Under the pieces are notes generated by a model that saw nothing but the letters and a program-made list of their open reading frames with translations, was not told the origin of the DNA and did not search any database. Source: Trueperaceae bacterium (GTDB lineage Bacteria > Deinococcota > Deinococci > Deinococcales > Trueperaceae). Taken from it: a DNA stretch of 64,000 nucleotides. Position numbers and translations under genes: made by a program. Positions 1 to 64,000 of this stretch are shown one piece after another; within the stretch, counting starts at the first letter, position 1; each line of letters begins with the position of its first letter. The stretch is from the NCBI GenBank assembly GCA_965213925.1, contig OZ243927.1, positions 1,248,001 through 1,312,000 of the forward strand, given 5' to 3'.

Positions 1-874
<874 letters not shown>

Positions 875-1005
875 GTCGCCGTAAGTCACCGGACCTCTCG
901 TCTGCCAGGTCATCTCGAGCACGACAACATCCGATTTCGGAGGATTGCTCGAGCTGGCGCACCCGTAGCGCGTGAGTCTCGGCGTTTACCTGGCGACTAT
1001 CCCCG

Positions 1006-1578
1006 TCAGTGCTCGATCCCGCGCTGCGCAGGCACATCCGCGTCAAAGGCGTGTTTGATTTTCTTCATTTCAGTCACGGTATCGGCAGCTTCGACGAGCT
1101 TCTCGTGGGCGTCTCGCCCGGTTAAAACGACGTGCATCTTAGTGGGTCGGCTGCGGAGCGTGTCCACTACGTCATCCACTTCTAGCCAGCCCCACATCAC
1201 CGGATAGGTCACTTCGTCTAAGACCACCATGTCGTACTCACCGCTTAATATCGCTCTTTTCGCGCCCTCCCAGCCCTCCTGAGCAATCTTTTTAGAGCGC
1301 TCCAAATCTTGACTTCGCCAACTGAACCCGTCGCCGAGCCCCGCGAAGGGGATGCCCAGCGTTTCGAAGCTCCGGTGCTCGCCGAACTTCGCGCCCTCGT
1401 GTTTGATAAATTGGAAGAGCCGCGTGCGCAGCCCGCGCCCGTGCGCCCGCACCATCAGCCCGAGCGCGGCTGTCGTCTTGCCCTTGCCGTGACCCGTGTT
1501 GAGGATGACGAGCCCGCGCCGCTCGCCCTGGGCTTTCTTGGTCTTCTTGTTTGTAGGGGGTGCTTTGGTATCGCTCAT
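1006..1578 (-). CDS. cobO: Cob(I)yrinic acid a,c-diamide adenosyltransferase
   Basis: [42 protein letters not shown]; cobalamin operon context. Confidence 0.95.
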
Positions 1579-1693
1579 GGAGTTCCTTTCAGAAGGGGTG
1601 CTAGCGGTTAGCTGTTAGTTGAAGGCGTTCTTGATGACAGTAGATGGACTTCGGAGTACGAGCCGAGTCACGAATGAGGATCGAAAGAGAAAC

Positions 1694-2434
1694 TCAAAAT
1701 AGCGTCGCCACGACCAGCATCACCGCCTCGCTGCTCTCGACGAGTGCGCCGTAAGCGTCGCCGCCTAAGCCCGCCATCTGCCGGTTTAGCCAGGTGGCAA
1801 TGATGAGCGTAGAGAGTGCAGCGCTGAGGATGAGGAAGAGGAGGGCGGGCAGCTCGAGCCAAAAAACCGCGATAAAAAGCGAGAGCACGACCCCGAGGCT
1901 AGTAGGTAAAAAGGTCTCGTCAAATCTGAGATTTGTGCGCCGTCCCAAGAGGCTTACGTCGTAAACCGGATAGCTCGCCATCGCCCACGTCACCGCGCTC
2001 CGGCTCAAAATAGGAATGATGAGAAGCGTACCCGCGTTACTTAGCGCTCCGACCGCGGCAGCTTTGGTCAGAATCAACAAGCTCCCCGCCGCCAATGCGA
2101 ATGCGCCCACACGCGGGTCCTTGACGATGCGCCAACGCTCTTCAGGAGGTTTGGGCGCAAAGGCGGCGTCGGCGAGGTCGCAGAAGCCGTCGAAGTGGAG
2201 TGCGCCTGTAATAAGGAGCCACAGCGCTGTAATGAGGACGCCGCGCAGCATTGGCGCAAGAGGTGCGAAGAGGATAAAAGCGAGTGCTAGGAGAACGCCG
2301 ACAACAAGCCCGACGAGCGGATACGCTTTCACCGCTAAACGTAAATCATCCTCGCGCCACTCCTTGACGAGCGGGACGGGCAGCGTAGTGAGAAAGCCTA
2401 AAGCGACGCGAATCGCTCTGAGGTAAGAGGTCAT
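1694..2434 (-). CDS. cobS: Adenosylcobinamide-GDP ribazoletransferase (cobalamin synthase)
   Basis: FLTTLP, TGALHFDGFCDLADA, KDPRVGAF, GLGGDAYGA motifs; hydrophobic. Confidence 0.93.
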   Translation of the reverse strand: MTSYLRAIRVALGFLTTLPVPLVKEWREDDLRLAVKAYPLVGLVVGVLLALAFILFAPLAPMLRGVLITALWLLITGALHFDGFCDLADAAFAPKPPEERWRIVKDPRVGAFALAAGSLLILTKAAAVGALSNAGTLLIIPILSRSAVTWAMASYPVYDVSLLGRRTNLRFDETFLPTSLGVVLSLFIAVFWLELPALLFLILSAALSTLIIATWLNRQMAGLGGDAYGALVESSEAVMLVVATLF

Positions 2435-2456
2435 GATGAAGAGGGTGTAAACGTCA

Positions 2457-3224
2457 TCAGAGTTTAGGTAAGACGACGGGAACGTTTGTGTCCGGCTGCG
2501 TGAACACGCTGAGGTCCGCGCCGTAGACCTCTTCCAACCGCTCCTTCGTCAGCACGTCCTCGGGGTCGCCTAGCGCGGCGCACGCGCCGCGCTGCATCAC
2601 GAGCACGCGGTCGCACACTCGCGCTGCTAGGTTGAGGTCGTGCAAGACGATAAGCGCCCCCAAACCCCGCGCGACCTCCCTTTTGACGAAGCGGAGCACT
2701 TCGACTTGATACTTGAGGTCGAGGTGACTGGTGGGCTCGTCCAAGAGTAAAAATTGAGGTTCTTGCGTCAGTGCCCTAGCGAGAAGGACGCGCTGACGTT
2801 CGCCGCCCGAAAGAGAACCAACGGTCCTATCCCGAAATTTCCAAACGTCGGTGCGGCGCATGGCAGCCTCAGCGATGTCTACGTCTTTTTGCGTTTCGGA
2901 CGCTAAGAAGCCTAGATGGGGCGTACGCCCCATCATGACGACCTCTTGAACGCGGAAGCTTTCGGGTAAGTCGCTCCCTTGTGGCACCACGGCGGTCAAG
3001 CGGGCAAGCTCGAGCCGCCCCACCTCTTGAATCTTCTTTCCGAAGACCCGCACCTCTCCACGCGCAGGTTTCAAAAGCCGTGTGAGGAGCCCTATAAGCG
3101 TCGATTTGCCCACGCCGTTCGGTCCGACGACGCCCAAAACTTCCCCCTTTTGTAGCGAGAAGCTCAGGTCTTTTACGACCTCTTTTTGGTCGTAGCGAAA
3201 GTGCAAGTTAGAAACTTCGATCAA
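2457..3224 (-). CDS. Cobalamin/Fe-siderophore-type ABC transporter ATPase (BtuD-like)
   Basis: GPNGVGKST, LSGGERQR, LLLDEPT. Probable TTG start at 3224 overlaps the permease stop (TTGA); the longer ORF N-terminus overlaps the permease and is likely spurious. Confidence 0.9.
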   Translation of the reverse strand: MIEVSNLHFRYDQKEVVKDLSFSLQKGEVLGVVGPNGVGKSTLIGLLTRLLKPARGEVRVFGKKIQEVGRLELARLTAVVPQGSDLPESFRVQEVVMMGRTPHLGFLASETQKDVDIAEAAMRRTDVWKFRDRTVGSLSGGERQRVLLARALTQEPQFLLLDEPTSHLDLKYQVEVLRFVKREVARGLGALIVLHDLNLAARVCDRVLVMQRGACAALGDPEDVLTKERLEEVYGADLSVFTQPDTNVPVVLPKL

Positions 3225-4276
3225 GCGACGCCCCCCTTCTGCCGCCGCATCAAATAGAGGAAAAAAGGTCCGCCCACGAGCGCCGTCACTACACCTACGG
3301 GCAGTTCTGAGGGTGCGATCACGGTGCGGGCGAAGAGGTCGGCGAGTACCATGAAGAGTGCGCCCCACACCGCTGCCAAGGGTACGAGCGTGCGGTGGTC
3401 GGGTCCCACCGCCAAGCGTACCGCATGCGGCACCATCAGCCCGACGAAACCGATGATGCCCGACACGCTGACCGCCGCTGCCGTCGCTAAAGTCGCCACG
3501 GCGATGAGCGCGACCTTGAACGCTTCGACGCTCAGCCCGAGCTGCGCCGCTTGCGCTTCGCCGAGCTGCAAGAGGTTCAAAGCGCGCGCTGAAAGCATCG
3601 TCGCGACGCCTGCGATGAGAATAAAGGGGAGAACCGACGCGATTTTGGACCAGCTCGAGAGCGCAAAACTCCCCAAGAGCCACGCTAAGACGCCCACGGC
3701 TTGCTCCTGCGCCAAAAGCATCATGAACGAGGTCGCGGCGGTGAGACTCGAGCCCACCACCACCCCCGCCAAGATGAGCGAGACGAGCGGCACGCGCCCG
3801 CCTTGTTTGGCGAAGAGGACCACGAGCGAGACGGCTAAGAGCGCGAAAACAAAGGCGACTAAGGGCACGCCGAGTTGCGCCAGCAGAGGAAGCGAGGTTG
3901 TAAAGACCAGGACCAGCGTCGCCCCGAAGCCCGCGCCGCTCGCCACACCCAAGAGGTAAGGGTCGGCGAGTGGGTTGCGAAAAACCCCCTGAAAGGCGAC
4001 GCCCGAAAAGGATAAGGACGCGCCGACGAGACCCGCTAGGAGGACTCTGGGCAGACGAATCTGCCAGATGATGACGTCGTTCGTCCCCGAAAGCTCACCC
4101 GCCGCGCCGCGCCACACCGCGCTCACGACCTCGAGTGGCGCAATCCGCACCGCCCCGACGCCCGTCGCTAAGACCAGGACGCCGCCGAGTACGAACAGCG
4201 ACGCCAGTAGGGGCGTCCAGCGCACGCCCGTTCTAACAGTCGCTCTCGCGCCACGCCGAAATAGATTGCGCTGCAT
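3221..4276 (-). CDS. FecCD/BtuC-family ABC permease
   Basis: IRLPRVLLA, FRNPLADPYLLGVASGA, GIIGFVGLMVPH, ELPVGVVTALVGGPFF. Confidence 0.95.
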   Translation of the reverse strand: MQRNLFRRGARATVRTGVRWTPLLASLFVLGGVLVLATGVGAVRIAPLEVVSAVWRGAAGELSGTNDVIIWQIRLPRVLLAGLVGASLSFSGVAFQGVFRNPLADPYLLGVASGAGFGATLVLVFTTSLPLLAQLGVPLVAFVFALLAVSLVVLFAKQGGRVPLVSLILAGVVVGSSLTAATSFMMLLAQEQAVGVLAWLLGSFALSSWSKIASVLPFILIAGVATMLSARALNLLQLGEAQAAQLGLSVEAFKVALIAVATLATAAAVSVSGIIGFVGLMVPHAVRLAVGPDHRTLVPLAAVWGALFMVLADLFARTVIAPSELPVGVVTALVGGPFFLYLMRRQKGGVA

Positions 4277-5187
4277 CAGTCGAACACCTGTTCGAATTCA
4301 GCAGGGTGAAGGATGCTCGCTAAAAGCCTCGTAGCCTCCGCGATGCGCGGTCCGGGGCGGTTCATGATGTTGACTTGTTCTTCGGTCAGTTCTACGACGC
4401 GCCCGCTTCTCATAGCGCTCAGACTCCCGAAGCCCGGACGCGCCGCCAAGGTCTCCATACTCTCACCCGACGGCGCATTCCCCAGGATGACGATCTCAGG
4501 GTTTGCGGCGACGATGTATTCAGGCTCGAGCTGCGGAAAGTCGCCCTGCTCCGCCGTTACAACGTTGTCCCCTCCGGCTTTTTGAATCAGCGTGCCGATG
4601 AAGGATTCCGGCCCCACGCTGTAGGGCGTCGCGTCGATTTCGTAGTAGACGCTCGGCGCGTCCAAACCCTGCGTGCGCCGCTCGACCTCTTGAAGCTCGA
4701 GCCGCGTGTCCGCGACGAGTGCCTGCGCCTGCGCCTCCCGGTCCAGCAGTTCGCCCAAAATCTCGAAGAAAGCGAAGGTGTCTTGGACGGTCTGCGGGCT
4801 GCCCGCGTAGACGTTCAAGCCTAAGTCGCGGAGCGTCCCCGCCAACTCGCCGTATTCGGAGACCAGGACGAGGTCGGGCTCTAACGCCACGATCGCCTCG
4901 ATGTTGGCTTCCTCCAAACTGCCGCCCAACGTCGGCAAACTCTTCACCTGCGCCGGAAAGTCGCTGTAGCGGTCCACACCCACGAGCGTGCCACACGCCT
5001 CCAACGCGCAGAGCGTTTCGGTGTGGCTTGGCAGCATCGAGACGACGCGCGTAGGCTCAGCAGGGAGCGTCACCTCTACGCCCAACTCGTCCGTCAGCGT
5101 GAGCGGGTAGGTGGTTGCAAAGGTGATACTTAGAAAAAAGACGAGGGAGAGAAGTCGAGCTAGCTTGATAACACCAATGACGTACAC
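4276..5187 (-). CDS. Cobalamin-binding periplasmic protein (BtuF-like)
   Basis: Signal peptide, RVVSMLPSHTE, LVGVDRYSDFP, RPGPRI; GGAGG RBS; downstream of a B12 riboswitch. Confidence 0.9.
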   Translation of the reverse strand: MYVIGVIKLARLLSLVFFLSITFATTYPLTLTDELGVEVTLPAEPTRVVSMLPSHTETLCALEACGTLVGVDRYSDFPAQVKSLPTLGGSLEEANIEAIVALEPDLVLVSEYGELAGTLRDLGLNVYAGSPQTVQDTFAFFEILGELLDREAQAQALVADTRLELQEVERRTQGLDAPSVYYEIDATPYSVGPESFIGTLIQKAGGDNVVTAEQGDFPQLEPEYIVAANPEIVILGNAPSGESMETLAARPGFGSLSAMRSGRVVELTEEQVNIMNRPGPRIAEATRLLASILHPAEFEQVFD

Positions 5188-5211
5188 AAAAGCCTCCAGG
5201 CTCTTGCAGGG

Positions 5212-5240
5212 AACAAAAAATCCACCCTCATGAGGATGGA
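5212..5240 (-). terminator. Intrinsic terminator-like hairpin in the btuF leader (probable riboswitch expression platform)
   Basis: Minus strand reads TCCATCCTCATGAGGGTGGA followed by TTTTTTGTT. Confidence 0.65.
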
Positions 5241-5307
5241 CGCGCGGCGGCGAGCGTCAAGGACGCCTACCGTGATCGCCCTTCCTTGTGCCTCGCAAGG
5301 AATTACA

Positions 5308-5383
5308 GCAGGTATTATCTGGTCACAAACGCTCTCAGACGAGAGAGTATCGCTTAACACGCACGTTCAGAGATAATACTTGC
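5308..5383 (+). repeat. 76-bp palindromic-ended element, copy 1
   Basis: GCAGGTATTATCT...AGATAATACTTGC; homologous to 5481, 6438 and 54761. Confidence 0.85.
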
Positions 5384-5427
5384 GTGATACAAGCTCAGTG
5401 ACTGCGACAACCGCCATAGGTCTGTTC

Positions 5428-5640
5428 CAGCTTGGCATTCGGGCTTCTTGAAGAGGTCATCATCGTTCAGATTGAATCACGCAGATTTCATCTCTAAAAG
5501 TGATTGCTAAAGGATGCTTTATCTGCTAAAACTGGCTCCGACCAGATGAAATCCAGCTAGCCTATCGGCTGAGACCTACAAGTTACCGTTGCGGGACAGC
5601 GCCGGACTCGCACCGGACTTTCCCAAGGTTGGAACAAAAT
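5428..5640 (-). promoter_or_regulatory. Cobalamin riboswitch
   Basis: Minus strand GGGAAAGTCCGGTGCGAGTCCGGCGCTGTCCCGCAACGGTAA plus 3' B12-box-like GAAGCCCGAATGCC; upstream of btu/cob genes; boundaries approximate. Confidence 0.92.
5481..5557 (-). repeat. 76-bp element, copy 2 (77 bp, reverse orientation, inside the riboswitch)
   Basis: Minus strand GCTGGATTTCATCTGGTC...AGATAAAGC...AGATGAAATCTGC aligns with the other copies. Confidence 0.75.
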
Positions 5641-5685
5641 CAGCTTACGGGGCTTTGGGGGAGGTGTCAAGCTGTGTCCTCGAGT

Positions 5686-6111
5686 TTAGCGTGCCTCAAG
5701 TAGCCCCTCGCGCTTCTCCTCCTCGTAAAGCCGCTCTTGCACAAAAGCTTTCAAGAGCGTTTGGTAGCCCATCCCTTTGCGCTCAGCCAATACCTTGAGC
5801 CGCGTCACCGTATCGTCTTCGAAGCGCACCGCGATGGGACCGGAGCGCTTGGGCTTGGGCTCCTCCAAGGTTCTGAGCAAGCGCCGCACCGATATTCCCC
5901 TCTCCTGCACAACCTCTCTAAGTTTTTCCAAGACCTCTTCAGGTAGGTCCAAGGTGACGCTGCGCTCGCGCGGCGGGGGCAACTCGGGGTCGTCTGCGCT
6001 GGGTCTATGAAAAGCAATGCTGTCGCCAAACTCGTGCTCTTCCCAAAAGCGAGCTTCCTCTGCTTCGCTCATTCCCTGCGGAATTTCGCTCAAGTCGTTG
6101 ATGACCTTCAC
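5686..6111 (-). CDS. BrnA/CopG-like antitoxin with duplicated RHH-like segment
   Basis: SEAEEARFWEEH N-terminus and LAERKGMGYQTLLK C-terminus; overlaps the toxin stop. Confidence 0.8.
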   Translation of the reverse strand: MKVINDLSEIPQGMSEAEEARFWEEHEFGDSIAFHRPSADDPELPPPRERSVTLDLPEEVLEKLREVVQERGISVRRLLRTLEEPKPKRSGPIAVRFEDDTVTRLKVLAERKGMGYQTLLKAFVQERLYEEEKREGLLEAR

Positions 6112-6429
6112 TTCTTCTCCCTTCGCATCCTCTTGTAGCGCTCGACTTCCCTAAGTTTGACCTGCACCGAGAAAGGGCGGACGGTTTCGCTCCGCACTGT
6201 GTAGATGACTGTAATGATGTCGCCGCAGCTCGTTTGCCCTGTAATCGCCCGACGCTTCTCGAAGGCTGTATTGTAAGCGTCGGTGCGGATTCGGTAGGGG
6301 TCGGCGAAGACCTCTTCAACATCCTCTGCTTCCCACAGGTTAAGGCTCGCGCCGTAGCACTTTACGTGCTCACCTGTTACCTCATTTAGCGATGTGCTCC
6401 AGGTTGGCATCATCCCAGACGAACCGCAT
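6108..6429 (-). pseudogene. BrnT-like toxin, interrupted and frameshifted near codon 15
   Basis: MRFVWDDANLEHIAK* from ATG 6429; resumes in another frame as EAEDVEEVF...RRAITGQT...VIYTVR. Confidence 0.7.
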
Positions 6430-6437
6430 AACTTATA

Positions 6438-6513
6438 GCAGGTATCATCTGGTTTGAGACGCTCTCACTATAGAAAACACTGTCTAGCACGCACGTTAAG
6501 AGATGATATCTGC
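6438..6513 (+). repeat. 76-bp element, copy 3
   Basis: GCAGGTATCATCT...AGATGATATCTGC. Confidence 0.85.
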
Positions 6514-6581
6514 GGCGCTCTGTCTCAGTATGTTCTGGAAGTGCTATTAGTATGTATTATCGTGAATACTAAAAGGTTTGT

Positions 6582-6806
6582 TTAATCTCTGCCATAATCG
6601 TTCAGATGCTTAGGATTGGTCGCTAAGTCACCCGGTCCGCCCTCCACACTGCCCACCAGGTCTCCCGCCAAGTCCAGCGCAGACCCATGTTTGCCCAAAG
6701 GCTTCTGAGACCTGCTTCCTAAAAACTCCACGAAATCCAGCACCTCCCGCTGCCGCTCCGGTGGCAACGTGCGCAACTTTTCCAAAACCGCTTCTTCAAT
6801 ACTCAT
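6582..6806 (-). CDS. DUF2281-like antitoxin (no adjacent PIN toxin)
   Basis: LRTLPPERQREVLDFVEFL and GPGDLATNPKHLNDYG. Confidence 0.75.
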   Translation of the reverse strand: MSIEEAVLEKLRTLPPERQREVLDFVEFLGSRSQKPLGKHGSALDLAGDLVGSVEGGPGDLATNPKHLNDYGRD

Positions 6807-7099
6807 TGCCTTACCCCCAATACCACCTCAGGATGCTTCGCCGCAATTTTAAGGAGAGTACGCGCCGCCCCGCTCGGCACACGCCGCCCCTGCTCCCAAC
6901 CGATAACCGTGTGCTTGCTGACCCCTAAGAGCGTGCCGAACTCAGCTTGAGAGAGCCCGAGGGTGCGCCGCACGTCGGAGACTTTAGGTGTACCATCTTC
7001 CAGTACCGTCACCCTGGCGGGTTCTAGCTCGCCCTTCTCAATCGCTTTCATCTGTTTAACGCTAGTAATGAGGTCATCAAAAAGTTTGTCTTCCATCAT
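6803..7099 (-). CDS. HigA-like Xre HTH antitoxin
   Basis: LFDDLITSVKQM; RRTLGLSQAEFGTLLGVSKHTVIGWEQGRRVPSGAARTLL. Confidence 0.88.
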   Translation of the reverse strand: MMEDKLFDDLITSVKQMKAIEKGELEPARVTVLEDGTPKVSDVRRTLGLSQAEFGTLLGVSKHTVIGWEQGRRVPSGAARTLLKIAAKHPEVVLGVRQ

Positions 7100-7413
7100 T
7101 CCTCCTCGAGAGTGTTCCGCAAAATCTTGACCTGCCTCGGGGTCAAGTCGTCCTGAACGTCTTTGCTATAAGCGAGTAATAAGGTGATACGTTCTCCTTG
7201 AACCGCGTAAATAACACGAATGCCGCCCCTTTTGCCCTTGCCGCGTGAAGGGTCGGTAAAGCGCACCTTACGAAGCCCGCCCCCGCCACGAATAACCGTG
7301 CCCTTCTTAGGGTTCTCGAGCAACTCATTTTGCAGGGCACGCAACCCCTCATCATTTAGAAGTTCGCCGATGAGCCGGTGGAAGATGGGAGTTTCAACAA
7401 AAACGCTCATCAA
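7096..7413 (-). CDS. HigB/RelE-family toxin
   Basis: FVETPIF, GTVIRGGGGLRKVR, GKGKRGGIRVIY, LLAYSKDVQDDLT. Confidence 0.9.
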   Translation of the reverse strand: MMSVFVETPIFHRLIGELLNDEGLRALQNELLENPKKGTVIRGGGGLRKVRFTDPSRGKGKRGGIRVIYAVQGERITLLLAYSKDVQDDLTPRQVKILRNTLEEE

Positions 7414-7421
7414 TTAGATTA

Positions 7422-7451
7422 TAGTACATAGGATTATAAGTCAATGTACTA
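7422..7451. promoter_or_regulatory. Putative HigA operator
   Basis: Perfect inverted repeat TAGTACAT-N14-ATGTACTA just upstream of the toxin start, overlapping TTGACT/TATAAT-like hexamers. Confidence 0.55.
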
Positions 7452-7465
7452 AGTCTACTCGAGGC

Positions 7466-7687
7466 TCACCCCGCCACCGCCGCCTCCACAATCCCTACCT
7501 CTTCCTCCGTCAGCCCATAAAGCTCATACACCAAGCTATCTATCTGCTCGTCCAACGCCGCAATCTCTCCCGTTAGCCGCTCCAACTCCGCGCCCGCCGC
7601 GCCCGCCTTCTGTTCATGCAGCCCCAACATCTCGTCCACCAGCCGCGTCATACGCTCATGCTGCTCTTTTTCGGTTGGGTTGGAGAG
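7466..7687 (-). repeat. 222-bp direct repeat copy A; C-terminal remnant of a type IIG RM enzyme
   Basis: Matches 8323-8544 except one base (7672 vs 8529); encodes ..NPTEKEQHERMTRLVDEML..QIDSLVYELYGLTEEEVGIVE. Confidence 0.9.
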
Positions 7688-7725
7688 ATTGAGGATGACT
7701 TAATAGGCAGATGCTAAACTGTCCC

Positions 7726-7941
7726 ATGCGCACTGTAAAAGCTCTCATCAACGAGCACGGCAAAGTAGAACTTTTAGAGCCCGTCACGCTGAGTGAAGAG
7801 CGCCAAGCTCTCGTCACCATCCTCGACGCGCCCACCCGAGAGCCGCGTCCCTTCGGGCTCTGCAAGGGCGAATTCAGCGTGCCGGATGACTTTGACGACC
7901 CTCTACCCGACGACATTCTGGACGATTTCGAGCGTGCATGA
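7726..7941 (+). CDS. VapB-like antitoxin
   Basis: PRPFGLCKGEFSVPDDFDDPLPDDILDDFE; ATGA overlap with the PIN gene. Confidence 0.85.
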   Translation: MRTVKALINEHGKVELLEPVTLSEERQALVTILDAPTREPRPFGLCKGEFSVPDDFDDPLPDDILDDFERA

Positions 7942-8321
7942 AGCTCCTCTTGGACACGCACGTGTTCTTGTGGTACATCAGCGGAGATAGCCGCCTACCC
8001 ACCGCTATGCTGAACGCTATACGCGACCCCAATAACGAGGTCTACTTGAGCGTCGTTTCGGTGTGGGAGTCCATCATCAAGTACCAACTCGGCAAGCTGC
8101 CCCTGCCATCTTCCCCTGAAGTCTACTTGCCCTTACAGCGCAGGCGACACCTCATCTACAGCCTGGATGTTGACGAAGCGAGCGTCACCGAGCTTATCAA
8201 GCTGCCGCCGCACCACCGCGACCCCTTTGACCGCTTGCTTATCTGCCAAGCCACTGCGAACAAGATGGTCTTAGCCACCGTAGATAGTGTCATGAAACGT
8301 TACAACGTCAGTACGCTCTGA
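7938..8321 (+). CDS. vapC: VapC PIN-domain toxin
   Basis: MKLLLDTHVFLW, SVVSVWE, HHRDPFDRLLICQA. Confidence 0.93.
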   Translation: MKLLLDTHVFLWYISGDSRLPTAMLNAIRDPNNEVYLSVVSVWESIIKYQLGKLPLPSSPEVYLPLQRRRHLIYSLDVDEASVTELIKLPPHHRDPFDRLLICQATANKMVLATVDSVMKRYNVSTL

Positions 8322-8322
8322 T

Positions 8323-8544
8323 TCACCCCGCCACCGCCGCCTCCACAATCCCTACCTCTTCCTCCGTCAGCCCATAAAGCTCATACACCAAGCTATCTAT
8401 CTGCTCGTCCAACGCCGCAATCTCTCCCGTTAGCCGCTCCAACTCCGCGCCCGCCGCGCCCGCCTTCTGTTCATGCAGCCCCAACATCTCGTCCACCAGC
8501 CGCGTCATACGCTCATGCTGCTCTTTTTAGGTTGGGTTGGAGAG
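8323..8544 (-). repeat. 222-bp direct repeat copy B; type IIG RM C-terminal remnant
   Basis: Offset 857 bp from copy A; the one difference turns GAA into an in-frame TAA. Confidence 0.9.
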
Positions 8545-8642
8545 TTAGGAAGTTTTCTACAGAAGGGAATGCTTGAAGATAGCTTTTTCACTCCTCTATG
8601 ACAAGTGTCATCTTCTATAGTTCTTGACTCAGGGCGCGTCAT

Positions 8643-10538
8643 TCAGCTTCGGTACGCTTCGCATTGCTCAATAAAGCTCGTGAGTTCCTGTATAAAATCC
8701 TTTGGGTGATCTGGCTTGTTGTTTAATAGCCACCTAGTGAGCGCCTCGGAGTGCCTAGTCTTTTTATACTCGAGGCGATTTTCCGAAAGCTCCTGAAAGA
8801 GATGTTTAAGCAACTTGGCTGCGTCAACTACGCCGTACCACGGTCGCGTTTCGTTAGCTGCTGATTTTGATGGCATGAAACTATTTTTGTTCTGCTCTAG
8901 CCATGTTTCGACTTGAGCTGTATTCGCTCGAGTCTCCCCGCTAGGGTCAGCGGCATTAAGTACCTGAGTTATCGCTTCAGCGTCGAGGAGGTAATTTTCG
9001 TAGTGACGAAATTTTGTGAATTCAATTTTGCCTGCTTCGAGCCTCTTGAGTGAAGTAATCTTCTGATTCGAACGTTCTTCACGGTCAACAAAGAAACCAA
9101 GTGCTGGCGGATAAAGTGAGTCTGGCTTGCCGCCCTTACTCATCCGTCGATACGTCTCCACAATGCGCTTTAGCTGCTCTTCCTTTCTGTCGAGGTCGCT
9201 CGTTTGATAAATGCGGAGGAAGCTCGTTCGATAAAGAGGGCTTCCCGCGTACCTCAGGAGAATGGGAAAGCACCGCTCCTCGGTTTGCCCTTCGACCCAG
9301 AGCACCGTCTCAGCACCGAAAACGTCAGCAAGACCAACGCCAATGTCAGCGAGCATCTCGTGCCTTTCCTGCGCTTCATCGGGGTCGACTGCGACAAAAA
9401 TTGATTCTTGATTGTTCTCCGCGAAGACAACACGCATAATAGTGTCAGGATCAGCCGTGCTAACGACGATAGGGTCGTGTGTACCAATAAAATACTGGTG
9501 CGTATCGTGCTGCTTAAAAATTTCAATCAGAGCTTTTGTGGCTGCGGGATGTAAGAAAGACGAGGGCTCATCAATCACAAGCACTTTAGGTGTCTGAGAG
9601 ATGTAGACAACATAGAGCATCGCAAGTACTTGACTGACGCCTGTCCCACACTTTCTTAAAGGTACGGTCAAGTCAAAGCGCTTTCTTGCTGGATCAATAG
9701 AAGATACCTCTATTTCGGTTGTGCTGTTTGATCGGTTGACTGAACGCACGGAGCGTATGTGTGGCAGAACGGTTGATACAAGTTCGTTGTACTCACGAAA
9801 ACTCTCTATATCACTCTGTAAGTTCTGTATGACCTCAGGTAAGTTGCGGGCGTTCGAAGCGAGGTCTCTTGACATACCGACCGAAGACTCACTAATGTTC
9901 AAACGCTCAGCGTCGAATCGATACGTTTTTGAAGCAAGATCGCTGAGCATTCTGCTTTCGAACCACAATTCTGATCGAAGAGCGGTCGAACTACCCGTTT
10001 TTTCCGAAAGCCCCTGATCTTTTGTCACCGCATATTTGTGAAATTGTCTTTGCTTTTGTCCATATTTTGCTAAAGAAGGGTCAAAGTACAGCCCGAAAGA
10101 GTTTCTAAGCACGGCTCGCTCTAACGAATGAAAGCTACCACCACGCCCAGAAGTTCTCAGCGAATAATCAATTTCATGAGTACCTTTTCTGTCTTCCAGA
10201 GAAAAGCCGTGGATAACCCTTCCCGTTCTTCGATCAATAGGAAGCTCAAGGATTGTTGAATCCCTATTTACGCTGAGGTAGTTTATAACCTCTGCTTTGC
10301 TTGCGGCTATGGATAAGAAAACCTCAGATTGCAGATACTCAGGTTTATCGCCGACTTCAAGAATTGTTGACTCGCTCTTGTGTGGTTCACTATCTAACTC
10401 GAAGGCAAGAGCTTTCATGAGTGCTGTTTTCCCAGCACTGTTTTGACCTGTAATAATATTTATGCCCGCTTGAAACCGCGCCTCACCGGAATCTCTGAAC
10501 GAGAAGTAGTTCTTGACTTGGATTTTAGAAATGTACAT
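8643..10538 (-). CDS. ABC-type ATPase fused to a TOPRIM-like domain (OLD-family-like ATP-dependent nuclease)
   Basis: Walker A GQNSAGKT, CGTG signature, Walker B VLVIDEP, GTHD, TOPRIM WVEGQTE..VDRE..ENYLL; visibly AT-richer than flanks. Confidence 0.8.
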   Translation of the reverse strand: MYISKIQVKNYFSFRDSGEARFQAGINIITGQNSAGKTALMKALAFELDSEPHKSESTILEVGDKPEYLQSEVFLSIAASKAEVINYLSVNRDSTILELPIDRRTGRVIHGFSLEDRKGTHEIDYSLRTSGRGGSFHSLERAVLRNSFGLYFDPSLAKYGQKQRQFHKYAVTKDQGLSEKTGSSTALRSELWFESRMLSDLASKTYRFDAERLNISESSVGMSRDLASNARNLPEVIQNLQSDIESFREYNELVSTVLPHIRSVRSVNRSNSTTEIEVSSIDPARKRFDLTVPLRKCGTGVSQVLAMLYVVYISQTPKVLVIDEPSSFLHPAATKALIEIFKQHDTHQYFIGTHDPIVVSTADPDTIMRVVFAENNQESIFVAVDPDEAQERHEMLADIGVGLADVFGAETVLWVEGQTEERCFPILLRYAGSPLYRTSFLRIYQTSDLDRKEEQLKRIVETYRRMSKGGKPDSLYPPALGFFVDREERSNQKITSLKRLEAGKIEFTKFRHYENYLLDAEAITQVLNAADPSGETRANTAQVETWLEQNKNSFMPSKSAANETRPWYGVVDAAKLLKHLFQELSENRLEYKKTRHSEALTRWLLNNKPDHPKDFIQELTSFIEQCEAYRS

Positions 10539-10716
10539 CTTTTTGGTTCTTTGCTATTTGAATTGCTCCATACAGCTCCTTAGATTCGTTAGTATTAACC
10601 TGCTCTAAAGGCGTGTAGAGTTGCACCTCGAGGGTCTCGAGGTCGCCGCGACTAGGCTTAACCTTTCTGAACGCTTTATTGAGCGCGTGCTGAGGTGTGT
10701 GCAAGTTCGGGCGCAT
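10525..10716 (-). pseudogene. N-terminal remnant of a type IIG RM enzyme
   Basis: PQHALNKAFRKVKPSRGDLE..NTNESKE resembles the ALNKAFxKVKP N-terminus of large Eco57I-like proteins (recalled, not searched). Confidence 0.6.
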
Positions 10717-10965
10717 GATGGTCATCCCCATCTTAGAATGGGACACCATAACGTCTAAGAAGATGAAGGCGTCGTGAAGGATGTCACTGTATACGGGTAA
10801 GACGTGGACGCTTGATGAAGAGCATCAAGTAGCGTCCTCTAGCCATTTCAGAGGCGCGAAGCGGTACGCTTAGGCAAGGTGCGCCCTCGAGCGCGTGTAA
10901 GGTCATGACAGCGTGAAGATAGAAGACCATGTCAAGAAAACTATGCTAATGGTTGGAGAGATACC

Positions 10966-11238
10966 GTGGACGATAGAAACGCCTTAGCAGACCCTCCGAA
11001 AAGGGTAGACGCTTACGATGATATCTATGAAACAGCTCAGCCGAGCGTCAGCGGTGAAGACCAGCGGAGACCGCGTGCCGACAATCCTGAACCCCGCTCC
11101 CCGGCACCCCACTCTGAAGACATCCGCAAAATCCAAGTGGACGACGAGGACCGCCTAGCCTTCCGCGTCGGCGTCAACGCCTTGACGCTTATCCTCTTAG
11201 GCTTCGGCATCTGGCTTCTCATCACCTACGTTTTTTAG
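10966..11238 (+). CDS. Small protein with a C-terminal transmembrane helix
   Basis: GGAGAG RBS, acidic N-terminus, hydrophobic C-terminus. Confidence 0.6.
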   Translation: MDDRNALADPPKRVDAYDDIYETAQPSVSGEDQRRPRADNPEPRSPAPHSEDIRKIQVDDEDRLAFRVGVNALTLILLGFGIWLLITYVF

Positions 11239-11250
11239 GGTCTCAACATT

Positions 11251-12852
11251 ATGCTGCCTTTTAACCTCACTACCTTCGCCGCCATCCTTATCGCCATCGT
11301 CCTTTTAGGACTCCTCCCCAACCTTATCCGCCGTTACGCCGTCGCTGACAGTTCCTCTCACTTGGGCTCGCTCGTGCAGCTTCTTTTGGGTTTGGGCGCG
11401 TTGGCGCTGACCACTTACGTCGTGCTCTACTTCCTGAGTCTCATCGGCGGCTTCTACGAGTCTTTAACCTGTAAAGTCGTGACGATTCCCTCGTGCGAGG
11501 ACCCGTTAGGGCTTCCCGCGTGGCTCAGGCTGCCCGCGCAGAGCGTCGGCGGGGTGATGGGCGTCTTACCCCTGATTGCGGTCTTTCTCGCTAAAGTTTT
11601 GCAGCCGACCCCGCCACCCCTACCTGACTTTTCGGACAAACCTCTTTGGGAAGGGCTCACGCGCCGCAGCTTGGCGTGGCTGGGTAACAACATGGGGCTC
11701 ATTTTTATCTTGGGGCTCGAGCTGTGGCTTGCCTGGTTGCGCGGCGCGGCGGAGGCGTCGGACAGGCAGCTCCGGTTGCAGCTTGGCTTAGATAGCGAAT
11801 TGCCCCAAGCCTATCTCTCAGTCGCGCAGTGGGGCGCGGTGGTGCTCGCGCTGGGTCTAAGCGCCGTCGTCATCTACTTGGGCATCGTCGGGCGGCACAG
11901 CCGCCTTCTCTTGGTGCGTGCGCTCGGTGACTTGCGCTACGGCGCAGGGCTCATGGACATTCTGAGCGCCCTCTTTCGTGCGCTCGCCACAGCGGTCGTT
12001 GCGCTCTGGACGATAGCGGCGATTACGCTCGGGCGGCTTCTCTTAAAGACGCAGAGCGCTGTATTCCGTGTCTGGGCGATGCTGATGATTGCCTTTGGGC
12101 GACTTCTCTTAAAGACGCAGAGCATCCTCTATAGCGCGTGGGCGTTTTTAGCGACGACGGTAGGCTGGACGCTCGTGTGGCTAGGCCGCATCGGAAGGCG
12201 CGGCGGAGGACGCGGGCGCACGGTTGAGGTTCTTGCGTTCATGCTCATCCTGAGCGGTTGGGGCGTTTCCTACGCCGCAACATATGTTGTTTTAATCGAC
12301 GCGACGGGCTCCGAAGCCGAGCGCATTCAGGAGACGAACCAAACGGTTCTTTCCTGGGCGGACCCGTCGCCGCAACGCGCCCTCCTAGGGAGGGGCGACA
12401 GGCTCATCGTCATCCCGATTCGTGCGCCGGGGAACCTCGACCCCACGTACAGTGCTCTTTTCAATGCGACCTATCCGAGCAGTCAGTTGGAGCGCTACGA
12501 CTTCTTCATCACTCTGCGTGACGCGCTGCCAACCGAGGTAGATACGGACTTCGGCACAGGCTTGAGCGAAGCATTGCGAGCCGCCGCGTTTTATCTGCGC
12601 GAAGCTGAAGGGGAAAAGGTGCTCGTGGTGTTTGGCAACGGCGAAGACCATTCGCCAGCGGCGCTCCAACCCGCTGAGCTTCCTTTAGAAAATACGACGG
12701 TGGTGCACCTCAATTTGGGGTTAGAAGAGCGCGACAGGTGGCAAAATGTGTATCAGCAAGCGGGCGCGGCGGATACGCTTCTCTATGACCTTGCGGCGAC
12801 TCGCTCGCTTAGACAGGCGGAGTTGCAAGAGGATTTGGAGTCATCTAACTGA
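11251..12852 (+). CDS. Multi-pass membrane protein with a C-terminal vWA-like domain
   Basis: Many TM segments, then VVLIDATGS (MIDAS-like), GTGLSEAL and LVVFGNGEDH. Confidence 0.6.
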   Translation: MLPFNLTTFAAILIAIVLLGLLPNLIRRYAVADSSSHLGSLVQLLLGLGALALTTYVVLYFLSLIGGFYESLTCKVVTIPSCEDPLGLPAWLRLPAQSVGGVMGVLPLIAVFLAKVLQPTPPPLPDFSDKPLWEGLTRRSLAWLGNNMGLIFILGLELWLAWLRGAAEASDRQLRLQLGLDSELPQAYLSVAQWGAVVLALGLSAVVIYLGIVGRHSRLLLVRALGDLRYGAGLMDILSALFRALATAVVALWTIAAITLGRLLLKTQSAVFRVWAMLMIAFGRLLLKTQSILYSAWAFLATTVGWTLVWLGRIGRRGGGRGRTVEVLAFMLILSGWGVSYAATYVVLIDATGSEAERIQETNQTVLSWADPSPQRALLGRGDRLIVIPIRAPGNLDPTYSALFNATYPSSQLERYDFFITLRDALPTEVDTDFGTGLSEALRAAAFYLREAEGEKVLVVFGNGEDHSPAALQPAELPLENTTVVHLNLGLEERDRWQNVYQQAGAADTLLYDLAATRSLRQAELQEDLESSN

Positions 12853-12862
12853 ACCTCTTGAT

Positions 12863-13150
12863 ATGCTCGATTTCTTTTTGTTGACTGACTCGAACGATTC
12901 TGTCGGACACTTGACCATACAAGATGCTAAATGGTTGATAAAAATGAACGTCGCCGAAGTTAGAGACCTCCCTTTTGATGATTTTAAGTGGTCATCAGTG
13001 CAAGTTAGACATAAATACGTTCACTGCAAAGCTCGAGCTAAAGAACTTCGCAAAGTTCCGGGATTTAGCAGCACTGCGCTTCAAGCCTATGAGCGAATTT
13101 TGCAAACTGCTGTAGATGAAGAGTGCGGTCTCAAAGCTGTCAGCGATTAG
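12863..13150 (+). CDS. Hypothetical protein
   Basis: AT-rich open frame directly after the vWA-like gene; no motif recognised. Confidence 0.35.
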   Translation: MLDFFLLTDSNDSVGHLTIQDAKWLIKMNVAEVRDLPFDDFKWSSVQVRHKYVHCKARAKELRKVPGFSSTALQAYERILQTAVDEECGLKAVSD

Positions 13151-13667
13151 AACTCGAGCTATCTCGCAACATCCGTACCGTCACCAAAAGCTGTCCCACG
13201 TGCCGCATCGTATGTTCGGCGGCGTGCGTATAGAGCCCTATGACGGTGGAGGGCAAACGCTGGCGTCCGACCTCTCTCGCCCCTAACAGCACCCCTTCAT
13301 CCACCTCTCGCAGCGCCGCCAACGCCTGCTCGACCTCTTCGCTAAATTCTCTGTAAAGGTCTTGCGCTGTAACGTTCGCAACTTTACCCTCTGCGCGCAA
13401 CGCCTCTAACTGCAGCTCACTAAGCTGCTCACCTCTCGCGTAGGTGAAAAGCCGCCCTAGCACACCTCTTAAATGCTGCAAATGAAACCCCACCGACGCG
13501 GCGCCAGCGGGCTTCTCCCAGAGTAGATCATCGGGGAAGTCTGTGGTGAGGGCAAAGACCTCTTCTCTCGCTTGCAAGAGGGCGTGCGCAACGCCTTGCA
13601 GATGCGGCGGTATGTCGGGCAGGGGTCCGCGCAGCCAGACCTCCAGGGTCTCTTCTTTATTCGGCAC
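13140..13667 (-). CDS. DinB-family protein
   Basis: EVWLRGP, SVGFHLQH, HAAEHTMRHVGQ. Confidence 0.85.
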   Translation of the reverse strand: MPNKEETLEVWLRGPLPDIPPHLQGVAHALLQAREEVFALTTDFPDDLLWEKPAGAASVGFHLQHLRGVLGRLFTYARGEQLSELQLEALRAEGKVANVTAQDLYREFSEEVEQALAALREVDEGVLLGAREVGRQRLPSTVIGLYTHAAEHTMRHVGQLLVTVRMLRDSSSSNR

Positions 13668-13703
13668 GTTTTACGCCTCGCTATCCCTTAACGCGAGGTT
13701 ACG

Positions 13704-14024
13704 TTAGGTTCCTTTAGTTGCGAACATCACGTCGTTCGCCCCGTCCATGCCGCGCACCATCAGCGGCAAGTCGGTGACGACGCTCGTACCCTCGCGACCT
13801 TGGTCGTAGACCTCACCCGAGTAGTGCACCAGGGCGTCTTCACCGCTATTCGCCTGCTCTCGCATGGCGTTTTGCAGTGGACCTATCGCCTCGTCGGGCA
13901 CGTGCAGCTTGCCGCGCACCACTTCGCCGGTGCTCTCGACTTTGAACCGCTCCAAGTCGCCGGTGCACTCGAGCCTGCGCTCCTGTCCGTTATCCGTCAA
14001 TGTAAGCGTTCCTGAAACTGACAT
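13704..14024 (-). CDS. Hypothetical protein
   Basis: Host-like codon usage; no motif recognised. Confidence 0.55.
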   Translation of the reverse strand: MSVSGTLTLTDNGQERRLECTGDLERFKVESTGEVVRGKLHVPDEAIGPLQNAMREQANSGEDALVHYSGEVYDQGREGTSVVTDLPLMVRGMDGANDVMFATKGT

Positions 14025-14197
14025 GCGTTTACTCTATAGCGCCCTGCGCTCCGCACATTAGGGCGCGGCTTACAGCGCCAGCCGCCCTGAAGTTGCTCTA
14101 GGCACGTTACGCTACGTGAGTACTTGTGATACCTTGATGTGTTAGTAAAACGTGTTGGTTCTGGTGGTGAACTCTATCTAGCGTTTGGTGGTGGGTT

Positions 14198-15604
14198 GTG
14201 GAAAGCTCGGACAGAAAAAAAGTCGGTACGCAGCAAAAGGCGTTTGACCTGAATATGGATAATAACCGCTACGGCACCTTTGCCGAAATCGGCGCGGGGC
14301 AAGAGGTCGTGCGGTGGTTTTTCCAAGCAGGCGCGGCAGCGGGCACGATTGCGAAGTCCATCTCGGCGTACGATATGACGGTCAGCGACGCCATCTACGG
14401 CGAGTCGCCGCGCTACGTATCCAGGGCGCGGCTCGAGACGATGCTCCAATACGAATACGACTTACTCACCGATAGGCTCGCCGAGAACCGCGACGCGCCC
14501 CAGTTCTTCGCCTTTGCCAACACGGTGCGGGCGAGGACGTACAGGGGTAGCGACGAGTGCCACGGCTGGATGGGCATCCGCTACCAGGCGACGCCGGGGG
14601 GCGAGCCGAGCCAAATCCTGACCCACGTGCGGATGCTCGACCGCGAGAACCAAGTGCAGCAAGAGGCGCTAGGGGTTTTGGGCGTCAACCTCATCTACGC
14701 GGCGTTCGAGCACTTCGAGAAGCCTGACAGACTCTTGCGCTGCCTCTTGGACGACCTCTCCACCGAACGCATCGAGGTGGACATGGTCAAGCTCTCGGGT
14801 CCCGCCTTTGAGGACGTCGACTCGCGCATCATCAGCCTCAAGTTGGTGCAGTTGGGGCTCAGCCAAGCGGCGATGTTCGCTACCGACGGCAGCGTACTTC
14901 ACGCCGCTGAAGTGCTCTACAAAAAGCCCATACTGGTCGAGCGGGGGCGCTTTCGCCCGGTGACGTACGTCAATTTGGATATTTTAGAGAGCGCACGTCA
15001 GCAGTTCTCGCGCCGCTTCGAAGAGGACAATATCGTCCCTATCATGGAGCTGACCCTGCAAGATTTGCGCGCCGACGGCGAGCTTGACTACCGGGACTTC
15101 TTAGACCGGGCGGACGTTTTAGAAGCCACCGACACCATCGTGCTCGTCTCGAATTACTTCGAGTATTACCGCCTAGCCGCCTATTTGCGGCGCTACTCAA
15201 ACCAGCCTATCGCGCTGGCGATGGGCATTCCGAGCATCGGCGACCTCTTCGACGAGGATATTTATGACGACCTAGATGGCGGCGTACTAGAGGCGTTCGG
15301 GCGGCTTTTCAAAGGCGACCTCAAGCTCTACATCTATCCGACTAGAAATGGGGAGACGGGCGAGCTTGTGACCACCGACACATATGAGGTTCCCGCTCAT
15401 CTGCAGTACCTCTATAAGCATCTGCGCCACAATGACTACCTCGAGCAGATCGACTGCTACAACGAAGAGTACCTGCATATCTTCTCGCATGAGGTCCTCG
15501 CTAAAATTCGCTCTCAGGATGCCTCTTGGGAAGAGATGGTGCCATCCGAGGTGGGACAGCTCATCAAGGAGCGCGAACTCTTCGGGTACCAGAGCGGACG
15601 TTAG
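14198..15604 (+). CDS. Conserved cytoplasmic protein, nucleotidyltransferase-like (family often mislabelled TonB-dependent receptor)
   Basis: YGTFAEIGAGQEV, GTIAKSISAYDM..SDAIYG, ERGRFRPVT, WEEMVP; no signal peptide or beta-barrel pattern. Confidence 0.65.
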   Translation: MESSDRKKVGTQQKAFDLNMDNNRYGTFAEIGAGQEVVRWFFQAGAAAGTIAKSISAYDMTVSDAIYGESPRYVSRARLETMLQYEYDLLTDRLAENRDAPQFFAFANTVRARTYRGSDECHGWMGIRYQATPGGEPSQILTHVRMLDRENQVQQEALGVLGVNLIYAAFEHFEKPDRLLRCLLDDLSTERIEVDMVKLSGPAFEDVDSRIISLKLVQLGLSQAAMFATDGSVLHAAEVLYKKPILVERGRFRPVTYVNLDILESARQQFSRRFEEDNIVPIMELTLQDLRADGELDYRDFLDRADVLEATDTIVLVSNYFEYYRLAAYLRRYSNQPIALAMGIPSIGDLFDEDIYDDLDGGVLEAFGRLFKGDLKLYIYPTRNGETGELVTTDTYEVPAHLQYLYKHLRHNDYLEQIDCYNEEYLHIFSHEVLAKIRSQDASWEEMVPSEVGQLIKERELFGYQSGR

Positions 15605-15806
15605 CGGTTTCGCAATAGGTCTGCGGCGCGAGGTGACGATCGGCTCGACATTCGGAGGTGAGCCACTGCTGACGCCATCTCCAAATATCGCTTTGACGGT
15701 AGAAAATACGGCGATATTCGTACGATTTTGCATTCGTGGGCATGAAAATACACGTTTGTGTGAGCAATTCGGCGCGGTCGCGGTCGGTTCTCCTTAGCAT
15801 GGAGGT

Positions 15807-16013
15807 ATGACGCAGCTCGAGGGGTTCACCTCACTCAAATACTACGCTCAGCACGTGTCCTGCCTGAACGGTTCGCAACGTGCCGAGGGCAAACGGCAAC
15901 TCAAAGGGTGGATGCTCCTCTTCATCCGCAAGCACGGTCTTTTAGAGGTCGACGAAACCTGGCGCTCGCTCGCGCACGCGCTCTTCGACGTTTACCCGAA
16001 ACAACTCAATTAA
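15807..16013 (+). CDS. Small hypothetical protein
   Basis: GGAGG RBS before ATG. Confidence 0.5.
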   Translation: MTQLEGFTSLKYYAQHVSCLNGSQRAEGKRQLKGWMLLFIRKHGLLEVDETWRSLAHALFDVYPKQLN

Positions 16014-16074
16014 TGACCGCGCTCGCTGTTCTGTTCTGATCTTCACGTTGTCACCAACCCCGGTTTTTCCAGCC

Positions 16075-16163
16075 GCTTTGCCTCTCCTCGTAAAAGCGCT
16101 GCACAAAAGTGTGCTGCCCGTACGCTGTGAAAACCAAATGGTGTAGGAACGCTTCGGTCTCAC
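16075..16163 (-). pseudogene. N-terminal fragment of an Stf0-like sulfotransferase
   Basis: RSYTIWFSQRTGSTLLC resembles a PAPS-binding loop; similarity ends after about 25 codons. Confidence 0.5.
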
Positions 16164-16164
16164 G

Positions 16165-17691
16165 CTACGACTGAATCAGCGACTCTCCTGTCATCTCTTC
16201 GGGCTTATCTAGCTCCATCAACCTCAAAACTGTCGGTGCGATGTCGCCCAGCACGCCGCCCGAACGTAGCGTGACCTCTTGCTCGCTGCCAATGAGCACG
16301 CACGGTACCGGGTTCGTCGTGTGCGCGGTGTGCGGACTGCCGTCTTCGGTCAGCATCTTCTCGGCGTTGCCGTGGTCAGCGATGACGATGACCGCGCCGC
16401 CCTTCTCGGTGAAGGCGTCGACGATTTTGCCTAGACCCTTGTCTGAGGCTTCGCACGCCCTAATCGCCGCCTCGATATCGCCCGTGTGTCCGACCATGTC
16501 GGGGTTAGCGAAGTTGATGAGGATGAAGTCGTCAGCGAACTCCTGGATGCGCTTGACCGTCGCTTCGGTCAACTCGGGGGCACTCATCTCGGGTTGGAGG
16601 TCGTAGGTCGCGACGTCCGGGGAGTCGATGATGTCTCGCGTCTCGCCCTCGAAGGGCGTTTCGACGCGAGCGTCAAAGAAATAGGTCACGTGCGGGTACT
16701 TCTCCGTTTCAGCCGTGTGGTACTGCGTCTTGCCCGCGTTGCTCAAGACCTCGGCTAAAGGAAGGGTGATTTCGGGCAGCGCCAACGCAAAAGGTACGCC
16801 CAGCTCCTGGTCGTATTCCATCATCGAAGTGTAGTGAATCTCTACCACCTTGCAGCGTTCGAACTTGTCCCAATCCTCGTCGCCCAAGAGCGCGTACGTC
16901 ATCTGCCTAGCTCTGTCAGCGCGGAAGTTAAAAAAGATCACCGCGTCGCCGTCACTGAGGCGCGGGGCGGGCTCGCCGCCACTCGTGATAACGGTCGGCT
17001 TGATGAACTCGTCCGTTTCATCGCGGTCGTAGGCACTCTGGACCGCCTCTTTCGCACCTTCCGCCGTAAATTCCGCCTCGCCGCACACAATAGCGTCGTA
17101 CGCTTTCTTCACCCTCTCCCAACGGTTATCGCGGTCCATCGCGAAGTAGCGCCCCGAGACGGTGGCAATCTCAACGTCGTGGTCCAAGTCGTCAATCTTT
17201 CCTTGCAACTCCTCCACGAAGCCGAGCGCCGAGTCCGGCGCGGTGTCGCGTCCGTCGGTAAACACGTGGACGTAAACGGGCGCGGCCCCCTTGCGCTTGG
17301 CGAGTTCTAAAAGCCCGTAGAGGTGCCCCATGTCGCTATGCACACCGCCGTCGCTGACTAAGCCCATGAGGTGGAGCGCGTTGCCCGCGCCGTACGCCTC
17401 GTTCAAAACCTCGTTCCCGAACAACTCGCCGTTGTCGATGAGCTTCTGGATATAGGTGAGACTCTGCATCACCACGCGCCCCGCGCCTAGGTTCATATGC
17501 CCGACTTCGCTGTTGCCCATCTGTCCGTCCGGTAAACCTACGGCTTCGCCCGAGGCGGCAAGTTCGGCGTGCGGGCATTCGTTCCAGTAGCGGTCGAAGT
17601 TGGGCGTGTTCGCACGGGCGACGGCGTTGCCTTCGCCTTCCGGGGCGAGACCGAAGCCGTCCAGGATAACGAGCATGACAGGTTGGCTCAT
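16165..17691 (-). CDS. gpmI: 2,3-bisphosphoglycerate-independent phosphoglycerate mutase
   Basis: LVILDGFG, GQMGNSEVGH, SDGGVHS, GRYFAMDRD, AETEKYPHVT, NPDMVGHTG, ADHGNAE. Confidence 0.97.
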   Translation of the reverse strand: MSQPVMLVILDGFGLAPEGEGNAVARANTPNFDRYWNECPHAELAASGEAVGLPDGQMGNSEVGHMNLGAGRVVMQSLTYIQKLIDNGELFGNEVLNEAYGAGNALHLMGLVSDGGVHSDMGHLYGLLELAKRKGAAPVYVHVFTDGRDTAPDSALGFVEELQGKIDDLDHDVEIATVSGRYFAMDRDNRWERVKKAYDAIVCGEAEFTAEGAKEAVQSAYDRDETDEFIKPTVITSGGEPAPRLSDGDAVIFFNFRADRARQMTYALLGDEDWDKFERCKVVEIHYTSMMEYDQELGVPFALALPEITLPLAEVLSNAGKTQYHTAETEKYPHVTYFFDARVETPFEGETRDIIDSPDVATYDLQPEMSAPELTEATVKRIQEFADDFILINFANPDMVGHTGDIEAAIRACEASDKGLGKIVDAFTEKGGAVIVIADHGNAEKMLTEDGSPHTAHTTNPVPCVLIGSEQEVTLRSGGVLGDIAPTVLRLMELDKPEEMTGESLIQS

Positions 17692-17888
17692 AAGGGTGTT
17701 CCAAGTCTAGTCTGGTTAAGAGGTCGGTTCATTATGCCAGCACTCTAACCCTAAGCGTCCCTAAAGAAAAGGTCGCGCTGTTTGCAAAGTGAGCCCTCAC
17801 GCGCTACTTAAAGTGAAATTTCACCGCTACATGCTCCTGAGGGCTTGTTTAGATAGGGTTATGTGGTTGACCTCATGGAGAGAGGAGA

Positions 17889-18527
17889 ATGATGAAAAAG
17901 GTAGTGATGTTTGTGGCGGCTTTAGGCGTCGCGGCGGTTTTAAGTGCTTGCGGGTCGTCGAGTGTAAGCGGCGAGGCAGCCGGGACGATCTCGGGGCAGG
18001 TGGCGGATTACAGTGGACCGGCGGGGGTGCTCGAGGCGACCTCGATTCTCGGTGGCAAGGCTTTAGGTACAGGTTCTATTGATACCGATGGAACCTTCTC
18101 GCTCGAGCTGGATAAAAACCCTTCTAACCTAGCAGGTGGCGCGGTTGTTCCTACAGCTAGCGCCTGCCCTAATGTGAACGTCTCAGACGCTCAGGTCAAA
18201 GGAACAGGCGTAACGGAAGTTAATATTATCGCTGCTGGAGAAGTTGTGGGTCAGCTTTATCAAAGCAGTATTTTTGATGAAGACGCCGGGGACTCTTTCT
18301 CCGTGGTGACACGGCTTTATGTGGATAGAGACGTGCTGGTAAAAGGAAATTGTACGTTTAGAAGTGAGGGAACTGAATTCAGGGCGACTTACGATGCTGA
18401 TTATCGGCAAGGGTGGAATGTCGCGCTGGCTGAGACGACAACGGACATTGACACGAGTACATATACCGCGCGTTACACCAATGGTTCCCCGGCTGACGTT
18501 GCTTGGTACTACATCTCTTTGGAATAG
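17889..18527 (+). CDS. Hypothetical lipoprotein
   Basis: MKK.. signal with lipobox LSAC; GAGGAG RBS. Confidence 0.8.
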   Translation: MMKKVVMFVAALGVAAVLSACGSSSVSGEAAGTISGQVADYSGPAGVLEATSILGGKALGTGSIDTDGTFSLELDKNPSNLAGGAVVPTASACPNVNVSDAQVKGTGVTEVNIIAAGEVVGQLYQSSIFDEDAGDSFSVVTRLYVDRDVLVKGNCTFRSEGTEFRATYDADYRQGWNVALAETTTDIDTSTYTARYTNGSPADVAWYYISLE

Positions 18528-18593
18528 AGAAATATCCGCCGCTTTAAGCCTCGCTACGCGGGGTTTTTCTTTTGATATGTCACAATAAGAGTT

Positions 18594-18971
18594 GTGAAAG
18601 AGATTCCGACAGGCCTCTTGGAAAAGAGCACGAAGCGGCTCGTTGACGAATTCGACCCGGAGGCTATTTACCTCTTCGGTTCGCATGCTTGGGGCGTACC
18701 CACCGAGGACAGCGATGTCGACTTAGCTGTTATTGTCGCTTGGGAGGACGCGCCGACACATAGAGATTTCGTGCGGGCGCGTGAGTGTTTGAATGATGTG
18801 CATATAGCTAAAGATGTTTTGATTAAAAGGCAAGCTCGCCTCGAAAGGTATCGCCACGTACCCGCGTCGCTAGAGCATAAGATTACTGAGAAGGGCAAGC
18901 TCCTCTATGAACGAGCAAGAGATTCTAAAGGCGAAAAACGAACTCGTCCAAGAATGGTTAGTCAAAGCTGA
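18594..18971 (+). CDS. Minimal nucleotidyltransferase (MNT)
   Basis: IYLFGSHAWG..EDSDVDL and EKGKLLYE. Confidence 0.88.
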   Translation: MKEIPTGLLEKSTKRLVDEFDPEAIYLFGSHAWGVPTEDSDVDLAVIVAWEDAPTHRDFVRARECLNDVHIAKDVLIKRQARLERYRHVPASLEHKITEKGKLLYERARDSKGEKRTRPRMVSQS

Positions 18972-19323
18972 GCGTGATCTCGCTTCGATGCGCGTTCTAA
19001 GTCGAGAAGGATTCTTCGATACGGCGCTCTATCACGCTCAGCAGGCGGCTGAAAAGGCTATCAAGGGACTTTTACTTTTTTATGGACAAGCATTTGAAAA
19101 GACGCATGACATAGAAAAGCTCGTTCGTTTGGGTGTACCTTTTGTTGCAAAGCTTGAACTTCAGCTTCCTGAAGCCAAGCTGCTCACCCCTTACGCGGTT
19201 AGATTTCGTTATCCTGATAATCTTTTAGACCCTGACGAAGAGGAATTTGGCAGAGCTGCGCAAGCCGCTACCAAGTTTTACGGCTTTGTCCTTTCTCAAC
19301 TGCCGAGAGAGGTTCATCCGTGA
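18907..19323 (+). CDS. HEPN-domain protein
   Basis: WLVKAERDL, HAQQAAEKAIK, KTHD, RYP; paired with MNT. Confidence 0.88.
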   Translation: MNEQEILKAKNELVQEWLVKAERDLASMRVLSREGFFDTALYHAQQAAEKAIKGLLLFYGQAFEKTHDIEKLVRLGVPFVAKLELQLPEAKLLTPYAVRFRYPDNLLDPDEEEFGRAAQAATKFYGFVLSQLPREVHP

Positions 19324-20624
19324 TCGAGCGCTACACCACCCCCGAAATGAAAACCCTCTGGAGCGAGACGAGGAAGTACCAGGTCTGGTTGGAGGTCGAA
19401 CTCGCCGCCACACGTGCTTGGGAAGACTTAGGCGACGTTCCGACCGGCACGGCGGAGCGCATCCGCGAAACGCTGAAAAGTAGACCCCTCGACGACGCTT
19501 TTGCGGAGCGGGTCGCAGAAATCGAGGCGCAGACCCGTCACGACATCGTCGCGTTTACGAGAGCCTTGACGGAGCGCGTCGGCGAAGAGGCGAAGTATAT
19601 CCACAAGGGCTTGACGAGCACCGACGTGGTGGACTCGGCGCAGAACCTCCTACTCAAAGAGGCGTTGGAGATCATCTTGCGCGACGTTCGCGTTCTTCAA
19701 GAGGTCGTGAAGGAGAAAGCGGTCGCGCACAAATACACGCCCTGTATTGGACGCACGCACGGTATCCACGCGGAGCCGATGACCTTTGGACTCAAGTTTC
19801 TCAACTTTTACGCGGCGCTGTCGCGTGACGTGGAGCGCTTAGAGAGGGCTAAAGACGCTGTGAGCGTGGTGATGCTCTCGGGCTCGGTCGGGACGTACGC
19901 GCACGTGCCGCCGGAGGTCGAAGAGAGGGTCGCCGAGCGTTTAGAGTTGCACATTGACCCCGTCACCAACCAAACGGTCGCGCGTGACCGTCACGCCGAA
20001 CTGATGAGCGCGCTGGCGATTTTCGGCACGACTTTAGAGCGCGTCGCCGTCGAGATTCGCCACCTTCAGCGCACGGAGGTGCGCGAGGCGCAAGAGGGCT
20101 TTAGGAAGGGTCAGACGGGCTCGTCGAGTATGCCGCACAAGAAAAACCCGATTGCCACCGAGAACATCTCCGGGCTGGCGCGGCTCATGCGCTCGAACCT
20201 GCAAGCGGCTCTGGAGAACGTCGCGCTGTGGCACGAGCGCGACATCTCGCACTCGTCGGTGGAGCGCGTCATTTTGCCCGACACGACGACGCTGGCGAGC
20301 TACGCGGCGCGGCGGCTGGCGAGGGTCGTCCAGAACCTCGTCGTCTACCCCGAAAACATGCGCGAAAACTTGGACGCCCTACATGGGCTCGTCTATTCCC
20401 AGCGCGTCTTGCACCTACTCATCGACAAGGGGATGACGCGCGAAGAGGCGTACGAGGTGGTGCAGCGCAACAGCCTGACCTCTTGGGAAAATAGCGTGCC
20501 CCTTAGAGACCTCATCCACGCGGACCCCCTGAGCCCCTTGACCGAAGACGAGCTAGCCGAAGCGTTCGACCCCGCATGGTATTTGCGGCAGGTGGACGCA
20601 CTTTACCTACGTTTCGGTCTATGA
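19320..20624 (+). CDS. purB: Adenylosuccinate lyase
   Basis: MIERY, TRHDIVAF, GRTHGIHAEP, GSSSMPHKKNP, LWHERDISHSSVER. Confidence 0.97.
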   Translation: MIERYTTPEMKTLWSETRKYQVWLEVELAATRAWEDLGDVPTGTAERIRETLKSRPLDDAFAERVAEIEAQTRHDIVAFTRALTERVGEEAKYIHKGLTSTDVVDSAQNLLLKEALEIILRDVRVLQEVVKEKAVAHKYTPCIGRTHGIHAEPMTFGLKFLNFYAALSRDVERLERAKDAVSVVMLSGSVGTYAHVPPEVEERVAERLELHIDPVTNQTVARDRHAELMSALAIFGTTLERVAVEIRHLQRTEVREAQEGFRKGQTGSSSMPHKKNPIATENISGLARLMRSNLQAALENVALWHERDISHSSVERVILPDTTTLASYAARRLARVVQNLVVYPENMRENLDALHGLVYSQRVLHLLIDKGMTREEAYEVVQRNSLTSWENSVPLRDLIHADPLSPLTEDELAEAFDPAWYLRQVDALYLRFGL

Positions 20625-20677
20625 CGAGTGCCTGACGTTCTGCCGCTTGGAGGCGCTTTTACCGCGTTCCAATAGCG

Positions 20678-20710
20678 AAGCAACGCAGCCGTCACAGTGC
20701 TGCGTTGCTT
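20678..20710. terminator. Hairpin between convergent genes
   Basis: AAGCAACGCAGC...GCTGCGTTGCTT. Confidence 0.6.
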
Positions 20711-20759
20711 ACGTGGGTTTCTGAGTTGGATTAAATATCTCGTTTCGTGGTCCGACCAC

Positions 20760-20942
20760 CTAGAGCCAGAGTCGCCGCGCTAGCTCCTGCTGGGCGAGAA
20801 CGAACGCCTCGTAATCTTCGATGCGGGCCGTGCCCTCGGAGATAGATTCTTCGCAAGTGGCGATGACCTCGCGAAGCTCTTGGTTGGAGAGCTGCGGAAT
20901 GCTCTCATGTACGCTGCTGTGCTCGATGCGCTGTACCATCAA
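20760..20942 (-). CDS. Small hypothetical protein
   Basis: AAGGGAGG RBS; helical, acidic 60-aa product. Confidence 0.65.
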   Translation of the reverse strand: MMVQRIEHSSVHESIPQLSNQELREVIATCEESISEGTARIEDYEAFVLAQQELARRLWL

Positions 20943-21126
20943 ACAACCTCCCTTATGTAGTTAGAGAGTAGCAGAGCGACTCTTACAAAATTCTCACGGT
21001 AAGGTTTACGGGCTTTAATCTTGCTCTGTAATGAACGTTTGGTGAAAGAAGGTGCCGTCCTCTCGAGTCGACCCTAGACAACACTTTTAGACGCTAGTTT
21101 GGTGGGCTCGAGAAGGAAGAAAGCAA

Positions 21127-21244
21127 TGTGCCGTCAACCGAATATCGCCACCTTCTTACTCGTATCACCCCGAACGCCTGTGAAGGGTCTCGTCCTCCGA
21201 TCCCGGCTAATCGAGAAGGCGTCAGTACCAAGCTGACCGTGTAG
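21127..21244 (+). mobile_element. Degenerate short copy of the MITE-like family
   Basis: GTCAAC..CTTCTTACT..TCACCC..AAGGGTCTCGT aligns with the left arm of 30798-31075. Confidence 0.55.
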
Positions 21245-21337
21245 TAGAAGAGCAAACGAAAAAAAGACGCGCATCGGCTCCCTTTAAGGGCGCACCGCGC
21301 AAACGAATAGTGGGAAAAAGCCGTGTATGCTAAACCC

Positions 21338-22096
21338 ATGACCGACACCCACTGCCACCTCGACTACTGCGAAGACCCCGAACGCGCCGCCGCCGCGGAC
21401 CTAAGCGCCATCGTCAGCATCGGCACGACCTTAGAGCGCTGCAAAAGGACGCTGCAACTCGCCGAGAGGTTTGAGCGCGTGTGGGCGGCGGTGGGTATCC
21501 ATCCGAACGACGTAGAGGAGGCGGACGAACCCCTCGTCCGCGAGCAGATAGAAGACCTTGCGCGCCACCCTAAGGTCGTCGCTATCGGCGAAACGGGCGT
21601 GGACACCTACTGGGACAAGCACCCCGTAGAGGCGCAGCGCGAGAGCTTTCTCTGGCAAGCCGACCTCGCGAAACGCCTGGACAAGCCGCTTATCTTGCAC
21701 GTGCGCGACAAAGAAGGGCAGGAGGACGCCTCACAGGAGGCGCTCAGGCTCATCACCCGAGCGGCGCATCCCAAAGGTATTTTGCACTGCTTTAACGGTC
21801 ATGAAGCGCTGCTGGAAGGTGGCTTAGAACTCGGCTGGTACGTCTCTTTTGCGGGCAACCTCACCTACAAAAACGCCGAACTCATTCAGGCAGCCGCGAA
21901 GCGCGTTCCGCGCGAGCGGCTCCTCGTCGAAACGGACAGCCCCTACCTCACCCCCCAAGCGAAGCGCGGCGAGCGCAACGTCCCCGCGAACGTGCGCTTT
22001 ACCGCGCAGTTTTTAGCGGAGTTGCGCGAGGAGAGCTTGGCGAGTATCGAAGAGGTCACGGACGCCAATGCGAAGCGCGTGTACGGCTTGTCGTGA
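21338..22096 (+). CDS. tatD: TatD-family hydrolase
   Basis: DTHCHLD, GIHP, AIGETGVD, LHVRD, LHCF, LVETDSPYL. Confidence 0.93.
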   Translation: MTDTHCHLDYCEDPERAAAADLSAIVSIGTTLERCKRTLQLAERFERVWAAVGIHPNDVEEADEPLVREQIEDLARHPKVVAIGETGVDTYWDKHPVEAQRESFLWQADLAKRLDKPLILHVRDKEGQEDASQEALRLITRAAHPKGILHCFNGHEALLEGGLELGWYVSFAGNLTYKNAELIQAAAKRVPRERLLVETDSPYLTPQAKRGERNVPANVRFTAQFLAELREESLASIEEVTDANAKRVYGLS

Positions 22097-22185
22097 TGTA
22101 GAAAAAGGGGCGAATAAGAGGTAATGGGTCAAGGTCACGCGCCTCATGAGCAGAATCCAACTCCCGCTATAGACATATTCATATT

Positions 22186-22404
22186 CAGTACGTTGTCAAC
22201 TAAAAAATGAGTGATGTCATTCTGTTCACGTAGTCGGGCGGAGCCTTGCGGAACGAAGTGGAGCGTAAGAATCTCTGACCTTGCTGACTCCTCTGACTGA
22301 GATTGAACGACGAGACCCTTACGCCTTCGCCGGACTTCGTCTGACTGCGTGAACAGGGTGACATCAGTAAGAAGGTATCAATACTTAGTTGACGGTGTAT
22401 TTAG
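22186..22404 (-). mobile_element. MITE-like element (opposite orientation to the 30798 copy)
   Basis: Ends GTCAACTAAAAAATGAGTGATGTCATTCTG and GACATCAGTAAGAAG..ATACTTAGTTGAC shared with 30798-31075. Confidence 0.75.
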
Positions 22405-22485
22405 TGAGCATTCTAGAGAAAGCCACGACCCATACAGAGTAGAAGCGTCTATAGTCTACCTTTTCACTCCGACTGTTTTGCTCAG

Positions 22486-22893
22486 CTACGACCTCAGCTC
22501 ACGTCCGATCAGCTTCACGTTCTCTTGCTCCTTGGGCGCGCGGTCGTAGCGCAGCATCTGGGCGAGGCGTTCGCGCGAGATAACGTGGTGGGCGTCTTTG
22601 GGAATAAAGGCGGTGACGACGTCTACCCATCTCGGCTTGGCGTACTCGAGCACCACATGGAGCGGTATCTGCACCTCCGCGCTCGGGCGGATATAGCCCA
22701 AAACTAAGAGCCGCTCGTCGTGAACGTAGCGTAGCAGCTCGCGCCCGTAGAGCACCGTGCCAATGATGTCGCGCTCAGTAAAGCCCTCACACGCGGCGTG
22801 TTTGACGGCGTGCGCGCCTATGCGGTAGTCACCGCGCTTCACCAAAGGCTGAAGCTCCTGGAGTGTGCGAACCCTAGGTCGTTTGGTTTTCAT
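22486..22893 (-). CDS. DUF4258-like protein
   Basis: YRIGAHAVKH, RLLVLG, PLHVVLEY, VVTAFIP. Confidence 0.7.
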   Translation of the reverse strand: MKTKRPRVRTLQELQPLVKRGDYRIGAHAVKHAACEGFTERDIIGTVLYGRELLRYVHDERLLVLGYIRPSAEVQIPLHVVLEYAKPRWVDVVTAFIPKDAHHVISRERLAQMLRYDRAPKEQENVKLIGRELRS

Positions 22894-23576
22894 GTGTTCC
22901 TCCACGCTGAGGAAGATGTTCGTTTGGAAAAGCCCCCGCCCTTCGCCCGCGTTCCCCGATTTACATCTGCGGATCAACCCACGTGAATCAACCCGCATAA
23001 ATCAACCCAAGGTCACATCAAAAAGCAGAGTGCTGCCGTAAGCGGTAAACAATGTATGGGTTACATAGTTTAAGGTAGCACATTTCTGGCGCAAGTATTT
23101 GAGATGGTTCACAAAGCGAGTCAAATTTCCCCGTAAAAAGGCGCTCTAAGCGCACTAGGCAAACGCTTCATCGCCATAGGTCCCCTAAAAGCTAGCGGGA
23201 GCGAAGTGTGCGCGTCAGCCTCCGATTACGTAGTCTTCACGAATGTGAAAGGGACGGGCGGTTCGCTGAACTGAAAGGGGATTCACGCTACCGCGTTCAG
23301 ATTGGTCTTGCTTACCGTTCAAGTGACAGTGTACTGGGCGCAAAAGTTTGAGGTAACGAGGCTGTCCGCTCCGTATGAAGAGTCACCGGCGAAGCTGGGC
23401 GCGTCCAAGGCGGCGTTGTCTCTTGCGCGCAACAAGCTGACGCAAGAATGAAATTGGCGTATTATACTAGAAGTGAAAGAGCAGCGGTGTGAAAAACTTC
23501 AAATCATCTGATTTGGCGCTTCTGACGCTCGAGCAGGTGGTGAGCCGGTAGCGGGACCGGCTTAGGAGGAGGGGAC

Positions 23577-24887
23577 ATGAAAGACGCGGGGCTGAAACAA
23601 TCTGAACGCAGGGCGAGGAAGCGTGCGGACATCGGTATAGCCTTCCTTGTCGCGCTTCTTCTTACCTTGACGGCGTGCGGCAGTCCGAGCGTGTCGCCGC
23701 CCCAAAGAGAACCCGAACGCTTCGACTACTCGCTCAGCGTAGATATCTCCCCCCAAACGAGCCGAGCTGAACTCGAGGCGAAGTACGGCGCTAAAATCGT
23801 CGTGTGGCGTCCCGAGGCAGGCTTCGCCGTGTTAGGTCTGCATGATACGGGCGGACTGCGCACGCAAGGCGCGAAGAAGAATGGGGATGCATTCGAAGTA
23901 CCCGAGGTTACAAAGAAAGTTACCCATGGGAACGGACATACTTCGTGGTCGGGTGGACGCAATGCCTGGAGCGGAGGTCGAAACGCCTGGAGTGGCGGGC
24001 GCGACGCTCACGGCAGCGAGCTAACAACGTTTACAAAGAACTTAGCCTATTGGGACCAAGTCAACCTACCTGAAGCGCAAGCGCTCGCGCCGAGTCTAGG
24101 CAAGGGGGTTGTGGTTGCCGTCATCGATACGGGCATCGACCTCGCCCATCCAGCTTTCGCCGATAAGCTCACCCCCGCTCACGAGTGGAAGGATTTTGTA
24201 GACGGCGACGCCCACCCGCAAGAGGTAAAAGGGACGAACTACGGGCACGGCACGGGGGTCGCTGACCTCATCCTTCAGGTCGCCCCTAACGTCACCCTCT
24301 TGCCGATTCGGGCGCTCGGTCCTGACGGCGCAGGCGATACGCTCGACGTCATCGCCGCCATTGACTACGCCGTTCAACAGGGCGCGGACATCGTCAACCT
24401 GTCGCTCGGCACGGACACCCAGGAGAAGGTGCTCAAAAAACTCGTCAAGTACGCCACGAAGCAAGAGGTACTCATCGTCGCTTCGGTAGGCAACAGCGGC
24501 GCGAAGAACATCATGTTTCCCGCTCGGTACGGCGACGAGGTGCTCAGCGTCGGCAGCGTGAACGGGCAGGACGAATTCTCGACGTTTTCAGCCTACGGCA
24601 AGGCGCTCGACCTGACAGCCCCCGGCGAGACGCTCCTCACCGCTAGCCCTGAGCGAGGCGTCATGTTTTGGAGCGGCACCTCCTTCTCCACCCCTATTGT
24701 CTCAGGCGCGGCTGCGCTAGCATTGGGCGAAAACCATCCCAAGGTGAAGGCTAAAACCCTCGGCAAAAAGCTTGCCAACACCTCTGACGATATAAGGAAC
24801 GTGGGTGGAAATGGACTTTACAAAAAGAACCACCTCGGTGAAGGGCGTCTCGATATCGAAGACTTTCTAAAGAAAGTTCTCAAGTAG
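23577..24887 (+). CDS. S8 (subtilisin-like) serine peptidase lipoprotein with WSGG repeats
   Basis: Lipobox LTAC; triad VIDTG / HGTGVA / SGTSFS; TSWSGG-RNAWSGG-RNAWSGG-RDA before the catalytic domain. Confidence 0.92.
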   Translation: MKDAGLKQSERRARKRADIGIAFLVALLLTLTACGSPSVSPPQREPERFDYSLSVDISPQTSRAELEAKYGAKIVVWRPEAGFAVLGLHDTGGLRTQGAKKNGDAFEVPEVTKKVTHGNGHTSWSGGRNAWSGGRNAWSGGRDAHGSELTTFTKNLAYWDQVNLPEAQALAPSLGKGVVVAVIDTGIDLAHPAFADKLTPAHEWKDFVDGDAHPQEVKGTNYGHGTGVADLILQVAPNVTLLPIRALGPDGAGDTLDVIAAIDYAVQQGADIVNLSLGTDTQEKVLKKLVKYATKQEVLIVASVGNSGAKNIMFPARYGDEVLSVGSVNGQDEFSTFSAYGKALDLTAPGETLLTASPERGVMFWSGTSFSTPIVSGAAALALGENHPKVKAKTLGKKLANTSDDIRNVGGNGLYKKNHLGEGRLDIEDFLKKVLK

Positions 24888-25288
24888 TGGGGTGCGCCGC
24901 CCGTTGGTGCTCTTTGAGGGGTCTGATCGTCCGCTTAGGGCGCAAACCCGAGCTAGGCATCAGGTACCTCGTCTGCTCGAGGCGGGGTTCCTGCTTCGCC
25001 ACGCAAGGTGGAAATTGCGCGCTAAGGGTGATATACTTCACATCAACATAGGTGTTGTTTAGTCCTGAGTCGCTCGAGGAAGAGGAAGCACGCTTTTACG
25101 GTGTGACTTTGGTAACAGAGGTCCCTCAAAGGTGACACCCTTTGTTTCACTCCGCCCCTACGGACTTTTAGACTGCGTAACAGCCTTCAGAAGAACGTGA
25201 TGCCAGCTTGGCCACTACGAACGTCGTGTACGAACAAATGTCAATGCAGCCTGAACACCCACCGAGACCGCGTATCTGAGGACTAACT

Positions 25289-27082
25289 ATGATGGACATG
25301 AGCGTCGAAACGTCAGCGGAGGGGCGCGAAGCGCCGTCCATCCTCCACGTTGATGAGCTTAACGCGCTCGCCTGGGAGCTGCGCCGCACCGACCCGAAGC
25401 AGTCGCGGAAACTCAGTGATGAAGCACTTCAAGGCGCGCGGGTGGTTGGCTACGCGCGGGGTCAAGCGTACAGCCAACTCGTTCTCGGCTACAGCGCGAT
25501 GCGCTCGTCTGACTTTCAAGTTGCGTTGGACAAGTTGCACGCGGCTTTAGAGTACTTTGAGCACTCAGGGGATAAAGAGGGGAGCTGTCAAGCACTCAAC
25601 ACGCTAGGCATTGTGTACGGTCAGTCTGGTAACTACCCGGACGCTCTCAAAACGTTTCTTATCTTGCAGCCCCTTTGCGCTGAATTGGGCGACCCCAAGA
25701 GTCTAGCTGACGCGATGAACAATACAGGTATTGCGTACTTTAACCTCGGGGAATACGCGAACGCGCTCGATTATTATCTGCAGGCACTTGAAACCTTCAA
25801 GACGCTGCATCATCTCAGTGGTGAGGTCGAGGCTCTCGTCAATATCGGACTGGTTTACTTTGAAAGGGGCAGCTTCGAGGAAGCGCTAGACGCCTTTTCA
25901 CAAGTTCACTTAGACGAGGTTAAAGACAGCCACACGAAAGCACTACTTCTCAACCATCTAGGCCGCACCCACTTGCAACTCGGTCACTTCGAGGAGGCGC
26001 TCGCTCACAACGAGGAAAGCTTCGCGCTTATGAACGCTTTAGGTGACCGCCTAAACGCGAGCTACGTTCAAGACGACTTCGCCGCTATCTACCTCAAACT
26101 CGCTCAGCCGGAGCAAGCCGAGCACTATCTGCACCAGAGCCTTGGGGTCAAGAGGGACGCAGGCGACACGAAGGGCGAAGCCGAGACCTGCTTGCAACTC
26201 GGGCAGCTCTACTTGCATATGGGTAGGCTCGAGCCCGCTTTAGACACGCTCCACGAAGGTCTGGCGAGCGCCCAGCGCAGCGGCGCGAAGGTCGAGGTGA
26301 AAAGAGCGCACCGCGCCCTCGCCGAAGCGTACAAAAGGAACCGGCAGTTGCGCGAAGCCTGCTTGCACTTCGAACTCCACGAGCAGCTTACAGAAGAGGT
26401 CTTTAACCGCGCGTCCGACCTGCGGCTGCAGGCGCTGCGCGTCCACTATGAGGTCGAACAGACCGAGCGTGAAAAGGAACTCTACCGCCTTAAAAACGTT
26501 GAGCTTGCGCACGCGGTCGAGGCGCTCCACGAGCTGACCGCCTCTTTGCAGGCCGCCAACGACGAGAAGGCGGTGCTCGTGGACACGCTCGAGCGGCAGT
26601 CGCGTGAAGACGCCCTGACGGGCCTCTACAACCGCCGCTACGCCGACCAGCAGCTGGAGCGGGCGTTCTCGCAGGCGCAGCGCTACAGCCGCCCGCTGAG
26701 CGTCGCGGTCTGTGACATCGACCACTTCAAGCGCGTCAACGACACCTTTTCACATCAGATGGGCGACGCGGTTTTGAAAGAGGTCGCTAGGCTCCTGCAG
26801 ACGGGTATCCGCCAGGGCGACATCGCCGCGCGGTACGGCGGCGAAGAGTTCATCTTGCTCCTACCCGAGACCGCCGCCCCGGACGCGGCGCGCATCGTCG
26901 AGCGCATCTTGGCTGAGGTGGCGCGTCATCCTTGGCACGCCCTCCACCCCGACCTCGCAATAACGATGAGCGCGGGCATCTCCGACGACCTCTCCGCCCG
27001 GAGCTACGAAGGGCTCGTCGGGCGCGCGGACATCAAGCTCTACGAGGCGAAGCACGGGGGCAGAAACCAAGCGAGAGTGTGA
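25289..27082 (+). CDS. TPR-repeat diguanylate cyclase
   Basis: Multiple TPRs (ALNTLGIVY, AMNNTGIAY), coiled-coil linker, DALTGLYNRR, DIDHFKRVND, RQGD I-site, GGEEF. Confidence 0.93.
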   Translation: MMDMSVETSAEGREAPSILHVDELNALAWELRRTDPKQSRKLSDEALQGARVVGYARGQAYSQLVLGYSAMRSSDFQVALDKLHAALEYFEHSGDKEGSCQALNTLGIVYGQSGNYPDALKTFLILQPLCAELGDPKSLADAMNNTGIAYFNLGEYANALDYYLQALETFKTLHHLSGEVEALVNIGLVYFERGSFEEALDAFSQVHLDEVKDSHTKALLLNHLGRTHLQLGHFEEALAHNEESFALMNALGDRLNASYVQDDFAAIYLKLAQPEQAEHYLHQSLGVKRDAGDTKGEAETCLQLGQLYLHMGRLEPALDTLHEGLASAQRSGAKVEVKRAHRALAEAYKRNRQLREACLHFELHEQLTEEVFNRASDLRLQALRVHYEVEQTEREKELYRLKNVELAHAVEALHELTASLQAANDEKAVLVDTLERQSREDALTGLYNRRYADQQLERAFSQAQRYSRPLSVAVCDIDHFKRVNDTFSHQMGDAVLKEVARLLQTGIRQGDIAARYGGEEFILLLPETAAPDAARIVERILAEVARHPWHALHPDLAITMSAGISDDLSARSYEGLVGRADIKLYEAKHGGRNQARV

Positions 27083-27083
27083 C

Positions 27084-27308
27084 GTGCTAACCATCTTCTT
27101 CGAGCGTTCAGGAGGAGGGGCTAAGGCTGATTTAGAGGCGTTTCGCGCGACCCTTCAGGATAGCCGAGGCTGTCAAGGTGTTCGGCTGTTAGCGAGTACA
27201 CAGGAGCGCGGGCTCTACCTGCTCGTAAGCACCTGGACGCCCGGCAGCGAACCGCCCGCCGCGCCGGAAGGGACGAAGGTGTGGATGTTTCGCGACGCCG
27301 AAGGCTAG
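27084..27308 (+). CDS. Small ABM-like (ferredoxin-fold) protein
   Basis: Adjacent to the GGDEF gene; GVRLLAS..LYLLVSTW pattern. Confidence 0.5.
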   Translation: MLTIFFERSGGGAKADLEAFRATLQDSRGCQGVRLLASTQERGLYLLVSTWTPGSEPPAAPEGTKVWMFRDAEG

Positions 27309-27353
27309 GGATGCGCTACAGCGTCTCCGTTCCTGCACCCTTAGAGTACGCCT

Positions 27354-28235
27354 ATGGCTGATTCGAGACCAGCAGAACCCTCTTTCGTCGATACGGCGTA
27401 CCGTTTAGAAACTGAGGGGGCCGAGCTTTACTTAGAAGTCGTCGGACCTCAGGGCGCGCCGCCCCTCTTCTATTTGCATAGCGGACCCGGCTACAACAGC
27501 TACTCCTTTCGCGACCTCATGGGCGACGAGTTGGAGCGCTACCGCGTCGTCTACGCCGACCAGCGCGGCGCGGGGCGCAGCCCGATAACAGGTCAAGGGG
27601 GCGACGCGCTTAACTTAGAGCGGCTCGCGGACGACGTGGTGGCGATTTTAGACGGGCTCGAGCTGGAGTCCGCTACCCTCTTGGCGCACGGCTTCGGCGC
27701 GACCATCGCTTTGAGCGTCGCCGCCCGGTACCCAGAGCGCGTGACGCGCCTCCTCTTGGTGAACCCCTGGGTGGATATGTCGCTCTTGGCGCTCGCTATG
27801 CAGCGCGAGGCGGCGCGGCTCAGCGACCACGAAGACGAAGTGGAGGAGATGTCGCCAGCGGAGCGCGTCGAGCAGGCGACCACCTGGCTGAGTGCAAAGC
27901 GGCTTTTCGATGCGATGGAGTTCCCAAAGGCGGGGAGCCGCTTGCGGCTTGAACACGCCGACGCCGAGTCGTTCGCCGGTCTGAGCGAGAGCGTCGCCGC
28001 CGACCCCGGCGACGCGGACATCTGGAACCTCAGCGTGGACCCAGCCGGTATAAGCCACCCCACCGTCGTCCTCATCGGCAAAGACGACAAGACCTGCTAC
28101 CCCGACCAAGCCGAGCGCATCCTGTCCGCGATGCCGCACGCGCTCACAAGCCTTCTGGACGCAGGGCACTACCCCTGGCTCGACGACCCAGAGACCTTCA
28201 CGAGTTTGCTCCACGAAGTGATGGCGCTGAGCTGA
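27354..28235 (+). CDS. Alpha/beta hydrolase (proline iminopeptidase-like)
   Basis: LHSGPG, DQRGAGRS, AHGFGA at the nucleophile elbow, GHYPWLD. Confidence 0.85.
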   Translation: MADSRPAEPSFVDTAYRLETEGAELYLEVVGPQGAPPLFYLHSGPGYNSYSFRDLMGDELERYRVVYADQRGAGRSPITGQGGDALNLERLADDVVAILDGLELESATLLAHGFGATIALSVAARYPERVTRLLLVNPWVDMSLLALAMQREAARLSDHEDEVEEMSPAERVEQATTWLSAKRLFDAMEFPKAGSRLRLEHADAESFAGLSESVAADPGDADIWNLSVDPAGISHPTVVLIGKDDKTCYPDQAERILSAMPHALTSLLDAGHYPWLDDPETFTSLLHEVMALS

Positions 28236-28481
28236 CGCAGCCACGTCCGCAAGGAGCACGGTGAGCTGCCCCCGGTCTCCGACTCGCGAGTATCGGTCCT
28301 AGTCGTCATGTGTGAGCGCTCGAGCTAGAACGCCCGCCGCAATATTGGAAGCGGATGAAATTTTGGTTAAAGAGTGCTTAGCTGTTGCACACAGTCCAGA
28401 AAAGCGCTCGGGGGCGCTTTGCCTCTCCTAGTCGTCACACAGAAGGTCTTAGGACCTTAGTCTTAGCTGAGTTTTGGGACC

Positions 28482-28510
28482 TTGACACGTTCATAATTCG
28501 ACGCTACACT
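28482..28510 (+). promoter_or_regulatory. Sigma70-type promoter
   Basis: TTGACA-N17-TACACT. Confidence 0.6.
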
Positions 28511-28812
28511 ACCCTTGTTCGTGTGACATTCTTCGCAGACCATCCTGATTTTCTATGGTAGCGCTGTGCCTGAAAGCGCCTATTATGCCTGAAATCCCGC
28601 GAAGAGCGTCTGTAGCAGACAAGAAAGGCGGTCACTTTTGAGTACCCCTATCATCATGCGACCGAACAAGAAAGGGGGGCAACGGGTGAGATGCAACGTG
28701 ATGCATCAGAGGTACTTACCCATTGTAAACGTAGCGAAGGAGGTTTTGGTAAGAACGGTCATCAGTTGAGGACAACGTCAAACTTGTGTTGTAGCTTTAA
28801 GAGGAGAAAACA

Positions 28813-30690
28813 TTGAAACACGCGAAACGCTTTTTAGCCCTACCGTTCCTGATCATTTTCTTAGCAGCGTGCGGAACGTACAGCGAACTTCCCGAGCAGG
28901 TCGCCGAGGCGGATGTAGAAGAGATTGTTGCGGTTGCTGAGTTAGCACCGGACGCCGAAATCGGATCGCAGGGATATAAGAGAGATAATCTCGTGCTCCG
29001 CGTCGAGAAGCAGGTTCTTCCCGATGACCACGCAGACCCACACCCCGCCAAGTACGACATTGATCTCATCTGTAAGAAAAAGGGTGGCGGCAAACTTGTA
29101 ATCGACTTACCTACGTTCACTAAGTCTGGCGCGAAGACCTACAACGTGAGCAAGAGCAAGATCAACTACTATCTCGGCAACACCAAGCACTGCTTTGTCC
29201 GTGAAAGGGGCACGGTAGGCACCAAGCTCGTCCGGTTCAACGTCACAAAAGACGCGAAGACCGTGTCGGGTTTCCCCCAGACGGTTCTCCCCAAAGACTA
29301 CGCTAACAAGAGAACGGTCAAGTCGAAGAAGTTCGACCTCGAGCACGTAAACAAGAAGATCGTCATCAAGGTCGTCAACAAGTTCGAGGAAGAGAAGAAG
29401 GAAGAGAAGGACTTTGAGCTTGTCGTCGAGAAGAAGTTCGTTGACGCGCACGGCAACGAAGTCAAGCCCGAGCACTACTACCTCAGCGTGGACCTCGAGT
29501 GTAAAGAGGGTAAAAAAGATGTGATCGATGAGACCCTCCTCACTGCAGGTAAGCTCCACTTCTCGGATCACGATTTCAAAGACTTAGGCGGCTTAAAGTG
29601 CGAGATCGAGGAGAAGTTCGCCTCGGACGATCTCAAGCTGCATGAGGTCATCGTCAAGTTCGAAGCTTCCGAACACGGCAGGCACATCGCCAGCGGCGAG
29701 AAGAAAGACAAGCACATCGAGGACAAGCACTACAAGGGCAAAGAGGTCCAGTGGGCTAACTCCGGCTACTTCCACGTCCCCGAGAAGGCTGACAAGCTCG
29801 TCATCATCATTATCGACGTCGTCAAAGAGGTCGAGGACGACTTCGAGCTTGTCGTCGAGAAGAAGTTCGTTGACGCGCACGGCAACCCGGTTGACGTCAA
29901 AGACTACTACTTAGAGGTGGACCTCGAGTGTAAAGAGGGTAAAAAAGACGTGGTCGATGAGACCCTCCTCACTGCAGGTAAGCTCCACTTCTCGGATCAC
30001 GATTTCAAAGACTTAGGCGGCTTAAAGTGCGAGATCGAGGAGAAGTTCGCCTCGGACGATCTCAAGCTGCATGAGGTCATCGTCAAGTTCGAAGCTTCCG
30101 AACACGGCAGGCACATCGCCAGCGGCGAGAAGAAAGACAAGCACATCGAGGACAAGCACTACAAGGGCAAAGAGGTCCAGTGGGCTAACTCCGGCTACTT
30201 CCACGTCCCCGAGAAGGCTGACAAGCTCGTCATCATCATTATCGACGTCGTCAAAGAGGTCGAGGACGACTTCAAAATCATCGTCAACAAGGAGTTCAAA
30301 GAAGGAAATTACAACGGTCACGTCCTCCATCTCGACCCTCACGCCTACGACCTCAGAGTGGCTATCGTTTGTGAAGACGGTACAAGGGTCCACGTCAATC
30401 TCGGCAACGATCTCCACTTCTCGGACCACGACGCCGAGGACCTGAGAGGCAAGAAGTGCTACGTCGAAGAGTACTTCAAGTCCGACTATTACGATCTCCT
30501 CAGATTCAGAACCACGTATAGCACTGACAATCACGACGATTACAGAGTCTCCGCCGGTGTCTGGAAGAGCGAGAAAAACGGCTATCAGTACGTGAACAAT
30601 GATGATAAGCCGTTCCACATCTCTAAAGACGCGGATGAACTCGTGATTGACCTCGTCAACGCTGTTGAAGAAAGCAAGTACTACCACTAA
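28813..30690 (+). CDS. Lys/Glu/Asp/His-rich lipoprotein with four repeated beta domains
   Basis: GAGGAG RBS, TTG start, lipobox LAAC; four domains each with a Cys pair. Confidence 0.85.
   Translation: MKHAKRFLALPFLIIFLAACGTYSELPEQVAEADVEEIVAVAELAPDAEIGSQGYKRDNLVLRVEKQVLPDDHADPHPAKYDIDLICKKKGGGKLVIDLPTFTKSGAKTYNVSKSKINYYLGNTKHCFVRERGTVGTKLVRFNVTKDAKTVSGFPQTVLPKDYANKRTVKSKKFDLEHVNKKIVIKVVNKFEEEKKEEKDFELVVEKKFVDAHGNEVKPEHYYLSVDLECKEGKKDVIDETLLTAGKLHFSDHDFKDLGGLKCEIEEKFASDDLKLHEVIVKFEASEHGRHIASGEKKDKHIEDKHYKGKEVQWANSGYFHVPEKADKLVIIIIDVVKEVEDDFELVVEKKFVDAHGNPVDVKDYYLEVDLECKEGKKDVVDETLLTAGKLHFSDHDFKDLGGLKCEIEEKFASDDLKLHEVIVKFEASEHGRHIASGEKKDKHIEDKHYKGKEVQWANSGYFHVPEKADKLVIIIIDVVKEVEDDFKIIVNKEFKEGNYNGHVLHLDPHAYDLRVAIVCEDGTRVHVNLGNDLHFSDHDAEDLRGKKCYVEEYFKSDYYDLLRFRTTYSTDNHDDYRVSAGVWKSEKNGYQYVNNDDKPFHISKDADELVIDLVNAVEESKYYH
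29410..30267 (+). repeat. Tandem 429-bp (143-aa) near-identical intragenic duplication
   Basis: 29410-29838 vs 29839-30267; differences mainly in one short patch (EVKPEHYYLS vs PVDVKDYYLE). Confidence 0.95.
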
Positions 30691-30743
30691 GCTACCGAAT
30701 TGAGACGCTAACAGCGTAGCAGCCAGGTACTAAGGACTCCACT

Positions 30744-30781
30744 AGAAGCAGGTGCTCTCGAGCACCTGCTTCTTATTTTTT
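30744..30781 (+). terminator. Intrinsic terminator
   Basis: AGAAGCAGGTGCTC-TC-GAGCACCTGCTTCT then TATTTTTT. Confidence 0.8.
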
Positions 30782-30797
30782 ACGATGCTAAAACTAA

Positions 30798-31075
30798 GTA
30801 CTCTGTCAACTAAGTATTGATACTTCTTACTGATGTCACCCTGTTCACGCAGTCAGACGAAGTCCGGCGAAGGCGTAAGGGTCTCGTTTGGCTACTGCCA
30901 AAACTTTGTAACTCGCATCTCGGCTGGTTGGGAATGAAAGACGAGATTCTTTCATCAGGCGAAGCCTATCCTGTAAAGGGCTCCACTTCGTTGCGTAGGT
31001 GAAGGCTAAGAGCCTTTGAGCTTTGCTCTAACCTGGTTCAGAATGACATCACTCATTTTTTAGTTGACAGAGTAC
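30798..31075 (+). mobile_element. MITE-like element with 16-bp TIRs and TAA flanks
   Basis: GTACTCTGTCAACTAA ... TTAGTTGACAGAGTAC, with TAA on both sides. Confidence 0.8.
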
Positions 31076-31136
31076 TAAGCGGCGCGTGTACGATGGCGGA
31101 CCTTATCGCTTACGCCTTGAGGCAACCACTAAACAT

Positions 31137-31170
31137 AAGAAGAGGCGAGCGTCACGCTCGCCTCTTCTTT
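31137..31170 (-). terminator. Intrinsic terminator
   Basis: AAGAAGAGGCGAGCG-TCA-CGCTCGCCTCTTCTT. Confidence 0.75.
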
Positions 31171-31188
31171 AATCTTGAGAAGGTTTAT

Positions 31189-32361
31189 TTACCGAGCTGC
31201 AGCGAAATTCTGTACCCAGACGTTGCCAGCTAAGCCGAGACCAAGCTCTTTGTACTGCGGGCGCATGATGTTGGCGCAGTGACCGGGGCTCTTGAGCCAA
31301 CCCTGCATGACGGCTTCTGGGCTGCGGTAGCCTTTGGCGATGTTCTCGCCGACGGTGCGCCAGGTGTAGCCTTCGCGGGTGACGCGGACACCGACCGAGC
31401 TGCCGTCGCGACCCGTGTGGCTGAAGTAGCCGTAACGGTCCATGCTCTCGGCATGCTTCTGGGCGGCGCGGTTCAAACGGGTGTTGAGCGTGAGGGCGGG
31501 GGCGGGACCGAAGCGTCCGGAGCTGCCGCAGCTATAGCCAGTTGCGCGTACTTCGTTGACGAGCTTGAGTATCTGTGCGAAGTCATTCGAAGGCGCGGGT
31601 GCGGGGGCAGGTGCGGGTGCTGGTGCGGGCTTAGCCTTGACCGTCACTTTGACGTCGTCGCGGCTCTGGAGCTTCCCGTCCGTCGCGGTGAGGCGTAAGG
31701 TGTAGGTGCCGGCTTTTGAAAAGCTTGCTTTCGTATCTTGAGCGTTTTTGTTGCCGAAGGTAACGGTGCCGGGACCACTTACTTTGCGCCAGCTCACCTT
31801 CAAGGTGCCGTTCGGTTGACCGTCGTCCGTGACGATCGCGTCCAACTCCACCGAGCCGGGCAGCGTGACAGTTTTGTTAGGGCCTGCATCGACTTCTGGG
31901 GCTTGGTTGTCCGCTGCGGGCGGCGTGCTGGGGGGTGTGCTGGGGGGTGTCGGCGTCGCCGCGTCGCCGTTGTCGACCGTGAAGCGTGCGTGACCTACGT
32001 ACGTCTTCGTGCCGCTCCGCCTTCTCACCTCGATGGCTACCGTCGCCGTGTGCGAACCGTTCGAGAGTTCGGTCGTGTCGATTTCGGTGGCGAAAGGTGC
32101 TTTGCTGATGACTGCGAACGGCTCACCGCTGCGGGCACGGTCGTCGAGGTAAAAAGCGACTTCGGTAATGCTCGGGTGCGCGCTCACGCTCAGCTTGATC
32201 GTGCCGGATACGGCTTGCGTCCCTAGCGAACCGCCATCCACATAGAGGCTGGGGTCGACGTCTTCGACCAGCTCACCGCTACAAGCGGCTAGGAGCAGCG
32301 TGGCGAGTAGGGCTAAACCTACCCATACTTTCTGGACCTGGTTCTTGGCTGTTGGCTTCAT
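31189..32361 (-). CDS. Lipoprotein with Ig-like, PKD-like and C-terminal CAP (SCP) domains
   Basis: Lipobox LAAC; NQAPEVDAG..GTYTLRLTATDG; PA-rich linker; FSHTG, GENIAKG, WLKSPGHCANIM. Confidence 0.9.
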   Translation of the reverse strand: MKPTAKNQVQKVWVGLALLATLLLAACSGELVEDVDPSLYVDGGSLGTQAVSGTIKLSVSAHPSITEVAFYLDDRARSGEPFAVISKAPFATEIDTTELSNGSHTATVAIEVRRRSGTKTYVGHARFTVDNGDAATPTPPSTPPSTPPAADNQAPEVDAGPNKTVTLPGSVELDAIVTDDGQPNGTLKVSWRKVSGPGTVTFGNKNAQDTKASFSKAGTYTLRLTATDGKLQSRDDVKVTVKAKPAPAPAPAPAPAPSNDFAQILKLVNEVRATGYSCGSSGRFGPAPALTLNTRLNRAAQKHAESMDRYGYFSHTGRDGSSVGVRVTREGYTWRTVGENIAKGYRSPEAVMQGWLKSPGHCANIMRPQYKELGLGLAGNVWVQNFAAAR

Positions 32362-32424
32362 TTCTCTCTCCTTTTCGATGTGGCAGGCCAGAACTCCCAC
32401 TCGAAAGAAGAGGGGAAAGTCCTA

Positions 32425-32500
32425 CTTAGCCGGTTGCGCCACTGGCTAGCTTCATTCCAGGCGCCCAAATTCGCGGAATGAGCATCGTAGCCTCTAAGGG
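32425..32500 (-). promoter_or_regulatory. c-di-GMP-II riboswitch
   Basis: Minus strand CATTCC-GCGAATTTGGGCGCCT-GGAATG..GCCAGTGGCGCAACCGGC fits the AAUUGGGCAC..AGUAGUGCAACCG consensus with a compensated pseudoknot. Confidence 0.8.
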
Positions 32501-32705
32501 ATTTTCCCTCAGTGAGATCAATGTAGACCTACGAGAAGTGAGAACAATGAGCAAATTTTAGCTGTAATAGAACTCGCAAAAGTCTCGACTATAGCGTGCT
32601 AGAGCCGACTTCTTGAGTCGAGACTTTTTCTAACCCCTTTAACTTTCTCATGAATATAGGCTTCTAGTGAATCTTTTAACGTGTTCTATCCGCCTAGTTT
32701 CGAAG

Positions 32706-33437
32706 CTAGCCCCGCTCGAGCAAAATCCGCTCCACCGCCGCAAGCTGCTCCCTGTCATTCACCGCCAAAATCTCCGTCTCATCCTCCGCCTTGACCGCCT
32801 GCACACTGCGCCCCGCTTGCAGATAGAGGTCCACCAAATCGGTGATGTAGTATTCGCCTGCGGCGTTGTCGTTGGAGAGCCCTTCGGCAATCTCGAAGAC
32901 GTTGCGGTCAAAAATATAGATACCGGGGTTGATTTCGTTGATCTGGCGCTCCTCGTCCGCCGCGTCTTTCTCCTCGACGATTTTAGCGACGCTGCCGTCC
33001 TCCTTGCGAATGATGCGCCCTAAACCGTGTGGGTCGCTCACGTCGCACGTAACGAGTGTCATGCCTGCGCCTGAGTCCTGCTGCGTTCGCGCCAACCGCT
33101 CGAGCGTCTCCGTTTTAAGAAGCGGTCCGTCACCATTTAGGACCATCACTGCGCCGTCAAAGTCTCGCAAGACCTCTTTCGTCTGTAAGAGCGCGTGCCC
33201 CGTGCCTAGCTGCTCGGTCTGGCGAGCGAATTGGACAGGCTCACCCTGCAACGCTTCCTCGACCTCTTCGGCTTTATAGCCCGTCACGACAACGATAGGT
33301 TCAGGCTCTAATGGCGCGACCGCCCTGATGACGTGTTCCACAAGCGAATGCCCCGCCGCTTTGTGGAGCACTTTGGGCAGGTCAGACTTCATCCGCGTGC
33401 CCTGCCCCGCCGCTAAAATCACGACTGCTAAGTGCAA
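32706..33437 (-). CDS. GlmU-like sugar-phosphate nucleotidyltransferase (N-terminal domain only)
   Basis: ILAAGQGTRMKS..PKVLH, QLGTGHA, KIVEEKDA, NAAGEYYITD, AVNDR; stops before the hexapeptide domain. Confidence 0.85.
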   Translation of the reverse strand: MHLAVVILAAGQGTRMKSDLPKVLHKAAGHSLVEHVIRAVAPLEPEPIVVVTGYKAEEVEEALQGEPVQFARQTEQLGTGHALLQTKEVLRDFDGAVMVLNGDGPLLKTETLERLARTQQDSGAGMTLVTCDVSDPHGLGRIIRKEDGSVAKIVEEKDAADEERQINEINPGIYIFDRNVFEIAEGLSNDNAAGEYYITDLVDLYLQAGRSVQAVKAEDETEILAVNDREQLAAVERILLERG

Positions 33438-33438
33438 C

Positions 33439-34395
33439 TCAGCGACCTCTCGCCTTCATCGAAAGCCGCTCTTTTTTCTCCACCTCGTCGGGGTTCATGA
33501 TGAGCAGGAAGTAGAGTGAGATGAGAACCAGCGGAACGCTGACAAGCTGCGTTAAGGTAAAGAGCCCTATGCCCGGCGCGTTCAGCCCTTCGGAGAGGTA
33601 GACCTGCCAGAAGAGCGGGTTGTCGCGAAAGGGCTCCTCTAAGACCGAGCGCAAGACCGAATACCACAAGATAAACTGCCACCAGGCGAAGCCCGGCGTG
33701 CGGCTTCTGCGAAACGACCACCAGACGATGCCGACCAAAATCACACCGATGACTGCGCCGTAAATCTGCGTGAGGTGAACGGGTCCGCGCAAGATTTCGC
33801 CGCCCTGCGCAACGCACTGTGAAAGGCTGACGCCCGAGATACTGCACGTCCCCGGATACGCCGCCCACAGGTTATCGCCGAACACGAAGCGTCCGAACGC
33901 GCCGAAGGTGTCCGTGCCCGGCTCGGGCCAGGTGTAGCCGATGGGCCAGCCCGTCAAGCGTCCGGTGGTATCCGAGCCGTTCATAAAGTTGCCGATGCGC
34001 CCGCCGATAACGCCCAATGCGCCCACCGGCGCGAGCGTATCCAAGTACGACCACATGTTGAGGTTGTGAATGCGTGAGTAGAGCCAGACCGCGACGAAAA
34101 TGCCTAAAACGCCCCCGTGAATGCTGCCGCCGCCCTGCCAAATCGCGAAGGCGTTTAAGGGGTTGCCGTTCGGTCCGAAGTACGCGCTCGGGCTCGTCAC
34201 GACGTAGATGAGGCGTGCGCCGATAAGCCCCGCGATAACGAGCCACAAGGTCATATCTAACAGCTTTTCCGTATCGAGATTGCGCCGCTCCGCTTCTCTC
34301 AGCGCCCAGCTCGAGCCAATCAGCACCCCTAACGCGATTAAAAAACCGTACCAGCGAACCGCGAGCGGTCCTAGTTGAATCATGATCGGGTCCAT
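33439..34395 (-). CDS. lgt: Prolipoprotein diacylglyceryl transferase
   Basis: VRWYG, GARLIYV, IWQGGGSIHGG, GRIGNFMN, HLTQIY. Confidence 0.93.
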   Translation of the reverse strand: MDPIMIQLGPLAVRWYGFLIALGVLIGSSWALREAERRNLDTEKLLDMTLWLVIAGLIGARLIYVVTSPSAYFGPNGNPLNAFAIWQGGGSIHGGVLGIFVAVWLYSRIHNLNMWSYLDTLAPVGALGVIGGRIGNFMNGSDTTGRLTGWPIGYTWPEPGTDTFGAFGRFVFGDNLWAAYPGTCSISGVSLSQCVAQGGEILRGPVHLTQIYGAVIGVILVGIVWWSFRRSRTPGFAWWQFILWYSVLRSVLEEPFRDNPLFWQVYLSEGLNAPGIGLFTLTQLVSVPLVLISLYFLLIMNPDEVEKKERLSMKARGR

Positions 34396-34552
34396 ACCTA
34401 TACAATCCCTTCTTCGCGGTTCTCGTCCGGTTGACCCGGCGAAACCACAGCGGCGCATCCGCAGCGCCAAACCCACCTAGTATATTAGGATTTTAGTCGC
34501 GAGGTATAAGGGTTGTTTAAGAAGTTACCGCGGGTGCTGTAGGAAGGATCGC

Positions 34553-35584
34553 TTATGTGAGATTCGGCAAGGGTAGCCGCGTCACCTTAACAGCGCTGAT
34601 GAGGAGGCGGATACCAACCTCTTGTAAGTAGGCGTCGGCGCGGGGCAGTGCGCCCCAGGCGACGCCGCGCTGCCACACGAAAGAGGTTATCTCTCTACCT
34701 AGCTCGTCCTCGAGCCTCTGGAGCGCGCCCACGCTCTCGAGCCGCAAATCATTCCTCGCGTCGTACGGGTCAGCGTGCGTCATAGTGTGACAGGTGAAAG
34801 CGTGTCCTTGCGCCGCTAAACCGCGCACCTCGTCCCAAGTGAGAGCGAGGCGTCCGTCTTCGTACTCGAGCGGGTCCACGTCGATTTCGTGCGCGGCGGC
34901 GAAACTGGCTTGTCCGTGAACAGGCGTGTCGATAAAGCCCGGAATAAGGCAGAATATGCCCGTTAAGCCTAGTTCACTAAGGAGCGGCGCGGCAACGTCA
35001 ATGTGGTTGCGGGTTCCTTCGTAAAACACGAGCAAGATGGGCGGACGCTCATCTGTCCAGGATTCGCCTGCTACGAGCTTTTCCAAATCCGATATGCCGA
35101 TGCTCTTAAATCGCTCTGCAAGCGCCCCGAGTTGCGCTCTGAGTTTGTCCTTATCTTCAGCAAACGTGTTGTGAAAGTTGACCGAGCGGACAAAGCGTCC
35201 GCTGCGAAGGGAGCGGATGAGATACGTGGTGTCTGTGTGTTCGTCCGGAGTCAAGTCCGCCGCCGAAGAGGTGAAACTTCGGCGTTCGAGCGGTGCGGCG
35301 TCCCGCCCGAAGTCATAAAAGGCGACTAGCTCGAGCGCCAACTGCAAGGCCCTGGCGGGCTCAGAAGTGAAACGCTGAGAGGTCAGCAGACGCGCTGTGA
35401 CCTCTTGAACGGCGCGAGCAGGCCTATAGTTCGCCGGGTCGATCGTGCCGGAGAGGTCTGCTTGACCGGGAGCGTTGAGGTCCTCGAATGCCAAGACCAT
35501 CTCGACGCCCTCCCTGGAATAGACGCGCTTGGCGAGACGCTCAGCGTGCGCCTTGGCGTTTTGAATGAGGTCGTCTAAGTCCAT
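34553..35584 (-). CDS. Polysaccharide deacetylase (NodB-like) family protein, atypical motif 1
   Basis: VNFHN, LLVFYEG (canonical LTFDDG), LTWDEVRGL, CHTMTH. Confidence 0.7.
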   Translation of the reverse strand: MDLDDLIQNAKAHAERLAKRVYSREGVEMVLAFEDLNAPGQADLSGTIDPANYRPARAVQEVTARLLTSQRFTSEPARALQLALELVAFYDFGRDAAPLERRSFTSSAADLTPDEHTDTTYLIRSLRSGRFVRSVNFHNTFAEDKDKLRAQLGALAERFKSIGISDLEKLVAGESWTDERPPILLVFYEGTRNHIDVAAPLLSELGLTGIFCLIPGFIDTPVHGQASFAAAHEIDVDPLEYEDGRLALTWDEVRGLAAQGHAFTCHTMTHADPYDARNDLRLESVGALQRLEDELGREITSFVWQRGVAWGALPRADAYLQEVGIRLLISAVKVTRLPLPNLT

Positions 35585-35588
35585 TGCT

Positions 35589-37082
35589 TTACGGCTTTTC
35601 ACCTAATGCGTAGCGTACTGCGTGTCGTGCGGGTTCTCGGTAGAGAGGGTAGAGGTCGCCCACGATCTCTTTCAATTTTTCGGCATCAAACCAAGCTTTA
35701 TCACCGAAACGAGCCTCGGCAGCGTCTGTCAAATAGATGCGTTTTGCACCTGGCGGCGGTGTGCCTAATCCGACGAGCGGGCTCTCTCGTGCCAGAAGTC
35801 GGCGCACGTTGCGCTCGCCGATGCGTCCATAGGAGGCGGTTTCGACTTCCAAACCGGGAATCACGACCTTAACCGCCCTGACGCCCTGCTCCCTTGCTTG
35901 GGGGGTGGCTAGCTCGAGGTACAAAATGTCAAAACCCTCTAAACGCTTGGCGACCTCTTGCAGCCGCGTTTCAGGGGTTGCGTTTGCTAAGTCGGGATGC
36001 TCCGGTAGCGTTCCGAAGGGGATACGTTCTTGTTCTTGGTAGATGGGCGTAAGCTCCGCTTTGAGTTCGGCAGGGTAGAGGTTGAGCCAGTGTTTCATGG
36101 TCTCGAGGGTTCTTTGCTCCTCGGTAACGTTCTGCGCGTGAGCGAAGTGGGCGTCTAAATAGCCTTCGGGTGAACCTTCTGCGACGTTTGCAAGAGGTCC
36201 GTGACTAAAGGCTAGACGTGCTCTCGAGAAAGCAAATTCTAAAAGCGCTTTACGGAGTGCCGCCGCACGGTCTAAGTCGCACGCCTCACCGCCCGCTGCA
36301 AGTTTAATCTGCGGCGCGTCGTCATCCGGTCCATAACCGTTCACATAGAGGTTGATAAGACCAAAGTCCCTTGCGGCGAGTTTGACGTTGACGGTGAGTC
36401 CCTCCTCTTCCAACCGCTCCAAAATCGCCTTAGTTGTATCAGGCACACCTTCCGAGAGGTCAAGTACGCGCCCTTGGTCGAGCGCCCTATAGTTCACGCT
36501 GTTGCCGTCGCGCTGCAAAAGCTCCAACGCGCCGTGGCAGAGACCTCTTGTGACGCTAAGACCTGCACCGAGACCATTGGAGACTGGGAGGAAAAGAGGT
36601 TCGTAGCCTTCGGGAAGTTCGGCGGGGCTCGAGGCGGCAGCCTCTAAGAGCACCCATTTCGACCCTTCTGGATAACGTTTCATGGAGACCCAGAAACGCA
36701 TCATATCTGCACTATAGCCACAACCCGTGTCCAGAGCGAGCGTCACGGGATTAACCACTGCGCCCGCGCCGTAAGTTACCACCAAATCGTGGTAAGAGCC
36801 TCGTTCTGTCTTTAGCTTCGGCACGACCCACAAGCTCTGCACTCGCTCGTGCAGTTCGCCGAGGGAGCCGACCTCAGCTTGGGCGTCACTAAGCCCATAG
36901 CCCGCGCCGCCGCCAAGAGGTCCGGGCAGAAAGGTGGACGCCCACGAATGAACGCCCGCCTGCTCAGCCGCGCTATCAAACCCGGTGATCAGAAAGTGAA
37001 AGAACGTGCCCTTCGGTAGTGCCGCTTTGTAGCGCTCTACGACCTCTTGGAGCGACACCTCTTGTTCTTCCTGCTGAGTCAC
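35589..37082 (-). CDS. YcaO-family protein
   Basis: SLGELHER, SNGLGAG, ALELLQRDG, KALLEFAFSR, VKVVIPGLE. Confidence 0.85.
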   Translation of the reverse strand: MTQQEEQEVSLQEVVERYKAALPKGTFFHFLITGFDSAAEQAGVHSWASTFLPGPLGGGAGYGLSDAQAEVGSLGELHERVQSLWVVPKLKTERGSYHDLVVTYGAGAVVNPVTLALDTGCGYSADMMRFWVSMKRYPEGSKWVLLEAAASSPAELPEGYEPLFLPVSNGLGAGLSVTRGLCHGALELLQRDGNSVNYRALDQGRVLDLSEGVPDTTKAILERLEEEGLTVNVKLAARDFGLINLYVNGYGPDDDAPQIKLAAGGEACDLDRAAALRKALLEFAFSRARLAFSHGPLANVAEGSPEGYLDAHFAHAQNVTEEQRTLETMKHWLNLYPAELKAELTPIYQEQERIPFGTLPEHPDLANATPETRLQEVAKRLEGFDILYLELATPQAREQGVRAVKVVIPGLEVETASYGRIGERNVRRLLARESPLVGLGTPPPGAKRIYLTDAAEARFGDKAWFDAEKLKEIVGDLYPLYREPARHAVRYALGEKP

Positions 37083-37954
37083 CCCTTAATGCCCGACATA
37101 GTGAGCCCTTTGACGTAGTAGCGTTGCAGCATTAAGAAGAGGATGGCTAACGGCACGGTGCTCACCGCTAGCGCCGCTTGCTGCAACGACTCGTCCTCGA
37201 TGTTGCCGAATGCGCCGCGCAAGAGGTAGATGCCGACGGGCAAGGTCTCTAAGTCAGGCGCGGAGCGGGTGATGGTCAGCGTCCAGATAAACTCGTTCCA
37301 CTGGTAGACGAAAACGAAGATGCCGAGCGTCGCCAGCGCAGGTTTGACGAGCGGCAAGACGATCTGCGCGAAGATGCGGAACTCGCTGCAGCCGTCGATA
37401 CGGGCGGCCTCGAGCAGTTCCGTCGGGATATTCACCATGAACTGCCGCATCATAAAGATGCCGTACCAGGTGATGAGAAAGGGTAAAATGAGCGCCGCGT
37501 ACGTCCCCAAGAGCCCCGTTCCTCCCTGACCCAAAACGCCGTTGCCGCCCGCCAGCGGAAAGAAGCGCATGATGAAAAACATCGGGATGAGAAAGAGGAA
37601 AAAGGGGAACATCTGCGCGGACAAGACGCTCCGAAAAAACCAGTTGCGCCCCCAGAACTGATACTTGGCGAGCGCGAAGCCCGCCATCGTGCTCGTTAAG
37701 AGCTGCAAAACGGTGATCGTTACGGTGACGATGGTGCTGTTGATGTACCACTTCTGTATTGGGAGGCTCTGAAAGACTTCCCGGTAGATGCTCCACTGCG
37801 GGTCGGAGGGCCAGAAGACGGGCGGCTGCGCGAAGCGCTCGGCGGGGGTGCGCAGTGCGCCCACGAACATCTCGAAAAAGGGCAGGAGCATGATCGCGCC
37901 GCCCAACACAAGGAGTGCATATTTGATCATGCTGCCTACTCGGTTGCTTATCAT
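37079..37954 (-). CDS. Carbohydrate ABC transporter permease (MalG-like)
   Basis: MRQF..IPTELLEAARIDG, QWNEFIW, QRYYVKG. Confidence 0.93.
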   Translation of the reverse strand: MISNRVGSMIKYALLVLGGAIMLLPFFEMFVGALRTPAERFAQPPVFWPSDPQWSIYREVFQSLPIQKWYINSTIVTVTITVLQLLTSTMAGFALAKYQFWGRNWFFRSVLSAQMFPFFLFLIPMFFIMRFFPLAGGNGVLGQGGTGLLGTYAALILPFLITWYGIFMMRQFMVNIPTELLEAARIDGCSEFRIFAQIVLPLVKPALATLGIFVFVYQWNEFIWTLTITRSAPDLETLPVGIYLLRGAFGNIEDESLQQAALAVSTVPLAILFLMLQRYYVKGLTMSGIKG

Positions 37955-37966
37955 CGCGATCCCTTT

Positions 37967-38914
37967 CTAGTAAGATTCAATGCCGCCTCGCCTAAAAATC
38001 CGCAGTTGCACCAGCGTGATCAGAAAAATGATGACAAAGAGTATAAACGCTGCCGCTGCCGCGCGGCCCATGCGCAAATCCGTAAAGGCCATCTGGTACA
38101 TGTAGAGCGCGGTGACGTTCGTGCTCTGCACCGGACCGCCTCCGGTCAACACCAGGATGAGCGCGAACGAGGCTCCCATCGCGGAGATGAAGCTCGTGAT
38201 GCTGACGAAGAGCAGCGTCGGGCGAATCAGCGGAACGGTGACATGCCAAAACATCTGCAAGGTGTTTGCGCCGTCTACCTTGGCTGCGTTATAAAACGCA
38301 TCGTCAATTCCCTCCAAACCCGCCGAGAAGAGAATCATGTTTTGTCCCATGTAGTACCAGACCGCCACGATGATGACCGCCCACATCGCCACAGACGGGT
38401 CGCTCAGCCAGTTCGGTCCGTTGATACCGACCCAAGCGAGCACGCGGTTGATGAGCCCACCGTTGCCGTCCAAGATGAACTGCCACAAAAAGCCGATGGC
38501 GGCGACGTTGGTAATCATCGGCAGGAAAAAGAGCGAGCGCCACAACGCTCGGTAGCGGCTCTGTGTAAAAACGAAGGCGATGACGAGAGCCAACGGTACG
38601 CCGACGAGCACCGTGCCGAACGCGAAGACGAGCGTGTGCCGGAGCGACAAGAGGAACGTCGCGTCGCTAAAGAGGTAGACGAAGTTGTCTAAACCGATCC
38701 AGTTCGGCGCGGAGAGTGGGTTCCAGCGCGTGAAGGTGAGGTAGAGCGAAAAACCGATAGGGAGTAAGAAAAAGACGACGAAGAAGATAAAGGTGGGCGC
38801 GAGAAAGACGTAGGGAGCCCAGTCTTTTTGTTGGATGCGGCGTTTATTAGGAGGTTTAGACGCTACAGTGACATTCGCGTCTTTTGCCGCGTCGGATGTG
38901 GGTTTGGTTGTCAT
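37967..38914 (-). CDS. Carbohydrate ABC transporter permease (MalF-like)
   Basis: WIGLDNF, FFLPMI, YNAAKVDGA, LTGGGP. Confidence 0.93.
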   Translation of the reverse strand: MTTKPTSDAAKDANVTVASKPPNKRRIQQKDWAPYVFLAPTFIFFVVFFLLPIGFSLYLTFTRWNPLSAPNWIGLDNFVYLFSDATFLLSLRHTLVFAFGTVLVGVPLALVIAFVFTQSRYRALWRSLFFLPMITNVAAIGFLWQFILDGNGGLINRVLAWVGINGPNWLSDPSVAMWAVIIVAVWYYMGQNMILFSAGLEGIDDAFYNAAKVDGANTLQMFWHVTVPLIRPTLLFVSITSFISAMGASFALILVLTGGGPVQSTNVTALYMYQMAFTDLRMGRAAAAAFILFVIIFLITLVQLRIFRRGGIESY

Positions 38915-39052
38915 AGAAGTGGATACGTGTGCATAGAAGTGACCTCGCTCGAGCTTCCTATTCCAAAGAGGTGAGTTCACATAGCGAAAGAGGATGCAAG
39001 TGAGAGTCTCGAGCCCTAAGCTCGAGACCTCTTCGTAGTACATTTCAGTGCG

Positions 39053-40288
39053 TCAGTAATACTCCGCCAGAATATTGCTGATTTCGCTGTCCGCCCTCGA
39101 GAGTGCCTCTTCAGGCGCTAACTCGCCGCGCCACGCCCGCTCGATATAGGTCTGCAAAATCCGCTCGATCTCGCTCGCTTGCACCACGTTGGGCTCGGTG
39201 ATGGAACGGTCCAGCGCCTCGACAAAGGGCGCGGTGAAGAAGTCGCCGAGTTCGCCTTGGGCGTTCTGAATGTCCGTTTGGTTGGCGGTTAATGCGCCCA
39301 AGTCTACGAGCATCTGCCCCATGCAGGAGGGTTCGCCCTCAGCTTGCGAGGAGTTGAGCCACTCCAAAAACGCCCACGCCTCGTCCTGCACGTCGCTGTT
39401 GTTGTCCACCGCGTAGAAGAAGGCGTACTGGAGGCTCTGCCAGTTTTCGCCCTGCGGAATCGGTGCGACGCCGACGGTCTCCTCGAACTGGTCGCCGAAG
39501 GCGGCTTGGAGTTGCGACTCCAACCACACGGGTTGAATCTCCATTGCGACAAGTCCACTGTTAAAGTCGTCCACCGTCAGGTTCGGCGTGGCGGCGTTCG
39601 CTTCGAAGAGGCTGACCTGTTGCTGTAATGCCTCCAACGCTTCAGGCGTATTCAGATTCGTCGCGGAGAAGTCCTCGGTGAAGAGGTCTACGCCCTTCGA
39701 GTAGAGGAGCGTCAGATAGGGGTGGACGACCTCAGCTGTCGTGTTTCCCGCCGCAAAACCGGACTGGGTGATTTGCCCCTGGTCGTTCGTCTTCGTGGCA
39801 GCCTTCGCGACCTCTTGCACCTCCGCCCAAGTGGTCGGCGGCGCGTCGTAGCCCGCTTCTTGCAGGAGCTTCTTGTTGTAAATCAGCATGTAGTTGCTGA
39901 CCTCAGTCGGGACACCCCAAAGTTGGTCCTGGATGGTGGCAGCGTCCACCGTGTTATCCACATAGTTGTTCTGCACGAAGTTGATGATAGTTTCGGGCGG
40001 CTCCGCCAAGATGCTGTTCTCGACGAGCTGCGCGCCCCAGATGGAGTAGACGTGGTAGATGTCGGGCGATTGCCCACCCAAGCGAGAGGTCAAGATCGTC
40101 TGCAAATAGTCGCCGTAAGTAATCTGTTGGTGCTCAATCTCGACGCCGTTTTGCTCCTCGTAGGTGGTGAAACAAGGTTCTAAGACCGCGATACTTTCAG
40201 GCGGATAGTGGGTTGCGACGGTAATCGTCTGCGCGTGGACGCTCCCTAAAAGGAATAGGACGCCTAACCAAAGGACAAAGTGTCTCAT
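39053..40288 (-). CDS. Sugar-type ABC transporter substrate-binding protein
   Basis: Signal peptide (VHA|Q), PDI, LIYNKKLL..AG..PPTTWAE, AWAFLEWL. Confidence 0.9.
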   Translation of the reverse strand: MRHFVLWLGVLFLLGSVHAQTITVATHYPPESIAVLEPCFTTYEEQNGVEIEHQQITYGDYLQTILTSRLGGQSPDIYHVYSIWGAQLVENSILAEPPETIINFVQNNYVDNTVDAATIQDQLWGVPTEVSNYMLIYNKKLLQEAGYDAPPTTWAEVQEVAKAATKTNDQGQITQSGFAAGNTTAEVVHPYLTLLYSKGVDLFTEDFSATNLNTPEALEALQQQVSLFEANAATPNLTVDDFNSGLVAMEIQPVWLESQLQAAFGDQFEETVGVAPIPQGENWQSLQYAFFYAVDNNSDVQDEAWAFLEWLNSSQAEGEPSCMGQMLVDLGALTANQTDIQNAQGELGDFFTAPFVEALDRSITEPNVVQASEIERILQTYIERAWRGELAPEEALSRADSEISNILAEYY

Positions 40289-40469
40289 AAGTCTCCTCGT
40301 AGTGTGGAATATTTCACTTAGAGCATAGCGCACGTACTGAACAGATTTTGGGTGCTGATTGACGTTTGCAGACTCGGGTTACTTCGGAGCTTGCAAGGAG
40401 ATTCTGACAGAACGTGTATCATCTGAACGTTAGGTCGGAGCAAGTCAATCGTTCGAATTTAGGAGGCAA

Positions 40470-41096
40470 ATGATGCTTGTACTCGTCGCAGGGGCTCACG
40501 GACAGGTAGGGCAACACATCATGGCGTTACTTAGTAAAAGTGAGCATGAGGTTCGCGCGATGGTGCGCAAGGAGACGCAGGTAGCTGAATTGGAACCTTT
40601 CAGCACCGAGGTCGTCGTCGCTGACTTGACGGAGGACGTGGCGCACGCCGCAAAAGGTTGTGACGTTATCATCTTTGCGGCGGGTTCCTCGGGCAATGAT
40701 GTTAAAGGCGTAGACCGTGACGGCGCGATTAAGCTCATAGAGGTTGCTGAACGTCAAGGTGTGAAGCGTTTCGTGATGCTCAGCTCAATGGGCGCGGGCG
40801 AGCCGGAGCGCGGACCCGAGGCGCTTCGCCCTTACCTCAAAGCCAAAGGGGAAGCGGACAAACGGCTGCAAAAGAGCGACTTAGATTACACTATCATCCG
40901 TCCGGGGCGGCTCACCGATGACGCAGCAACGGGGAAGATAAAAGCCGCAGAGCAGTTTGACGGGTGGGGCTCCATCACCAGGGAAGATGTGGCTAAGACG
41001 CTCGTGGCGGCGCTCGAGTATCCCAACACGCACGGTCAAACCTTTGAGATTTTAGAGGGCGACACGCCTATCGAAGAGGTGTTGAGGGCGCGGTGA
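40470..41096 (+). CDS. NAD(P)-binding atypical SDR
   Basis: VAGAHGQVG, FAAGS, YTIIRPGRLTD, ITREDVA. Confidence 0.88.
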   Translation: MMLVLVAGAHGQVGQHIMALLSKSEHEVRAMVRKETQVAELEPFSTEVVVADLTEDVAHAAKGCDVIIFAAGSSGNDVKGVDRDGAIKLIEVAERQGVKRFVMLSSMGAGEPERGPEALRPYLKAKGEADKRLQKSDLDYTIIRPGRLTDDAATGKIKAAEQFDGWGSITREDVAKTLVAALEYPNTHGQTFEILEGDTPIEEVLRAR

Positions 41097-41116
41097 CTTG
41101 TAATAGGTGACTTGCG

Positions 41117-41641
41117 GTGAGGTGCTTTATCGCCCTGCCCCTACCCGAAGAGGTCAAGGCGGAGTTGCGGCGCGTTCAGAGTGTTTTAGCACCGCAACTC
41201 CCTGAGAGGGCAGTGCGCTGGACGAAGCCGGAGCAGTTCCATCTCACGTTGGACTTTTTGGGCGAGCTGTCAGAGAACGAGGTCGAGGGGGTTAAAGGGC
41301 GGCTCGAGTCCCTTCATTTCTCCGCGTTCACGCTCAAGCTGGGCGTAGTAGAGAGCTTCGGGCGTCCAGTGAGGGTGCTCTTCGTTGACATTGCCGGAGA
41401 GACCAAAACCTTACGCGAACTGCAACAAGAGGTCGCGCTCAGTGGGAGTACGCAGCGGTTTCACCCTCATTTAACGCTGGCGAGGCTGCGCACCTCTCTC
41501 CCTCATCTGCAAGAGGTCGCGCGAGAAACCCAAGTCGAGCCACTTGCTTGGCAGGTCGAAGAGGTTCGGTTGGTGCAGAGTACGCTCACCCCTCAAGGCG
41601 CACGCTATACGGTGCTGCTCGAGGTCGGGCTCAGTCCTTAA
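41117..41641 (+). CDS. thpR: RNA 2',3'-cyclic phosphodiesterase
   Basis: MRCFIAL and two HxT motifs (HLTL, PHLTLAR). Confidence 0.88.
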   Translation: MRCFIALPLPEEVKAELRRVQSVLAPQLPERAVRWTKPEQFHLTLDFLGELSENEVEGVKGRLESLHFSAFTLKLGVVESFGRPVRVLFVDIAGETKTLRELQQEVALSGSTQRFHPHLTLARLRTSLPHLQEVARETQVEPLAWQVEEVRLVQSTLTPQGARYTVLLEVGLSP

Positions 41642-41804
41642 CTCGTTTACGCGCTGTGTGATGGTCGTTCTCGAGGAGCGTGTAGCGCCCGAAAGGGGCG
41701 GAGTCGGCGTCCTCACTTAGGGTGATCTTTGCTTAGCGACCCCTCTAGCGAACGCGCCGAGTTGGAACGCCTTTTAGAGTGACTTTTGTGAGGCTCGAGC
41801 CATG

Positions 41805-41836
41805 AGAAAGAGCGACTTATAAGGTCGCTCTTTTTT
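41805..41836. terminator. Bidirectional terminator between thpR and the small peptide gene
   Basis: AAAGAGCGAC-TTATAAG-GTCGCTCTTTTTT. Confidence 0.75.
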
Positions 41837-41860
41837 ACGCCGTAAAACATAGCGTATGAA

Positions 41861-41989
41861 TTAACCACCCCAAGCGCTGCTTCTTCCGTCGGTCGAGGGT
41901 GACGAGCTTTGGTATTTGCCTGCGACGCTGGTGCCGAATCCGAGGCTCAAGAGGCTGACGGTGAGGGCGACGAGCATTTTCTTTTTCAT
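41861..41989 (-). CDS. 42-aa secreted peptide precursor (below the ORF-track length cutoff)
   Basis: AAGGAG RBS; MKKKMLVALTVSLLSLGFGTSVA-GKYQSSSPSTDGRSSAWGG*; terminator downstream. Confidence 0.85.
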   Translation of the reverse strand: MKKKMLVALTVSLLSLGFGTSVAGKYQSSSPSTDGRSSAWGG

Positions 41990-42046
41990 GATTCTCTCCT
42001 TTTCGCGCCGGGGTTTCTTCCCTGGTTTGCTCTTATCTTAAAGAGC

Positions 42047-42145
42047 AAAGGTTGCTAAAGGGTTGCCAAAAAGGAGGCAAAAGGTTGCTTTTTTCGCACC
42101 GTCAAAAATAAAAAAATTCACAAGTTCAGCGCATGGCAACCTTTT
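42047..42145. promoter_or_regulatory. Phased GGTTGC repeats, putative regulator-binding sites
   Basis: GGTTGC at 42050, 42061 and 42083; inverted GCAACC at 42136. Confidence 0.55.
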
Positions 42146-42262
42146 TGAACCGCACGGCCGGCGTGTGAGTTTTTTGTAAGAGGGCGTGCTCTAGGCTGAT
42201 GGGGCAGAAGTATCGGGTAGGGGGATAGCTTGAAACCAAGCCTCTGCCTCTAGGAGCGCTCT

Positions 42263-43939
42263 ATGTTCAACCGTCTTATCCTGTCAACCCCTTATACAAG
42301 GCGCGTGCTCTTGACGACTACGCTTGCGCTCTCGCTCGGCGGGTGCGGTCTCTCTCCGAGTGAGGACGCCCGTCCGCTCGGCGCTGACGTCCCCGATCCT
42401 CAGTACGCGCTCACCGTCGACCTCAGCGCCAACGATACGCTCACCGGTGTCGAAGCGGCGTATGGCGGCAAGGTGCTCGTCTGGGAGCCGGAAGCATTTG
42501 CGGTCGTAGGGGTGAACGAAAAAGTAGAGGGGCTACTCGAGACCAACGACGATGTCTTCTTGTTCGGTGGTGGGCGTGCGCGAATGGAGGGGCGTTCTTC
42601 CGCTTGGGCTGGTGGACGCTCATCCGCTTGGGCGGGCGGACGTTCTTCCGCTTGGGCTGGTGGACGCTCATCTGCTTGGGCTGGCGGGACCTACGCCTGG
42701 ATGCCTAAAAACACCTCCCTCTGGCAACAGGTTCGTCTGCAAGAAGGGCACGCGCTTGCTAGCAATTTGGGATACGGCGTCAAGGTTGCTGTTATTGATA
42801 CGGGCGTCGACCTCGAGCACCCGGCTTTAAGAGAGGCGTTAGCCCCAGAGAAAGAGTGGTGGGACTTCTATGACGGCGACGCCACGCCTCAAGAGGAGGG
42901 CGTTCTGGGCGAGGGAGGCTACGGACATGGTACCAACGTCGCGGGCATTGTCCGCCAAGTCGCGCCGCGCGCCACAATTCTTCCCATTCGCGTGCTCGGA
43001 CCTGGCGGCAGCGGCAACCTGACCGACGTCGCCTCGGCGATTCACTGGGCGGTGAAGATGAAGGCGGACGTCATCAACTTGAGTTTAGGGAGCGACGAAG
43101 AGGTCAAGGCGATCGAAGAGGTCATCGACACGGCGGTGAAAAAAGGCGTGCTCGTCGTCGCCTCGACGGGCAACACGGGCGACACGGCTGTGTCCTATCC
43201 GGCGCGCTCGGCGACGCGGGCAGAAACGGCTCCGGGGCGGCTCAGCGTGACGAGCGTCGATAACGCAGACGTCAAGTCCGACTTCGCGACGTACCGCGCT
43301 GAGGTCGAACTCTCCGCGCCCGGTGAGAACGTCTACAGTCCGGCTCCAGGGGAACGCTTGGCGGCTTGGAGCGGCACCTCGATGGCTGCGCCGATGGCGT
43401 CTGGCGCGCTCGCGCTCGCGCTCGGCGAGAAACTCAGCGTTAAGCGCAAAGAACTCGCCGAGGCGCTCAAAGCGCAAAGCTTTGACCTCTACGCCGAGGA
43501 AGATAACGCAGACTACGTCGGTCAGTTGGGCGAGGGGCGTTTAGACCTAGCTATCTTTTTAGAAGAGGTTGTCAAGCAGAAGAAGGGTAAAGGCAAAAAA
43601 GACAAAGACGAAGCAGGTCTCTCCTGCGAAGGAGGCGTAACGCGCCTGACGCTGCGCTATACGGGCTCGGATGATGAAGACATCCGCGTGGTCCAAAAGG
43701 ACGGCAAGGCGGTTCTCTTCGAGGGAGAAGTAGACCCTAATGAGACCTTCTCTTTTACGGGTGTTAAGGACGACGGCACGATGGGCAAAGAGATCACCCT
43801 TTACGAAGACGGTAAAAAGCGCGGCAAGTTGCGTACCGATTGCAAAAAACCCATCGGTCCTGGGTTGGTTGAGAAGAACTTCGAAGTGGTCTCTGGCGAG
43901 AGCTTAGGTGAACCGCTCGCCCCAGTGAGCAAAGAGTAA
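42263..43939 (+). CDS. S8 serine peptidase lipoprotein with four GRSSAWAG repeats and a C-terminal Cys-pair domain
   Basis: Lipobox LGGC; VIDTG / HGTNVAG / SGTSMA; repeats at 42590-42688. Confidence 0.92.
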   Translation: MFNRLILSTPYTRRVLLTTTLALSLGGCGLSPSEDARPLGADVPDPQYALTVDLSANDTLTGVEAAYGGKVLVWEPEAFAVVGVNEKVEGLLETNDDVFLFGGGRARMEGRSSAWAGGRSSAWAGGRSSAWAGGRSSAWAGGTYAWMPKNTSLWQQVRLQEGHALASNLGYGVKVAVIDTGVDLEHPALREALAPEKEWWDFYDGDATPQEEGVLGEGGYGHGTNVAGIVRQVAPRATILPIRVLGPGGSGNLTDVASAIHWAVKMKADVINLSLGSDEEVKAIEEVIDTAVKKGVLVVASTGNTGDTAVSYPARSATRAETAPGRLSVTSVDNADVKSDFATYRAEVELSAPGENVYSPAPGERLAAWSGTSMAAPMASGALALALGEKLSVKRKELAEALKAQSFDLYAEEDNADYVGQLGEGRLDLAIFLEEVVKQKKGKGKKDKDEAGLSCEGGVTRLTLRYTGSDDEDIRVVQKDGKAVLFEGEVDPNETFSFTGVKDDGTMGKEITLYEDGKKRGKLRTDCKKPIGPGLVEKNFEVVSGESLGEPLAPVSKE

Positions 43940-43967
43940 AAAACACCTTTTAGAAGGAGGAGAGTCT

Positions 43968-46010
43968 ATGTCCGCGCTAAGTCACAACTTTGCTGCTAGC
44001 TCTGTAACTGCGCCTGGAGCCGAAGTCGAAGAGTCGCTCGCTGACGCGGCGGCGGTGCTTGAACAGGACCCGGCGCGGACATTGGAGCTTGCTCACGGCG
44101 TACTCGGTGTATCGGCGAACCTTGCAGTGGCGGCGGAAGCCTCCTTGCTCATCGGCAAAGCGTACTATCAAAAGGGGCATTCAGCCGAAGCGCTGCGCCC
44201 ACTCCTTGAAGCCCACGCGCTGCTGACGGCTGAGGACGCGCAAGCCGCACAAAGCTCCCCGAGTGCGCTCGAGTGCGCTCTCATGCTAGGGCGTGCCCAC
44301 CGTGACCTTGCTCAGTTTGGCGACGCTGCGCGCTGGCTGGACGAAGCCTTAATATTGTCCCGAAGCATGAATAGCCCTTTGGAAGCCGAAGCTCTCAACC
44401 TCCTAGCGGGTGTAGTGGCTGAGAAAGGGGAGTACGGACGCGCGCTCGAGTATCTTAAAGACGCGCTCCCCATCGCCCAACGCCACGGCTTACGGGAGCG
44501 CCAAGCCAATATTTTCGACTACATCGGTCATATAGAATCCTTTCTCGGCAACTATCCGGGCGCTTTAGTGTCCTTGAAGCGAGCGTATGACCTGCTCCAA
44601 AGCGTCGCGCCAGGCTCGCGAAGTGCGATTGCCAACCTCATCAACTTAGGCAACCTCTACCAAGTCATGGGGCAAGACGAGCAGGCGCTCGCCTTTCTGC
44701 AGCGTGCGCGAAAGATTAGCCGCGCGGCGGAGGATACCGTTATGGAGGCGGCGGCGCTCAACAACTTAGCCAACCTCCATTACGACAGAAAGCAGTGGCG
44801 CGTAGCGCAAACTCGCTTCGAGGAGGCGCTCGAGCTTTCTCGTTACGTCAACAACCGGGCTTACGAAATCGACAACTTAGACGGTCTAGGACAGGTGCAA
44901 GTTGCACTAGGACACTTTGAGGACGCGCTCAAAACGCATAGGGCGGCGCTCTCTATCGCCAAGGATGTTGGCGATAGAGGAGGCGAGACGGACGCCCTAC
45001 TCAACTTGGGGCGGGACTACCTCGAGCTGAATCGTCCCGAACATGCGGCGCGCGCTTTAGCTGAAGGGCTCTCGCTCGCTGAGAACTTAGAACGTCTTAA
45101 ATCCGTCTACGAAGCGCACGAACTCCTCGCTAGGGCGTGTGAGGCGAACGGCGACCTGGCGAACGCGCTCTCCCACCAGCGCGAGTTTCACCGTTTGGAA
45201 AGAGCGCTTTTTAGCCGCGAGAGCGAGGAGAAGACGCGCCAGCTCACCGTGCAGTTCGAAGTCGAACGCGCCCGCCACGAAGCCGAAACGTACCGCTTGC
45301 GCACTCAGGTCGCGCAGGAGGCGCGGCGCGAAGCCGAAGCGGCCGTCGCGGAGCGCACCCTGGAACTCGAAGAGGCGCAGCTAGAGGTCGTCACGCGCCT
45401 CGCTCTGGCAGCGGAATACCGCGACGACGTCACCGGCGAGCACACGCGGCGCGTCGGCAGAAACGCCGCCGCCATCGCCTACGCTTTAGGCTGGTCCGAA
45501 GACGAGGTCAAGCTGATGTACACCGCCGCGCGGCTCCACGACGTCGGCAAGATCGGCATCAGCGACGCGGTTTTGCTCAAGCCCGATAAGCTCACCGAGG
45601 ACGAATTCGACCTCATCTGTCACCACACGGTGATCGGCGCGCGCATTTTGTCGGACGGGCGTTCGCAGCTTTTGCAGATGGCTGAAGAGATCGCCCTCGC
45701 CCATCACGAGCGCTGGAACGGGCAGGGCTACCCGTACGGGCTCGTCGGCGAGGCGATCCCCGTAACGGCCAGGATCGTCGCCGTCGCCGACGTGCTCGAC
45801 GCCCTCACGCATGAAAGGCCCTATAAAAAGGCGTGGTCCGTCGCGGAAACGCTCGCAGAGATCGAGCGGGGGAGCGGACGTCACTTCGACCCGCAGGTTG
45901 TGGCGGCGTGCTTGCGCGTCTTTGGCGAGGGTAAGCTTTCGCCCCTCGAGCCCCAAAGCCTAGCGGATACCTTGCGAAATTTATGCGAGGTGTTGGACAG
46001 GCGTTCCTGA
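43968..46010 (+). CDS. TPR-repeat HD-GYP phosphodiesterase
   Basis: TPRs (ALNNLANLH, LINLGNLY), EYRDDVTGEH, LHDVGKIG, HHERWNGQGYP, VADVLDAL. Confidence 0.93.
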   Translation: MSALSHNFAASSVTAPGAEVEESLADAAAVLEQDPARTLELAHGVLGVSANLAVAAEASLLIGKAYYQKGHSAEALRPLLEAHALLTAEDAQAAQSSPSALECALMLGRAHRDLAQFGDAARWLDEALILSRSMNSPLEAEALNLLAGVVAEKGEYGRALEYLKDALPIAQRHGLRERQANIFDYIGHIESFLGNYPGALVSLKRAYDLLQSVAPGSRSAIANLINLGNLYQVMGQDEQALAFLQRARKISRAAEDTVMEAAALNNLANLHYDRKQWRVAQTRFEEALELSRYVNNRAYEIDNLDGLGQVQVALGHFEDALKTHRAALSIAKDVGDRGGETDALLNLGRDYLELNRPEHAARALAEGLSLAENLERLKSVYEAHELLARACEANGDLANALSHQREFHRLERALFSRESEEKTRQLTVQFEVERARHEAETYRLRTQVAQEARREAEAAVAERTLELEEAQLEVVTRLALAAEYRDDVTGEHTRRVGRNAAAIAYALGWSEDEVKLMYTAARLHDVGKIGISDAVLLKPDKLTEDEFDLICHHTVIGARILSDGRSQLLQMAEEIALAHHERWNGQGYPYGLVGEAIPVTARIVAVADVLDALTHERPYKKAWSVAETLAEIERGSGRHFDPQVVAACLRVFGEGKLSPLEPQSLADTLRNLCEVLDRRS

Positions 46011-46291
46011 GTGCGCCATAGGATTAGCGCCTGCACGACAGTCAACCTCGCTCCTTTCGCATTCCTACCGCTCTCGTGAATCACAAGCAGGGCTTAGAAT
46101 TTATTACGCCCAGTGTTCACACGGCTCTACCGATTTAGACGCGGACTCGAGCCTCCACCTCACCGCATTGACCCTCGTCGAACCGTAGCCTTCCTAGCAG
46201 GGAAGAGGTGCGGCGCGCGTGCTAAGCTGCTAGACAAACGCAGCGGGCACGCCCGTATTTTTCTTACGCATCATCCGACGAGAGGACGCAT

Positions 46292-49200
46292 ATGGCACGC
46301 ACCTACTACTTTCAACTAAAAGAAGACGACAGCTTAGAAATTCCAGTTTCGAGAGAGGCGCGGGAGCGCTACGGCTTTTCCGAAGACCTCTTCTCTGAGC
46401 ACGGCAACCTCATGCTCGCGGACTTTTCGGCCGCTCAGCGCGTGGCGCAGAGGATCAATGAAGTGCGCGATACGAAGCGCTACCCGCATTCAGCGGTCTC
46501 GGCGGGCGAACTCTACGCCGCCGGGCTCGTCCAGGAACTCTTGCGGCTCCTCGTCTCGCTCTACTTGCAAGAGACGGACGGCACTGTGGTCGAGCGGGCG
46601 TATGCTCACCTCGAGACGTCCCTAGGCGACGAGTTGGAGGGCACCTTAGAGCGCTACGCCCAAGACTTCCCCGCTAAGGTCGTCTATACGAATAAAAGGA
46701 CCATTAAGGAGTACCTCGCGGGTAGTTCCAAGAGCATCCCGCACCGCCAAATCGTCTTCGAAGGACTTTTGCTCCTGCGCATGGCGAACGAGAACCCGGC
46801 GATGGAGCGCTTCGTCGAACTTTTCGACGATGAAGGTCTGGAGCAGCACACCGTCTATAACGAGATCATCACGCAGTTGGAAACCTTCTTCGAAGATGAG
46901 CCCGGTTTCGGCGGCAAAAAGCTTTTAGACGTGCTGCGCGGACCCCTTCGTTCGCACCCGACCTCTTTGGACGCTCAGTTGGAGTATCTGCGCTCACAGT
47001 GGCCTGCGCTGAGCGAGGGACGTTTTTCTGGCTTGATGCGCCGCTTGATGCAGACTTTGGGCACCATCCAAGAGGAGCGCCGCGAGCGCTTCGGCGGCGG
47101 ACCCGGTCCGGCGCACGTCATCGACCCGAGAGCGGAATACGGCGTGACGGGCGCGTTCGAGCAGGTCGAGTACGAGCGCTTCTCGCCCGATTCGTCCTGG
47201 ATGCCCCGCGTCGTGATGCTCGCCAAAAGCACCTTTGTGTGGCTGGGGCAACTCTCGAGGTTCTACGGGCGCGACATCTCCCGCTTAGACCAAGTGCCCG
47301 ACGAAGAGTTGGACGAACTCGCTCGGCGCGGCTTCACAAGCTTGTGGCTCATCGGCTTGTGGGAGCGCAGCGCAGCCTCTAAAAAGATTAAAAACATGCG
47401 CGGCAACCCGGACGCGGTGGCGTCAGCCTACTCCCTGTACGACTACCAGATCGCCAACGATTTAGGCGGGCAAGAGGCGTACGACAACCTCAAGTGGCGC
47501 GCCTGGGAGCGCGGCATCCGCATGGCGTCGGACATGGTCCCCAACCACGTCGGCATCGACGGTCGCTGGGTCGTGGAGCACCCGGACTGGTTCTTGCAAC
47601 TGGGACACTCGCCCTACCCGAGCTACACCTTTAACGGACCTGACTTGTCCAACGACGACCGCGTCGGCATCTTCTTAGAGGACCACTACTACGACAACTC
47701 AGACGCCGCCGTCGTCTTTAAGCGCGTGGACTACCACACGAATAACGAGCGCTACATCTATCACGGCAACGACGGCACCTCGATGCCCTGGAACGACACG
47801 GCGCAGCTCAACTACTTAAACGCCGAGGCGCGCGAAGCCATCATCCAGACCATCCTGCACGTCGCGAGGCTCTCGCCCATCATCCGCTTCGACGCGGCGA
47901 TGACGCTCGCCAAGCGCCACATCCAGAGGCTCTGGTTCCCGGAGCCGGGCTCGGGCGGCGCGATTGCCTCGAGAGCGCAGTACGGCACGATGACGACAGA
48001 TGATTTCAACGCCGCCATCCCCGAAGAGTTCTGGCGCGAAGTCGTGGACCGCGTCGCCGAAGAGGTCCCCGACACGCTCCTCTTAGCCGAAGCCTTCTGG
48101 ATGATGGAAGGCTACTTCGTCCGCACGCTCGGGATGCACAGGGTCTACAACAGCGCTTTCATGCATATGTTCAAAGACGAGGACAACGCCAAGTACCGCA
48201 AATCGATCAAAAACGTTCTGGAGTTCGAGCCCAACATCCTAAAGCGCTACGTCAACTTCATGAGCAACCCCGACGAAGAGACCGCCATCGCGCAGTTCGG
48301 CTCCGACGACAAGTACTTCGGCGTCTGCACGGTGATGGTGACGATGCCGGGTCTGCCGATGTTCGGGCACGGTCAGGTCGAAGGGTTCGAAGAGAAGTAC
48401 GGCATGGAGTTCAAGAGCGCCAAGCGCGAAGAGAACCCTAACGGCTGGCTGATTGAGCGCCACTACCGCGAAGTGTTCCCGCTGATGCACCGCCGCGAGC
48501 AGTTCGCGGAGGTGGAGAACTTCCTCCTTTATGACGTGCATACTGAGAACGGCGTCAACGAGGACGTGTACGCCTACTCGAACCGCGTGGGCGACAGAGC
48601 CTCGCTCGTGGTATTCAACAACAAGTTTTCGCAAGCCAAAGGCTGGATCAAAGACGCCGCGCCGCACGCCACCAAAGAGGGCGGGATGCAGCCCTCGCGT
48701 GACCTCAAAGCTGGGCTCGGTCTCCGGGCGCACAATGACGACTTCACGATTTTCCGCGACCAGGTATCGAACTTGGAGTTCATCCGCCGCTCGGCGGGCC
48801 TTGCGAACGGCTTTTACTTGGAGCTGGAGGCGTTCAAATATCAAGTCTTTTTAGACTTCCGCGAGGTGGAAGACTATGACGGCAACTACGCCCGTATTCA
48901 CGACCAACTCGGCGGACGCGGCGTCGCTAGCATCGAAGAAGAGATTGCGTCCTTACGCCTGCAACCGCTCCACGAAGCCTTCCGCGAGGTCTTGAGTAAA
49001 GAGGTCATCCTCGGCTTGCGCGGCGTAGACCCCAAAGCGCAGAGCGAACTGCAAGCGGCGCTGCCGGAGCGCTATGCGCGGTTCATGGAGAAGACGAGGG
49101 ACTTCACCCCTGAAGACGGTGTAAAAGGGGAGACCGAACCGCTCTTAAACCGCTTCACCGTCGAACTCAGCCACCTGCTCCCGCTACCCTCGTTAGAGAC

Positions 49201-50032
49201 GCTTGCGCCCAAGTTCAAAAAGGGCGGAGAGGTCGAGCAAACCCTCTCCGATAACCTCACCCCAGAGATGAGCGGCAGCCTCTACGCCTGGCTTAGCGTG
49301 CACGGGCTCGGCCACTTTGCAGGCGACGGTTCGAACGAGGCGAGCTTAACGGCGCTGCGGCGCTGGCGCTTGGATAGGGTGCTCGAGGGTGTCTTTAGCG
49401 ACTTGGGCTTACACGCCGAGCGCGTGTTACACATGGTCAAACTCCTGGTGCGCTACAAAAACTGGTACGAGTTAGAGGACGAGGATAAGAAACCCGCCGA
49501 GAAACTCCTGGAACTCCTCCTAGACGACGAGGAGGCTTACGCCTTCTTAGGTGTCAACGAGCACGAAGGGGTGCGCTACTACAATAGGGAGTCCTACCGC
49601 GAACTCACCGCGCGCCTCGCCTGCGTCTCGATTCTCAATTTAAGCGTTTTGAAAGCAAAAGAGGTTGACGCGGGGCTGAAAAAGATTCACCAGGGACTTA
49701 AAGACTTCGCGGTGGCGGAAGCGCGCTCGGAGTACCAGGTGGATAAGCTTTTAGAGGTTAAACCAACGTCTAAAACGACGAAGAAAACAGCGAAGACCTC
49801 TAAGAAGTCAACGACGAAGAAGGCGGCTGCGAAAAAGCCTGCCGCAAAAAAGTTCACTAAAAAAGCCGATGCTGAAAAAGCGGATACTAAAACCGCGACG
49901 AAGAAAATAGCGACTAAGAAGACGGCTGCGAAGAAAACCAGCGCGAAGGCTAAGAAAGAGGAGGGGGGCTCGAGTAAGACTAAATCTGCCTCAACAGACA
50001 AAGAGAAATCCGCCAGCTCTTCGTCGGATTAA
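46292..50032 (+). CDS. Large alpha-amylase (GH13-like) family protein with a Lys/Ala/Thr-rich tail
   Basis: DMVPNH, WNDTAQLNY, IRFDAAM, LLAEAFW, FMSNPDE, TMPGLPMF. Confidence 0.85.
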   Translation: MARTYYFQLKEDDSLEIPVSREARERYGFSEDLFSEHGNLMLADFSAAQRVAQRINEVRDTKRYPHSAVSAGELYAAGLVQELLRLLVSLYLQETDGTVVERAYAHLETSLGDELEGTLERYAQDFPAKVVYTNKRTIKEYLAGSSKSIPHRQIVFEGLLLLRMANENPAMERFVELFDDEGLEQHTVYNEIITQLETFFEDEPGFGGKKLLDVLRGPLRSHPTSLDAQLEYLRSQWPALSEGRFSGLMRRLMQTLGTIQEERRERFGGGPGPAHVIDPRAEYGVTGAFEQVEYERFSPDSSWMPRVVMLAKSTFVWLGQLSRFYGRDISRLDQVPDEELDELARRGFTSLWLIGLWERSAASKKIKNMRGNPDAVASAYSLYDYQIANDLGGQEAYDNLKWRAWERGIRMASDMVPNHVGIDGRWVVEHPDWFLQLGHSPYPSYTFNGPDLSNDDRVGIFLEDHYYDNSDAAVVFKRVDYHTNNERYIYHGNDGTSMPWNDTAQLNYLNAEAREAIIQTILHVARLSPIIRFDAAMTLAKRHIQRLWFPEPGSGGAIASRAQYGTMTTDDFNAAIPEEFWREVVDRVAEEVPDTLLLAEAFWMMEGYFVRTLGMHRVYNSAFMHMFKDEDNAKYRKSIKNVLEFEPNILKRYVNFMSNPDEETAIAQFGSDDKYFGVCTVMVTMPGLPMFGHGQVEGFEEKYGMEFKSAKREENPNGWLIERHYREVFPLMHRREQFAEVENFLLYDVHTENGVNEDVYAYSNRVGDRASLVVFNNKFSQAKGWIKDAAPHATKEGGMQPSRDLKAGLGLRAHNDDFTIFRDQVSNLEFIRRSAGLANGFYLELEAFKYQVFLDFREVEDYDGNYARIHDQLGGRGVASIEEEIASLRLQPLHEAFREVLSKEVILGLRGVDPKAQSELQAALPERYARFMEKTRDFTPEDGVKGETEPLLNRFTVELSHLLPLPSLETLAPKFKKGGEVEQTLSDNLTPEMSGSLYAWLSVHGLGHFAGDGSNEASLTALRRWRLDRVLEGVFSDLGLHAERVLHMVKLLVRYKNWYELEDEDKKPAEKLLELLLDDEEAYAFLGVNEHEGVRYYNRESYRELTARLACVSILNLSVLKAKEVDAGLKKIHQGLKDFAVAEARSEYQVDKLLEVKPTSKTTKKTAKTSKKSTTKKAAAKKPAAKKFTKKADAEKADTKTATKKIATKKTAAKKTSAKAKKEEGGSSKTKSASTDKEKSASSSSD

Positions 50033-50556
50033 CCCAACGATTGCAGTTGCCGAGCGCTCAGATGCGTCAGCGCGAGCGCGAGCGCGTCGGCAACGTGGTG
50101 ACTCTCCGGGGTCTGGGTGAGCTTTAACATGGCGCGAACCATGTAGCTCACCTGGGCTTTGCTCGCTCGTCCTGTGCCGACTAACGCTTGCTTGACCTGC
50201 ATTGGTCCATACTCCACCGTCTCGACGCCCTGTTGCTGCGCGGCCAACAAACACACACCTAACGCCTGCCCCACCTTAAACGCCACATCGCGCTGACGGT
50301 GAAAATACTGCCCTTCGATGGCGAGCACGTCGGGGCGGTGCGCCTTTAAGAAGTCGGTCATTTCAGAATAAATCGTCGCTAACCTCTCCGCTTGATCCGT
50401 GCGGCTGTTCGTTCGCACCAGCGTACTACCCAAATGCGTGACCTCTTTGCCCGTTTCGCGAACCGCGCCCAAGCCTAAGTTGGCGAGTCCGGGGTCTAGT
50501 CCGACGACGATGAGTGCGTCTTGGCGTTTGGGGTTGGCTTTCACTCTGTTTAGCAT
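50029..50556 (-). CDS. ruvC: Holliday junction resolvase
   Basis: VGLDPGLANLG, LAIE, VKQALVGTGRASKAQV, HVADALALALTH. Confidence 0.92.
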   Translation of the reverse strand: MLNRVKANPKRQDALIVVGLDPGLANLGLGAVRETGKEVTHLGSTLVRTNSRTDQAERLATIYSEMTDFLKAHRPDVLAIEGQYFHRQRDVAFKVGQALGVCLLAAQQQGVETVEYGPMQVKQALVGTGRASKAQVSYMVRAMLKLTQTPESHHVADALALALTHLSARQLQSLG

Positions 50557-50592
50557 GACATATTTGCTGTGGGGAGCGGAAATTGGGGCGTG

Positions 50593-50919
50593 GATGAGGC
50601 TCGAGCTGCTCACCAAGCTGACCCCAGCGACCTTCGGCGTGCGGCTCGCCTTAGAAACCCAGCTACCTGAAGAGGCGCAGGTACAAGACGCGACGCCAGC
50701 GATGCTCGGGCACCTCTTACGCGGTGAGAACGACGATACGCGGGCATACGGAGGCAACTGGGTTGCCGAAGCCCGAACGCTCGCCCTCAAAGTTCCTTCT
50801 GCTGTTCTACCCGTACCGTTCAACTACCTGATTAACCCGCGTCATCCGCAGGCGAAGCGACTTGAATTTTGCGGCAAGTCGAGGTGAGTCTGGACCCGAG
50901 GCTGGTGAGGTCATCATAG
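50593..50919 (+). pseudogene. RES-domain protein fragment
   Basis: GGNWVAEARTLALKVPSAVLP..NYLINPRHP is the RES C-terminal half; N-terminal half absent. Confidence 0.65.
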
Positions 50920-50949
50920 GCAGAGTAGCGGTGCGGGTATGCTCAAGTC

Positions 50950-51363
50950 ATGAAAAAGATAAAACAGTGTGCCTCCGTTATCCTTACGGATGAGCGAGGA
51001 CAAGTTTTATTCGTTCATCAGGAGCAGGGGACCTACGGTTTTCCTGGCGGCGTGGTGGACGTAGGAGAAACGCCGCCTATCGCCGCCGTTCGCGAGGCGA
51101 AAGAGGAAGCGAACGTCGAGGTAGGGCTCGAGCACATCATCGGCACCTACTTTTTACGAGGCGGCGGTCTGCCCAATATTTTTGCAACGGTTTATAAGGG
51201 GTGTATTCGCTCAGGAACGCCCGAACCGGATGGGCGAGAGATTATCCGTTTAGAGTGGCGTGACCCGCATGAGCCGCCGACGCCCCTGCTGTCCGACGCT
51301 AAAGCCGCCCTACCTGACTTTCTAGCAGGGCGAAGCAGTGTGGTGAGGGACTACTGGCGATAA
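50950..51363 (+). CDS. NUDIX hydrolase
   Basis: PGGVVDVGETPPIAAVREAKEEAN Nudix box. Confidence 0.9.
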   Translation: MKKIKQCASVILTDERGQVLFVHQEQGTYGFPGGVVDVGETPPIAAVREAKEEANVEVGLEHIIGTYFLRGGGLPNIFATVYKGCIRSGTPEPDGREIIRLEWRDPHEPPTPLLSDAKAALPDFLAGRSSVVRDYWR

Positions 51364-51447
51364 GGCTTTGAGATTCTGTGTGTGCTCAGCCTACGAGAGA
51401 TATAGAAAGGTGAAAGAGGATGCCGAAAGCACCCTCTGCGTATTTGG

Positions 51448-54400
51448 CTAAGCGGTGACGGTGTCGGCTTTTTTCAAACTAATTGCAACGGGTGTTCCTT
51501 CAACCTCTTCTCGCTCACTGTGAAGGGCCTCCTCCACGGGTGAAAACTCCAAGCTCTCCGCCAAAACCTCATTCTGGACGGTCTCTCGGTGCGTCTCCAA
51601 AGCCGCTTGCACGTCGCCAGAGGTCCCCAACCCCAGCACAATCTTGTCCGAGACCTCGAGCCCTGCGTTCTTCCGCGCATTTTGTACGAGCCGAATTACG
51701 TCGCGCATGAGGCCCTCTTGTTCCAGCTCGGGTGTGAGCTGTGTGTTCAAGGCAGCTAAGTAACCTCTCTCTTCCAACGCCGCATATCCTTCTGGGCTCA
51801 CCGCGTCGATTAAGAAGGCTTCGGGCTCGAAGGTGTGTTCTTCGCCGCCTAGCTCGAGCGCGGTTTCTCTCCCCTCGCGGATGTTACGGGCAATCTCTTT
51901 ACCATTTACCTCCGCGAGCTTACGCTTCATCTCCGGCACGAGTTTGCCTAAGCGTTTGCCGACGAGGGGTAAGTTGGGCTTGACGGTGTAATCCACAAAG
52001 TCCGCCGTAACATCTAAGTAGGTCGCTCTTTTGACGTTGAGTTCTTCTAGGAGTTGGGGCTCGAGCCGCTTCAACCCCTGCAACTCCTCGCTGCTCCGCA
52101 CCCGCACCAAGACTTCTGGAAGCGGTTGGCGCGTCTTCATCCCCGACGCTGCTCGCGCCCCGCGCCCAAGCTCCACGACGCGGATGAGCGCGTTCATGTC
52201 GCGTAAGAGGTCGGTGTCGATGAGAGAGGTGTCGAAGGTGGGCCACTCGGAGAGGTGAATAGACTCGGGTTCATCCGGGAAGACCGAGAGGACTAAGTTT
52301 TGGTACAGATGTTCACTGGTAAAAGGAGCCATCGGAGCCATCAGCTTCGCTACCGTGACGAGGGCTTCGTGCAGCGTTTTATAAGCGGCGAGCTTATCCG
52401 TGTCGCTCTCACTCTTCCAGAAGCGGCGGCGGTTGCGGCGCACGTACCAGTTGGAGAGGTCGTCTACCAAAAAATCGCGGATGGCGCGGCTCGAGCTAGT
52501 CGGGTCGTAGTTTTCCAGGTTCTCCGTGACCTCTTGAACTAGCGCGCTGACCTTCGCGACGAGCCAGCGGTCGATCTCCGCCCTTTCGCTGACGGGGACC
52601 TCTTGCGTCAAGTCGGGTTTATCTAGGTTCGCGTACAAAACGAAGAAGCTGTACGTGTTCCACAAGGTCATGAAGAAGTCGCGCAGGGTTTCGTCCACCA
52701 AGTTCTGCGAGAACCGCTTCTGATTGCCTGGCGGGGAGGAGGCGTAGAGGTACCACCTCAGCGCGTCGGCTCCCTGGTCTTCCAAAACTTTCCAGGGGTC
52801 GACGGCGTTGCCCCGCGACTTGGACATCTTGTTGCCCTTTTCGTCGGTGATGTGACCTAAAACGATGCAGTTTTTGAACGCGGAGGTGTCTTGCTCGATA
52901 TGCGCAAGCGCACCGGGCCCCCTCTCCCCGCCACCCGAATCCGTCAAGAGGGTCGCGATAGCGTGGAGGCTGTAGAACCATCCTCTCGTCTGGTCGACCG
53001 CTTCGCAGATATAATCCGCTGGGAAGTTCGGCGCTAACTTCGCCTCATTTTCATAAGGGTAATGCCACTGCGCGTAGGGCATCGCGCCGGACTCGAACCA
53101 GACGTCCACGGTGTAGGGGAGACGCCGAAAGGTTTTGCCGTTCTTTTCGAAGGTGATGTCGTCGACGTAGGGGCGGTGAAGCTCTAAGTCCGAAAAATCT
53201 TGCCCAGTCAGCGTTGACAGCTCCTTCACGCTCCCCACGCAGTGCTGCTCCTGTCCGTCTTCCGAGACCCAGATCGGCAGCGGTGCGCCCCAATATCTCT
53301 CTCTGGACAACGCCCAATCGACGTTGTTCTCCAACCACCGCCCGAAGCGTCCTCCTTTAACGTGTTCAGGGTACCAGTTGATGTTCTGGTTGTTCGCCAA
53401 GAGCTTGTCCTTAACGGCGGTCGTGCGCACGTACCAGGAGCTTTTGGCGTAGAACAGCAGCGCGGTGTCGCAGCGCCAGCAGAAGGGGTAGGTGTGCTTG
53501 AGGCGTCCGGCGCGGTACATGAGCCCGTTTTCTAACAAATCCTTGGCGATGTGCTTATCCGCTTTCTTGAAGAACTGCCCGGTGTAGGGTCCGTCGCCGT
53601 CGGAACCTGCAAGTTTGACCTCTGGATACATCTCGCCCGAGAGGTCGACGGAGAAGAGCGTCGGCAAGCCGTAGGTCTTACCGAGTTCCAAATCCCCATA
53701 GGCAGGCGCTAAGTGAACGACGCCCGTACCGTCGTCTAAGCTGACCATCTCGTCGGCGATGACGCGGAAGCCTTTGGAGGTGTCCTCACCTGCAGGAACG
53801 CGCCCCTCTAAAACGGGATCGTACGTGAGACCAACCAGCGCGTCGCCCGAGAAGGTCTTGAGGAGCACCGCGTGTTCGCCGAAGACGTGTTCTTCTAACT
53901 CCGTCGCGATGATGTAGAGGTCGCGCTCGTAACTGACCTCTTTACTATCTTGCGTGCGCGGCGCGTCGTAAAGCCCGTACTGCGCATCGGCTTTCACCGC
54001 TAACCCTGTATTTGCCGCGAGCGTCCAAGGGCGTTGTGGTCCAAGCGAGGACGTAGACATCGCGCGTGTCATCCTCTAAGATGCCCAGCTCCAAGAGCCT
54101 ATCCTTGTGCGCCGGGAATTTAGGGTAGACCGAGGGGTCGTCCACGTCGTCCTTGTAGCCCTGCGACACTTCGTGGTCCGCCAGTGAGGTGTTACAGCGC
54201 GGGCAGTGCATGGTGACTTTGTAATCTTCAAAGAGCAACCCACGCTTCCACAGCGACTTCATCACCCACCAGCACGACTCGATGTAGGAATTTTCATAGG
54301 TCACATAGGGGTCCTGTAAATCCAACCAGAAGCCGATGCGTTCGGTCATGGCGTTCCACTCTTGAATATATTCGAACGCCGACTCCTTGGCGAGTTTATT

Positions 54401-54745
54401 AAACTCCGCGATGCCGAAGTTCTCGATGTCTTTTTTGCCGCTAAAGCCGAGTTTTTTCTCGATCTCTAACTCGACAGGTAAACCGTGCGTGTCCCAGCCG
54501 CCTTTACGCCCGACCCTGTAGCCTTGCATCGTCTTGAAGCGGGGGAAGAGGTCTTTGAAAGCTCTCGAGATCACGTGGTGCACGCCCGGCCTGCCGTTCG
54601 CGGTGGGTGGACCTTCGTAAAAGATATAGTCGCCTTTGTCAGAAGGCCTGTCCACCGACTTGCGGAAGACACCCTGCTCGCGCCAGAAGCCTGCGACCTC
54701 TTGCTCGAGCTTAGGAAAATTTGCACTGCCAACGTTTTTGAACAT
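51448..54745 (-). CDS. ileS: Isoleucine-tRNA ligase (one apparent frameshift near 54030)
   Basis: YEGPPTANGRPGVHH, GWDTHGLPVE, WTTTP|WTL split across frames, DWALSRERYWG, KMSKS. Confidence 0.95.
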
Positions 54746-54760
54746 CCGTGTACCTCTCAA

Positions 54761-54836
54761 GCAGGTATCATCTGGTCATCGACGCCCTAAATAGATAAAG
54801 CGTTGTTGAGCACGTACGAAAAAGGATGATACCTGC
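54761..54836 (+). repeat. 76-bp element, copy 4 (between the T-box terminator and the ileS RBS)
   Basis: GCAGGTATCATC...GATGATACCTGC, perfect 12-bp inverted ends. Confidence 0.85.
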
Positions 54837-54889
54837 GGAAAATCTCTCCCGACGTGCTATTGGAAGGCTGAAACTCAGTGTTTTAGGGG

Positions 54890-55233
54890 ACAAAAAACAA
54901 CGTCCCACGCCGCTAAAAGCATTGGGACGCTCTGGTTCAAAGAAAACATAGGGAGCGTGGTACCACCCAACTTCGTCAAGACCTCGCAGCCCTGACCTCT
55001 TCGACTTCTCGCAGGTGCGGGCGAAAAGCCTTCCGCTGTGACGTGCGGAGCACGGCGTTACTTACTCGGTAGCTATTAGCGGTTAGCTTTTAGCTAAGAC
55101 CTAATCGCTAACGGCTGCCTTTAGGTACGCAGCTCGAGGAGGATATTCGCTGACGCTTCTCTACCGGGCTTCCACCCTCCCCGGCTCGCTGTAGAGTTTG
55201 ACGACTAGCTACTCGTTCCCGTCATCGCTTTTT
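54890..55233 (-). promoter_or_regulatory. T-box riboswitch (Ile)
   Basis: Stem I AAAGCGATGA..GAGTAG..AGCGAG..GAAT-ATC (Ile specifier at 55142-55144); T-box AAGTTGGGTGGTACCACG; terminator CGTCCCA..TGGGACG plus U-run. Confidence 0.92.
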
Positions 55234-55861
55234 TAGGCTCCACTCCATACATAAAGGTGTCTTTAGAAACAAATGTGTTGCCAGAACGCTTTACATAGGC
55301 GTGAAGACCTGCATATACTAGAGCGTAGCAGCCTCTTCATACGGCGTCAATACGCTGCGCTGCATACCCGCTGACAACTCCAGACAACTTGGTAAATTCG
55401 TCCACAACGTGTTAGGGTGAAACATCCGAGTTAGAGGCTTGCATGGGCGCGGCTTACGCACCCGTATGGCAGCAGTTTTTACTTTCAGTTCATTTAACTA
55501 GGGCCAATCAGGTCGCAACTTCTCTCTACCTAAGAGCGTTTGAGACATAGTATGTGTAGCCGTAAACGAAAAGATGGTCGGTCAAATCCTCTTATGATGC
55601 ATAATGTAACCTATTTAACGCCTTTATTCCTCTCTTTTTTAGATGCCGAACGTGACAAGTTGTTCGGACTACCAACCCCCTCTCAGCTAACTTCCAGGAG
55701 CCAAGTATGAATTTTTTAGGTGTGTTCTCTACGCCTTCGGTCGCAACCTTTTTCACAACCGTCGCCGTATCCGACCCTTCAGGAGTGACCGGCGCAGTTT
55801 TAGACCAACTAACCCGACATAACCTAAGTCGCGGCGTGGACGCTGCGCGAGCGGAGAGCGT

Positions 55862-57505
55862 ATGACTAAGGCGCAAGAAGCGGACACGGTGGACGAAGTT
55901 ATAGAGCAAGGGGGCGAGCAGGAGGGAGCCGAGAAACCTAAGCGGCGCGGACGTCCTAAGGGAAGTGGGCGCAAAAAGAAAACTGAAGACGTAGCAGGGA
56001 CGAACGGCGTCGCTGAGGCGCAAGCAGAAGACGCCCCAGACGTTGAAGAAAAAGCGCCGCCCAAAAAGCGCGGACGTCCTAAAAAGCAAGCGCCGAAAGC
56101 CGAACCTGAAGAGAGTGGCGACGAGGAGGCGGGTCAAGCGGCGTCGGGTGACGACGCAGACTCAGGCGACGACGCCGAGGATACGAAAAAAGAGCGCGGG
56201 TCCTCCCGGCGCGGGCGTGGGCGCAGTCAGCGCTCGAGACGCCAAAGCCTCAACTACCGCGACTTACAGTCTAAAATTTTGCCAGAACTGCACCTTCTGG
56301 CGAAAGAGGTCGGGCTTTCAGACTACCGCCAGATGGACAAAGACGACCTCTCGGTGGCGATTTTGGAGCGCTCTGCGGAAGGCGAAGGGCTCAAGCTCGT
56401 CCGAGGATACTTGGAAATCTCCTCGGACGGGTACGGCTTCTTACAGGAATCCTTGTTGCAAAACAACACCCGCTCGGTCATCGTCTCCGCCGGGCTCATC
56501 AAGCAGTTCAAGCTCCGCACGGGCGACATGATCTTAGGCAAGTCGCGCAAGCCGCGCGACAACGAGCGCTACGGCACCCTCATCCGGGTCGAAGCGGTCA
56601 ACGGGGTGGACCCCTTTCAGGCGGCGAAACGCCCCCGCTTCGACGACCTCGTGCCGACCTTCCCCGAGGAGCGCATTCAGCTCGAGACCACCCAAAACGA
56701 GGTCGCCGCGCGCGTCATCGACCTCTTAGCCCCCATCGGGCGCGGTCAGCGCGGTCTTATCGTCGCGCCGCCTAAAGCGGGTAAAACGACGCTCCTTAAA
56801 AAAGATTGCCAACTCCGTGGTCACCAACGAGCCCGACATCACCGTGATCGTCCTCTTAGTAGACGAGCGCCCCGAAGAGGTCACGGACTTCCGCGAGTCG
56901 GTCTCGGGCGTCGAAGTGATCGCCAGTACCTTCGACGAGCCGCCGACGAATCACATCCGCGTGGCGGAATTTGTGCACGAACGCTCTCGCCGCATCGTCG
57001 AAGAGGGCGGGCACGTGATGATCCTTTGCTCGATTCGATTACCAGCGCTTGGCGCGGGCGAACAACCTCGTCACGCCGCCCACAGGTCGCACGCTCTCGG
57101 GCGGTTTGGACTCCTCGGCGCTGCACTGGCCTAAGCGCTTTTTAGGCGCAGCGCGCAACATTCGCGGCGGCGGCTCCTTGTCCATCATGGCGACGGCGTT
57201 GGTCGAGACGGGCTCGCGCATGGACGACGTCATCTTCGAGGAGTTCAAGGGCACGGGCAATATGGAGCTTCACCTCTCGCGCCGCTTGGAAGAGCGCCGC
57301 ATCTTCCCCGCCATCGACATCTTGAAGTCGAGCACGCGCCGCGAGGACCTCTTGCTCCTGGGCGAAGAGGTGCTTAGCGAAGATGTGGCTCTTGCGCAAA
57401 GTTATCAGCGACATGGACCCCGCTGAAGCGATGGATATGCTGCTTTCGCGCTTAGGCCGCACGAAGAGCAATGCGGACTTTTTGTCAACCTTGGGTCAGG
57501 GGTAG
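55862..57505 (+). CDS. rho: Transcription termination factor Rho with N-terminal extension (several apparent frameshifts)
   Basis: [55 protein letters not shown] spread over frames; breaks near 56800, 57025-57045 and 57380. Confidence 0.92.
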
Positions 57506-57617
57506 TGCTAGCGTTGAGGTGATTGTAGTTTAGTCTCGCCGTCAGGGACCGAACTGCAAAATCACCTCTGGGGCTAGCGTTCTGAACACCACCGTCAAGC
57601 AGAAGAAGAGGAGCGAC

Positions 57618-58688
57618 GTGTTGAGGTTTCTCAGCACGCTGCTTCTTTTTTCTTTGTGTTCTCTAACTTTGTGTTCTCTGGCGTCGGCGCAGACGCACAC
57701 CGTCGTTTCCGGTGACACGCTGGCTGCGCTGGCGCAGCGTTACGGTGTGGGCGTCGAGGACCTCATGCAGCGCAATAACCTGAGTAGCACCGTGATTCGC
57801 GTCGGTCAGACTTTGCAAGTGTCCGGGCAGCCTCCCGGCGCAAGCATTCCTGGGCTGCCGCCCTCGTTCAAACGCCATACCGTCACGGCGGGGGAAACGT
57901 GGGCGAGCGTGGCGACGCGCTACGGCTTAGATGTGGCGACGCTCGAGGCGGTCAACCCCGAACTCACCTCCGGTGCGCCGCTGCTGCCGGGTGGAACGCT
58001 CGCCATCTCGCCGGAGCGCGGCACCCTCGCTACGCTAAGCGAGGGGCAGAATCTACTCGGGCTCGCTTTAGAGAACGACCTCTCGCCCGGCGAACTCGTC
58101 AGACTCAACGGGTTTCGCGACGCCTCCAGCCTAGAGGAAGGTCAGCAGATTTTTATCCCTGCGAGAAGGGCAACGTTCGCCGCGCCGCTCGAGCCTCAAC
58201 CGACCTCCGCCTCTCAACGGGGTGAACTCAGAGCGCAAAGTCTCCAACTCATAGGTCGAGCCCCGCAACTTTTGCGCTCTTATGAGCCACCTGCGCAAAA
58301 TTACATCTGGCCCCTAACGAGAAAAGGGCGCATCAGCTCGCGCTTTGGGCGCAGAAATATCTCGGTGCGGGGCAACACGTACCACGCGGGCGTAGACATC
58401 GCCGCGCCTTCCGGCACGCCGATTCGCGCGGTACAAGGCGGCGTCGTGACGCGCTCGGGCTGGGGCGGCTCGTACGGCTACGTCGTCTACGTCGAACATC
58501 CGAACGGCGCGCAGACCCGCTACGCGCACATGCGCCGTATCACAGTGCCTAAAGGTCGGCGGGTGCAGCAGGGTGACGTGTTGGGAGAAGTCGGCAGCAC
58601 GGGCGCGTCTACCGGACCCCATCTACACTTCGAACTGCGCTTCAACGGCTACGCGGCGGACCCGCTGGGGTATCTCGAGCGTTATTAG
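57618..58688 (+). CDS. LysM-repeat M23 peptidase
   Basis: Signal peptide, three LysM repeats, HAGVD, YAHM, STGPHLHFE. Confidence 0.93.
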   Translation: MLRFLSTLLLFSLCSLTLCSLASAQTHTVVSGDTLAALAQRYGVGVEDLMQRNNLSSTVIRVGQTLQVSGQPPGASIPGLPPSFKRHTVTAGETWASVATRYGLDVATLEAVNPELTSGAPLLPGGTLAISPERGTLATLSEGQNLLGLALENDLSPGELVRLNGFRDASSLEEGQQIFIPARRATFAAPLEPQPTSASQRGELRAQSLQLIGRAPQLLRSYEPPAQNYIWPLTRKGRISSRFGRRNISVRGNTYHAGVDIAAPSGTPIRAVQGGVVTRSGWGGSYGYVVYVEHPNGAQTRYAHMRRITVPKGRRVQQGDVLGEVGSTGASTGPHLHFELRFNGYAADPLGYLERY

Positions 58689-58909
58689 CTATTCAGCATA
58701 GGTTAAGGCTGAAAGCCGTTATGGAATTTTGCTTCCAGCAAACGCTTCGCGCTTCGTTGGAGCAGCATTTTCAATGCTCACCTGTGTCAGCTTGTCAGGA
58801 AACCCTGAAATGCTAACAAGCTGACTGGCTGGGATGCTCTTAACATTTACAGTTCCCCTCTTAGGTAAATACGTACAGACGCTTGACCTTTGCTGCGTTA
58901 GATTAGGAC

Positions 58910-59293
58910 ATGCCACGGGTGCTCCTAATCGACGATGAGCGGTTTTTGTTAGCGCGGCTCGAGCGCTCCTTTCTCGCCGCAGGCTACGAGGTGCTCATCG
59001 CCGCCTCCGCGAACGAGGGCGTTTCGCTCGCGCGGGCGTTCGCGCCCGACCTCATCGTATTGGACCGGACGCTGCCCAAGGTCAACGGCACCTTTCCCGC
59101 CGAAGTGCTGCGGAGTGCGCCTGAAACCGCAGCCATACCCCTTATCTTTCTGAGCCGCCGCCCTAAACTGAAATCTACGCAGGTGCGGCAGAGCGCGTCG
59201 CTCCACAAACCGTTTCGACCCAGTCAGCTCGTCGAGCTTGCGAAAAGCCGTTTGAATGAGCTATGCGAAATCGGAACAGTTCCGATTTCTTGA
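58910..59293 (+). CDS. Single-domain response regulator
   Basis: VLLIDDE, PDLIVLD, KPF. Confidence 0.85.
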   Translation: MPRVLLIDDERFLLARLERSFLAAGYEVLIAASANEGVSLARAFAPDLIVLDRTLPKVNGTFPAEVLRSAPETAAIPLIFLSRRPKLKSTQVRQSASLHKPFRPSQLVELAKSRLNELCEIGTVPIS

Positions 59294-59318
59294 CGCTCTG
59301 TATATAAAAGCGTATAAT
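59290..59318 (+). promoter_or_regulatory. Sigma70-type promoter
   Basis: TTGACG-N17-TATAAT. Confidence 0.75.
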
Positions 59319-59371
59319 TCCTTACAGTTCACCCGAGATTGACGGGTTCAGGTAGAAATAAGGAGAAGGCT

Positions 59372-59818
59372 ATGTGGGTATCCACGAGAGCACAGTACGG
59401 GATGCGCGCGCTGGTTGAAATTGCGCTCAGCGACGCGCCGACAAGCCTCAAGGTCGTGGCGGAGCGGCAGAATATCAGTCAGCATTATTTAGAACAAATC
59501 GTCGCCGTACTGCGCCGCGCGGGTATTGTCGAGTCGGTGCGCGGGGCGTACGGCGGCTACCGCTTGGCGCGTCCGGTAAATGAAATTACGGCGCTCGAGG
59601 TGGTCGAACTGATGGAGGGCAGCCTCGCGCCCGTCGCGTGCATCGAAGACGAGAGCGCGTGCGAACGCACTGGGCACTGCTCGACGGAGTCTCTCTGGAA
59701 CCGCGTGGATGAGGCGGTGCGGGACGTGCTCGGCAAAACGACCTTGGTGCATCTCGTGGCGGAGCGGCAGCTTTTACAGCTCGAGGCCCTCCCTGAGCAG
59801 TTCATAAGCGCAAATTAA
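59372..59818 (+). CDS. Rrf2-family regulator (IscR-like, three Cys)
   Basis: STRAQYGMRAL, YLEQI, SVRGAYGGY, C-x6-C-x5-C. Confidence 0.9.
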   Translation: MWVSTRAQYGMRALVEIALSDAPTSLKVVAERQNISQHYLEQIVAVLRRAGIVESVRGAYGGYRLARPVNEITALEVVELMEGSLAPVACIEDESACERTGHCSTESLWNRVDEAVRDVLGKTTLVHLVAERQLLQLEALPEQFISAN

Positions 59819-59862
59819 GTTCATTCGAGCTTAGCCCACTTTAATCACATCTGTACCGACCT

Positions 59863-59931
59863 AAACAAGAGGTTGCAGAATATGAATAAGGGGTTGCAGA
59901 ATATAAAACAAGGGGTTGCAACCCCTTGTTT
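59863..59931. repeat. Three 21-22-bp tandem units ending in a REP-like palindrome
   Basis: Two AAG(A/G)GGTTGCAGAATAT units, then AAACAAGGGGTTGCAACCCCTTGTTT. Confidence 0.75.
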
Positions 59932-59948
59932 GGTGGAGAGGTTTTTTC

Positions 59949-61082
59949 GTGAACGTTTATCTCGATTACGCGGCGACGACGCCCTTGGACCCGCAGGTTT
60001 TGGAGGCGATGCTGCCCTCCTTGCGGGGCGACTTCGCCAATCCATCCAGTTTGCACGGCTACGGTCAGCGGGCGCGGCGCGCCGTAGAAAGCGCGCGTGA
60101 AGCGGTCACCGCAGCGATCCGCGCGCAGCCTAAGGAGCTTATCTTTACCTCGGGCGCGACCGAGGCGGATAACCACGCTTTAAGGGCGGTGGCGCAGCTT
60201 CGGCCGGGTCAGCATATCGTCACGAGCGCCTTGGAGCATTCGGCGGTTTTGACGACGTGTAAGGTTCTCGAGCAAAATCATCCCGTCACCTATCTGAAGC
60301 CGAACGAGCGCGGCGAAATCACCCCCGACGCCGTCCAAAACGCCCTCCGCCCCGACACCGCGCTCGTCGCGCTCATGTTCGTCAACAACGAAACGGGCGT
60401 CATCACCGACATTCCTGCTATCAGCCAAGTCGTTAAGGGCGCGGGCGCACTGCTTTTTTGCGACGCGGTGCAAGCGTTCGGCATGCTGGATGTAGACGTA
60501 AAAGCGCTCGGTGTAGACATGCTCGCCCTCTCCGGGCATAAAGCTTACGGACCCAAAGGGGTCGGCGTGCTCTACGTGAGAGAGGGTTTGGAGCTTCCCC
60601 CCCTCCTCCTAGGTGGTGAGCAAGAGCGCGGGCTGAGAGCGGGTACGCTCAACGTTCCCGCAATTGTAGGGATGGGCAGGGCGGCGGAGCTTGTGCGGGA
60701 ACGCTTGATAGAGGATAAAGAGGTCACCGCGAAGCTTAGAGATAGGTTGGAGCGCCACCTCCTCCAAATCGAGGGTGTTTCGCTCAACGCGGCGCACGCG
60801 CCAAGAGGTCCGAAGCACGTGAACATCAGCGTAGCGGGCGCGGACGGTGAGGCGCTGCTGATGGGGCTCGATAGCCGAGGAATCGCGGCGAGTTCGGGCT
60901 CAGCCTGCGCCGCCGGGACGTTGGAGCCGAGCCACGTCCTGCTAGCGATGGGTTTAAGTTACGCCGAAGCTAAAGCGAGCGTGCGTTTCTCACTTGGGCG
61001 CGGCGTAACGGAGGAGATGCTCGACTACACCGCCGACGCTTTCGCTGAGGTGGCAGGGCGGGCGCGGCTCTTCGCGGCTTGA
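59949..61082 (+). CDS. iscS: Cysteine desulfurase (IscS/NifS family)
   Basis: YLDYAATTP, FTSGATEADN, NNETG, SGHKAYGPKG, SSGSAC. Confidence 0.9.
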   Translation: MNVYLDYAATTPLDPQVLEAMLPSLRGDFANPSSLHGYGQRARRAVESAREAVTAAIRAQPKELIFTSGATEADNHALRAVAQLRPGQHIVTSALEHSAVLTTCKVLEQNHPVTYLKPNERGEITPDAVQNALRPDTALVALMFVNNETGVITDIPAISQVVKGAGALLFCDAVQAFGMLDVDVKALGVDMLALSGHKAYGPKGVGVLYVREGLELPPLLLGGEQERGLRAGTLNVPAIVGMGRAAELVRERLIEDKEVTAKLRDRLERHLLQIEGVSLNAAHAPRGPKHVNISVAGADGEALLMGLDSRGIAASSGSACAAGTLEPSHVLLAMGLSYAEAKASVRFSLGRGVTEEMLDYTADAFAEVAGRARLFAA

Positions 61083-61086
61083 TAAT

Positions 61087-61581
61087 GTGCCGCAGAGTCC
61101 GCGCCTTACGTACCGCAAACCTACCCCTGATGACTTGGACTTCTTCCGCGCTTACCTCTCTGACCCTGTGTTGACGCGCTTTTTGCCGAACGAAGCGCCC
61201 TATCCCGAAGCGATGATTACGGCGTATTTGCAAAACAGAATCGCGCATTGGAAGGTGCACGGCTTTGGGTCGTACCTCTTGGATTTGGACTCGCAGACGG
61301 TTGGCTATGCGGGGCTCGAGTTCGTCCGCGAAACCTCCTACATAGACCTCCGTTATGGTCTCGTTCGAGAGGTGTGGGGACGGGGTTTAGCGTTAGAGGC
61401 GGCGCAAACGTGTCTCGAGGAGGGGTTTCGAAGAGGTCTTGCCGAAACTTTTTACGGGGCGGCTGCGCCGGAAAACAGAGCGTCTATCGCCGTATTGAAA
61501 AAGGTCGGCATGAAGCCGTGCGGGGTTGACCTCTACGGCGATGAGGTGTCGCACTTTTGTATCTCAGCGCGCGAGGTTTAG
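61087..61581 (+). CDS. RimJ/RimL-type GNAT acetyltransferase
   Basis: WGRGLALEAA and ENRASIAVLKKVGM. Confidence 0.88.
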   Translation: MPQSPRLTYRKPTPDDLDFFRAYLSDPVLTRFLPNEAPYPEAMITAYLQNRIAHWKVHGFGSYLLDLDSQTVGYAGLEFVRETSYIDLRYGLVREVWGRGLALEAAQTCLEEGFRRGLAETFYGAAAPENRASIAVLKKVGMKPCGVDLYGDEVSHFCISAREV

Positions 61582-62582
61582 ACGAACTGCACGCCGTTTC
61601 CCTCGACAACTTCACCGATAGGATGAAGAGGTTCCACCGCTACGCGCTGCACTTCTTCCACCTCTTCGGGCGAGGCGATGAGCACGAAACCGACACCCAT
61701 GTTGAAAACGTCGAACATCTCCGCCTCGCTTACCTCACCTTCTTGTTGAATCAGCCCAAAAATCTCGGGTACTTCCCAGTGACCTCTTTCGATCTGGACG
61801 CCGAGCTTGTCTGGTAGGACGCGCGGCAAGTTTCCCGGCAGACCGCCGCCCGTGATGTGCGCCATGCCGCGTATGAGGTTACGTTCCAAAAGAGGTGTGA
61901 CGGTTTCCAGATATGAGCGGTGCGGCGTGAGGAGCGTTTCGCCCACCGTGCTCTCGCCAAACGCGTCATGCAGCTTACCTTCTAACGCCCGCCGCGCCAG
62001 GCTAAAGCCGTTCGTTTGTAAGCCGCCCGACATGAGCGCGAGAAGTTGGTCGCCCGGCTTAATCTTTGACCCGTCGATAATTTTATCTCTGTCAACTGAA
62101 CCGACGATAGTGCCGACTACGTCGAACTCGCCCTCTGTGTAAACGCCGGGCATCTCCGCTGTTTCGCCGCCCAGTAGGGGAATGTAGAGCGATTCGCACG
62201 CTTTAGCGATGCCGGTGATGAGGTCGGCGATGAGCGCGGGCTCGAGCTTAGCCGCCGCCACGTAATCTAGAAAAAAGAGTGGTCTCGCGCCCTGCACCAA
62301 GATGTCATTCACGCAGTGATGAACGATATCGAAACCGAGCCCTCGTGTTTGACCGAGCGCCGCCGCCACTTTCGTCTTCGTACCGACGCCGTCCGTCGAG
62401 GCGACGAGTACGGGATTCGCTAACCTCTTGAGGTCGCCCGCGTCGTAAAGTCCACCGAACGCGCCGAGCCCGGCTAAGACGTTGGGCGTATAGGTGCGCT
62501 TTACGGCATCTTTGATTAGACCAAGCGTCCGGTCGCTCGCTTGCAGGTCAACGCCAGCGCGTTTGTAGGCATTTTCAGACAT
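61578..62582 (-). CDS. purM: Phosphoribosylformylglycinamidine cyclo-ligase
   Basis: YKRAGVD, STDGVGTK, PLFFLDY, GGETAEMPG, HITGGG, FNMGVG. Confidence 0.96.
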   Translation of the reverse strand: MSENAYKRAGVDLQASDRTLGLIKDAVKRTYTPNVLAGLGAFGGLYDAGDLKRLANPVLVASTDGVGTKTKVAAALGQTRGLGFDIVHHCVNDILVQGARPLFFLDYVAAAKLEPALIADLITGIAKACESLYIPLLGGETAEMPGVYTEGEFDVVGTIVGSVDRDKIIDGSKIKPGDQLLALMSGGLQTNGFSLARRALEGKLHDAFGESTVGETLLTPHRSYLETVTPLLERNLIRGMAHITGGGLPGNLPRVLPDKLGVQIERGHWEVPEIFGLIQQEGEVSEAEMFDVFNMGVGFVLIASPEEVEEVQRVAVEPLHPIGEVVEGNGVQFV

Positions 62583-62591
62583 GCGCTGATT

Positions 62592-63791
62592 CTACGCTTT
62601 CGCGCCCCTGAGAAGCGGCACGTAAAAGAGCAGCGCGGCGAGAGAGAGCGCGGCGGTGAAGAAGAAGGCGGCGCTGTACGCCTCTGGCGGATAGGGTCCG
62701 CTCTGGCTCCCTGCTACCGCCTCGATGAGCAGCCCTAGACCCCACTGCAACACGGCGCTGCCACCGATGCCGAAGAGGTTGACCGCCGTGATCGCCCGTC
62801 CGGTGAGGTGGAGCGGGAAGATCGCCCTGAGCTGCGCAAACATCAGCACGGCAAACGCAGATGAGACGCTAAAGGCGGCGAAGAGGAGCGTGAGGACGGG
62901 GCGAGACCAGCTCGAGTCGAAGAGCGCTAGCCCGATTTGCGTCAGCGTAAAGACGCCCGCAGCGACCGCGAGCACGCGCCCTAAACCGAAGCGTTCCCCT
63001 AAAAACCCGGCGACGAAATAACCCAGCGTGATGCCGCCGCTCAAGACGAGCAAGAGGTTGCCCACGGCCACACTGGAGAGACCTAATACGTCACTTAGAA
63101 AAGGTCCCGCCCAGAGGCTCTGATAGGCGAATAAGCTGCCGACGAGGGCGAAGTTCAAGAGGGCGACGCGCCAGAACTGGAGGCTGCGGAAGATGTCGGC
63201 GAAGCTGCCCTGCTCACCTGTTTCCTCTTCTGTATGAGGCGCGTCACGCCCTAGCCACGAGATGAGCAGGGCGCTCAGGAGAATCACAACCGCGCCGCCG
63301 ATAAAGACGCTGCGCCAGCCGAAGCGTTCGTTAAGTAGCGCGAGCGGCGTCGCGGCGGTGAGCGCGCCCAGAGAACCTAGCGAGAGGTAGAGGCTCGAGA
63401 CCCGCGCAAAGCTACCCGCCGAGAACCAGCCGCTAAACGACTTGAGCGCCCCCATTAAGATACCGGCGACGCCCAAACCAATGAGCGTTCTACCGACAGC
63501 TAAAGCCGCAAACGACTCGCCGAAGCCGAAAACGAGACTGCCCAGCACCGCGAAGAGCATTAGAAGCGGCGTCATCCACCTCGGACCGAAGCGGTCTAAA
63601 AGTGAGCCGATGGGCAGCTGCGCGGCGGCGAACGCCGCGAAGAAGAGGCTCGTCATGAGCCCCAACTGCGACGCGGTGAGCGAGAGGTCGCGCGTCAAAT
63701 CCTCCGCGATAACGGCGTTTGTGGAGCGCAAAAAGTAGGAGAGGAAGTAGGCGGGTAAAAAGGCGAAAAAGACAACGAGACGTGGGGGCAT
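62592..63791 (-). CDS. MFS transporter
   Basis: About 12 TM segments; GSLLDRFGPR and GFLGERFG motifs. Confidence 0.9.
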   Translation of the reverse strand: MPPRLVVFFAFLPAYFLSYFLRSTNAVIAEDLTRDLSLTASQLGLMTSLFFAAFAAAQLPIGSLLDRFGPRWMTPLLMLFAVLGSLVFGFGESFAALAVGRTLIGLGVAGILMGALKSFSGWFSAGSFARVSSLYLSLGSLGALTAATPLALLNERFGWRSVFIGGAVVILLSALLISWLGRDAPHTEEETGEQGSFADIFRSLQFWRVALLNFALVGSLFAYQSLWAGPFLSDVLGLSSVAVGNLLLVLSGGITLGYFVAGFLGERFGLGRVLAVAAGVFTLTQIGLALFDSSWSRPVLTLLFAAFSVSSAFAVLMFAQLRAIFPLHLTGRAITAVNLFGIGGSAVLQWGLGLLIEAVAGSQSGPYPPEAYSAAFFFTAALSLAALLFYVPLLRGAKA

Positions 63792-63862
63792 GGGGGAGTA
63801 GCTTAACAGATGGCGGGTTCGCTTCGTGGGTAGGGCGGTACGCCCGGTCTCCCTATGCCCTC

Positions 63863-64000
63863 CTAAATCGCCTCGATTAAGGTCGCCTCGCCCTGCCCCA
63901 CGCCGACGCACAGCGTCGCCAGACCGTACCTCATCGGCTCACCTGCCCCACGCCGCCGCCGCATTTCATAGATTAGCGTCGTTAGGATGCGCGCGCCCGA
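63863..64000 (-). CDS. Thiolase C-terminus (gene runs off the window)
   Basis: [30 protein letters not shown]. Confidence 0.88.

Follow-up and report, generated by a model that had tools for sequence, protein, structure and literature searches.

The locus lies within a window of 64,000 nucleotides from a Trueperaceae bacterium and comprises a small peptide gene, a divergently transcribed S8 subtilase gene and a gene for a TPR-HD-GYP protein. The peptide gene (41861..41989, minus strand) encodes a predicted secreted precursor of 42 amino acids that ends in DGRSSAWGG*, with the predicted mature octamer GRSSAWGG at 41864-41887 (minus strand), directly after an Asp. Its ribosome binding site (41993..42002, minus strand) places a conserved AAGGAG 6 nt before the ATG. 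The ORF, its C-terminus and the AAGGAG are as described in the first-pass annotation. The precursor has a basic N-terminus and, by a hand-made score, a hydrophobic core, a pattern kept across 28 aligned peptides. The ORF is kept in both same-genus genomes, and the codon differences from genome G001 are 10 synonymous and 6 non-synonymous. Two runs from a single sample contain the DNA and give no independent evidence, and a search for RNA data containing it listed none. The peptide matches no family in Pfam or NCBIfam, and the ESM Atlas holds no match at or above 0.9 for it or for the N-terminus of the S8 protein. A profile built from three peptide sequences found only the genus itself among 128 genomes of the family, and broader profiles were required to go further. 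Since a loose filter for small secreted W-ending ORFs gives 82 matches on contig C1 of the source genome, such a match alone is no evidence.

A perfect 10-bp hairpin (41807..41833) lies between the peptide gene and a convergent gene of the 2'-5' RNA ligase family. It had been taken for the peptide gene's own terminator; the hairpin is present, but its T-run sits on the plus strand, so it is at best a shared or bidirectional terminator, and it probably serves both convergent genes. Similar hairpins occur in G001 and G002, and a consensus scan did not list the one at this locus. Four AA[AG]GGTTGC elements, three of them direct and one inverted, lie in the divergent intergenic region (42047..42144) and form the sole such cluster on contig C1. 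The elements are conserved in three genomes, are found in G002 also upstream of a paralogous peptide gene, and are probably regulator sites for the peptide promoter. No sigma-70 promoter was found.

The S8 lipoprotein (42263..43939, plus strand) consists of a prodomain, a peptide array, a catalytic domain and a C-terminal extension with a weak, below cut-off match to DUF7467. It has a lipobox Cys28, a D179/H222/S373 triad, N304 and W369, and with the Asp-His-Ser triad and oxyanion Asn in place it is predicted to be an active subtilase. Cys28, D179 and S373 are invariant in the S8 alignment, H222 is found in 113 of 113 sequences and N304 in 104. As noted earlier, four tandem GRSSAWAG units lie at the pro/mature junction (42590..42685, plus strand). 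In the structural model most of the array is of low confidence (pLDDT <50 for residues 118-142) and the first unit is drawn as a strand (residues 107-114). Of the 113 aligned proteins, 112 have at least two units in tandem, and these 112 contain 67 unit types. By this comparison the octamer, of the form G-x4-W-[AS]-G, is hypervariable.

The TPR-HD-GYP gene (43968..46010, plus strand) starts 28 bp after the S8 gene, as previously stated, and encodes a putative cytoplasmic receptor-enzyme of 680 amino acids. Pfam identifies TPR_12 (E 2.4e-43) and HD_5 (E 2.4e-32), in agreement with the claim of an intact HD-GYP domain, and the HD, HxxxG, HHE and GYP motifs and the downstream D and RPYK are all present at residues 491-620, as expected for a phosphodiesterase. 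The model shows ten TPR helix pairs, a long helix (397-479) that is a putative signalling helix, and the HD-GYP domain. It folds like peptide-binding TPR proteins, although the matches are generic and the best is eukaryotic LGN; alignments to RapI, RapH, phi105 Rap with peptide and NprR-NprX gave Z scores of 25.3, 23.2, 22.3 and 22.3, respectively. An Asn ladder is present; residue 185 is Asn in 69 of 72 receptors and Tyr in those of the source genus.

A paralogous module (23577..27082, plus strand) lies in the same window, with an S8 gene carrying GGRNAWSG units (23577-24887) and a TPR-GGDEF gene (25289-27082); no small peptide gene was found beside it. S8 and TPR genes are adjacent at all four such pairs in the source genome. 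The pairs would be four channels working in parallel, each with its own octamer; the predicted output is a phosphodiesterase in one and a cyclase in three. The repeat-bearing S8 subfamily is found in 167 of 364 Deinococcota genomes. At 40 loci picked by score, a TPR gene adjoins the S8 gene at 38 and has a GGDEF or HD-GYP motif at 37, and the outputs across the module are HD-GYP, GGDEF or EAL. The module is phylum-wide in Deinococcota, and the source locus is one case of it. The stand-alone peptide, predicted to be secreted, was found in 20 of the 364 genomes, often unlinked to S8, and at none of the 40 loci was it linked; 19 of the 20 peptide-bearing genomes also have the S8 protein. Peptide genes are present in genome G196 (one contig, 99% complete), in which the queries used found no S8 or receptor of the module type. 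Four TPR-c-di-GMP loci (L270/L360, L362, L364 and L374) have a precursor of a W-containing peptide and no adjacent S8 gene, and at 16 of 40 TPR loci both partners are absent from the surroundings. What is conserved is the pairing of a repeat-bearing S8 protein with a TPR enzyme, and the small gene is an optional part. The protease array is therefore probably the main source of the peptide. The first-pass annotation had placed the source in the small gene and possibly also in the protease; the protease stands as the probable main source, and the small gene is reduced to an optional one.

The peptides resemble the S8 units of their own genomes at 2.95 of the four variable positions, compared with 1.19 when pairs are permuted. 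Seven of the 19 peptide-S8 pairs, unlinked pairs included, are identical at all four; 12 differ at one or more, and the G255 peptide does not match its S8 protein. The peptide at the source locus differs from its S8 unit at position 7. Disjoint-pair contrasts gave 18 joint changes of peptide and unit against 7 and 2 single changes. Conservation of the small ORF and its co-variation with the protease unit had been set beforehand as a test of the proposal, and both held. The RSS codons differ as described (AGA AGC AGC in the peptide, CGT/CGC TCT/TCA TCC/TCT in the protease), and only 110 of 306 matched peptide-S8 residues have identical codons. On these differences recent DNA copying was rejected as the source of the match, in line with the earlier argument.

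Changes in the unit also follow changes in the TPR groove (disjoint locus pairs, r 0.45, p 0.015; random-column p 0.0085), a correlation that is significant in 8 of 9 test variants and strongest in TPR4-7. The same comparison with the S8 cleft gave r −0.20, and unit position 5 showed no pattern with S8 residue 253. An all-pairs partial Mantel test of groove and unit, which is cruder, was not significant (p 0.30-0.43). The earlier annotation had left open whether the peptide is a TPR ligand or a mimic of the protease pro-region; the unit changes in step with the TPR groove and shows no such link to the S8 cleft, and on this ground the sequence data favour a ligand.

We propose that the module is a peptide-to-c-di-GMP signalling channel in which the protease itself is the main signal source. 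We hold this to be probable, and the earlier interpretation of the RSSAW-type module as a peptide-signalling system is supported. Counting against the proposal are the non-significant Mantel test, the peptides that differ from their S8 unit (G255 among them), genome G196, the 16 TPR loci with no partner in their surroundings, the Tyr185 of the source genus and the generic nature of the TPR fold matches. The S8 lipoprotein bears its tandem hypervariable octamers between the prodomain and catalytic domain; once exported, it would cut itself at X|Gly (RME|G, then WAG|G), freeing copies of GRSSAWAG. Where present, the optional small gene would contribute an almost identical copy that is secreted freely and cleaved at D|G. 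The octamer could then be re-imported by an Opp/Dpp-type importer and, as co-evolution suggests, may bind the TPR4-7 groove of the adjacent cytoplasmic protein. The long helix would carry the effect of binding on to the HD-GYP domain and so switch c-di-GMP breakdown; our guess is that the effect is activation.

Alternatively, the S8-derived peptide could tell the TPR protein, privately and within one cell, about the maturation of the protease or the condition of the envelope and carry no message from cell to cell, with the stand-alone gene as an agonist or antagonist modulating this loop. The membrane anchor implied by the invariant Cys28, the lack of linked peptide genes at the 40 loci and the many stand-alone peptides that are off by one to three residues fit such a role. 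We nevertheless consider it unlikely, since the 67 unit types and the co-evolution with the groove resemble diversifying identity signals and soluble precursors with predicted Sec export appear to have arisen in several clades. Somewhat less probable still is that the array serves as a spacer for folding or autoinhibition, with the secreted peptide as a decoy substrate or inhibitor tuning the protease and the TPR enzyme merely co-regulated. The array occupies the insertion site of the unautoprocessed IS1-inserted pro-subtilisin E, which is the top fold match, the model gives its first unit a strand conformation, and S8 accompanies the peptide in nearly all peptide-bearing genomes. Against this, it is the groove and not the cleft that changes with the unit, precursors also adjoin TPR enzymes where there is no S8 gene, and there is no evident reason for a chaperone to be hypervariable yet homogenised. 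That common descent or the copying of DNA produced the match, with no link in function, is largely refuted and very improbable: related genomes do have related units and a few off-diagonal exact matches exist (6/342), but the Ser codon families differ (AGC versus TCN), the SA of the source locus is NV in G001, both in the peptide and throughout the four repeats, the 7 of 19 pairs that are unlinked include matching ones, and the disjoint-pair contrasts hold.

The proposed signalling channel shares a small, putatively Sec-type propeptide, a C-terminal candidate ligand and a cytoplasmic TPR protein with the RRNPP(A) systems of Firmicutes (Rap/Phr, NprR/NprX, PlcR/PapR and AimR/AimP). According to the available part of the source, RRNPP systems have a Sec-secreted propeptide of 10-100 amino acids and a TPR receptor of 250-500, encoded by directly adjacent genes (PMC10075063). 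The 42-residue precursor and the receptor's TPR_12 match and ten helix pairs agree with this description, whereas the receptor has 680 residues with a C-terminal HD-GYP domain and the S8 gene lies between the peptide and receptor genes; elsewhere the two are adjacent only at a handful of loci, L270 and L364 among them. With two of the five criteria in that part (receptor size and gene adjacency) failing, assignment to RRNPP was rejected. For the re-import of the mature peptide and its binding by the TPR, likewise traits of RRNPP systems, the pointer in the module is the co-evolution of unit and groove. Unlike RRNPP(A), the Deinococcota module has HD-GYP, GGDEF or EAL outputs. Its proposed ligand comes mainly as an array within a dedicated subtilase, and the stand-alone gene is optional and often unlinked. 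The terms Deinococc-, GGDEF and HD-GYP do not occur in the same part of the source (PMC10075063).

The order of prodomain, insert and catalytic domain and the intact triad are shared with pro-subtilisin with IS1 (PDB 3whi) and thermitase-type subtilases, but the S8 insert consists of tandem, hypervariable, homogenised octamers that co-vary with a separate gene and a neighbouring TPR groove. Yeast prepro-alpha-factor, a multi-copy pheromone precursor, contains tandem copies of a signal peptide that are released by a subtilase-family protease. In the Deinococcota module, by comparison, a single polypeptide appears to be both precursor and protease, and the receptor is proposed to lie inside the cell. 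Literature searches, with supplements outside their scope, returned no description of an S8-array/TPR-c-di-GMP module, the matches being to other systems or to RRNPP in general. The S8 array, the small gene and the TPR groove, changing in step as far as can be read from their sequences, point to an undescribed peptide-signalling system in Deinococcus-group bacteria.

In a broader reading, for which we judge the case evenly balanced, this would be a new class of communication between bacterial cells, with the maturation protease doubling as the multi-copy pheromone precursor. Deinococcota would have several orthogonal channels, each octamer type acting on one c-di-GMP cyclase or phosphodiesterase, stand-alone genes of some lineages would broadcast, amplify or jam, and the S8-plus-TPR logic may reach TPR-CHAT proteases in Chloroflexota. 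Dozens of octamer-receptor pairs occur naturally, many of them in Deinococcus species that are in culture, so that the proposal can be tested with synthetic peptides, and such pairs could give orthogonal peptide-controlled c-di-GMP switches. If the proposal is true, many orphan TPR-GGDEF, HD-GYP and EAL proteins would have predicted ligands that can be read from the neighbouring protease sequence, a single polypeptide that is both protease and signal would be a new precursor design, and Deinococcota would gain a form of peptide communication, of which we found no prior description, coupled straight to c-di-GMP.

The locus comprises a gene for a 42-aa, putatively secreted peptide ending in DGRSSAWGG (41861–41989, minus strand), a divergent S8 subtilase lipoprotein gene that encodes four GRSSAWAG units (42590–42685), and a TPR-HD-GYP gene (43968–46010) starting 28 bp downstream of the S8 gene. 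This layout, and the difference in codons between the peptide and the S8 repeats, had been claimed in the first-pass annotation and are borne out on the sequence. The claim that the small ORF has its own terminator was only partly right, since a hairpin is present behind the ORF but its T-run lies on the opposite strand. The small ORF, whose conservation had been named as a point on which the proposal could fail, is present in both same-genus genomes (G001 and G002), differs from its G001 counterpart by 10 synonymous and 6 non-synonymous codon changes, and forms five clusters in the protein database. Named close relatives of the S8 protein come from Trueperaceae, Deinococcus, Meiothermus and Calidithermus, so the host probably belongs to Deinococcota. 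At the G001 locus (L012), a one-base insertion near codon 84 breaks the S8 frame while array, peptide and receptor are intact, which reflects either an assembly error or recent loss. Elsewhere in the window, a 497-aa ORF (35589–37082, minus strand) that closes a sugar ABC-transporter operon may be YcaO-like, judged by a motif.

The S8 subfamily is present in 167 of 364 genomes of the phylum, with four candidates scored per genome; an unpublished genome, G110, contributes to the counts alone. The window protein was aligned with 112 of 120 listed homologues, eight fragments or near-duplicates being omitted, and 112 of these 113 proteins carry at least two tandem G-x4-W-x-x units, the G and W of which are fixed by the search pattern. 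All units are identical in 31 proteins, 67 different commonest units occur, and variability peaks at positions 2, 4 and 5 (about 2.5 bits). In most of the S8s N, S or A precedes the Gly of the first unit. The catalytic triad is intact, and W369, which we take to be subtilisin position 217, is retained in 112 of 113. In the S8 model residues 107–114 form a strand and array residues 118–142 are of low confidence; the top fold match is unautoprocessed, IS1-inserted pro-subtilisin E. Two repeat-family S8 genes lie close together at L030, L120, L369 and L071, and at L071 each has a separate unit and a separate TPR gene.

The protease and the receptor are the conserved core of the module. Of 158 S8 rows, duplicates and incomplete loci included, 121 have a TPR gene no more than 1.5 kb away. 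Among 40 top-ranked S8 loci (some duplicating earlier loci), a TPR gene adjoins the S8 gene in 38, and in 37 a GGDEF or HD-GYP motif is present. In the window genome such a motif occurs in four of the 12 TPR-profile matches, and each of these genes adjoins one of the genome's four repeat-bearing S8s, which all differ in unit. Among 40 lower-ranked TPR loci, spread by hand, 22 have an S8 neighbour (three weak), two have a secreted W-peptide precursor in place of the S8, and 16 have neither nearby; two further precursor and TPR loci occur in G255. More distant S8s lie directly behind TPR-CHAT genes of about 950 aa at L140, L143, L146, L177 and L179 (five of five such loci scanned, three named Chloroflexota), and in some of these S8s the pro/mature junction bears one W motif. 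A similar peptide mechanism, with a protease as its output, may operate at these loci.

The stand-alone peptide is an optional part. Full-length precursors were recovered with an iterated profile from at least 20 of 364 genomes, a lower bound with 19 candidates scored per genome and all 20 genomes already in the training set; 19 of the 20 also contain the S8. No linked precursor was found in 40 score-picked S8 loci, and the window genus is the only Trueperaceae-level clade in which one was seen. In some cases a single precursor contains two units (P0133, L267, L374), and the residue preceding the octamer Gly is mostly D, N, Q or E. The complete genome G196 has precursors, but no S8 or receptor of the module type was found in it; at its L267 (C1:2697320–2697729), close to transposase-like ORFs, a pair of precursor genes lies in tandem, and one of the pair encodes two units. 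Other small secreted ORFs were also noted. A paralogous peptide gene in G002 (L274, C8, about 773832), near a GGDEF-like gene, shares the AAAGGTTGC upstream element and ends in ...DGPRFTR. A second class, ending in ...[FY]RVNR, has three copies in the window genome (L255 and L256; C1:3916651–3916800, minus strand, and C1:1041783–1042202, plus strand) beside two HD-GYP genes with a short non-TPR N-terminal domain and without an S8. At L273 (G193:C82:2885–3028) a secreted ORF with two GSRDYGDR copies and a TPR gene of a different type (629 aa) are divergently oriented.

Co-variation of peptide and S8 unit, put forward earlier as a check, was found. For 19 peptide/genome pairs, identity to the best same-genome S8 unit at four variable positions averaged 2.95 versus 1.19 when permuted (maximum 2.21 in 20,000 permutations). 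These pairs omit G196, without an S8 found, and G255, whose peptide has a six-residue end unmatched to its own S8; both count against tracking. Three linked peptides were first noticed through unit similarity and then recovered by unit-blind filters, and unlinked peptides were found without using their own-genome S8. Restricting the comparison to nine clade representatives gave 2.89 versus 1.20, and the seven unlinked pairs gave 3.14 versus 2.08 (p = 0.003). In G001, NV replaces SA not only in the peptide but also in each of the four repeats; the repeat substitutions make up 8 of the 24 differences from residue 110 on. When nine disjoint sister pairs were compared, peptide and S8 had both changed at 18 positions (13 to an identical residue), the peptide alone at seven, the S8 alone at two and neither at 27, although the positions are not independent and the best paralogue was chosen for one pair. 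Peptide and S8 unit use the same codon at 110 of 306 matched residues, compared with 215 of 392 between repeats of a single gene, and thus the match is maintained at the protein level.

No segment of the receptor is strongly hydrophobic (hydropathy over 19 residues peaks at 1.68), and the protein is modelled as ten TPR pairs with a helix (397–479) leading into HD-GYP (pLDDT 94). Its best fold match is LGN (Z 31.9), and it also aligns with RapI, RapH, phi105 Rap and NprR (Z 22–25), matches that are generic for TPRs. The groove carries a conserved ladder of N144 (70/72), N185 (69/72), N266 (65/72) and D305 (65/72); residue 185 is Tyr in all three receptors of the window genus, versus the near-invariant Asn. 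Taken over all pairs of 69 loci, the partial correlation of groove with unit did not reach significance (p = 0.30–0.43). In the better controlled test of 29 disjoint nearest pairs, unit change correlated with groove change given overall divergence (r = 0.45, p = 0.015; p = 0.0085 versus random column sets), and eight of nine variants, which draw on the same data, held. The signal was strongest at TPR4–6 and TPR5–7 (r = 0.63) and absent at TPR7–9. For the same pairs r was −0.26 at outer-face TPR positions and −0.20 at the S8 substrate cleft, whose positions we assigned by subtilisin numbering. G002, at 70% identity, has the unit and H188/S191 in common with the window locus, while in G001, at 90% identity, both are changed.

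The module would work like the RRNPP systems of Firmicutes but departs from two of the five RRNPP criteria of PMC10075063, namely receptor length and gene adjacency. That paper mentions neither Deinococc-, GGDEF nor HD-GYP, and the main text of an HD-GYP survey (10.1101/2021.11.05.467447) mentions neither TPR, Deinococc- nor protease. No published description was found in the literature searched, which lay largely outside subscription journals, and as far as searched the module is undescribed.

Cleavage before Gly would yield octamers ending at the same point as the stand-alone peptides, and we infer octamer release, import, binding to the TPR and the direction of the effect. The window genome encodes 13 family-5 peptide-binding proteins, none of which is tied to the locus. 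The module is real and phylum-wide and, because the array, the free peptide and the TPR groove co-evolve, comparison of sequences suggests that it probably constitutes a channel running from peptide through TPR to c-di-GMP.

Follow-up and report, generated by a model that had tools for sequence, protein, structure and literature searches.

Within the 64-kb stretch of DNA analysed here (the window), the gene at 42263..43939 (+ strand) encodes an S8 (thermitase/subtilisin-type) lipoprotein zymogen (Peptidase_S8, E = 4e-44), in which the lipobox LGGC, a subtilisin-like propeptide, four peptide units, the catalytic domain and a C-terminal beta domain follow one another. Residues D179, H222, N304 and S373 are invariant in the family alignment. 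The four tandem 24-nt units (42590..42685, + strand; S8 residues 110-141) each encode GRSSAWAG and are flanked by ME before and by GTYAW and MPKNT after; we propose that they form a multi-copy peptide cassette. The original prediction had placed this repeat between the prodomain and the catalytic domain of the divergently transcribed lipoprotein, exactly where we find it. The pseudo-unit GTYAW (42686..42700, + strand), directly before MPKNT, is a candidate pro/mature autoprocessing junction according to alignments of the S8 protein to subtilisin and thermitase. We take the cut to fall after W146, counting back from the catalytic Asp179 with the spacing of subtilisin BPN'. In the AF2 model of the protein (mean pLDDT 84.9), which is structurally most similar to unautoprocessed pro-subtilisin E (3whi; target-normalised TM-score 0.78), residues 118-142 are predicted to be disordered (pLDDT <50) and order returns from about residue 143. 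The units are thus predicted to be accessible, in a disordered linker joining a subtilisin-type propeptide to the catalytic domain.

Divergent from the protease, a gene for a 42-aa secreted pre-peptide lies at 41861..41989 (- strand; translation MKKKMLVALTVSLLSLGFGTSVAGKYQSSSPSTDGRSSAWGG, then stop). It consists of a signal-peptide-like N-terminus, a conserved S-x-P-x-TDG stretch and one unit copy, GRSSAWGG, immediately before the stop codon. The N-terminus was judged to be a putative signal peptide from its basic start and hydrophobic core, and the ATG is preceded at 5 nt by a GGAG-type ribosome-binding site (aaaGGAGag), so that the predicted minus-strand gene with its ribosome-binding site and GRSSAWGG end is indeed present. 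Searches of Pfam and NCBIfam returned no family match for this ORF; 12 further members of like layout (P0122-P0129, P0131, P0134-P0140) were aligned with it (family alignment A3). As predicted, peptide and protease spell the shared sequence with different codons, GGA AGA AGC AGC GCT TGG in the former and GGG/GGA CGT/CGC TCT/TCA TCC/TCT GCT TGG in the latter. Among the four copies in the protease there are 21 pairwise synonymous and 0 non-synonymous differences. When the window is translated in all six frames, GRSSAW turns up five times (four times in the S8 protein, once in the small ORF), whereas composition alone predicts 0.014 occurrences.

The small ORF had also been credited with a terminator of its own. 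A hairpin (~41807..41833; -22.9 kcal/mol, z = -3.95, equalled by 1 of 200 shuffles) does lie 30 nt past its stop codon. Since this hairpin also has a T-run when read on the + strand, it is instead a bidirectional terminator shared with the convergent LigT-like gene (41117..41641, + strand; assigned by family match). The divergent promoter region contains a cluster of the motif AAAGGTTGC (42047..42145), in which three copies, including an imperfect one, have the direct orientation and a fourth is inverted; three of the four exact matches in the window fall in this cluster, the expectation being 0.48 per window, and it is a candidate operator.

Beginning 28 nt past the S8 stop codon, the gene at 43968..46010 (+ strand) encodes a soluble TPR sensor with a coiled-coil linker and an HD-GYP phosphodiesterase domain (TPR_12, E = 2e-43; HD_5, E = 2e-32; TPR part at about residues 40-410), which bears out the predicted fusion of a TPR array to an intact HD-GYP domain. 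The HD-GYP motifs H524 D525, H579 H580 E581 and G587 Y588 P589 are invariant in the family alignment. No clear transmembrane segment was found in this sensor, its highest hydropathy (1.68) lying in an Ala-rich helix. We propose it as the peptide receptor. No peptide importer linked to the module was found among the neighbouring genes; the solute-binding protein of the neighbouring ABC system belongs to family 1 (SBP_bac_1) and is presumably of the sugar type. A YcaO gene lies 5 kb away within the window.

To describe the cassette across the S8 family, carriers were defined as proteins with at least two identical 8-aa units. By this definition 102 of the 120 homologues listed carry G-x-S-x-x-W-A-G units in 2-5 copies. 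Their 61 distinct variants keep positions G1 and W6 invariant and are hypervariable at positions 2, 4 and 5. The cassette is also present in genome loci of Trueperaceae, Calidithermus, Meiothermus and Deinococcus, where 24 of the 39 proteins with at least two core units have copies that are identical in amino acids throughout. Pooled over the 47 proteins with a repeated unit, 8 of which have a single core unit and contribute no comparisons, pS was 0.54 and pN 0.037. This comparison shows a peptide sequence under selection that keeps the copies alike, although some Deinococcus genes have units that hardly differ in DNA either, and gene conversion adds to the uniformity there. Close relatives can nevertheless differ in every copy: the catalytic domains of the window protein (RSSAW x4) and of P0004 (RSNVW x4) are 95% identical, and those of P0007 (RSNIW x4) and P0008 (TSKLW x4) 93%. 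The comparison of such relatives shows fast diversification of the unit, concerted across all copies. Subtilisin specificity is set mainly by P1 and P4, and the pattern of conservation fits a cut after Trp, for which the conserved positions would be P6, P4, P1, P1' and P2' and the variable ones P5, P3 and P2. A strict lipobox pattern was found in 43 of 61 S8 ORFs.

A TPR sensor adjoins the S8 gene in 48 of 54 related loci, directly downstream in 46. Its output is HD-GYP in 21 cases, HD-GYP with GGDEF in 17, GGDEF in 4, histidine kinase in 4, and a hybrid kinase followed by REC-HD-GYP in 2. Across 55 loci no other conserved neighbouring gene was found; only the S8 protein and the TPR sensor recur. 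Comparison of the loci thus shows the TPR sensor as the conserved partner of the repeat-bearing S8 protein, with exchangeable outputs. Transmembrane segments were not found in the sensors adjoining S8 genes, and the predicted compartments, exported S8 lipoproteins and soluble sensors, fit such a module. After controlling for catalytic-domain, HD-GYP and prodomain distances, unit distance was correlated with TPR distance (partial r = 0.33-0.35; permutation p = 0.0005-0.001), while it was uncorrelated with the catalytic-domain, HD-GYP and prodomain distances (r = -0.08 to 0.04). In the 48 close pairs, those with a catalytic distance <0.35, unit distance tracks the TPR, catalytic and prodomain distances equally, so the TPR-specific signal comes from the deeper comparisons. 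Members of the D. marmoris group have units that differ at 3-4 positions, yet their TPR domains differ by only 17-24%.

The small peptide was expected to co-vary with the protease repeat, and it does so in the closest relative of the window, where both read RSNVW: the S8 protein P0004 has four copies of GRSNVWAG, and the small peptide P0136, otherwise nearly the same as that of the window, ends in ...TDGRSNVWAG (presumably a pair, each coming from a 4,393,473-bp contig). P0012 and P0124, paired likewise through a 934,698-bp contig, have GRSSAWAG in common. At locus L011, the unit of the local S8 protein, GRSGMWA, recurs twice without change in a separate secreted precursor; the first of these copies follows immediately on an A-L-A signal-peptidase-like site, so that the GRSGMW core is bracketed. 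Exact matches between small peptide and S8 unit thus come from the window, P0136/P0004, P0124/P0012 and L011. At three Deinococcus loci the small peptide is unlike the S8 unit at 2-3 variable positions, and other small-peptide C-termini (RSNAW, RSNIW, SLGVW, KMSMW) equal the S8 units of other homologues or loci, to which they are not paired by contig. The original prediction also called for secreted small ORFs to be sought at homologous loci; they do exist, but within 6 kb of the S8 gene in only 5 of 55 loci and are absent from the other 50. On these sequence grounds the small gene is accessory, and the conserved core is the S8 repeat with the TPR sensor.

Units in a protease, the same peptide in a tiny gene and a sensor next to them together resemble an undescribed bacterial peptide-signalling module, and our literature search found no description of a protease-borne peptide cassette with a TPR c-di-GMP sensor. 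We lean towards the proposal that the protease zymogen is the main pheromone precursor, with several copies of the peptide, and that the receptor is an RRNPP-like cytoplasmic TPR protein which sets c-di-GMP. Peptide signalling had been predicted from the window itself; co-variation and the conserved TPR partner support it, and the peptide is now proposed to come mainly from the protease. In the proposed mechanism, the exported S8 lipoprotein would cleave itself after W146, and the tethered pro-region would then be cut after the Trp of each unit, giving identical short peptides with the core G-R-S-S-A-W, to which the 42-aa gene would add one copy through Sec export and similar cleavage. The peptide would be re-imported, presumably by an oligopeptide permease encoded elsewhere, and would bind the co-transcribed sensor at its superhelical TPR domain, switching HD-GYP and so altering c-di-GMP or a related cyclic dinucleotide.

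Alternatively, the units might be autoprocessing or activation elements only, a self-cleavage ladder or a tethered competitive substrate that times zymogen activation. The small peptide would then be a soluble, substrate-like modulator of the protease, an action also considered in the original prediction, and the TPR domain would sense something else, the co-transcription of the sensor reflecting no more than a joint regulation of c-di-GMP and the protease. The units do sit exactly at the boundary of propeptide and catalytic domain, with the last pseudo-unit on the expected pro/mature junction; their conserved positions suit P1, P4 and P1' of a subtilase site, and binding of the peptide by the TPR domain is itself a proposal. 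Cleavage sites, however, need neither mutual identity nor lineage specificity, and this explanation does not predict a concerted switch of non-critical positions in all copies together with a separate gene. Moreover, the partial correlation of unit distance is 0.04 with the catalytic domain against the value given above for the TPR domain, which is also the input that is kept while outputs are swapped and so is probably the part tied to the S8 protein. We consider this explanation rather unlikely.

Recognition might instead precede export: the TPR domain would contact the unit while the S8 or peptide precursor is still unsecreted and would adjust c-di-GMP, acting like a secretion chaperone or as a gauge of precursor backlog, and import would be unnecessary. 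This explanation suits a cytoplasmic sensor co-transcribed with the S8 gene and a module without a linked importer, and it accounts equally well for the co-variation of TPR domain and unit. Against it, the fast, pherotype-like divergence of near-identical relatives would be typical of cell-exposed signals and unexpected for a housekeeping contact, and a backlog sensor would have little use for a mini-precursor that is exported separately by Sec and has a ribosome-binding site of its own and a terminator, so we consider this explanation improbable. Least probable, and in our view very doubtful, is that the units are core peptides of a ribosomal natural product or antimicrobial freed by the protease, with the TPR protein an unrelated regulator. 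Identical multi-copy cores fused to or beside an S8 protease recall cyanobactin-type logic, and there are the YcaO gene and a weak PatA/PatG-family match (E = 1e-13, far under its cut-off), but no modifying enzyme conserved with the module was found in the 55 loci, YcaO is absent from the recurring neighbours, and the co-variation with the TPR domain is left unexplained.

The closest known systems to the proposed zymogen-borne pheromone are of the RRNPP type, whose peptide/receptor pairs diversify fast. Another parallel is yeast alpha-factor, in which tandem identical copies are excised by Kex2, a subtilisin-family (S8) convertase; tandem identical copies and an S8 protease are shared with our module, while the yeast system is eukaryotic, its precursor and protease are two separate proteins, and its receptor is a membrane GPCR. 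RRNPP(A) systems (Rap/Phr, NprR/NprX, PlcR/PapR, PrgX, AimR/AimP) serve quorum sensing in Bacillota and their phages, with short precursors that are secreted by a Sec-type signal and whose C-terminal end, or the stretch close to it, is the active peptide. As PMC11343458 describes, extracellular proteases mature the peptide, an oligopeptide permease re-imports it, and a cytoplasmic TPR-type receptor is highly specific for its own peptide. The same paper describes tandemly duplicated pheromone propeptides, Phr3T and Phr105, with several copies per precursor, released by extracellular proteases (PMC11343458). Our module likewise has several copies in one precursor and a proposed release by protease; however, the copies of Phr3T and Phr105 differ, bind at different affinities and sit in a small dedicated propeptide, as opposed to 2-5 mostly identical copies inside a protease zymogen of 440-600 aa. 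The small gene of the window, a short Sec-type precursor with a C-terminal peptide, and the soluble TPR sensor resemble RRNPP systems. In contrast, the sensor acts through c-di-GMP turnover or a histidine kinase instead of an HTH or the Rap phosphatase surface, the main precursor would be the pro-region of the protease itself, the phylum is Deinococcota, and the small gene, often missing, is transcribed divergently from the protease gene and not beside the receptor. A term search of an RRNPPA evolution paper (PMC9765709) returned no mention of the stem Deinococc, HD-GYP or GGDEF.

The TPR profile of the window sensor matches Rap105 (8rte_A; query 64-408 on chain residues 19-364, E = 1.6e-14), but generic TPR proteins such as LGN and kinesin light chain outscore Rap, and homology to RRNPP receptors is therefore not established. 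Kinesin light chain and LGN/Pins, which rank among the strongest hits to the TPR region (E = 1e-21 to 3e-41), use the groove of their TPR domains to bind short linear peptides, Trp-centred motifs in the case of kinesin light chain; they are eukaryotic scaffolds, and the likeness is one of repeat type and no evidence for a common function. The C-terminal domain resembles the HD-GYP proteins PmGH (4mcw, E = 1.6e-75), PA4781 (4r8z) and V-cGAP3 (5z7c), with E-values up to 2e-54. In known HD-GYP phosphodiesterases the input comes from receiver domains or domains of other kinds, and our literature search found none in which a TPR input is coupled to a peptide cassette.

The window contains a second, paralogous S8 lipoprotein (23577..24887, + strand; Peptidase_S8, E = 1.6e-45) with the 7-aa units GHTSWSG-GRNAWSG-GRNAWSG-GRDAHGS. 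Its partner is a second TPR sensor, fused to GGDEF (diguanylate cyclase; 25289..27082, + strand; GGDEF, E = 3e-44; TPR_12, E = 8e-32). If the pheromone reading is true, this module (GRNAWSG, TPR-GGDEF) would provide an orthogonal channel, opposite to the first in its enzymatic output. The two S8 proteins are 44% identical over propeptide, linker and catalytic domain, and the two TPR sensors 29% identical over 308 aa, coiled-coil linker included.

The S8 lipoprotein gene (42263..43939), which is divergent from the small secreted-peptide ORF and encodes the lipobox LGGC, holds four 24-nt units (42590..42685), each coding for GRSSAWAG and followed by GTYAW-MPKNT. When the window is translated in six frames, GRSSAW turns up five times, where 0.014 occurrences would be expected. 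The protein has the fold and catalytic motifs of S8 peptidases (Peptidase_S8, E = 4e-44; thermitase 1thm, E = 1.6e-47), and D179, H222, N304 and S373, that is, the Asp-His-Ser triad and the oxyanion Asn, are invariant across 40 sequences. No Pfam I9 propeptide match was found in the window S8. Its AF2 model (mean pLDDT 84.9) consists of a confident N-terminal domain (residues 41-100, pLDDT 85-96), a disordered stretch at residues 118-142 corresponding to units 2-4 (pLDDT < 50), the catalytic domain and a C-terminal beta domain. The top PDB match of the model is unautoprocessed pro-subtilisin E (3whi), on which the N-terminal and catalytic domains superpose over 414 columns with a target-normalised TM-score of 0.78.

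In subtilisin BPN', 31 residues lie between the mature N-terminus and Asp32. Applied to the catalytic Asp179, the same spacing puts the pro/mature junction at about residue 148, just past TYAW146, from which we infer that the S8 zymogen is cut after Trp. In this register, the conserved positions of the unit correspond to P6, P4, P1, P1' and P2', its variable positions to P5, P3 and P2; subtilisin specificity is governed chiefly by P1 and P4. Processing would free the enzyme and leave an array of cleavable peptides tethered, because the lipid anchor sits on the pro-side. A conserved segment that precedes the catalytic Ser (residues 360-373 of the S8, and its homologues; PAPxxRxAAWSGTS) is also unit-like (G-R-x-x-A-W-S-G) and came up as a weak tblastn match of the small peptides, a likeness that is probably coincidental.

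Of the best 120 S8 homologues listed, the Deinococcota-type sources of which are Trueperaceae, Calidithermus and many metagenome proteins, 102 have an 8-aa unit in two or more identical copies at the same site. These 102 proteins carry 61 different units, with an invariant G1 and W6, conservation of S3, A7 and G8 in most, and hypervariable positions 2, 4 and 5. The genome scan comprised 79 loci, with L001-L054 (from Trueperaceae, Calidithermus, Meiothermus, Deinococcus and Deinococcales) as family members and L057 and the degraded L079 as additional ones. Nearly all of L001-L054 have the cassette of tandem units, in three forms: 8-aa units, 7-aa units (GTRAWAS, GRKAWAT, G-W-N-A-W-S-S) and, in several Deinococcus, an A-B-A arrangement. 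Among the other 23 more distant S8 loci, an exact tandem unit was found in one Blastocatellia locus alone (L072, Acidobacteriota). In the S8 encoded there (5668..7014), GRSWAV x2 comes after a propeptide-like N-terminus, and the cassette idea may reach past Deinococcota; a tblastn search of that locus found no homologue of the window TPR sensor. A Meiothermus MAG (L049, 3887..13281) has five tandem S8 paralogues, each with its own variant G-W-N-A-W-[SG]-[SG] array.

Repeated units were compared in 47 proteins from the loci, 39 of which have at least two core units, while the other 8 have a single core unit and yield no comparisons. In 24 of the 39, the copies do not differ at the amino-acid level, although 320 pairwise synonymous changes separate them. 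The pooled values for the 47 proteins are 0.54 for pS and 0.037 for pN, the latter being lowered by the definition of a core unit as at most two residues away from the modal unit. These values agree with the original prediction and argue that selection on the peptide, rather than recent duplication, keeps the copies alike. The codon difference it had pointed out was also found, with AGA AGC AGC in the small gene and CGT/CGC TCT/TCA TCC/TCT in the protease. Gene conversion also acts, since the copies in some Deinococcus genes are nearly identical in DNA. In the catalytic-domain tree, the window S8 is sister to the homologue P0004 (95% identity, support 96/92), and the units of this pair are RSSAW x4 in the window and RSNVW x4 in P0004. 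The homologues P0007 and P0008, 93% identical, carry RSNIW x4 and TSKLW x4, respectively, and RSSAW and RSNVW each reappear on non-sister branches of the tree. Such fast and concerted switching of the unit is the pattern of a pherotype locus.

The small ORF, the S8 units and a TPR-HD-GYP gene 28 nt past the S8 stop are all present in the window as originally described. The sensor encoded by this last gene combines a TPR array (TPR_12, E = 2.4e-43, 6 stretches) with an HD-GYP domain (HD_5, E = 2.4e-32; 4mcw, E = 1.6e-75), which had been called intact; its motifs H524 D525, H579 H580 E581 and G585 G587 Y588 P589 are indeed invariant in 36 sequences. The domain is predicted to be a cyclic-dinucleotide phosphodiesterase, with c-di-GMP or cGAMP as the substrate. 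In a clustering of every ORF in the 55 family loci for recurring neighbours, the S8 and the TPR sensor were the only families with a family match to recur widely; the next two recurring clusters consist of ORFs that overlap sensor genes on the other strand and were taken to be antisense. A TPR sensor adjoins the S8 gene in 48 of 54 loci, directly downstream in 46 and divergently in L005 and L008. It was absent within the flank in L034, L038, L045 and L049, and the contig stops at the S8 gene in L029 and L037. No transmembrane-like segment was seen in any of the sensors that adjoin the S8 gene in the 48 loci, and the hydropathy peak of the window sensor (1.68, just over the flag of 1.6) falls in an Ala-rich helix.

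The sensor output is HD-GYP in 21 loci, HD-GYP plus GGDEF in 17, GGDEF in 4, a soluble histidine kinase in 4, and a hybrid kinase followed by REC-HD-GYP in 2. Because the input is constant, the outputs are exchangeable and the sensor is locked to the repeat-bearing S8, the TPR stands out as the part that goes with the cassette. A histidine-kinase ORF in L039 ends in ...VSAW, which agrees with the unit of that locus; this was put down to chance, as the L032 orthologue ends differently. In L038 (7324..10599), an S8 with GSVTAWSG x5 is followed by a 1091-aa eCIS-core-domain protein instead of a TPR sensor, and the same genome has a second S8 that is partnered by a TPR-HD-GYP (L022).

Across 34 loci, unit distance and TPR-domain distance are correlated once the distances of the catalytic domain and of HD-GYP are removed (partial r = 0.35, permutation p = 0.0005), and remain so with the S8 prodomain, a control evolving equally fast, also removed (r = 0.33, p = 0.001). 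The same test gave no correlation of unit distance with the prodomain (0.02), the HD-GYP domain (-0.08) or the catalytic domain (0.04). For the 48 closest pairs, unit distance correlates alike with all regions (0.67-0.68), and in the D. marmoris group the units differ although the TPR differs little. Column-by-column mutual information between unit and TPR (33 pairs) was dominated by near-invariant columns and uninformative. The co-evolution test lends moderate support to a link between unit and TPR.

The small ORF (41861..41989, minus strand) encodes the 42-aa peptide MKKKMLVALTVSLLSLGFGTSVAGKYQSSSPSTDGRSSAWGG and starts with an ATG 5 bases downstream of aaaGGAGag. It had been credited with its own terminator: a stable hairpin does lie 3' of the ORF (about 41807..41833; fold -22.9 kcal/mol, z = -3.95), but it also terminates the convergent LigT-like gene (41117..41641). 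No sigma-70-like site was found in 41500..46300 by a simple promoter scan, which also failed to flag this hairpin, confirmed afterwards by folding. Where the small ORF and the S8 gene diverge (42047..42145), AAAGGTTGC is present as three exact copies, one of them inverted, and one near-copy; it has only four exact matches window-wide, against 0.48 expected, and the cluster is a candidate operator of some regulator.

Searches with the peptide and with the family profile recovered 12 additional members of the small-peptide family, and all members share one layout, in which a signal-peptide-like start is followed by S-x-P-x-T-D-G or a variant, a single unit and the stop. No named family for it was found in Pfam or NCBIfam. 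Against 1.84 billion representatives, the profile gave only 7 matches with E up to 0.001, five being short peptides of this family and two being long proteins aligned over low-complexity stretches, and the top score in the ESM Atlas search with the small peptide (0.81) was under the useful range. A profile scan of 10,783 small ORFs placed the family in the window, L026, L030 and L035 only (E < 1e-18; next match, E = 0.41). Together with a different form in L011, a small Sec-exported propeptide gene is present in 5 of 55 loci, always with an ATG start and a GGAG-type site, and the S8-embedded copies are the only linked ones in the remaining 50. Because the profile scan finds it in so few loci, the small gene is regarded as accessory, not core.

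The original prediction looked to homologous loci for this ORF and for its co-variation with the protease unit, and this was borne out in part. Exact matches were obtained for P0136 (...TDGRSNVWAG) and P0004 (GRSNVWAG x4), a presumed pair as both are on contigs of 4,393,473 bp; for P0124 (...GRSSAWAG) and P0012 (GRSSAWAG x3), likewise presumed as both are on contigs of 934,698 bp; and for L011, where an 82-aa secreted ORF with two exact GRSGMWAD units accompanies an S8 with GRSGMWAF x2. On the other side stand the rarity of the ORF and the partial matches at L026 (peptide RMSMW, S8 RINMW), L030 (SMSIW, SMGVW) and L035 (SISIW, SLGVW). Overall, these sequences suggest that the small gene co-varies with the S8 units. 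In L011 (9267..11099), the two-copy secreted precursor (10851..11099) sits just past a divergent MFS transporter gene (9267..10520, minus strand), both downstream of the TPR-HD-GYP gene; this transporter might export or import the peptide.

The window contains a second, paralogous module. Its S8 lipoprotein (23577..24887, plus strand), 44% identical to the first, carries GHTSWSG-GRNAWSG-GRNAWSG, i.e., 7-aa units with GRNAWSG x2 plus degenerate copies, and a TPR-GGDEF sensor (25289..27082, plus strand) lies 401 bp past it and shares 29% identity with the first sensor over the linker and TPR region. A small ORF was looked for in this second module and not found. With its GGDEF domain, this module is predicted to work enzymatically in the opposite direction from the HD-GYP one. 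A c-di-GMP-II riboswitch (32419..32504, minus strand; 44.4 bits, gathering score 40) lies directly upstream of an ORF for a 403-aa secreted lipoprotein with PKD-like and CAP/SCP domains (31189..32400, minus strand), which suggests c-di-GMP regulation of a secreted protein in this organism.

According to passages of PMC11343458, RRNPP(A) signalling comprises a Sec-exported precursor, an extracellular protease, a permease and a specific cytoplasmic TPR receptor, and multi-copy pheromone propeptides are known in Phr3T and Phr105; in papers on RRNPPA, peptide quorum sensing by cytoplasmic TPR receptors is considered a trait of Bacillota and their phages. The module, as proposed from sequence, resembles these systems in the logic of precursor, protease, permease and TPR receptor and in its TPR-type superhelix sensor, cytoplasmic by sequence. 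It differs in that the putative precursor is the protease itself, in that the outputs are HD-GYP, GGDEF or histidine kinase and not an HTH or a Rap-type protein-binding/phosphatase surface, and in its phylum, Deinococcota. The window TPR matches Rap105 (8rte_A) with E = 1.6e-14 over almost its whole length, LGN, kinesin light chain and designed TPRs matching far higher. No Opp genes were found in the window and none recurs across the loci. The module is also unlike a cyanobactin-type RiPP system: the window S8 scores 50.9 bits against TIGR03895 (PatA/PatG family), for which the cut-off is 421, and no cyanobactin-type tailoring gene recurs with the module in the 55 loci. The arrangement had been thought to be without a known description, and in the open literature (subscription journals aside) we likewise found none of such a module.

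Tentatively, and as a possibility short of an even chance, we propose that Deinococcota have a peptide language that spans the phylum and forms pherotypes: a secreted protease zymogen would serve as its own multi-copy pheromone precursor, and the cognate TPR receptors in the cytoplasm would have a direct connection to c-di-GMP synthesis, breakdown or a phosphorelay, with orthogonal channels possible in one genome. If so, the two window channels, RSSAW to HD-GYP and RNAW to GGDEF, would push the second messenger in opposite ways. This would be the first TPR-receptor peptide quorum sensing outside Bacillota-type systems and the first case of c-di-GMP enzymes gated by peptide, with a signal coupled to the cell's own extracellular proteolytic activity and encoded in a new way, within the pro-region of the releasing enzyme. 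To our knowledge, most c-di-GMP enzymes are orphan sensors without a known ligand. The proposal would provide ligands for the sensors of a large TPR-HD-GYP, TPR-GGDEF and TPR-kinase family and, with 61 unit variants among 102 proteins, dozens of natural orthogonal peptide/receptor pairs; it would also make the cell-cell communication of Deinococcus, Thermus-relatives and Truepera accessible to study. All the peptides are linear, short and sequence-predictable, and the module occurs in several cultured strains, including the non-pathogenic Deinococcus marmoris DSM 12784, D. oregonensis JCM 13503, Calidithermus chliarophilus DSM 9957 and Meiothermus rufus DSM 22234.

Elsewhere in the window, an ABC transporter operon that includes a family-1 solute-binding protein is adjoined by a YcaO-family gene (35589..37082) and, after it, a 349-aa ORF without a Pfam match (together 34553..37082, minus strand). 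Both YcaO and the ABC transporter were rejected as parts of the module, as neither recurs as a neighbour in other loci. A 625-aa lipoprotein without a Pfam match (28813..30690, plus strand) has long, near-identical internal repeats.
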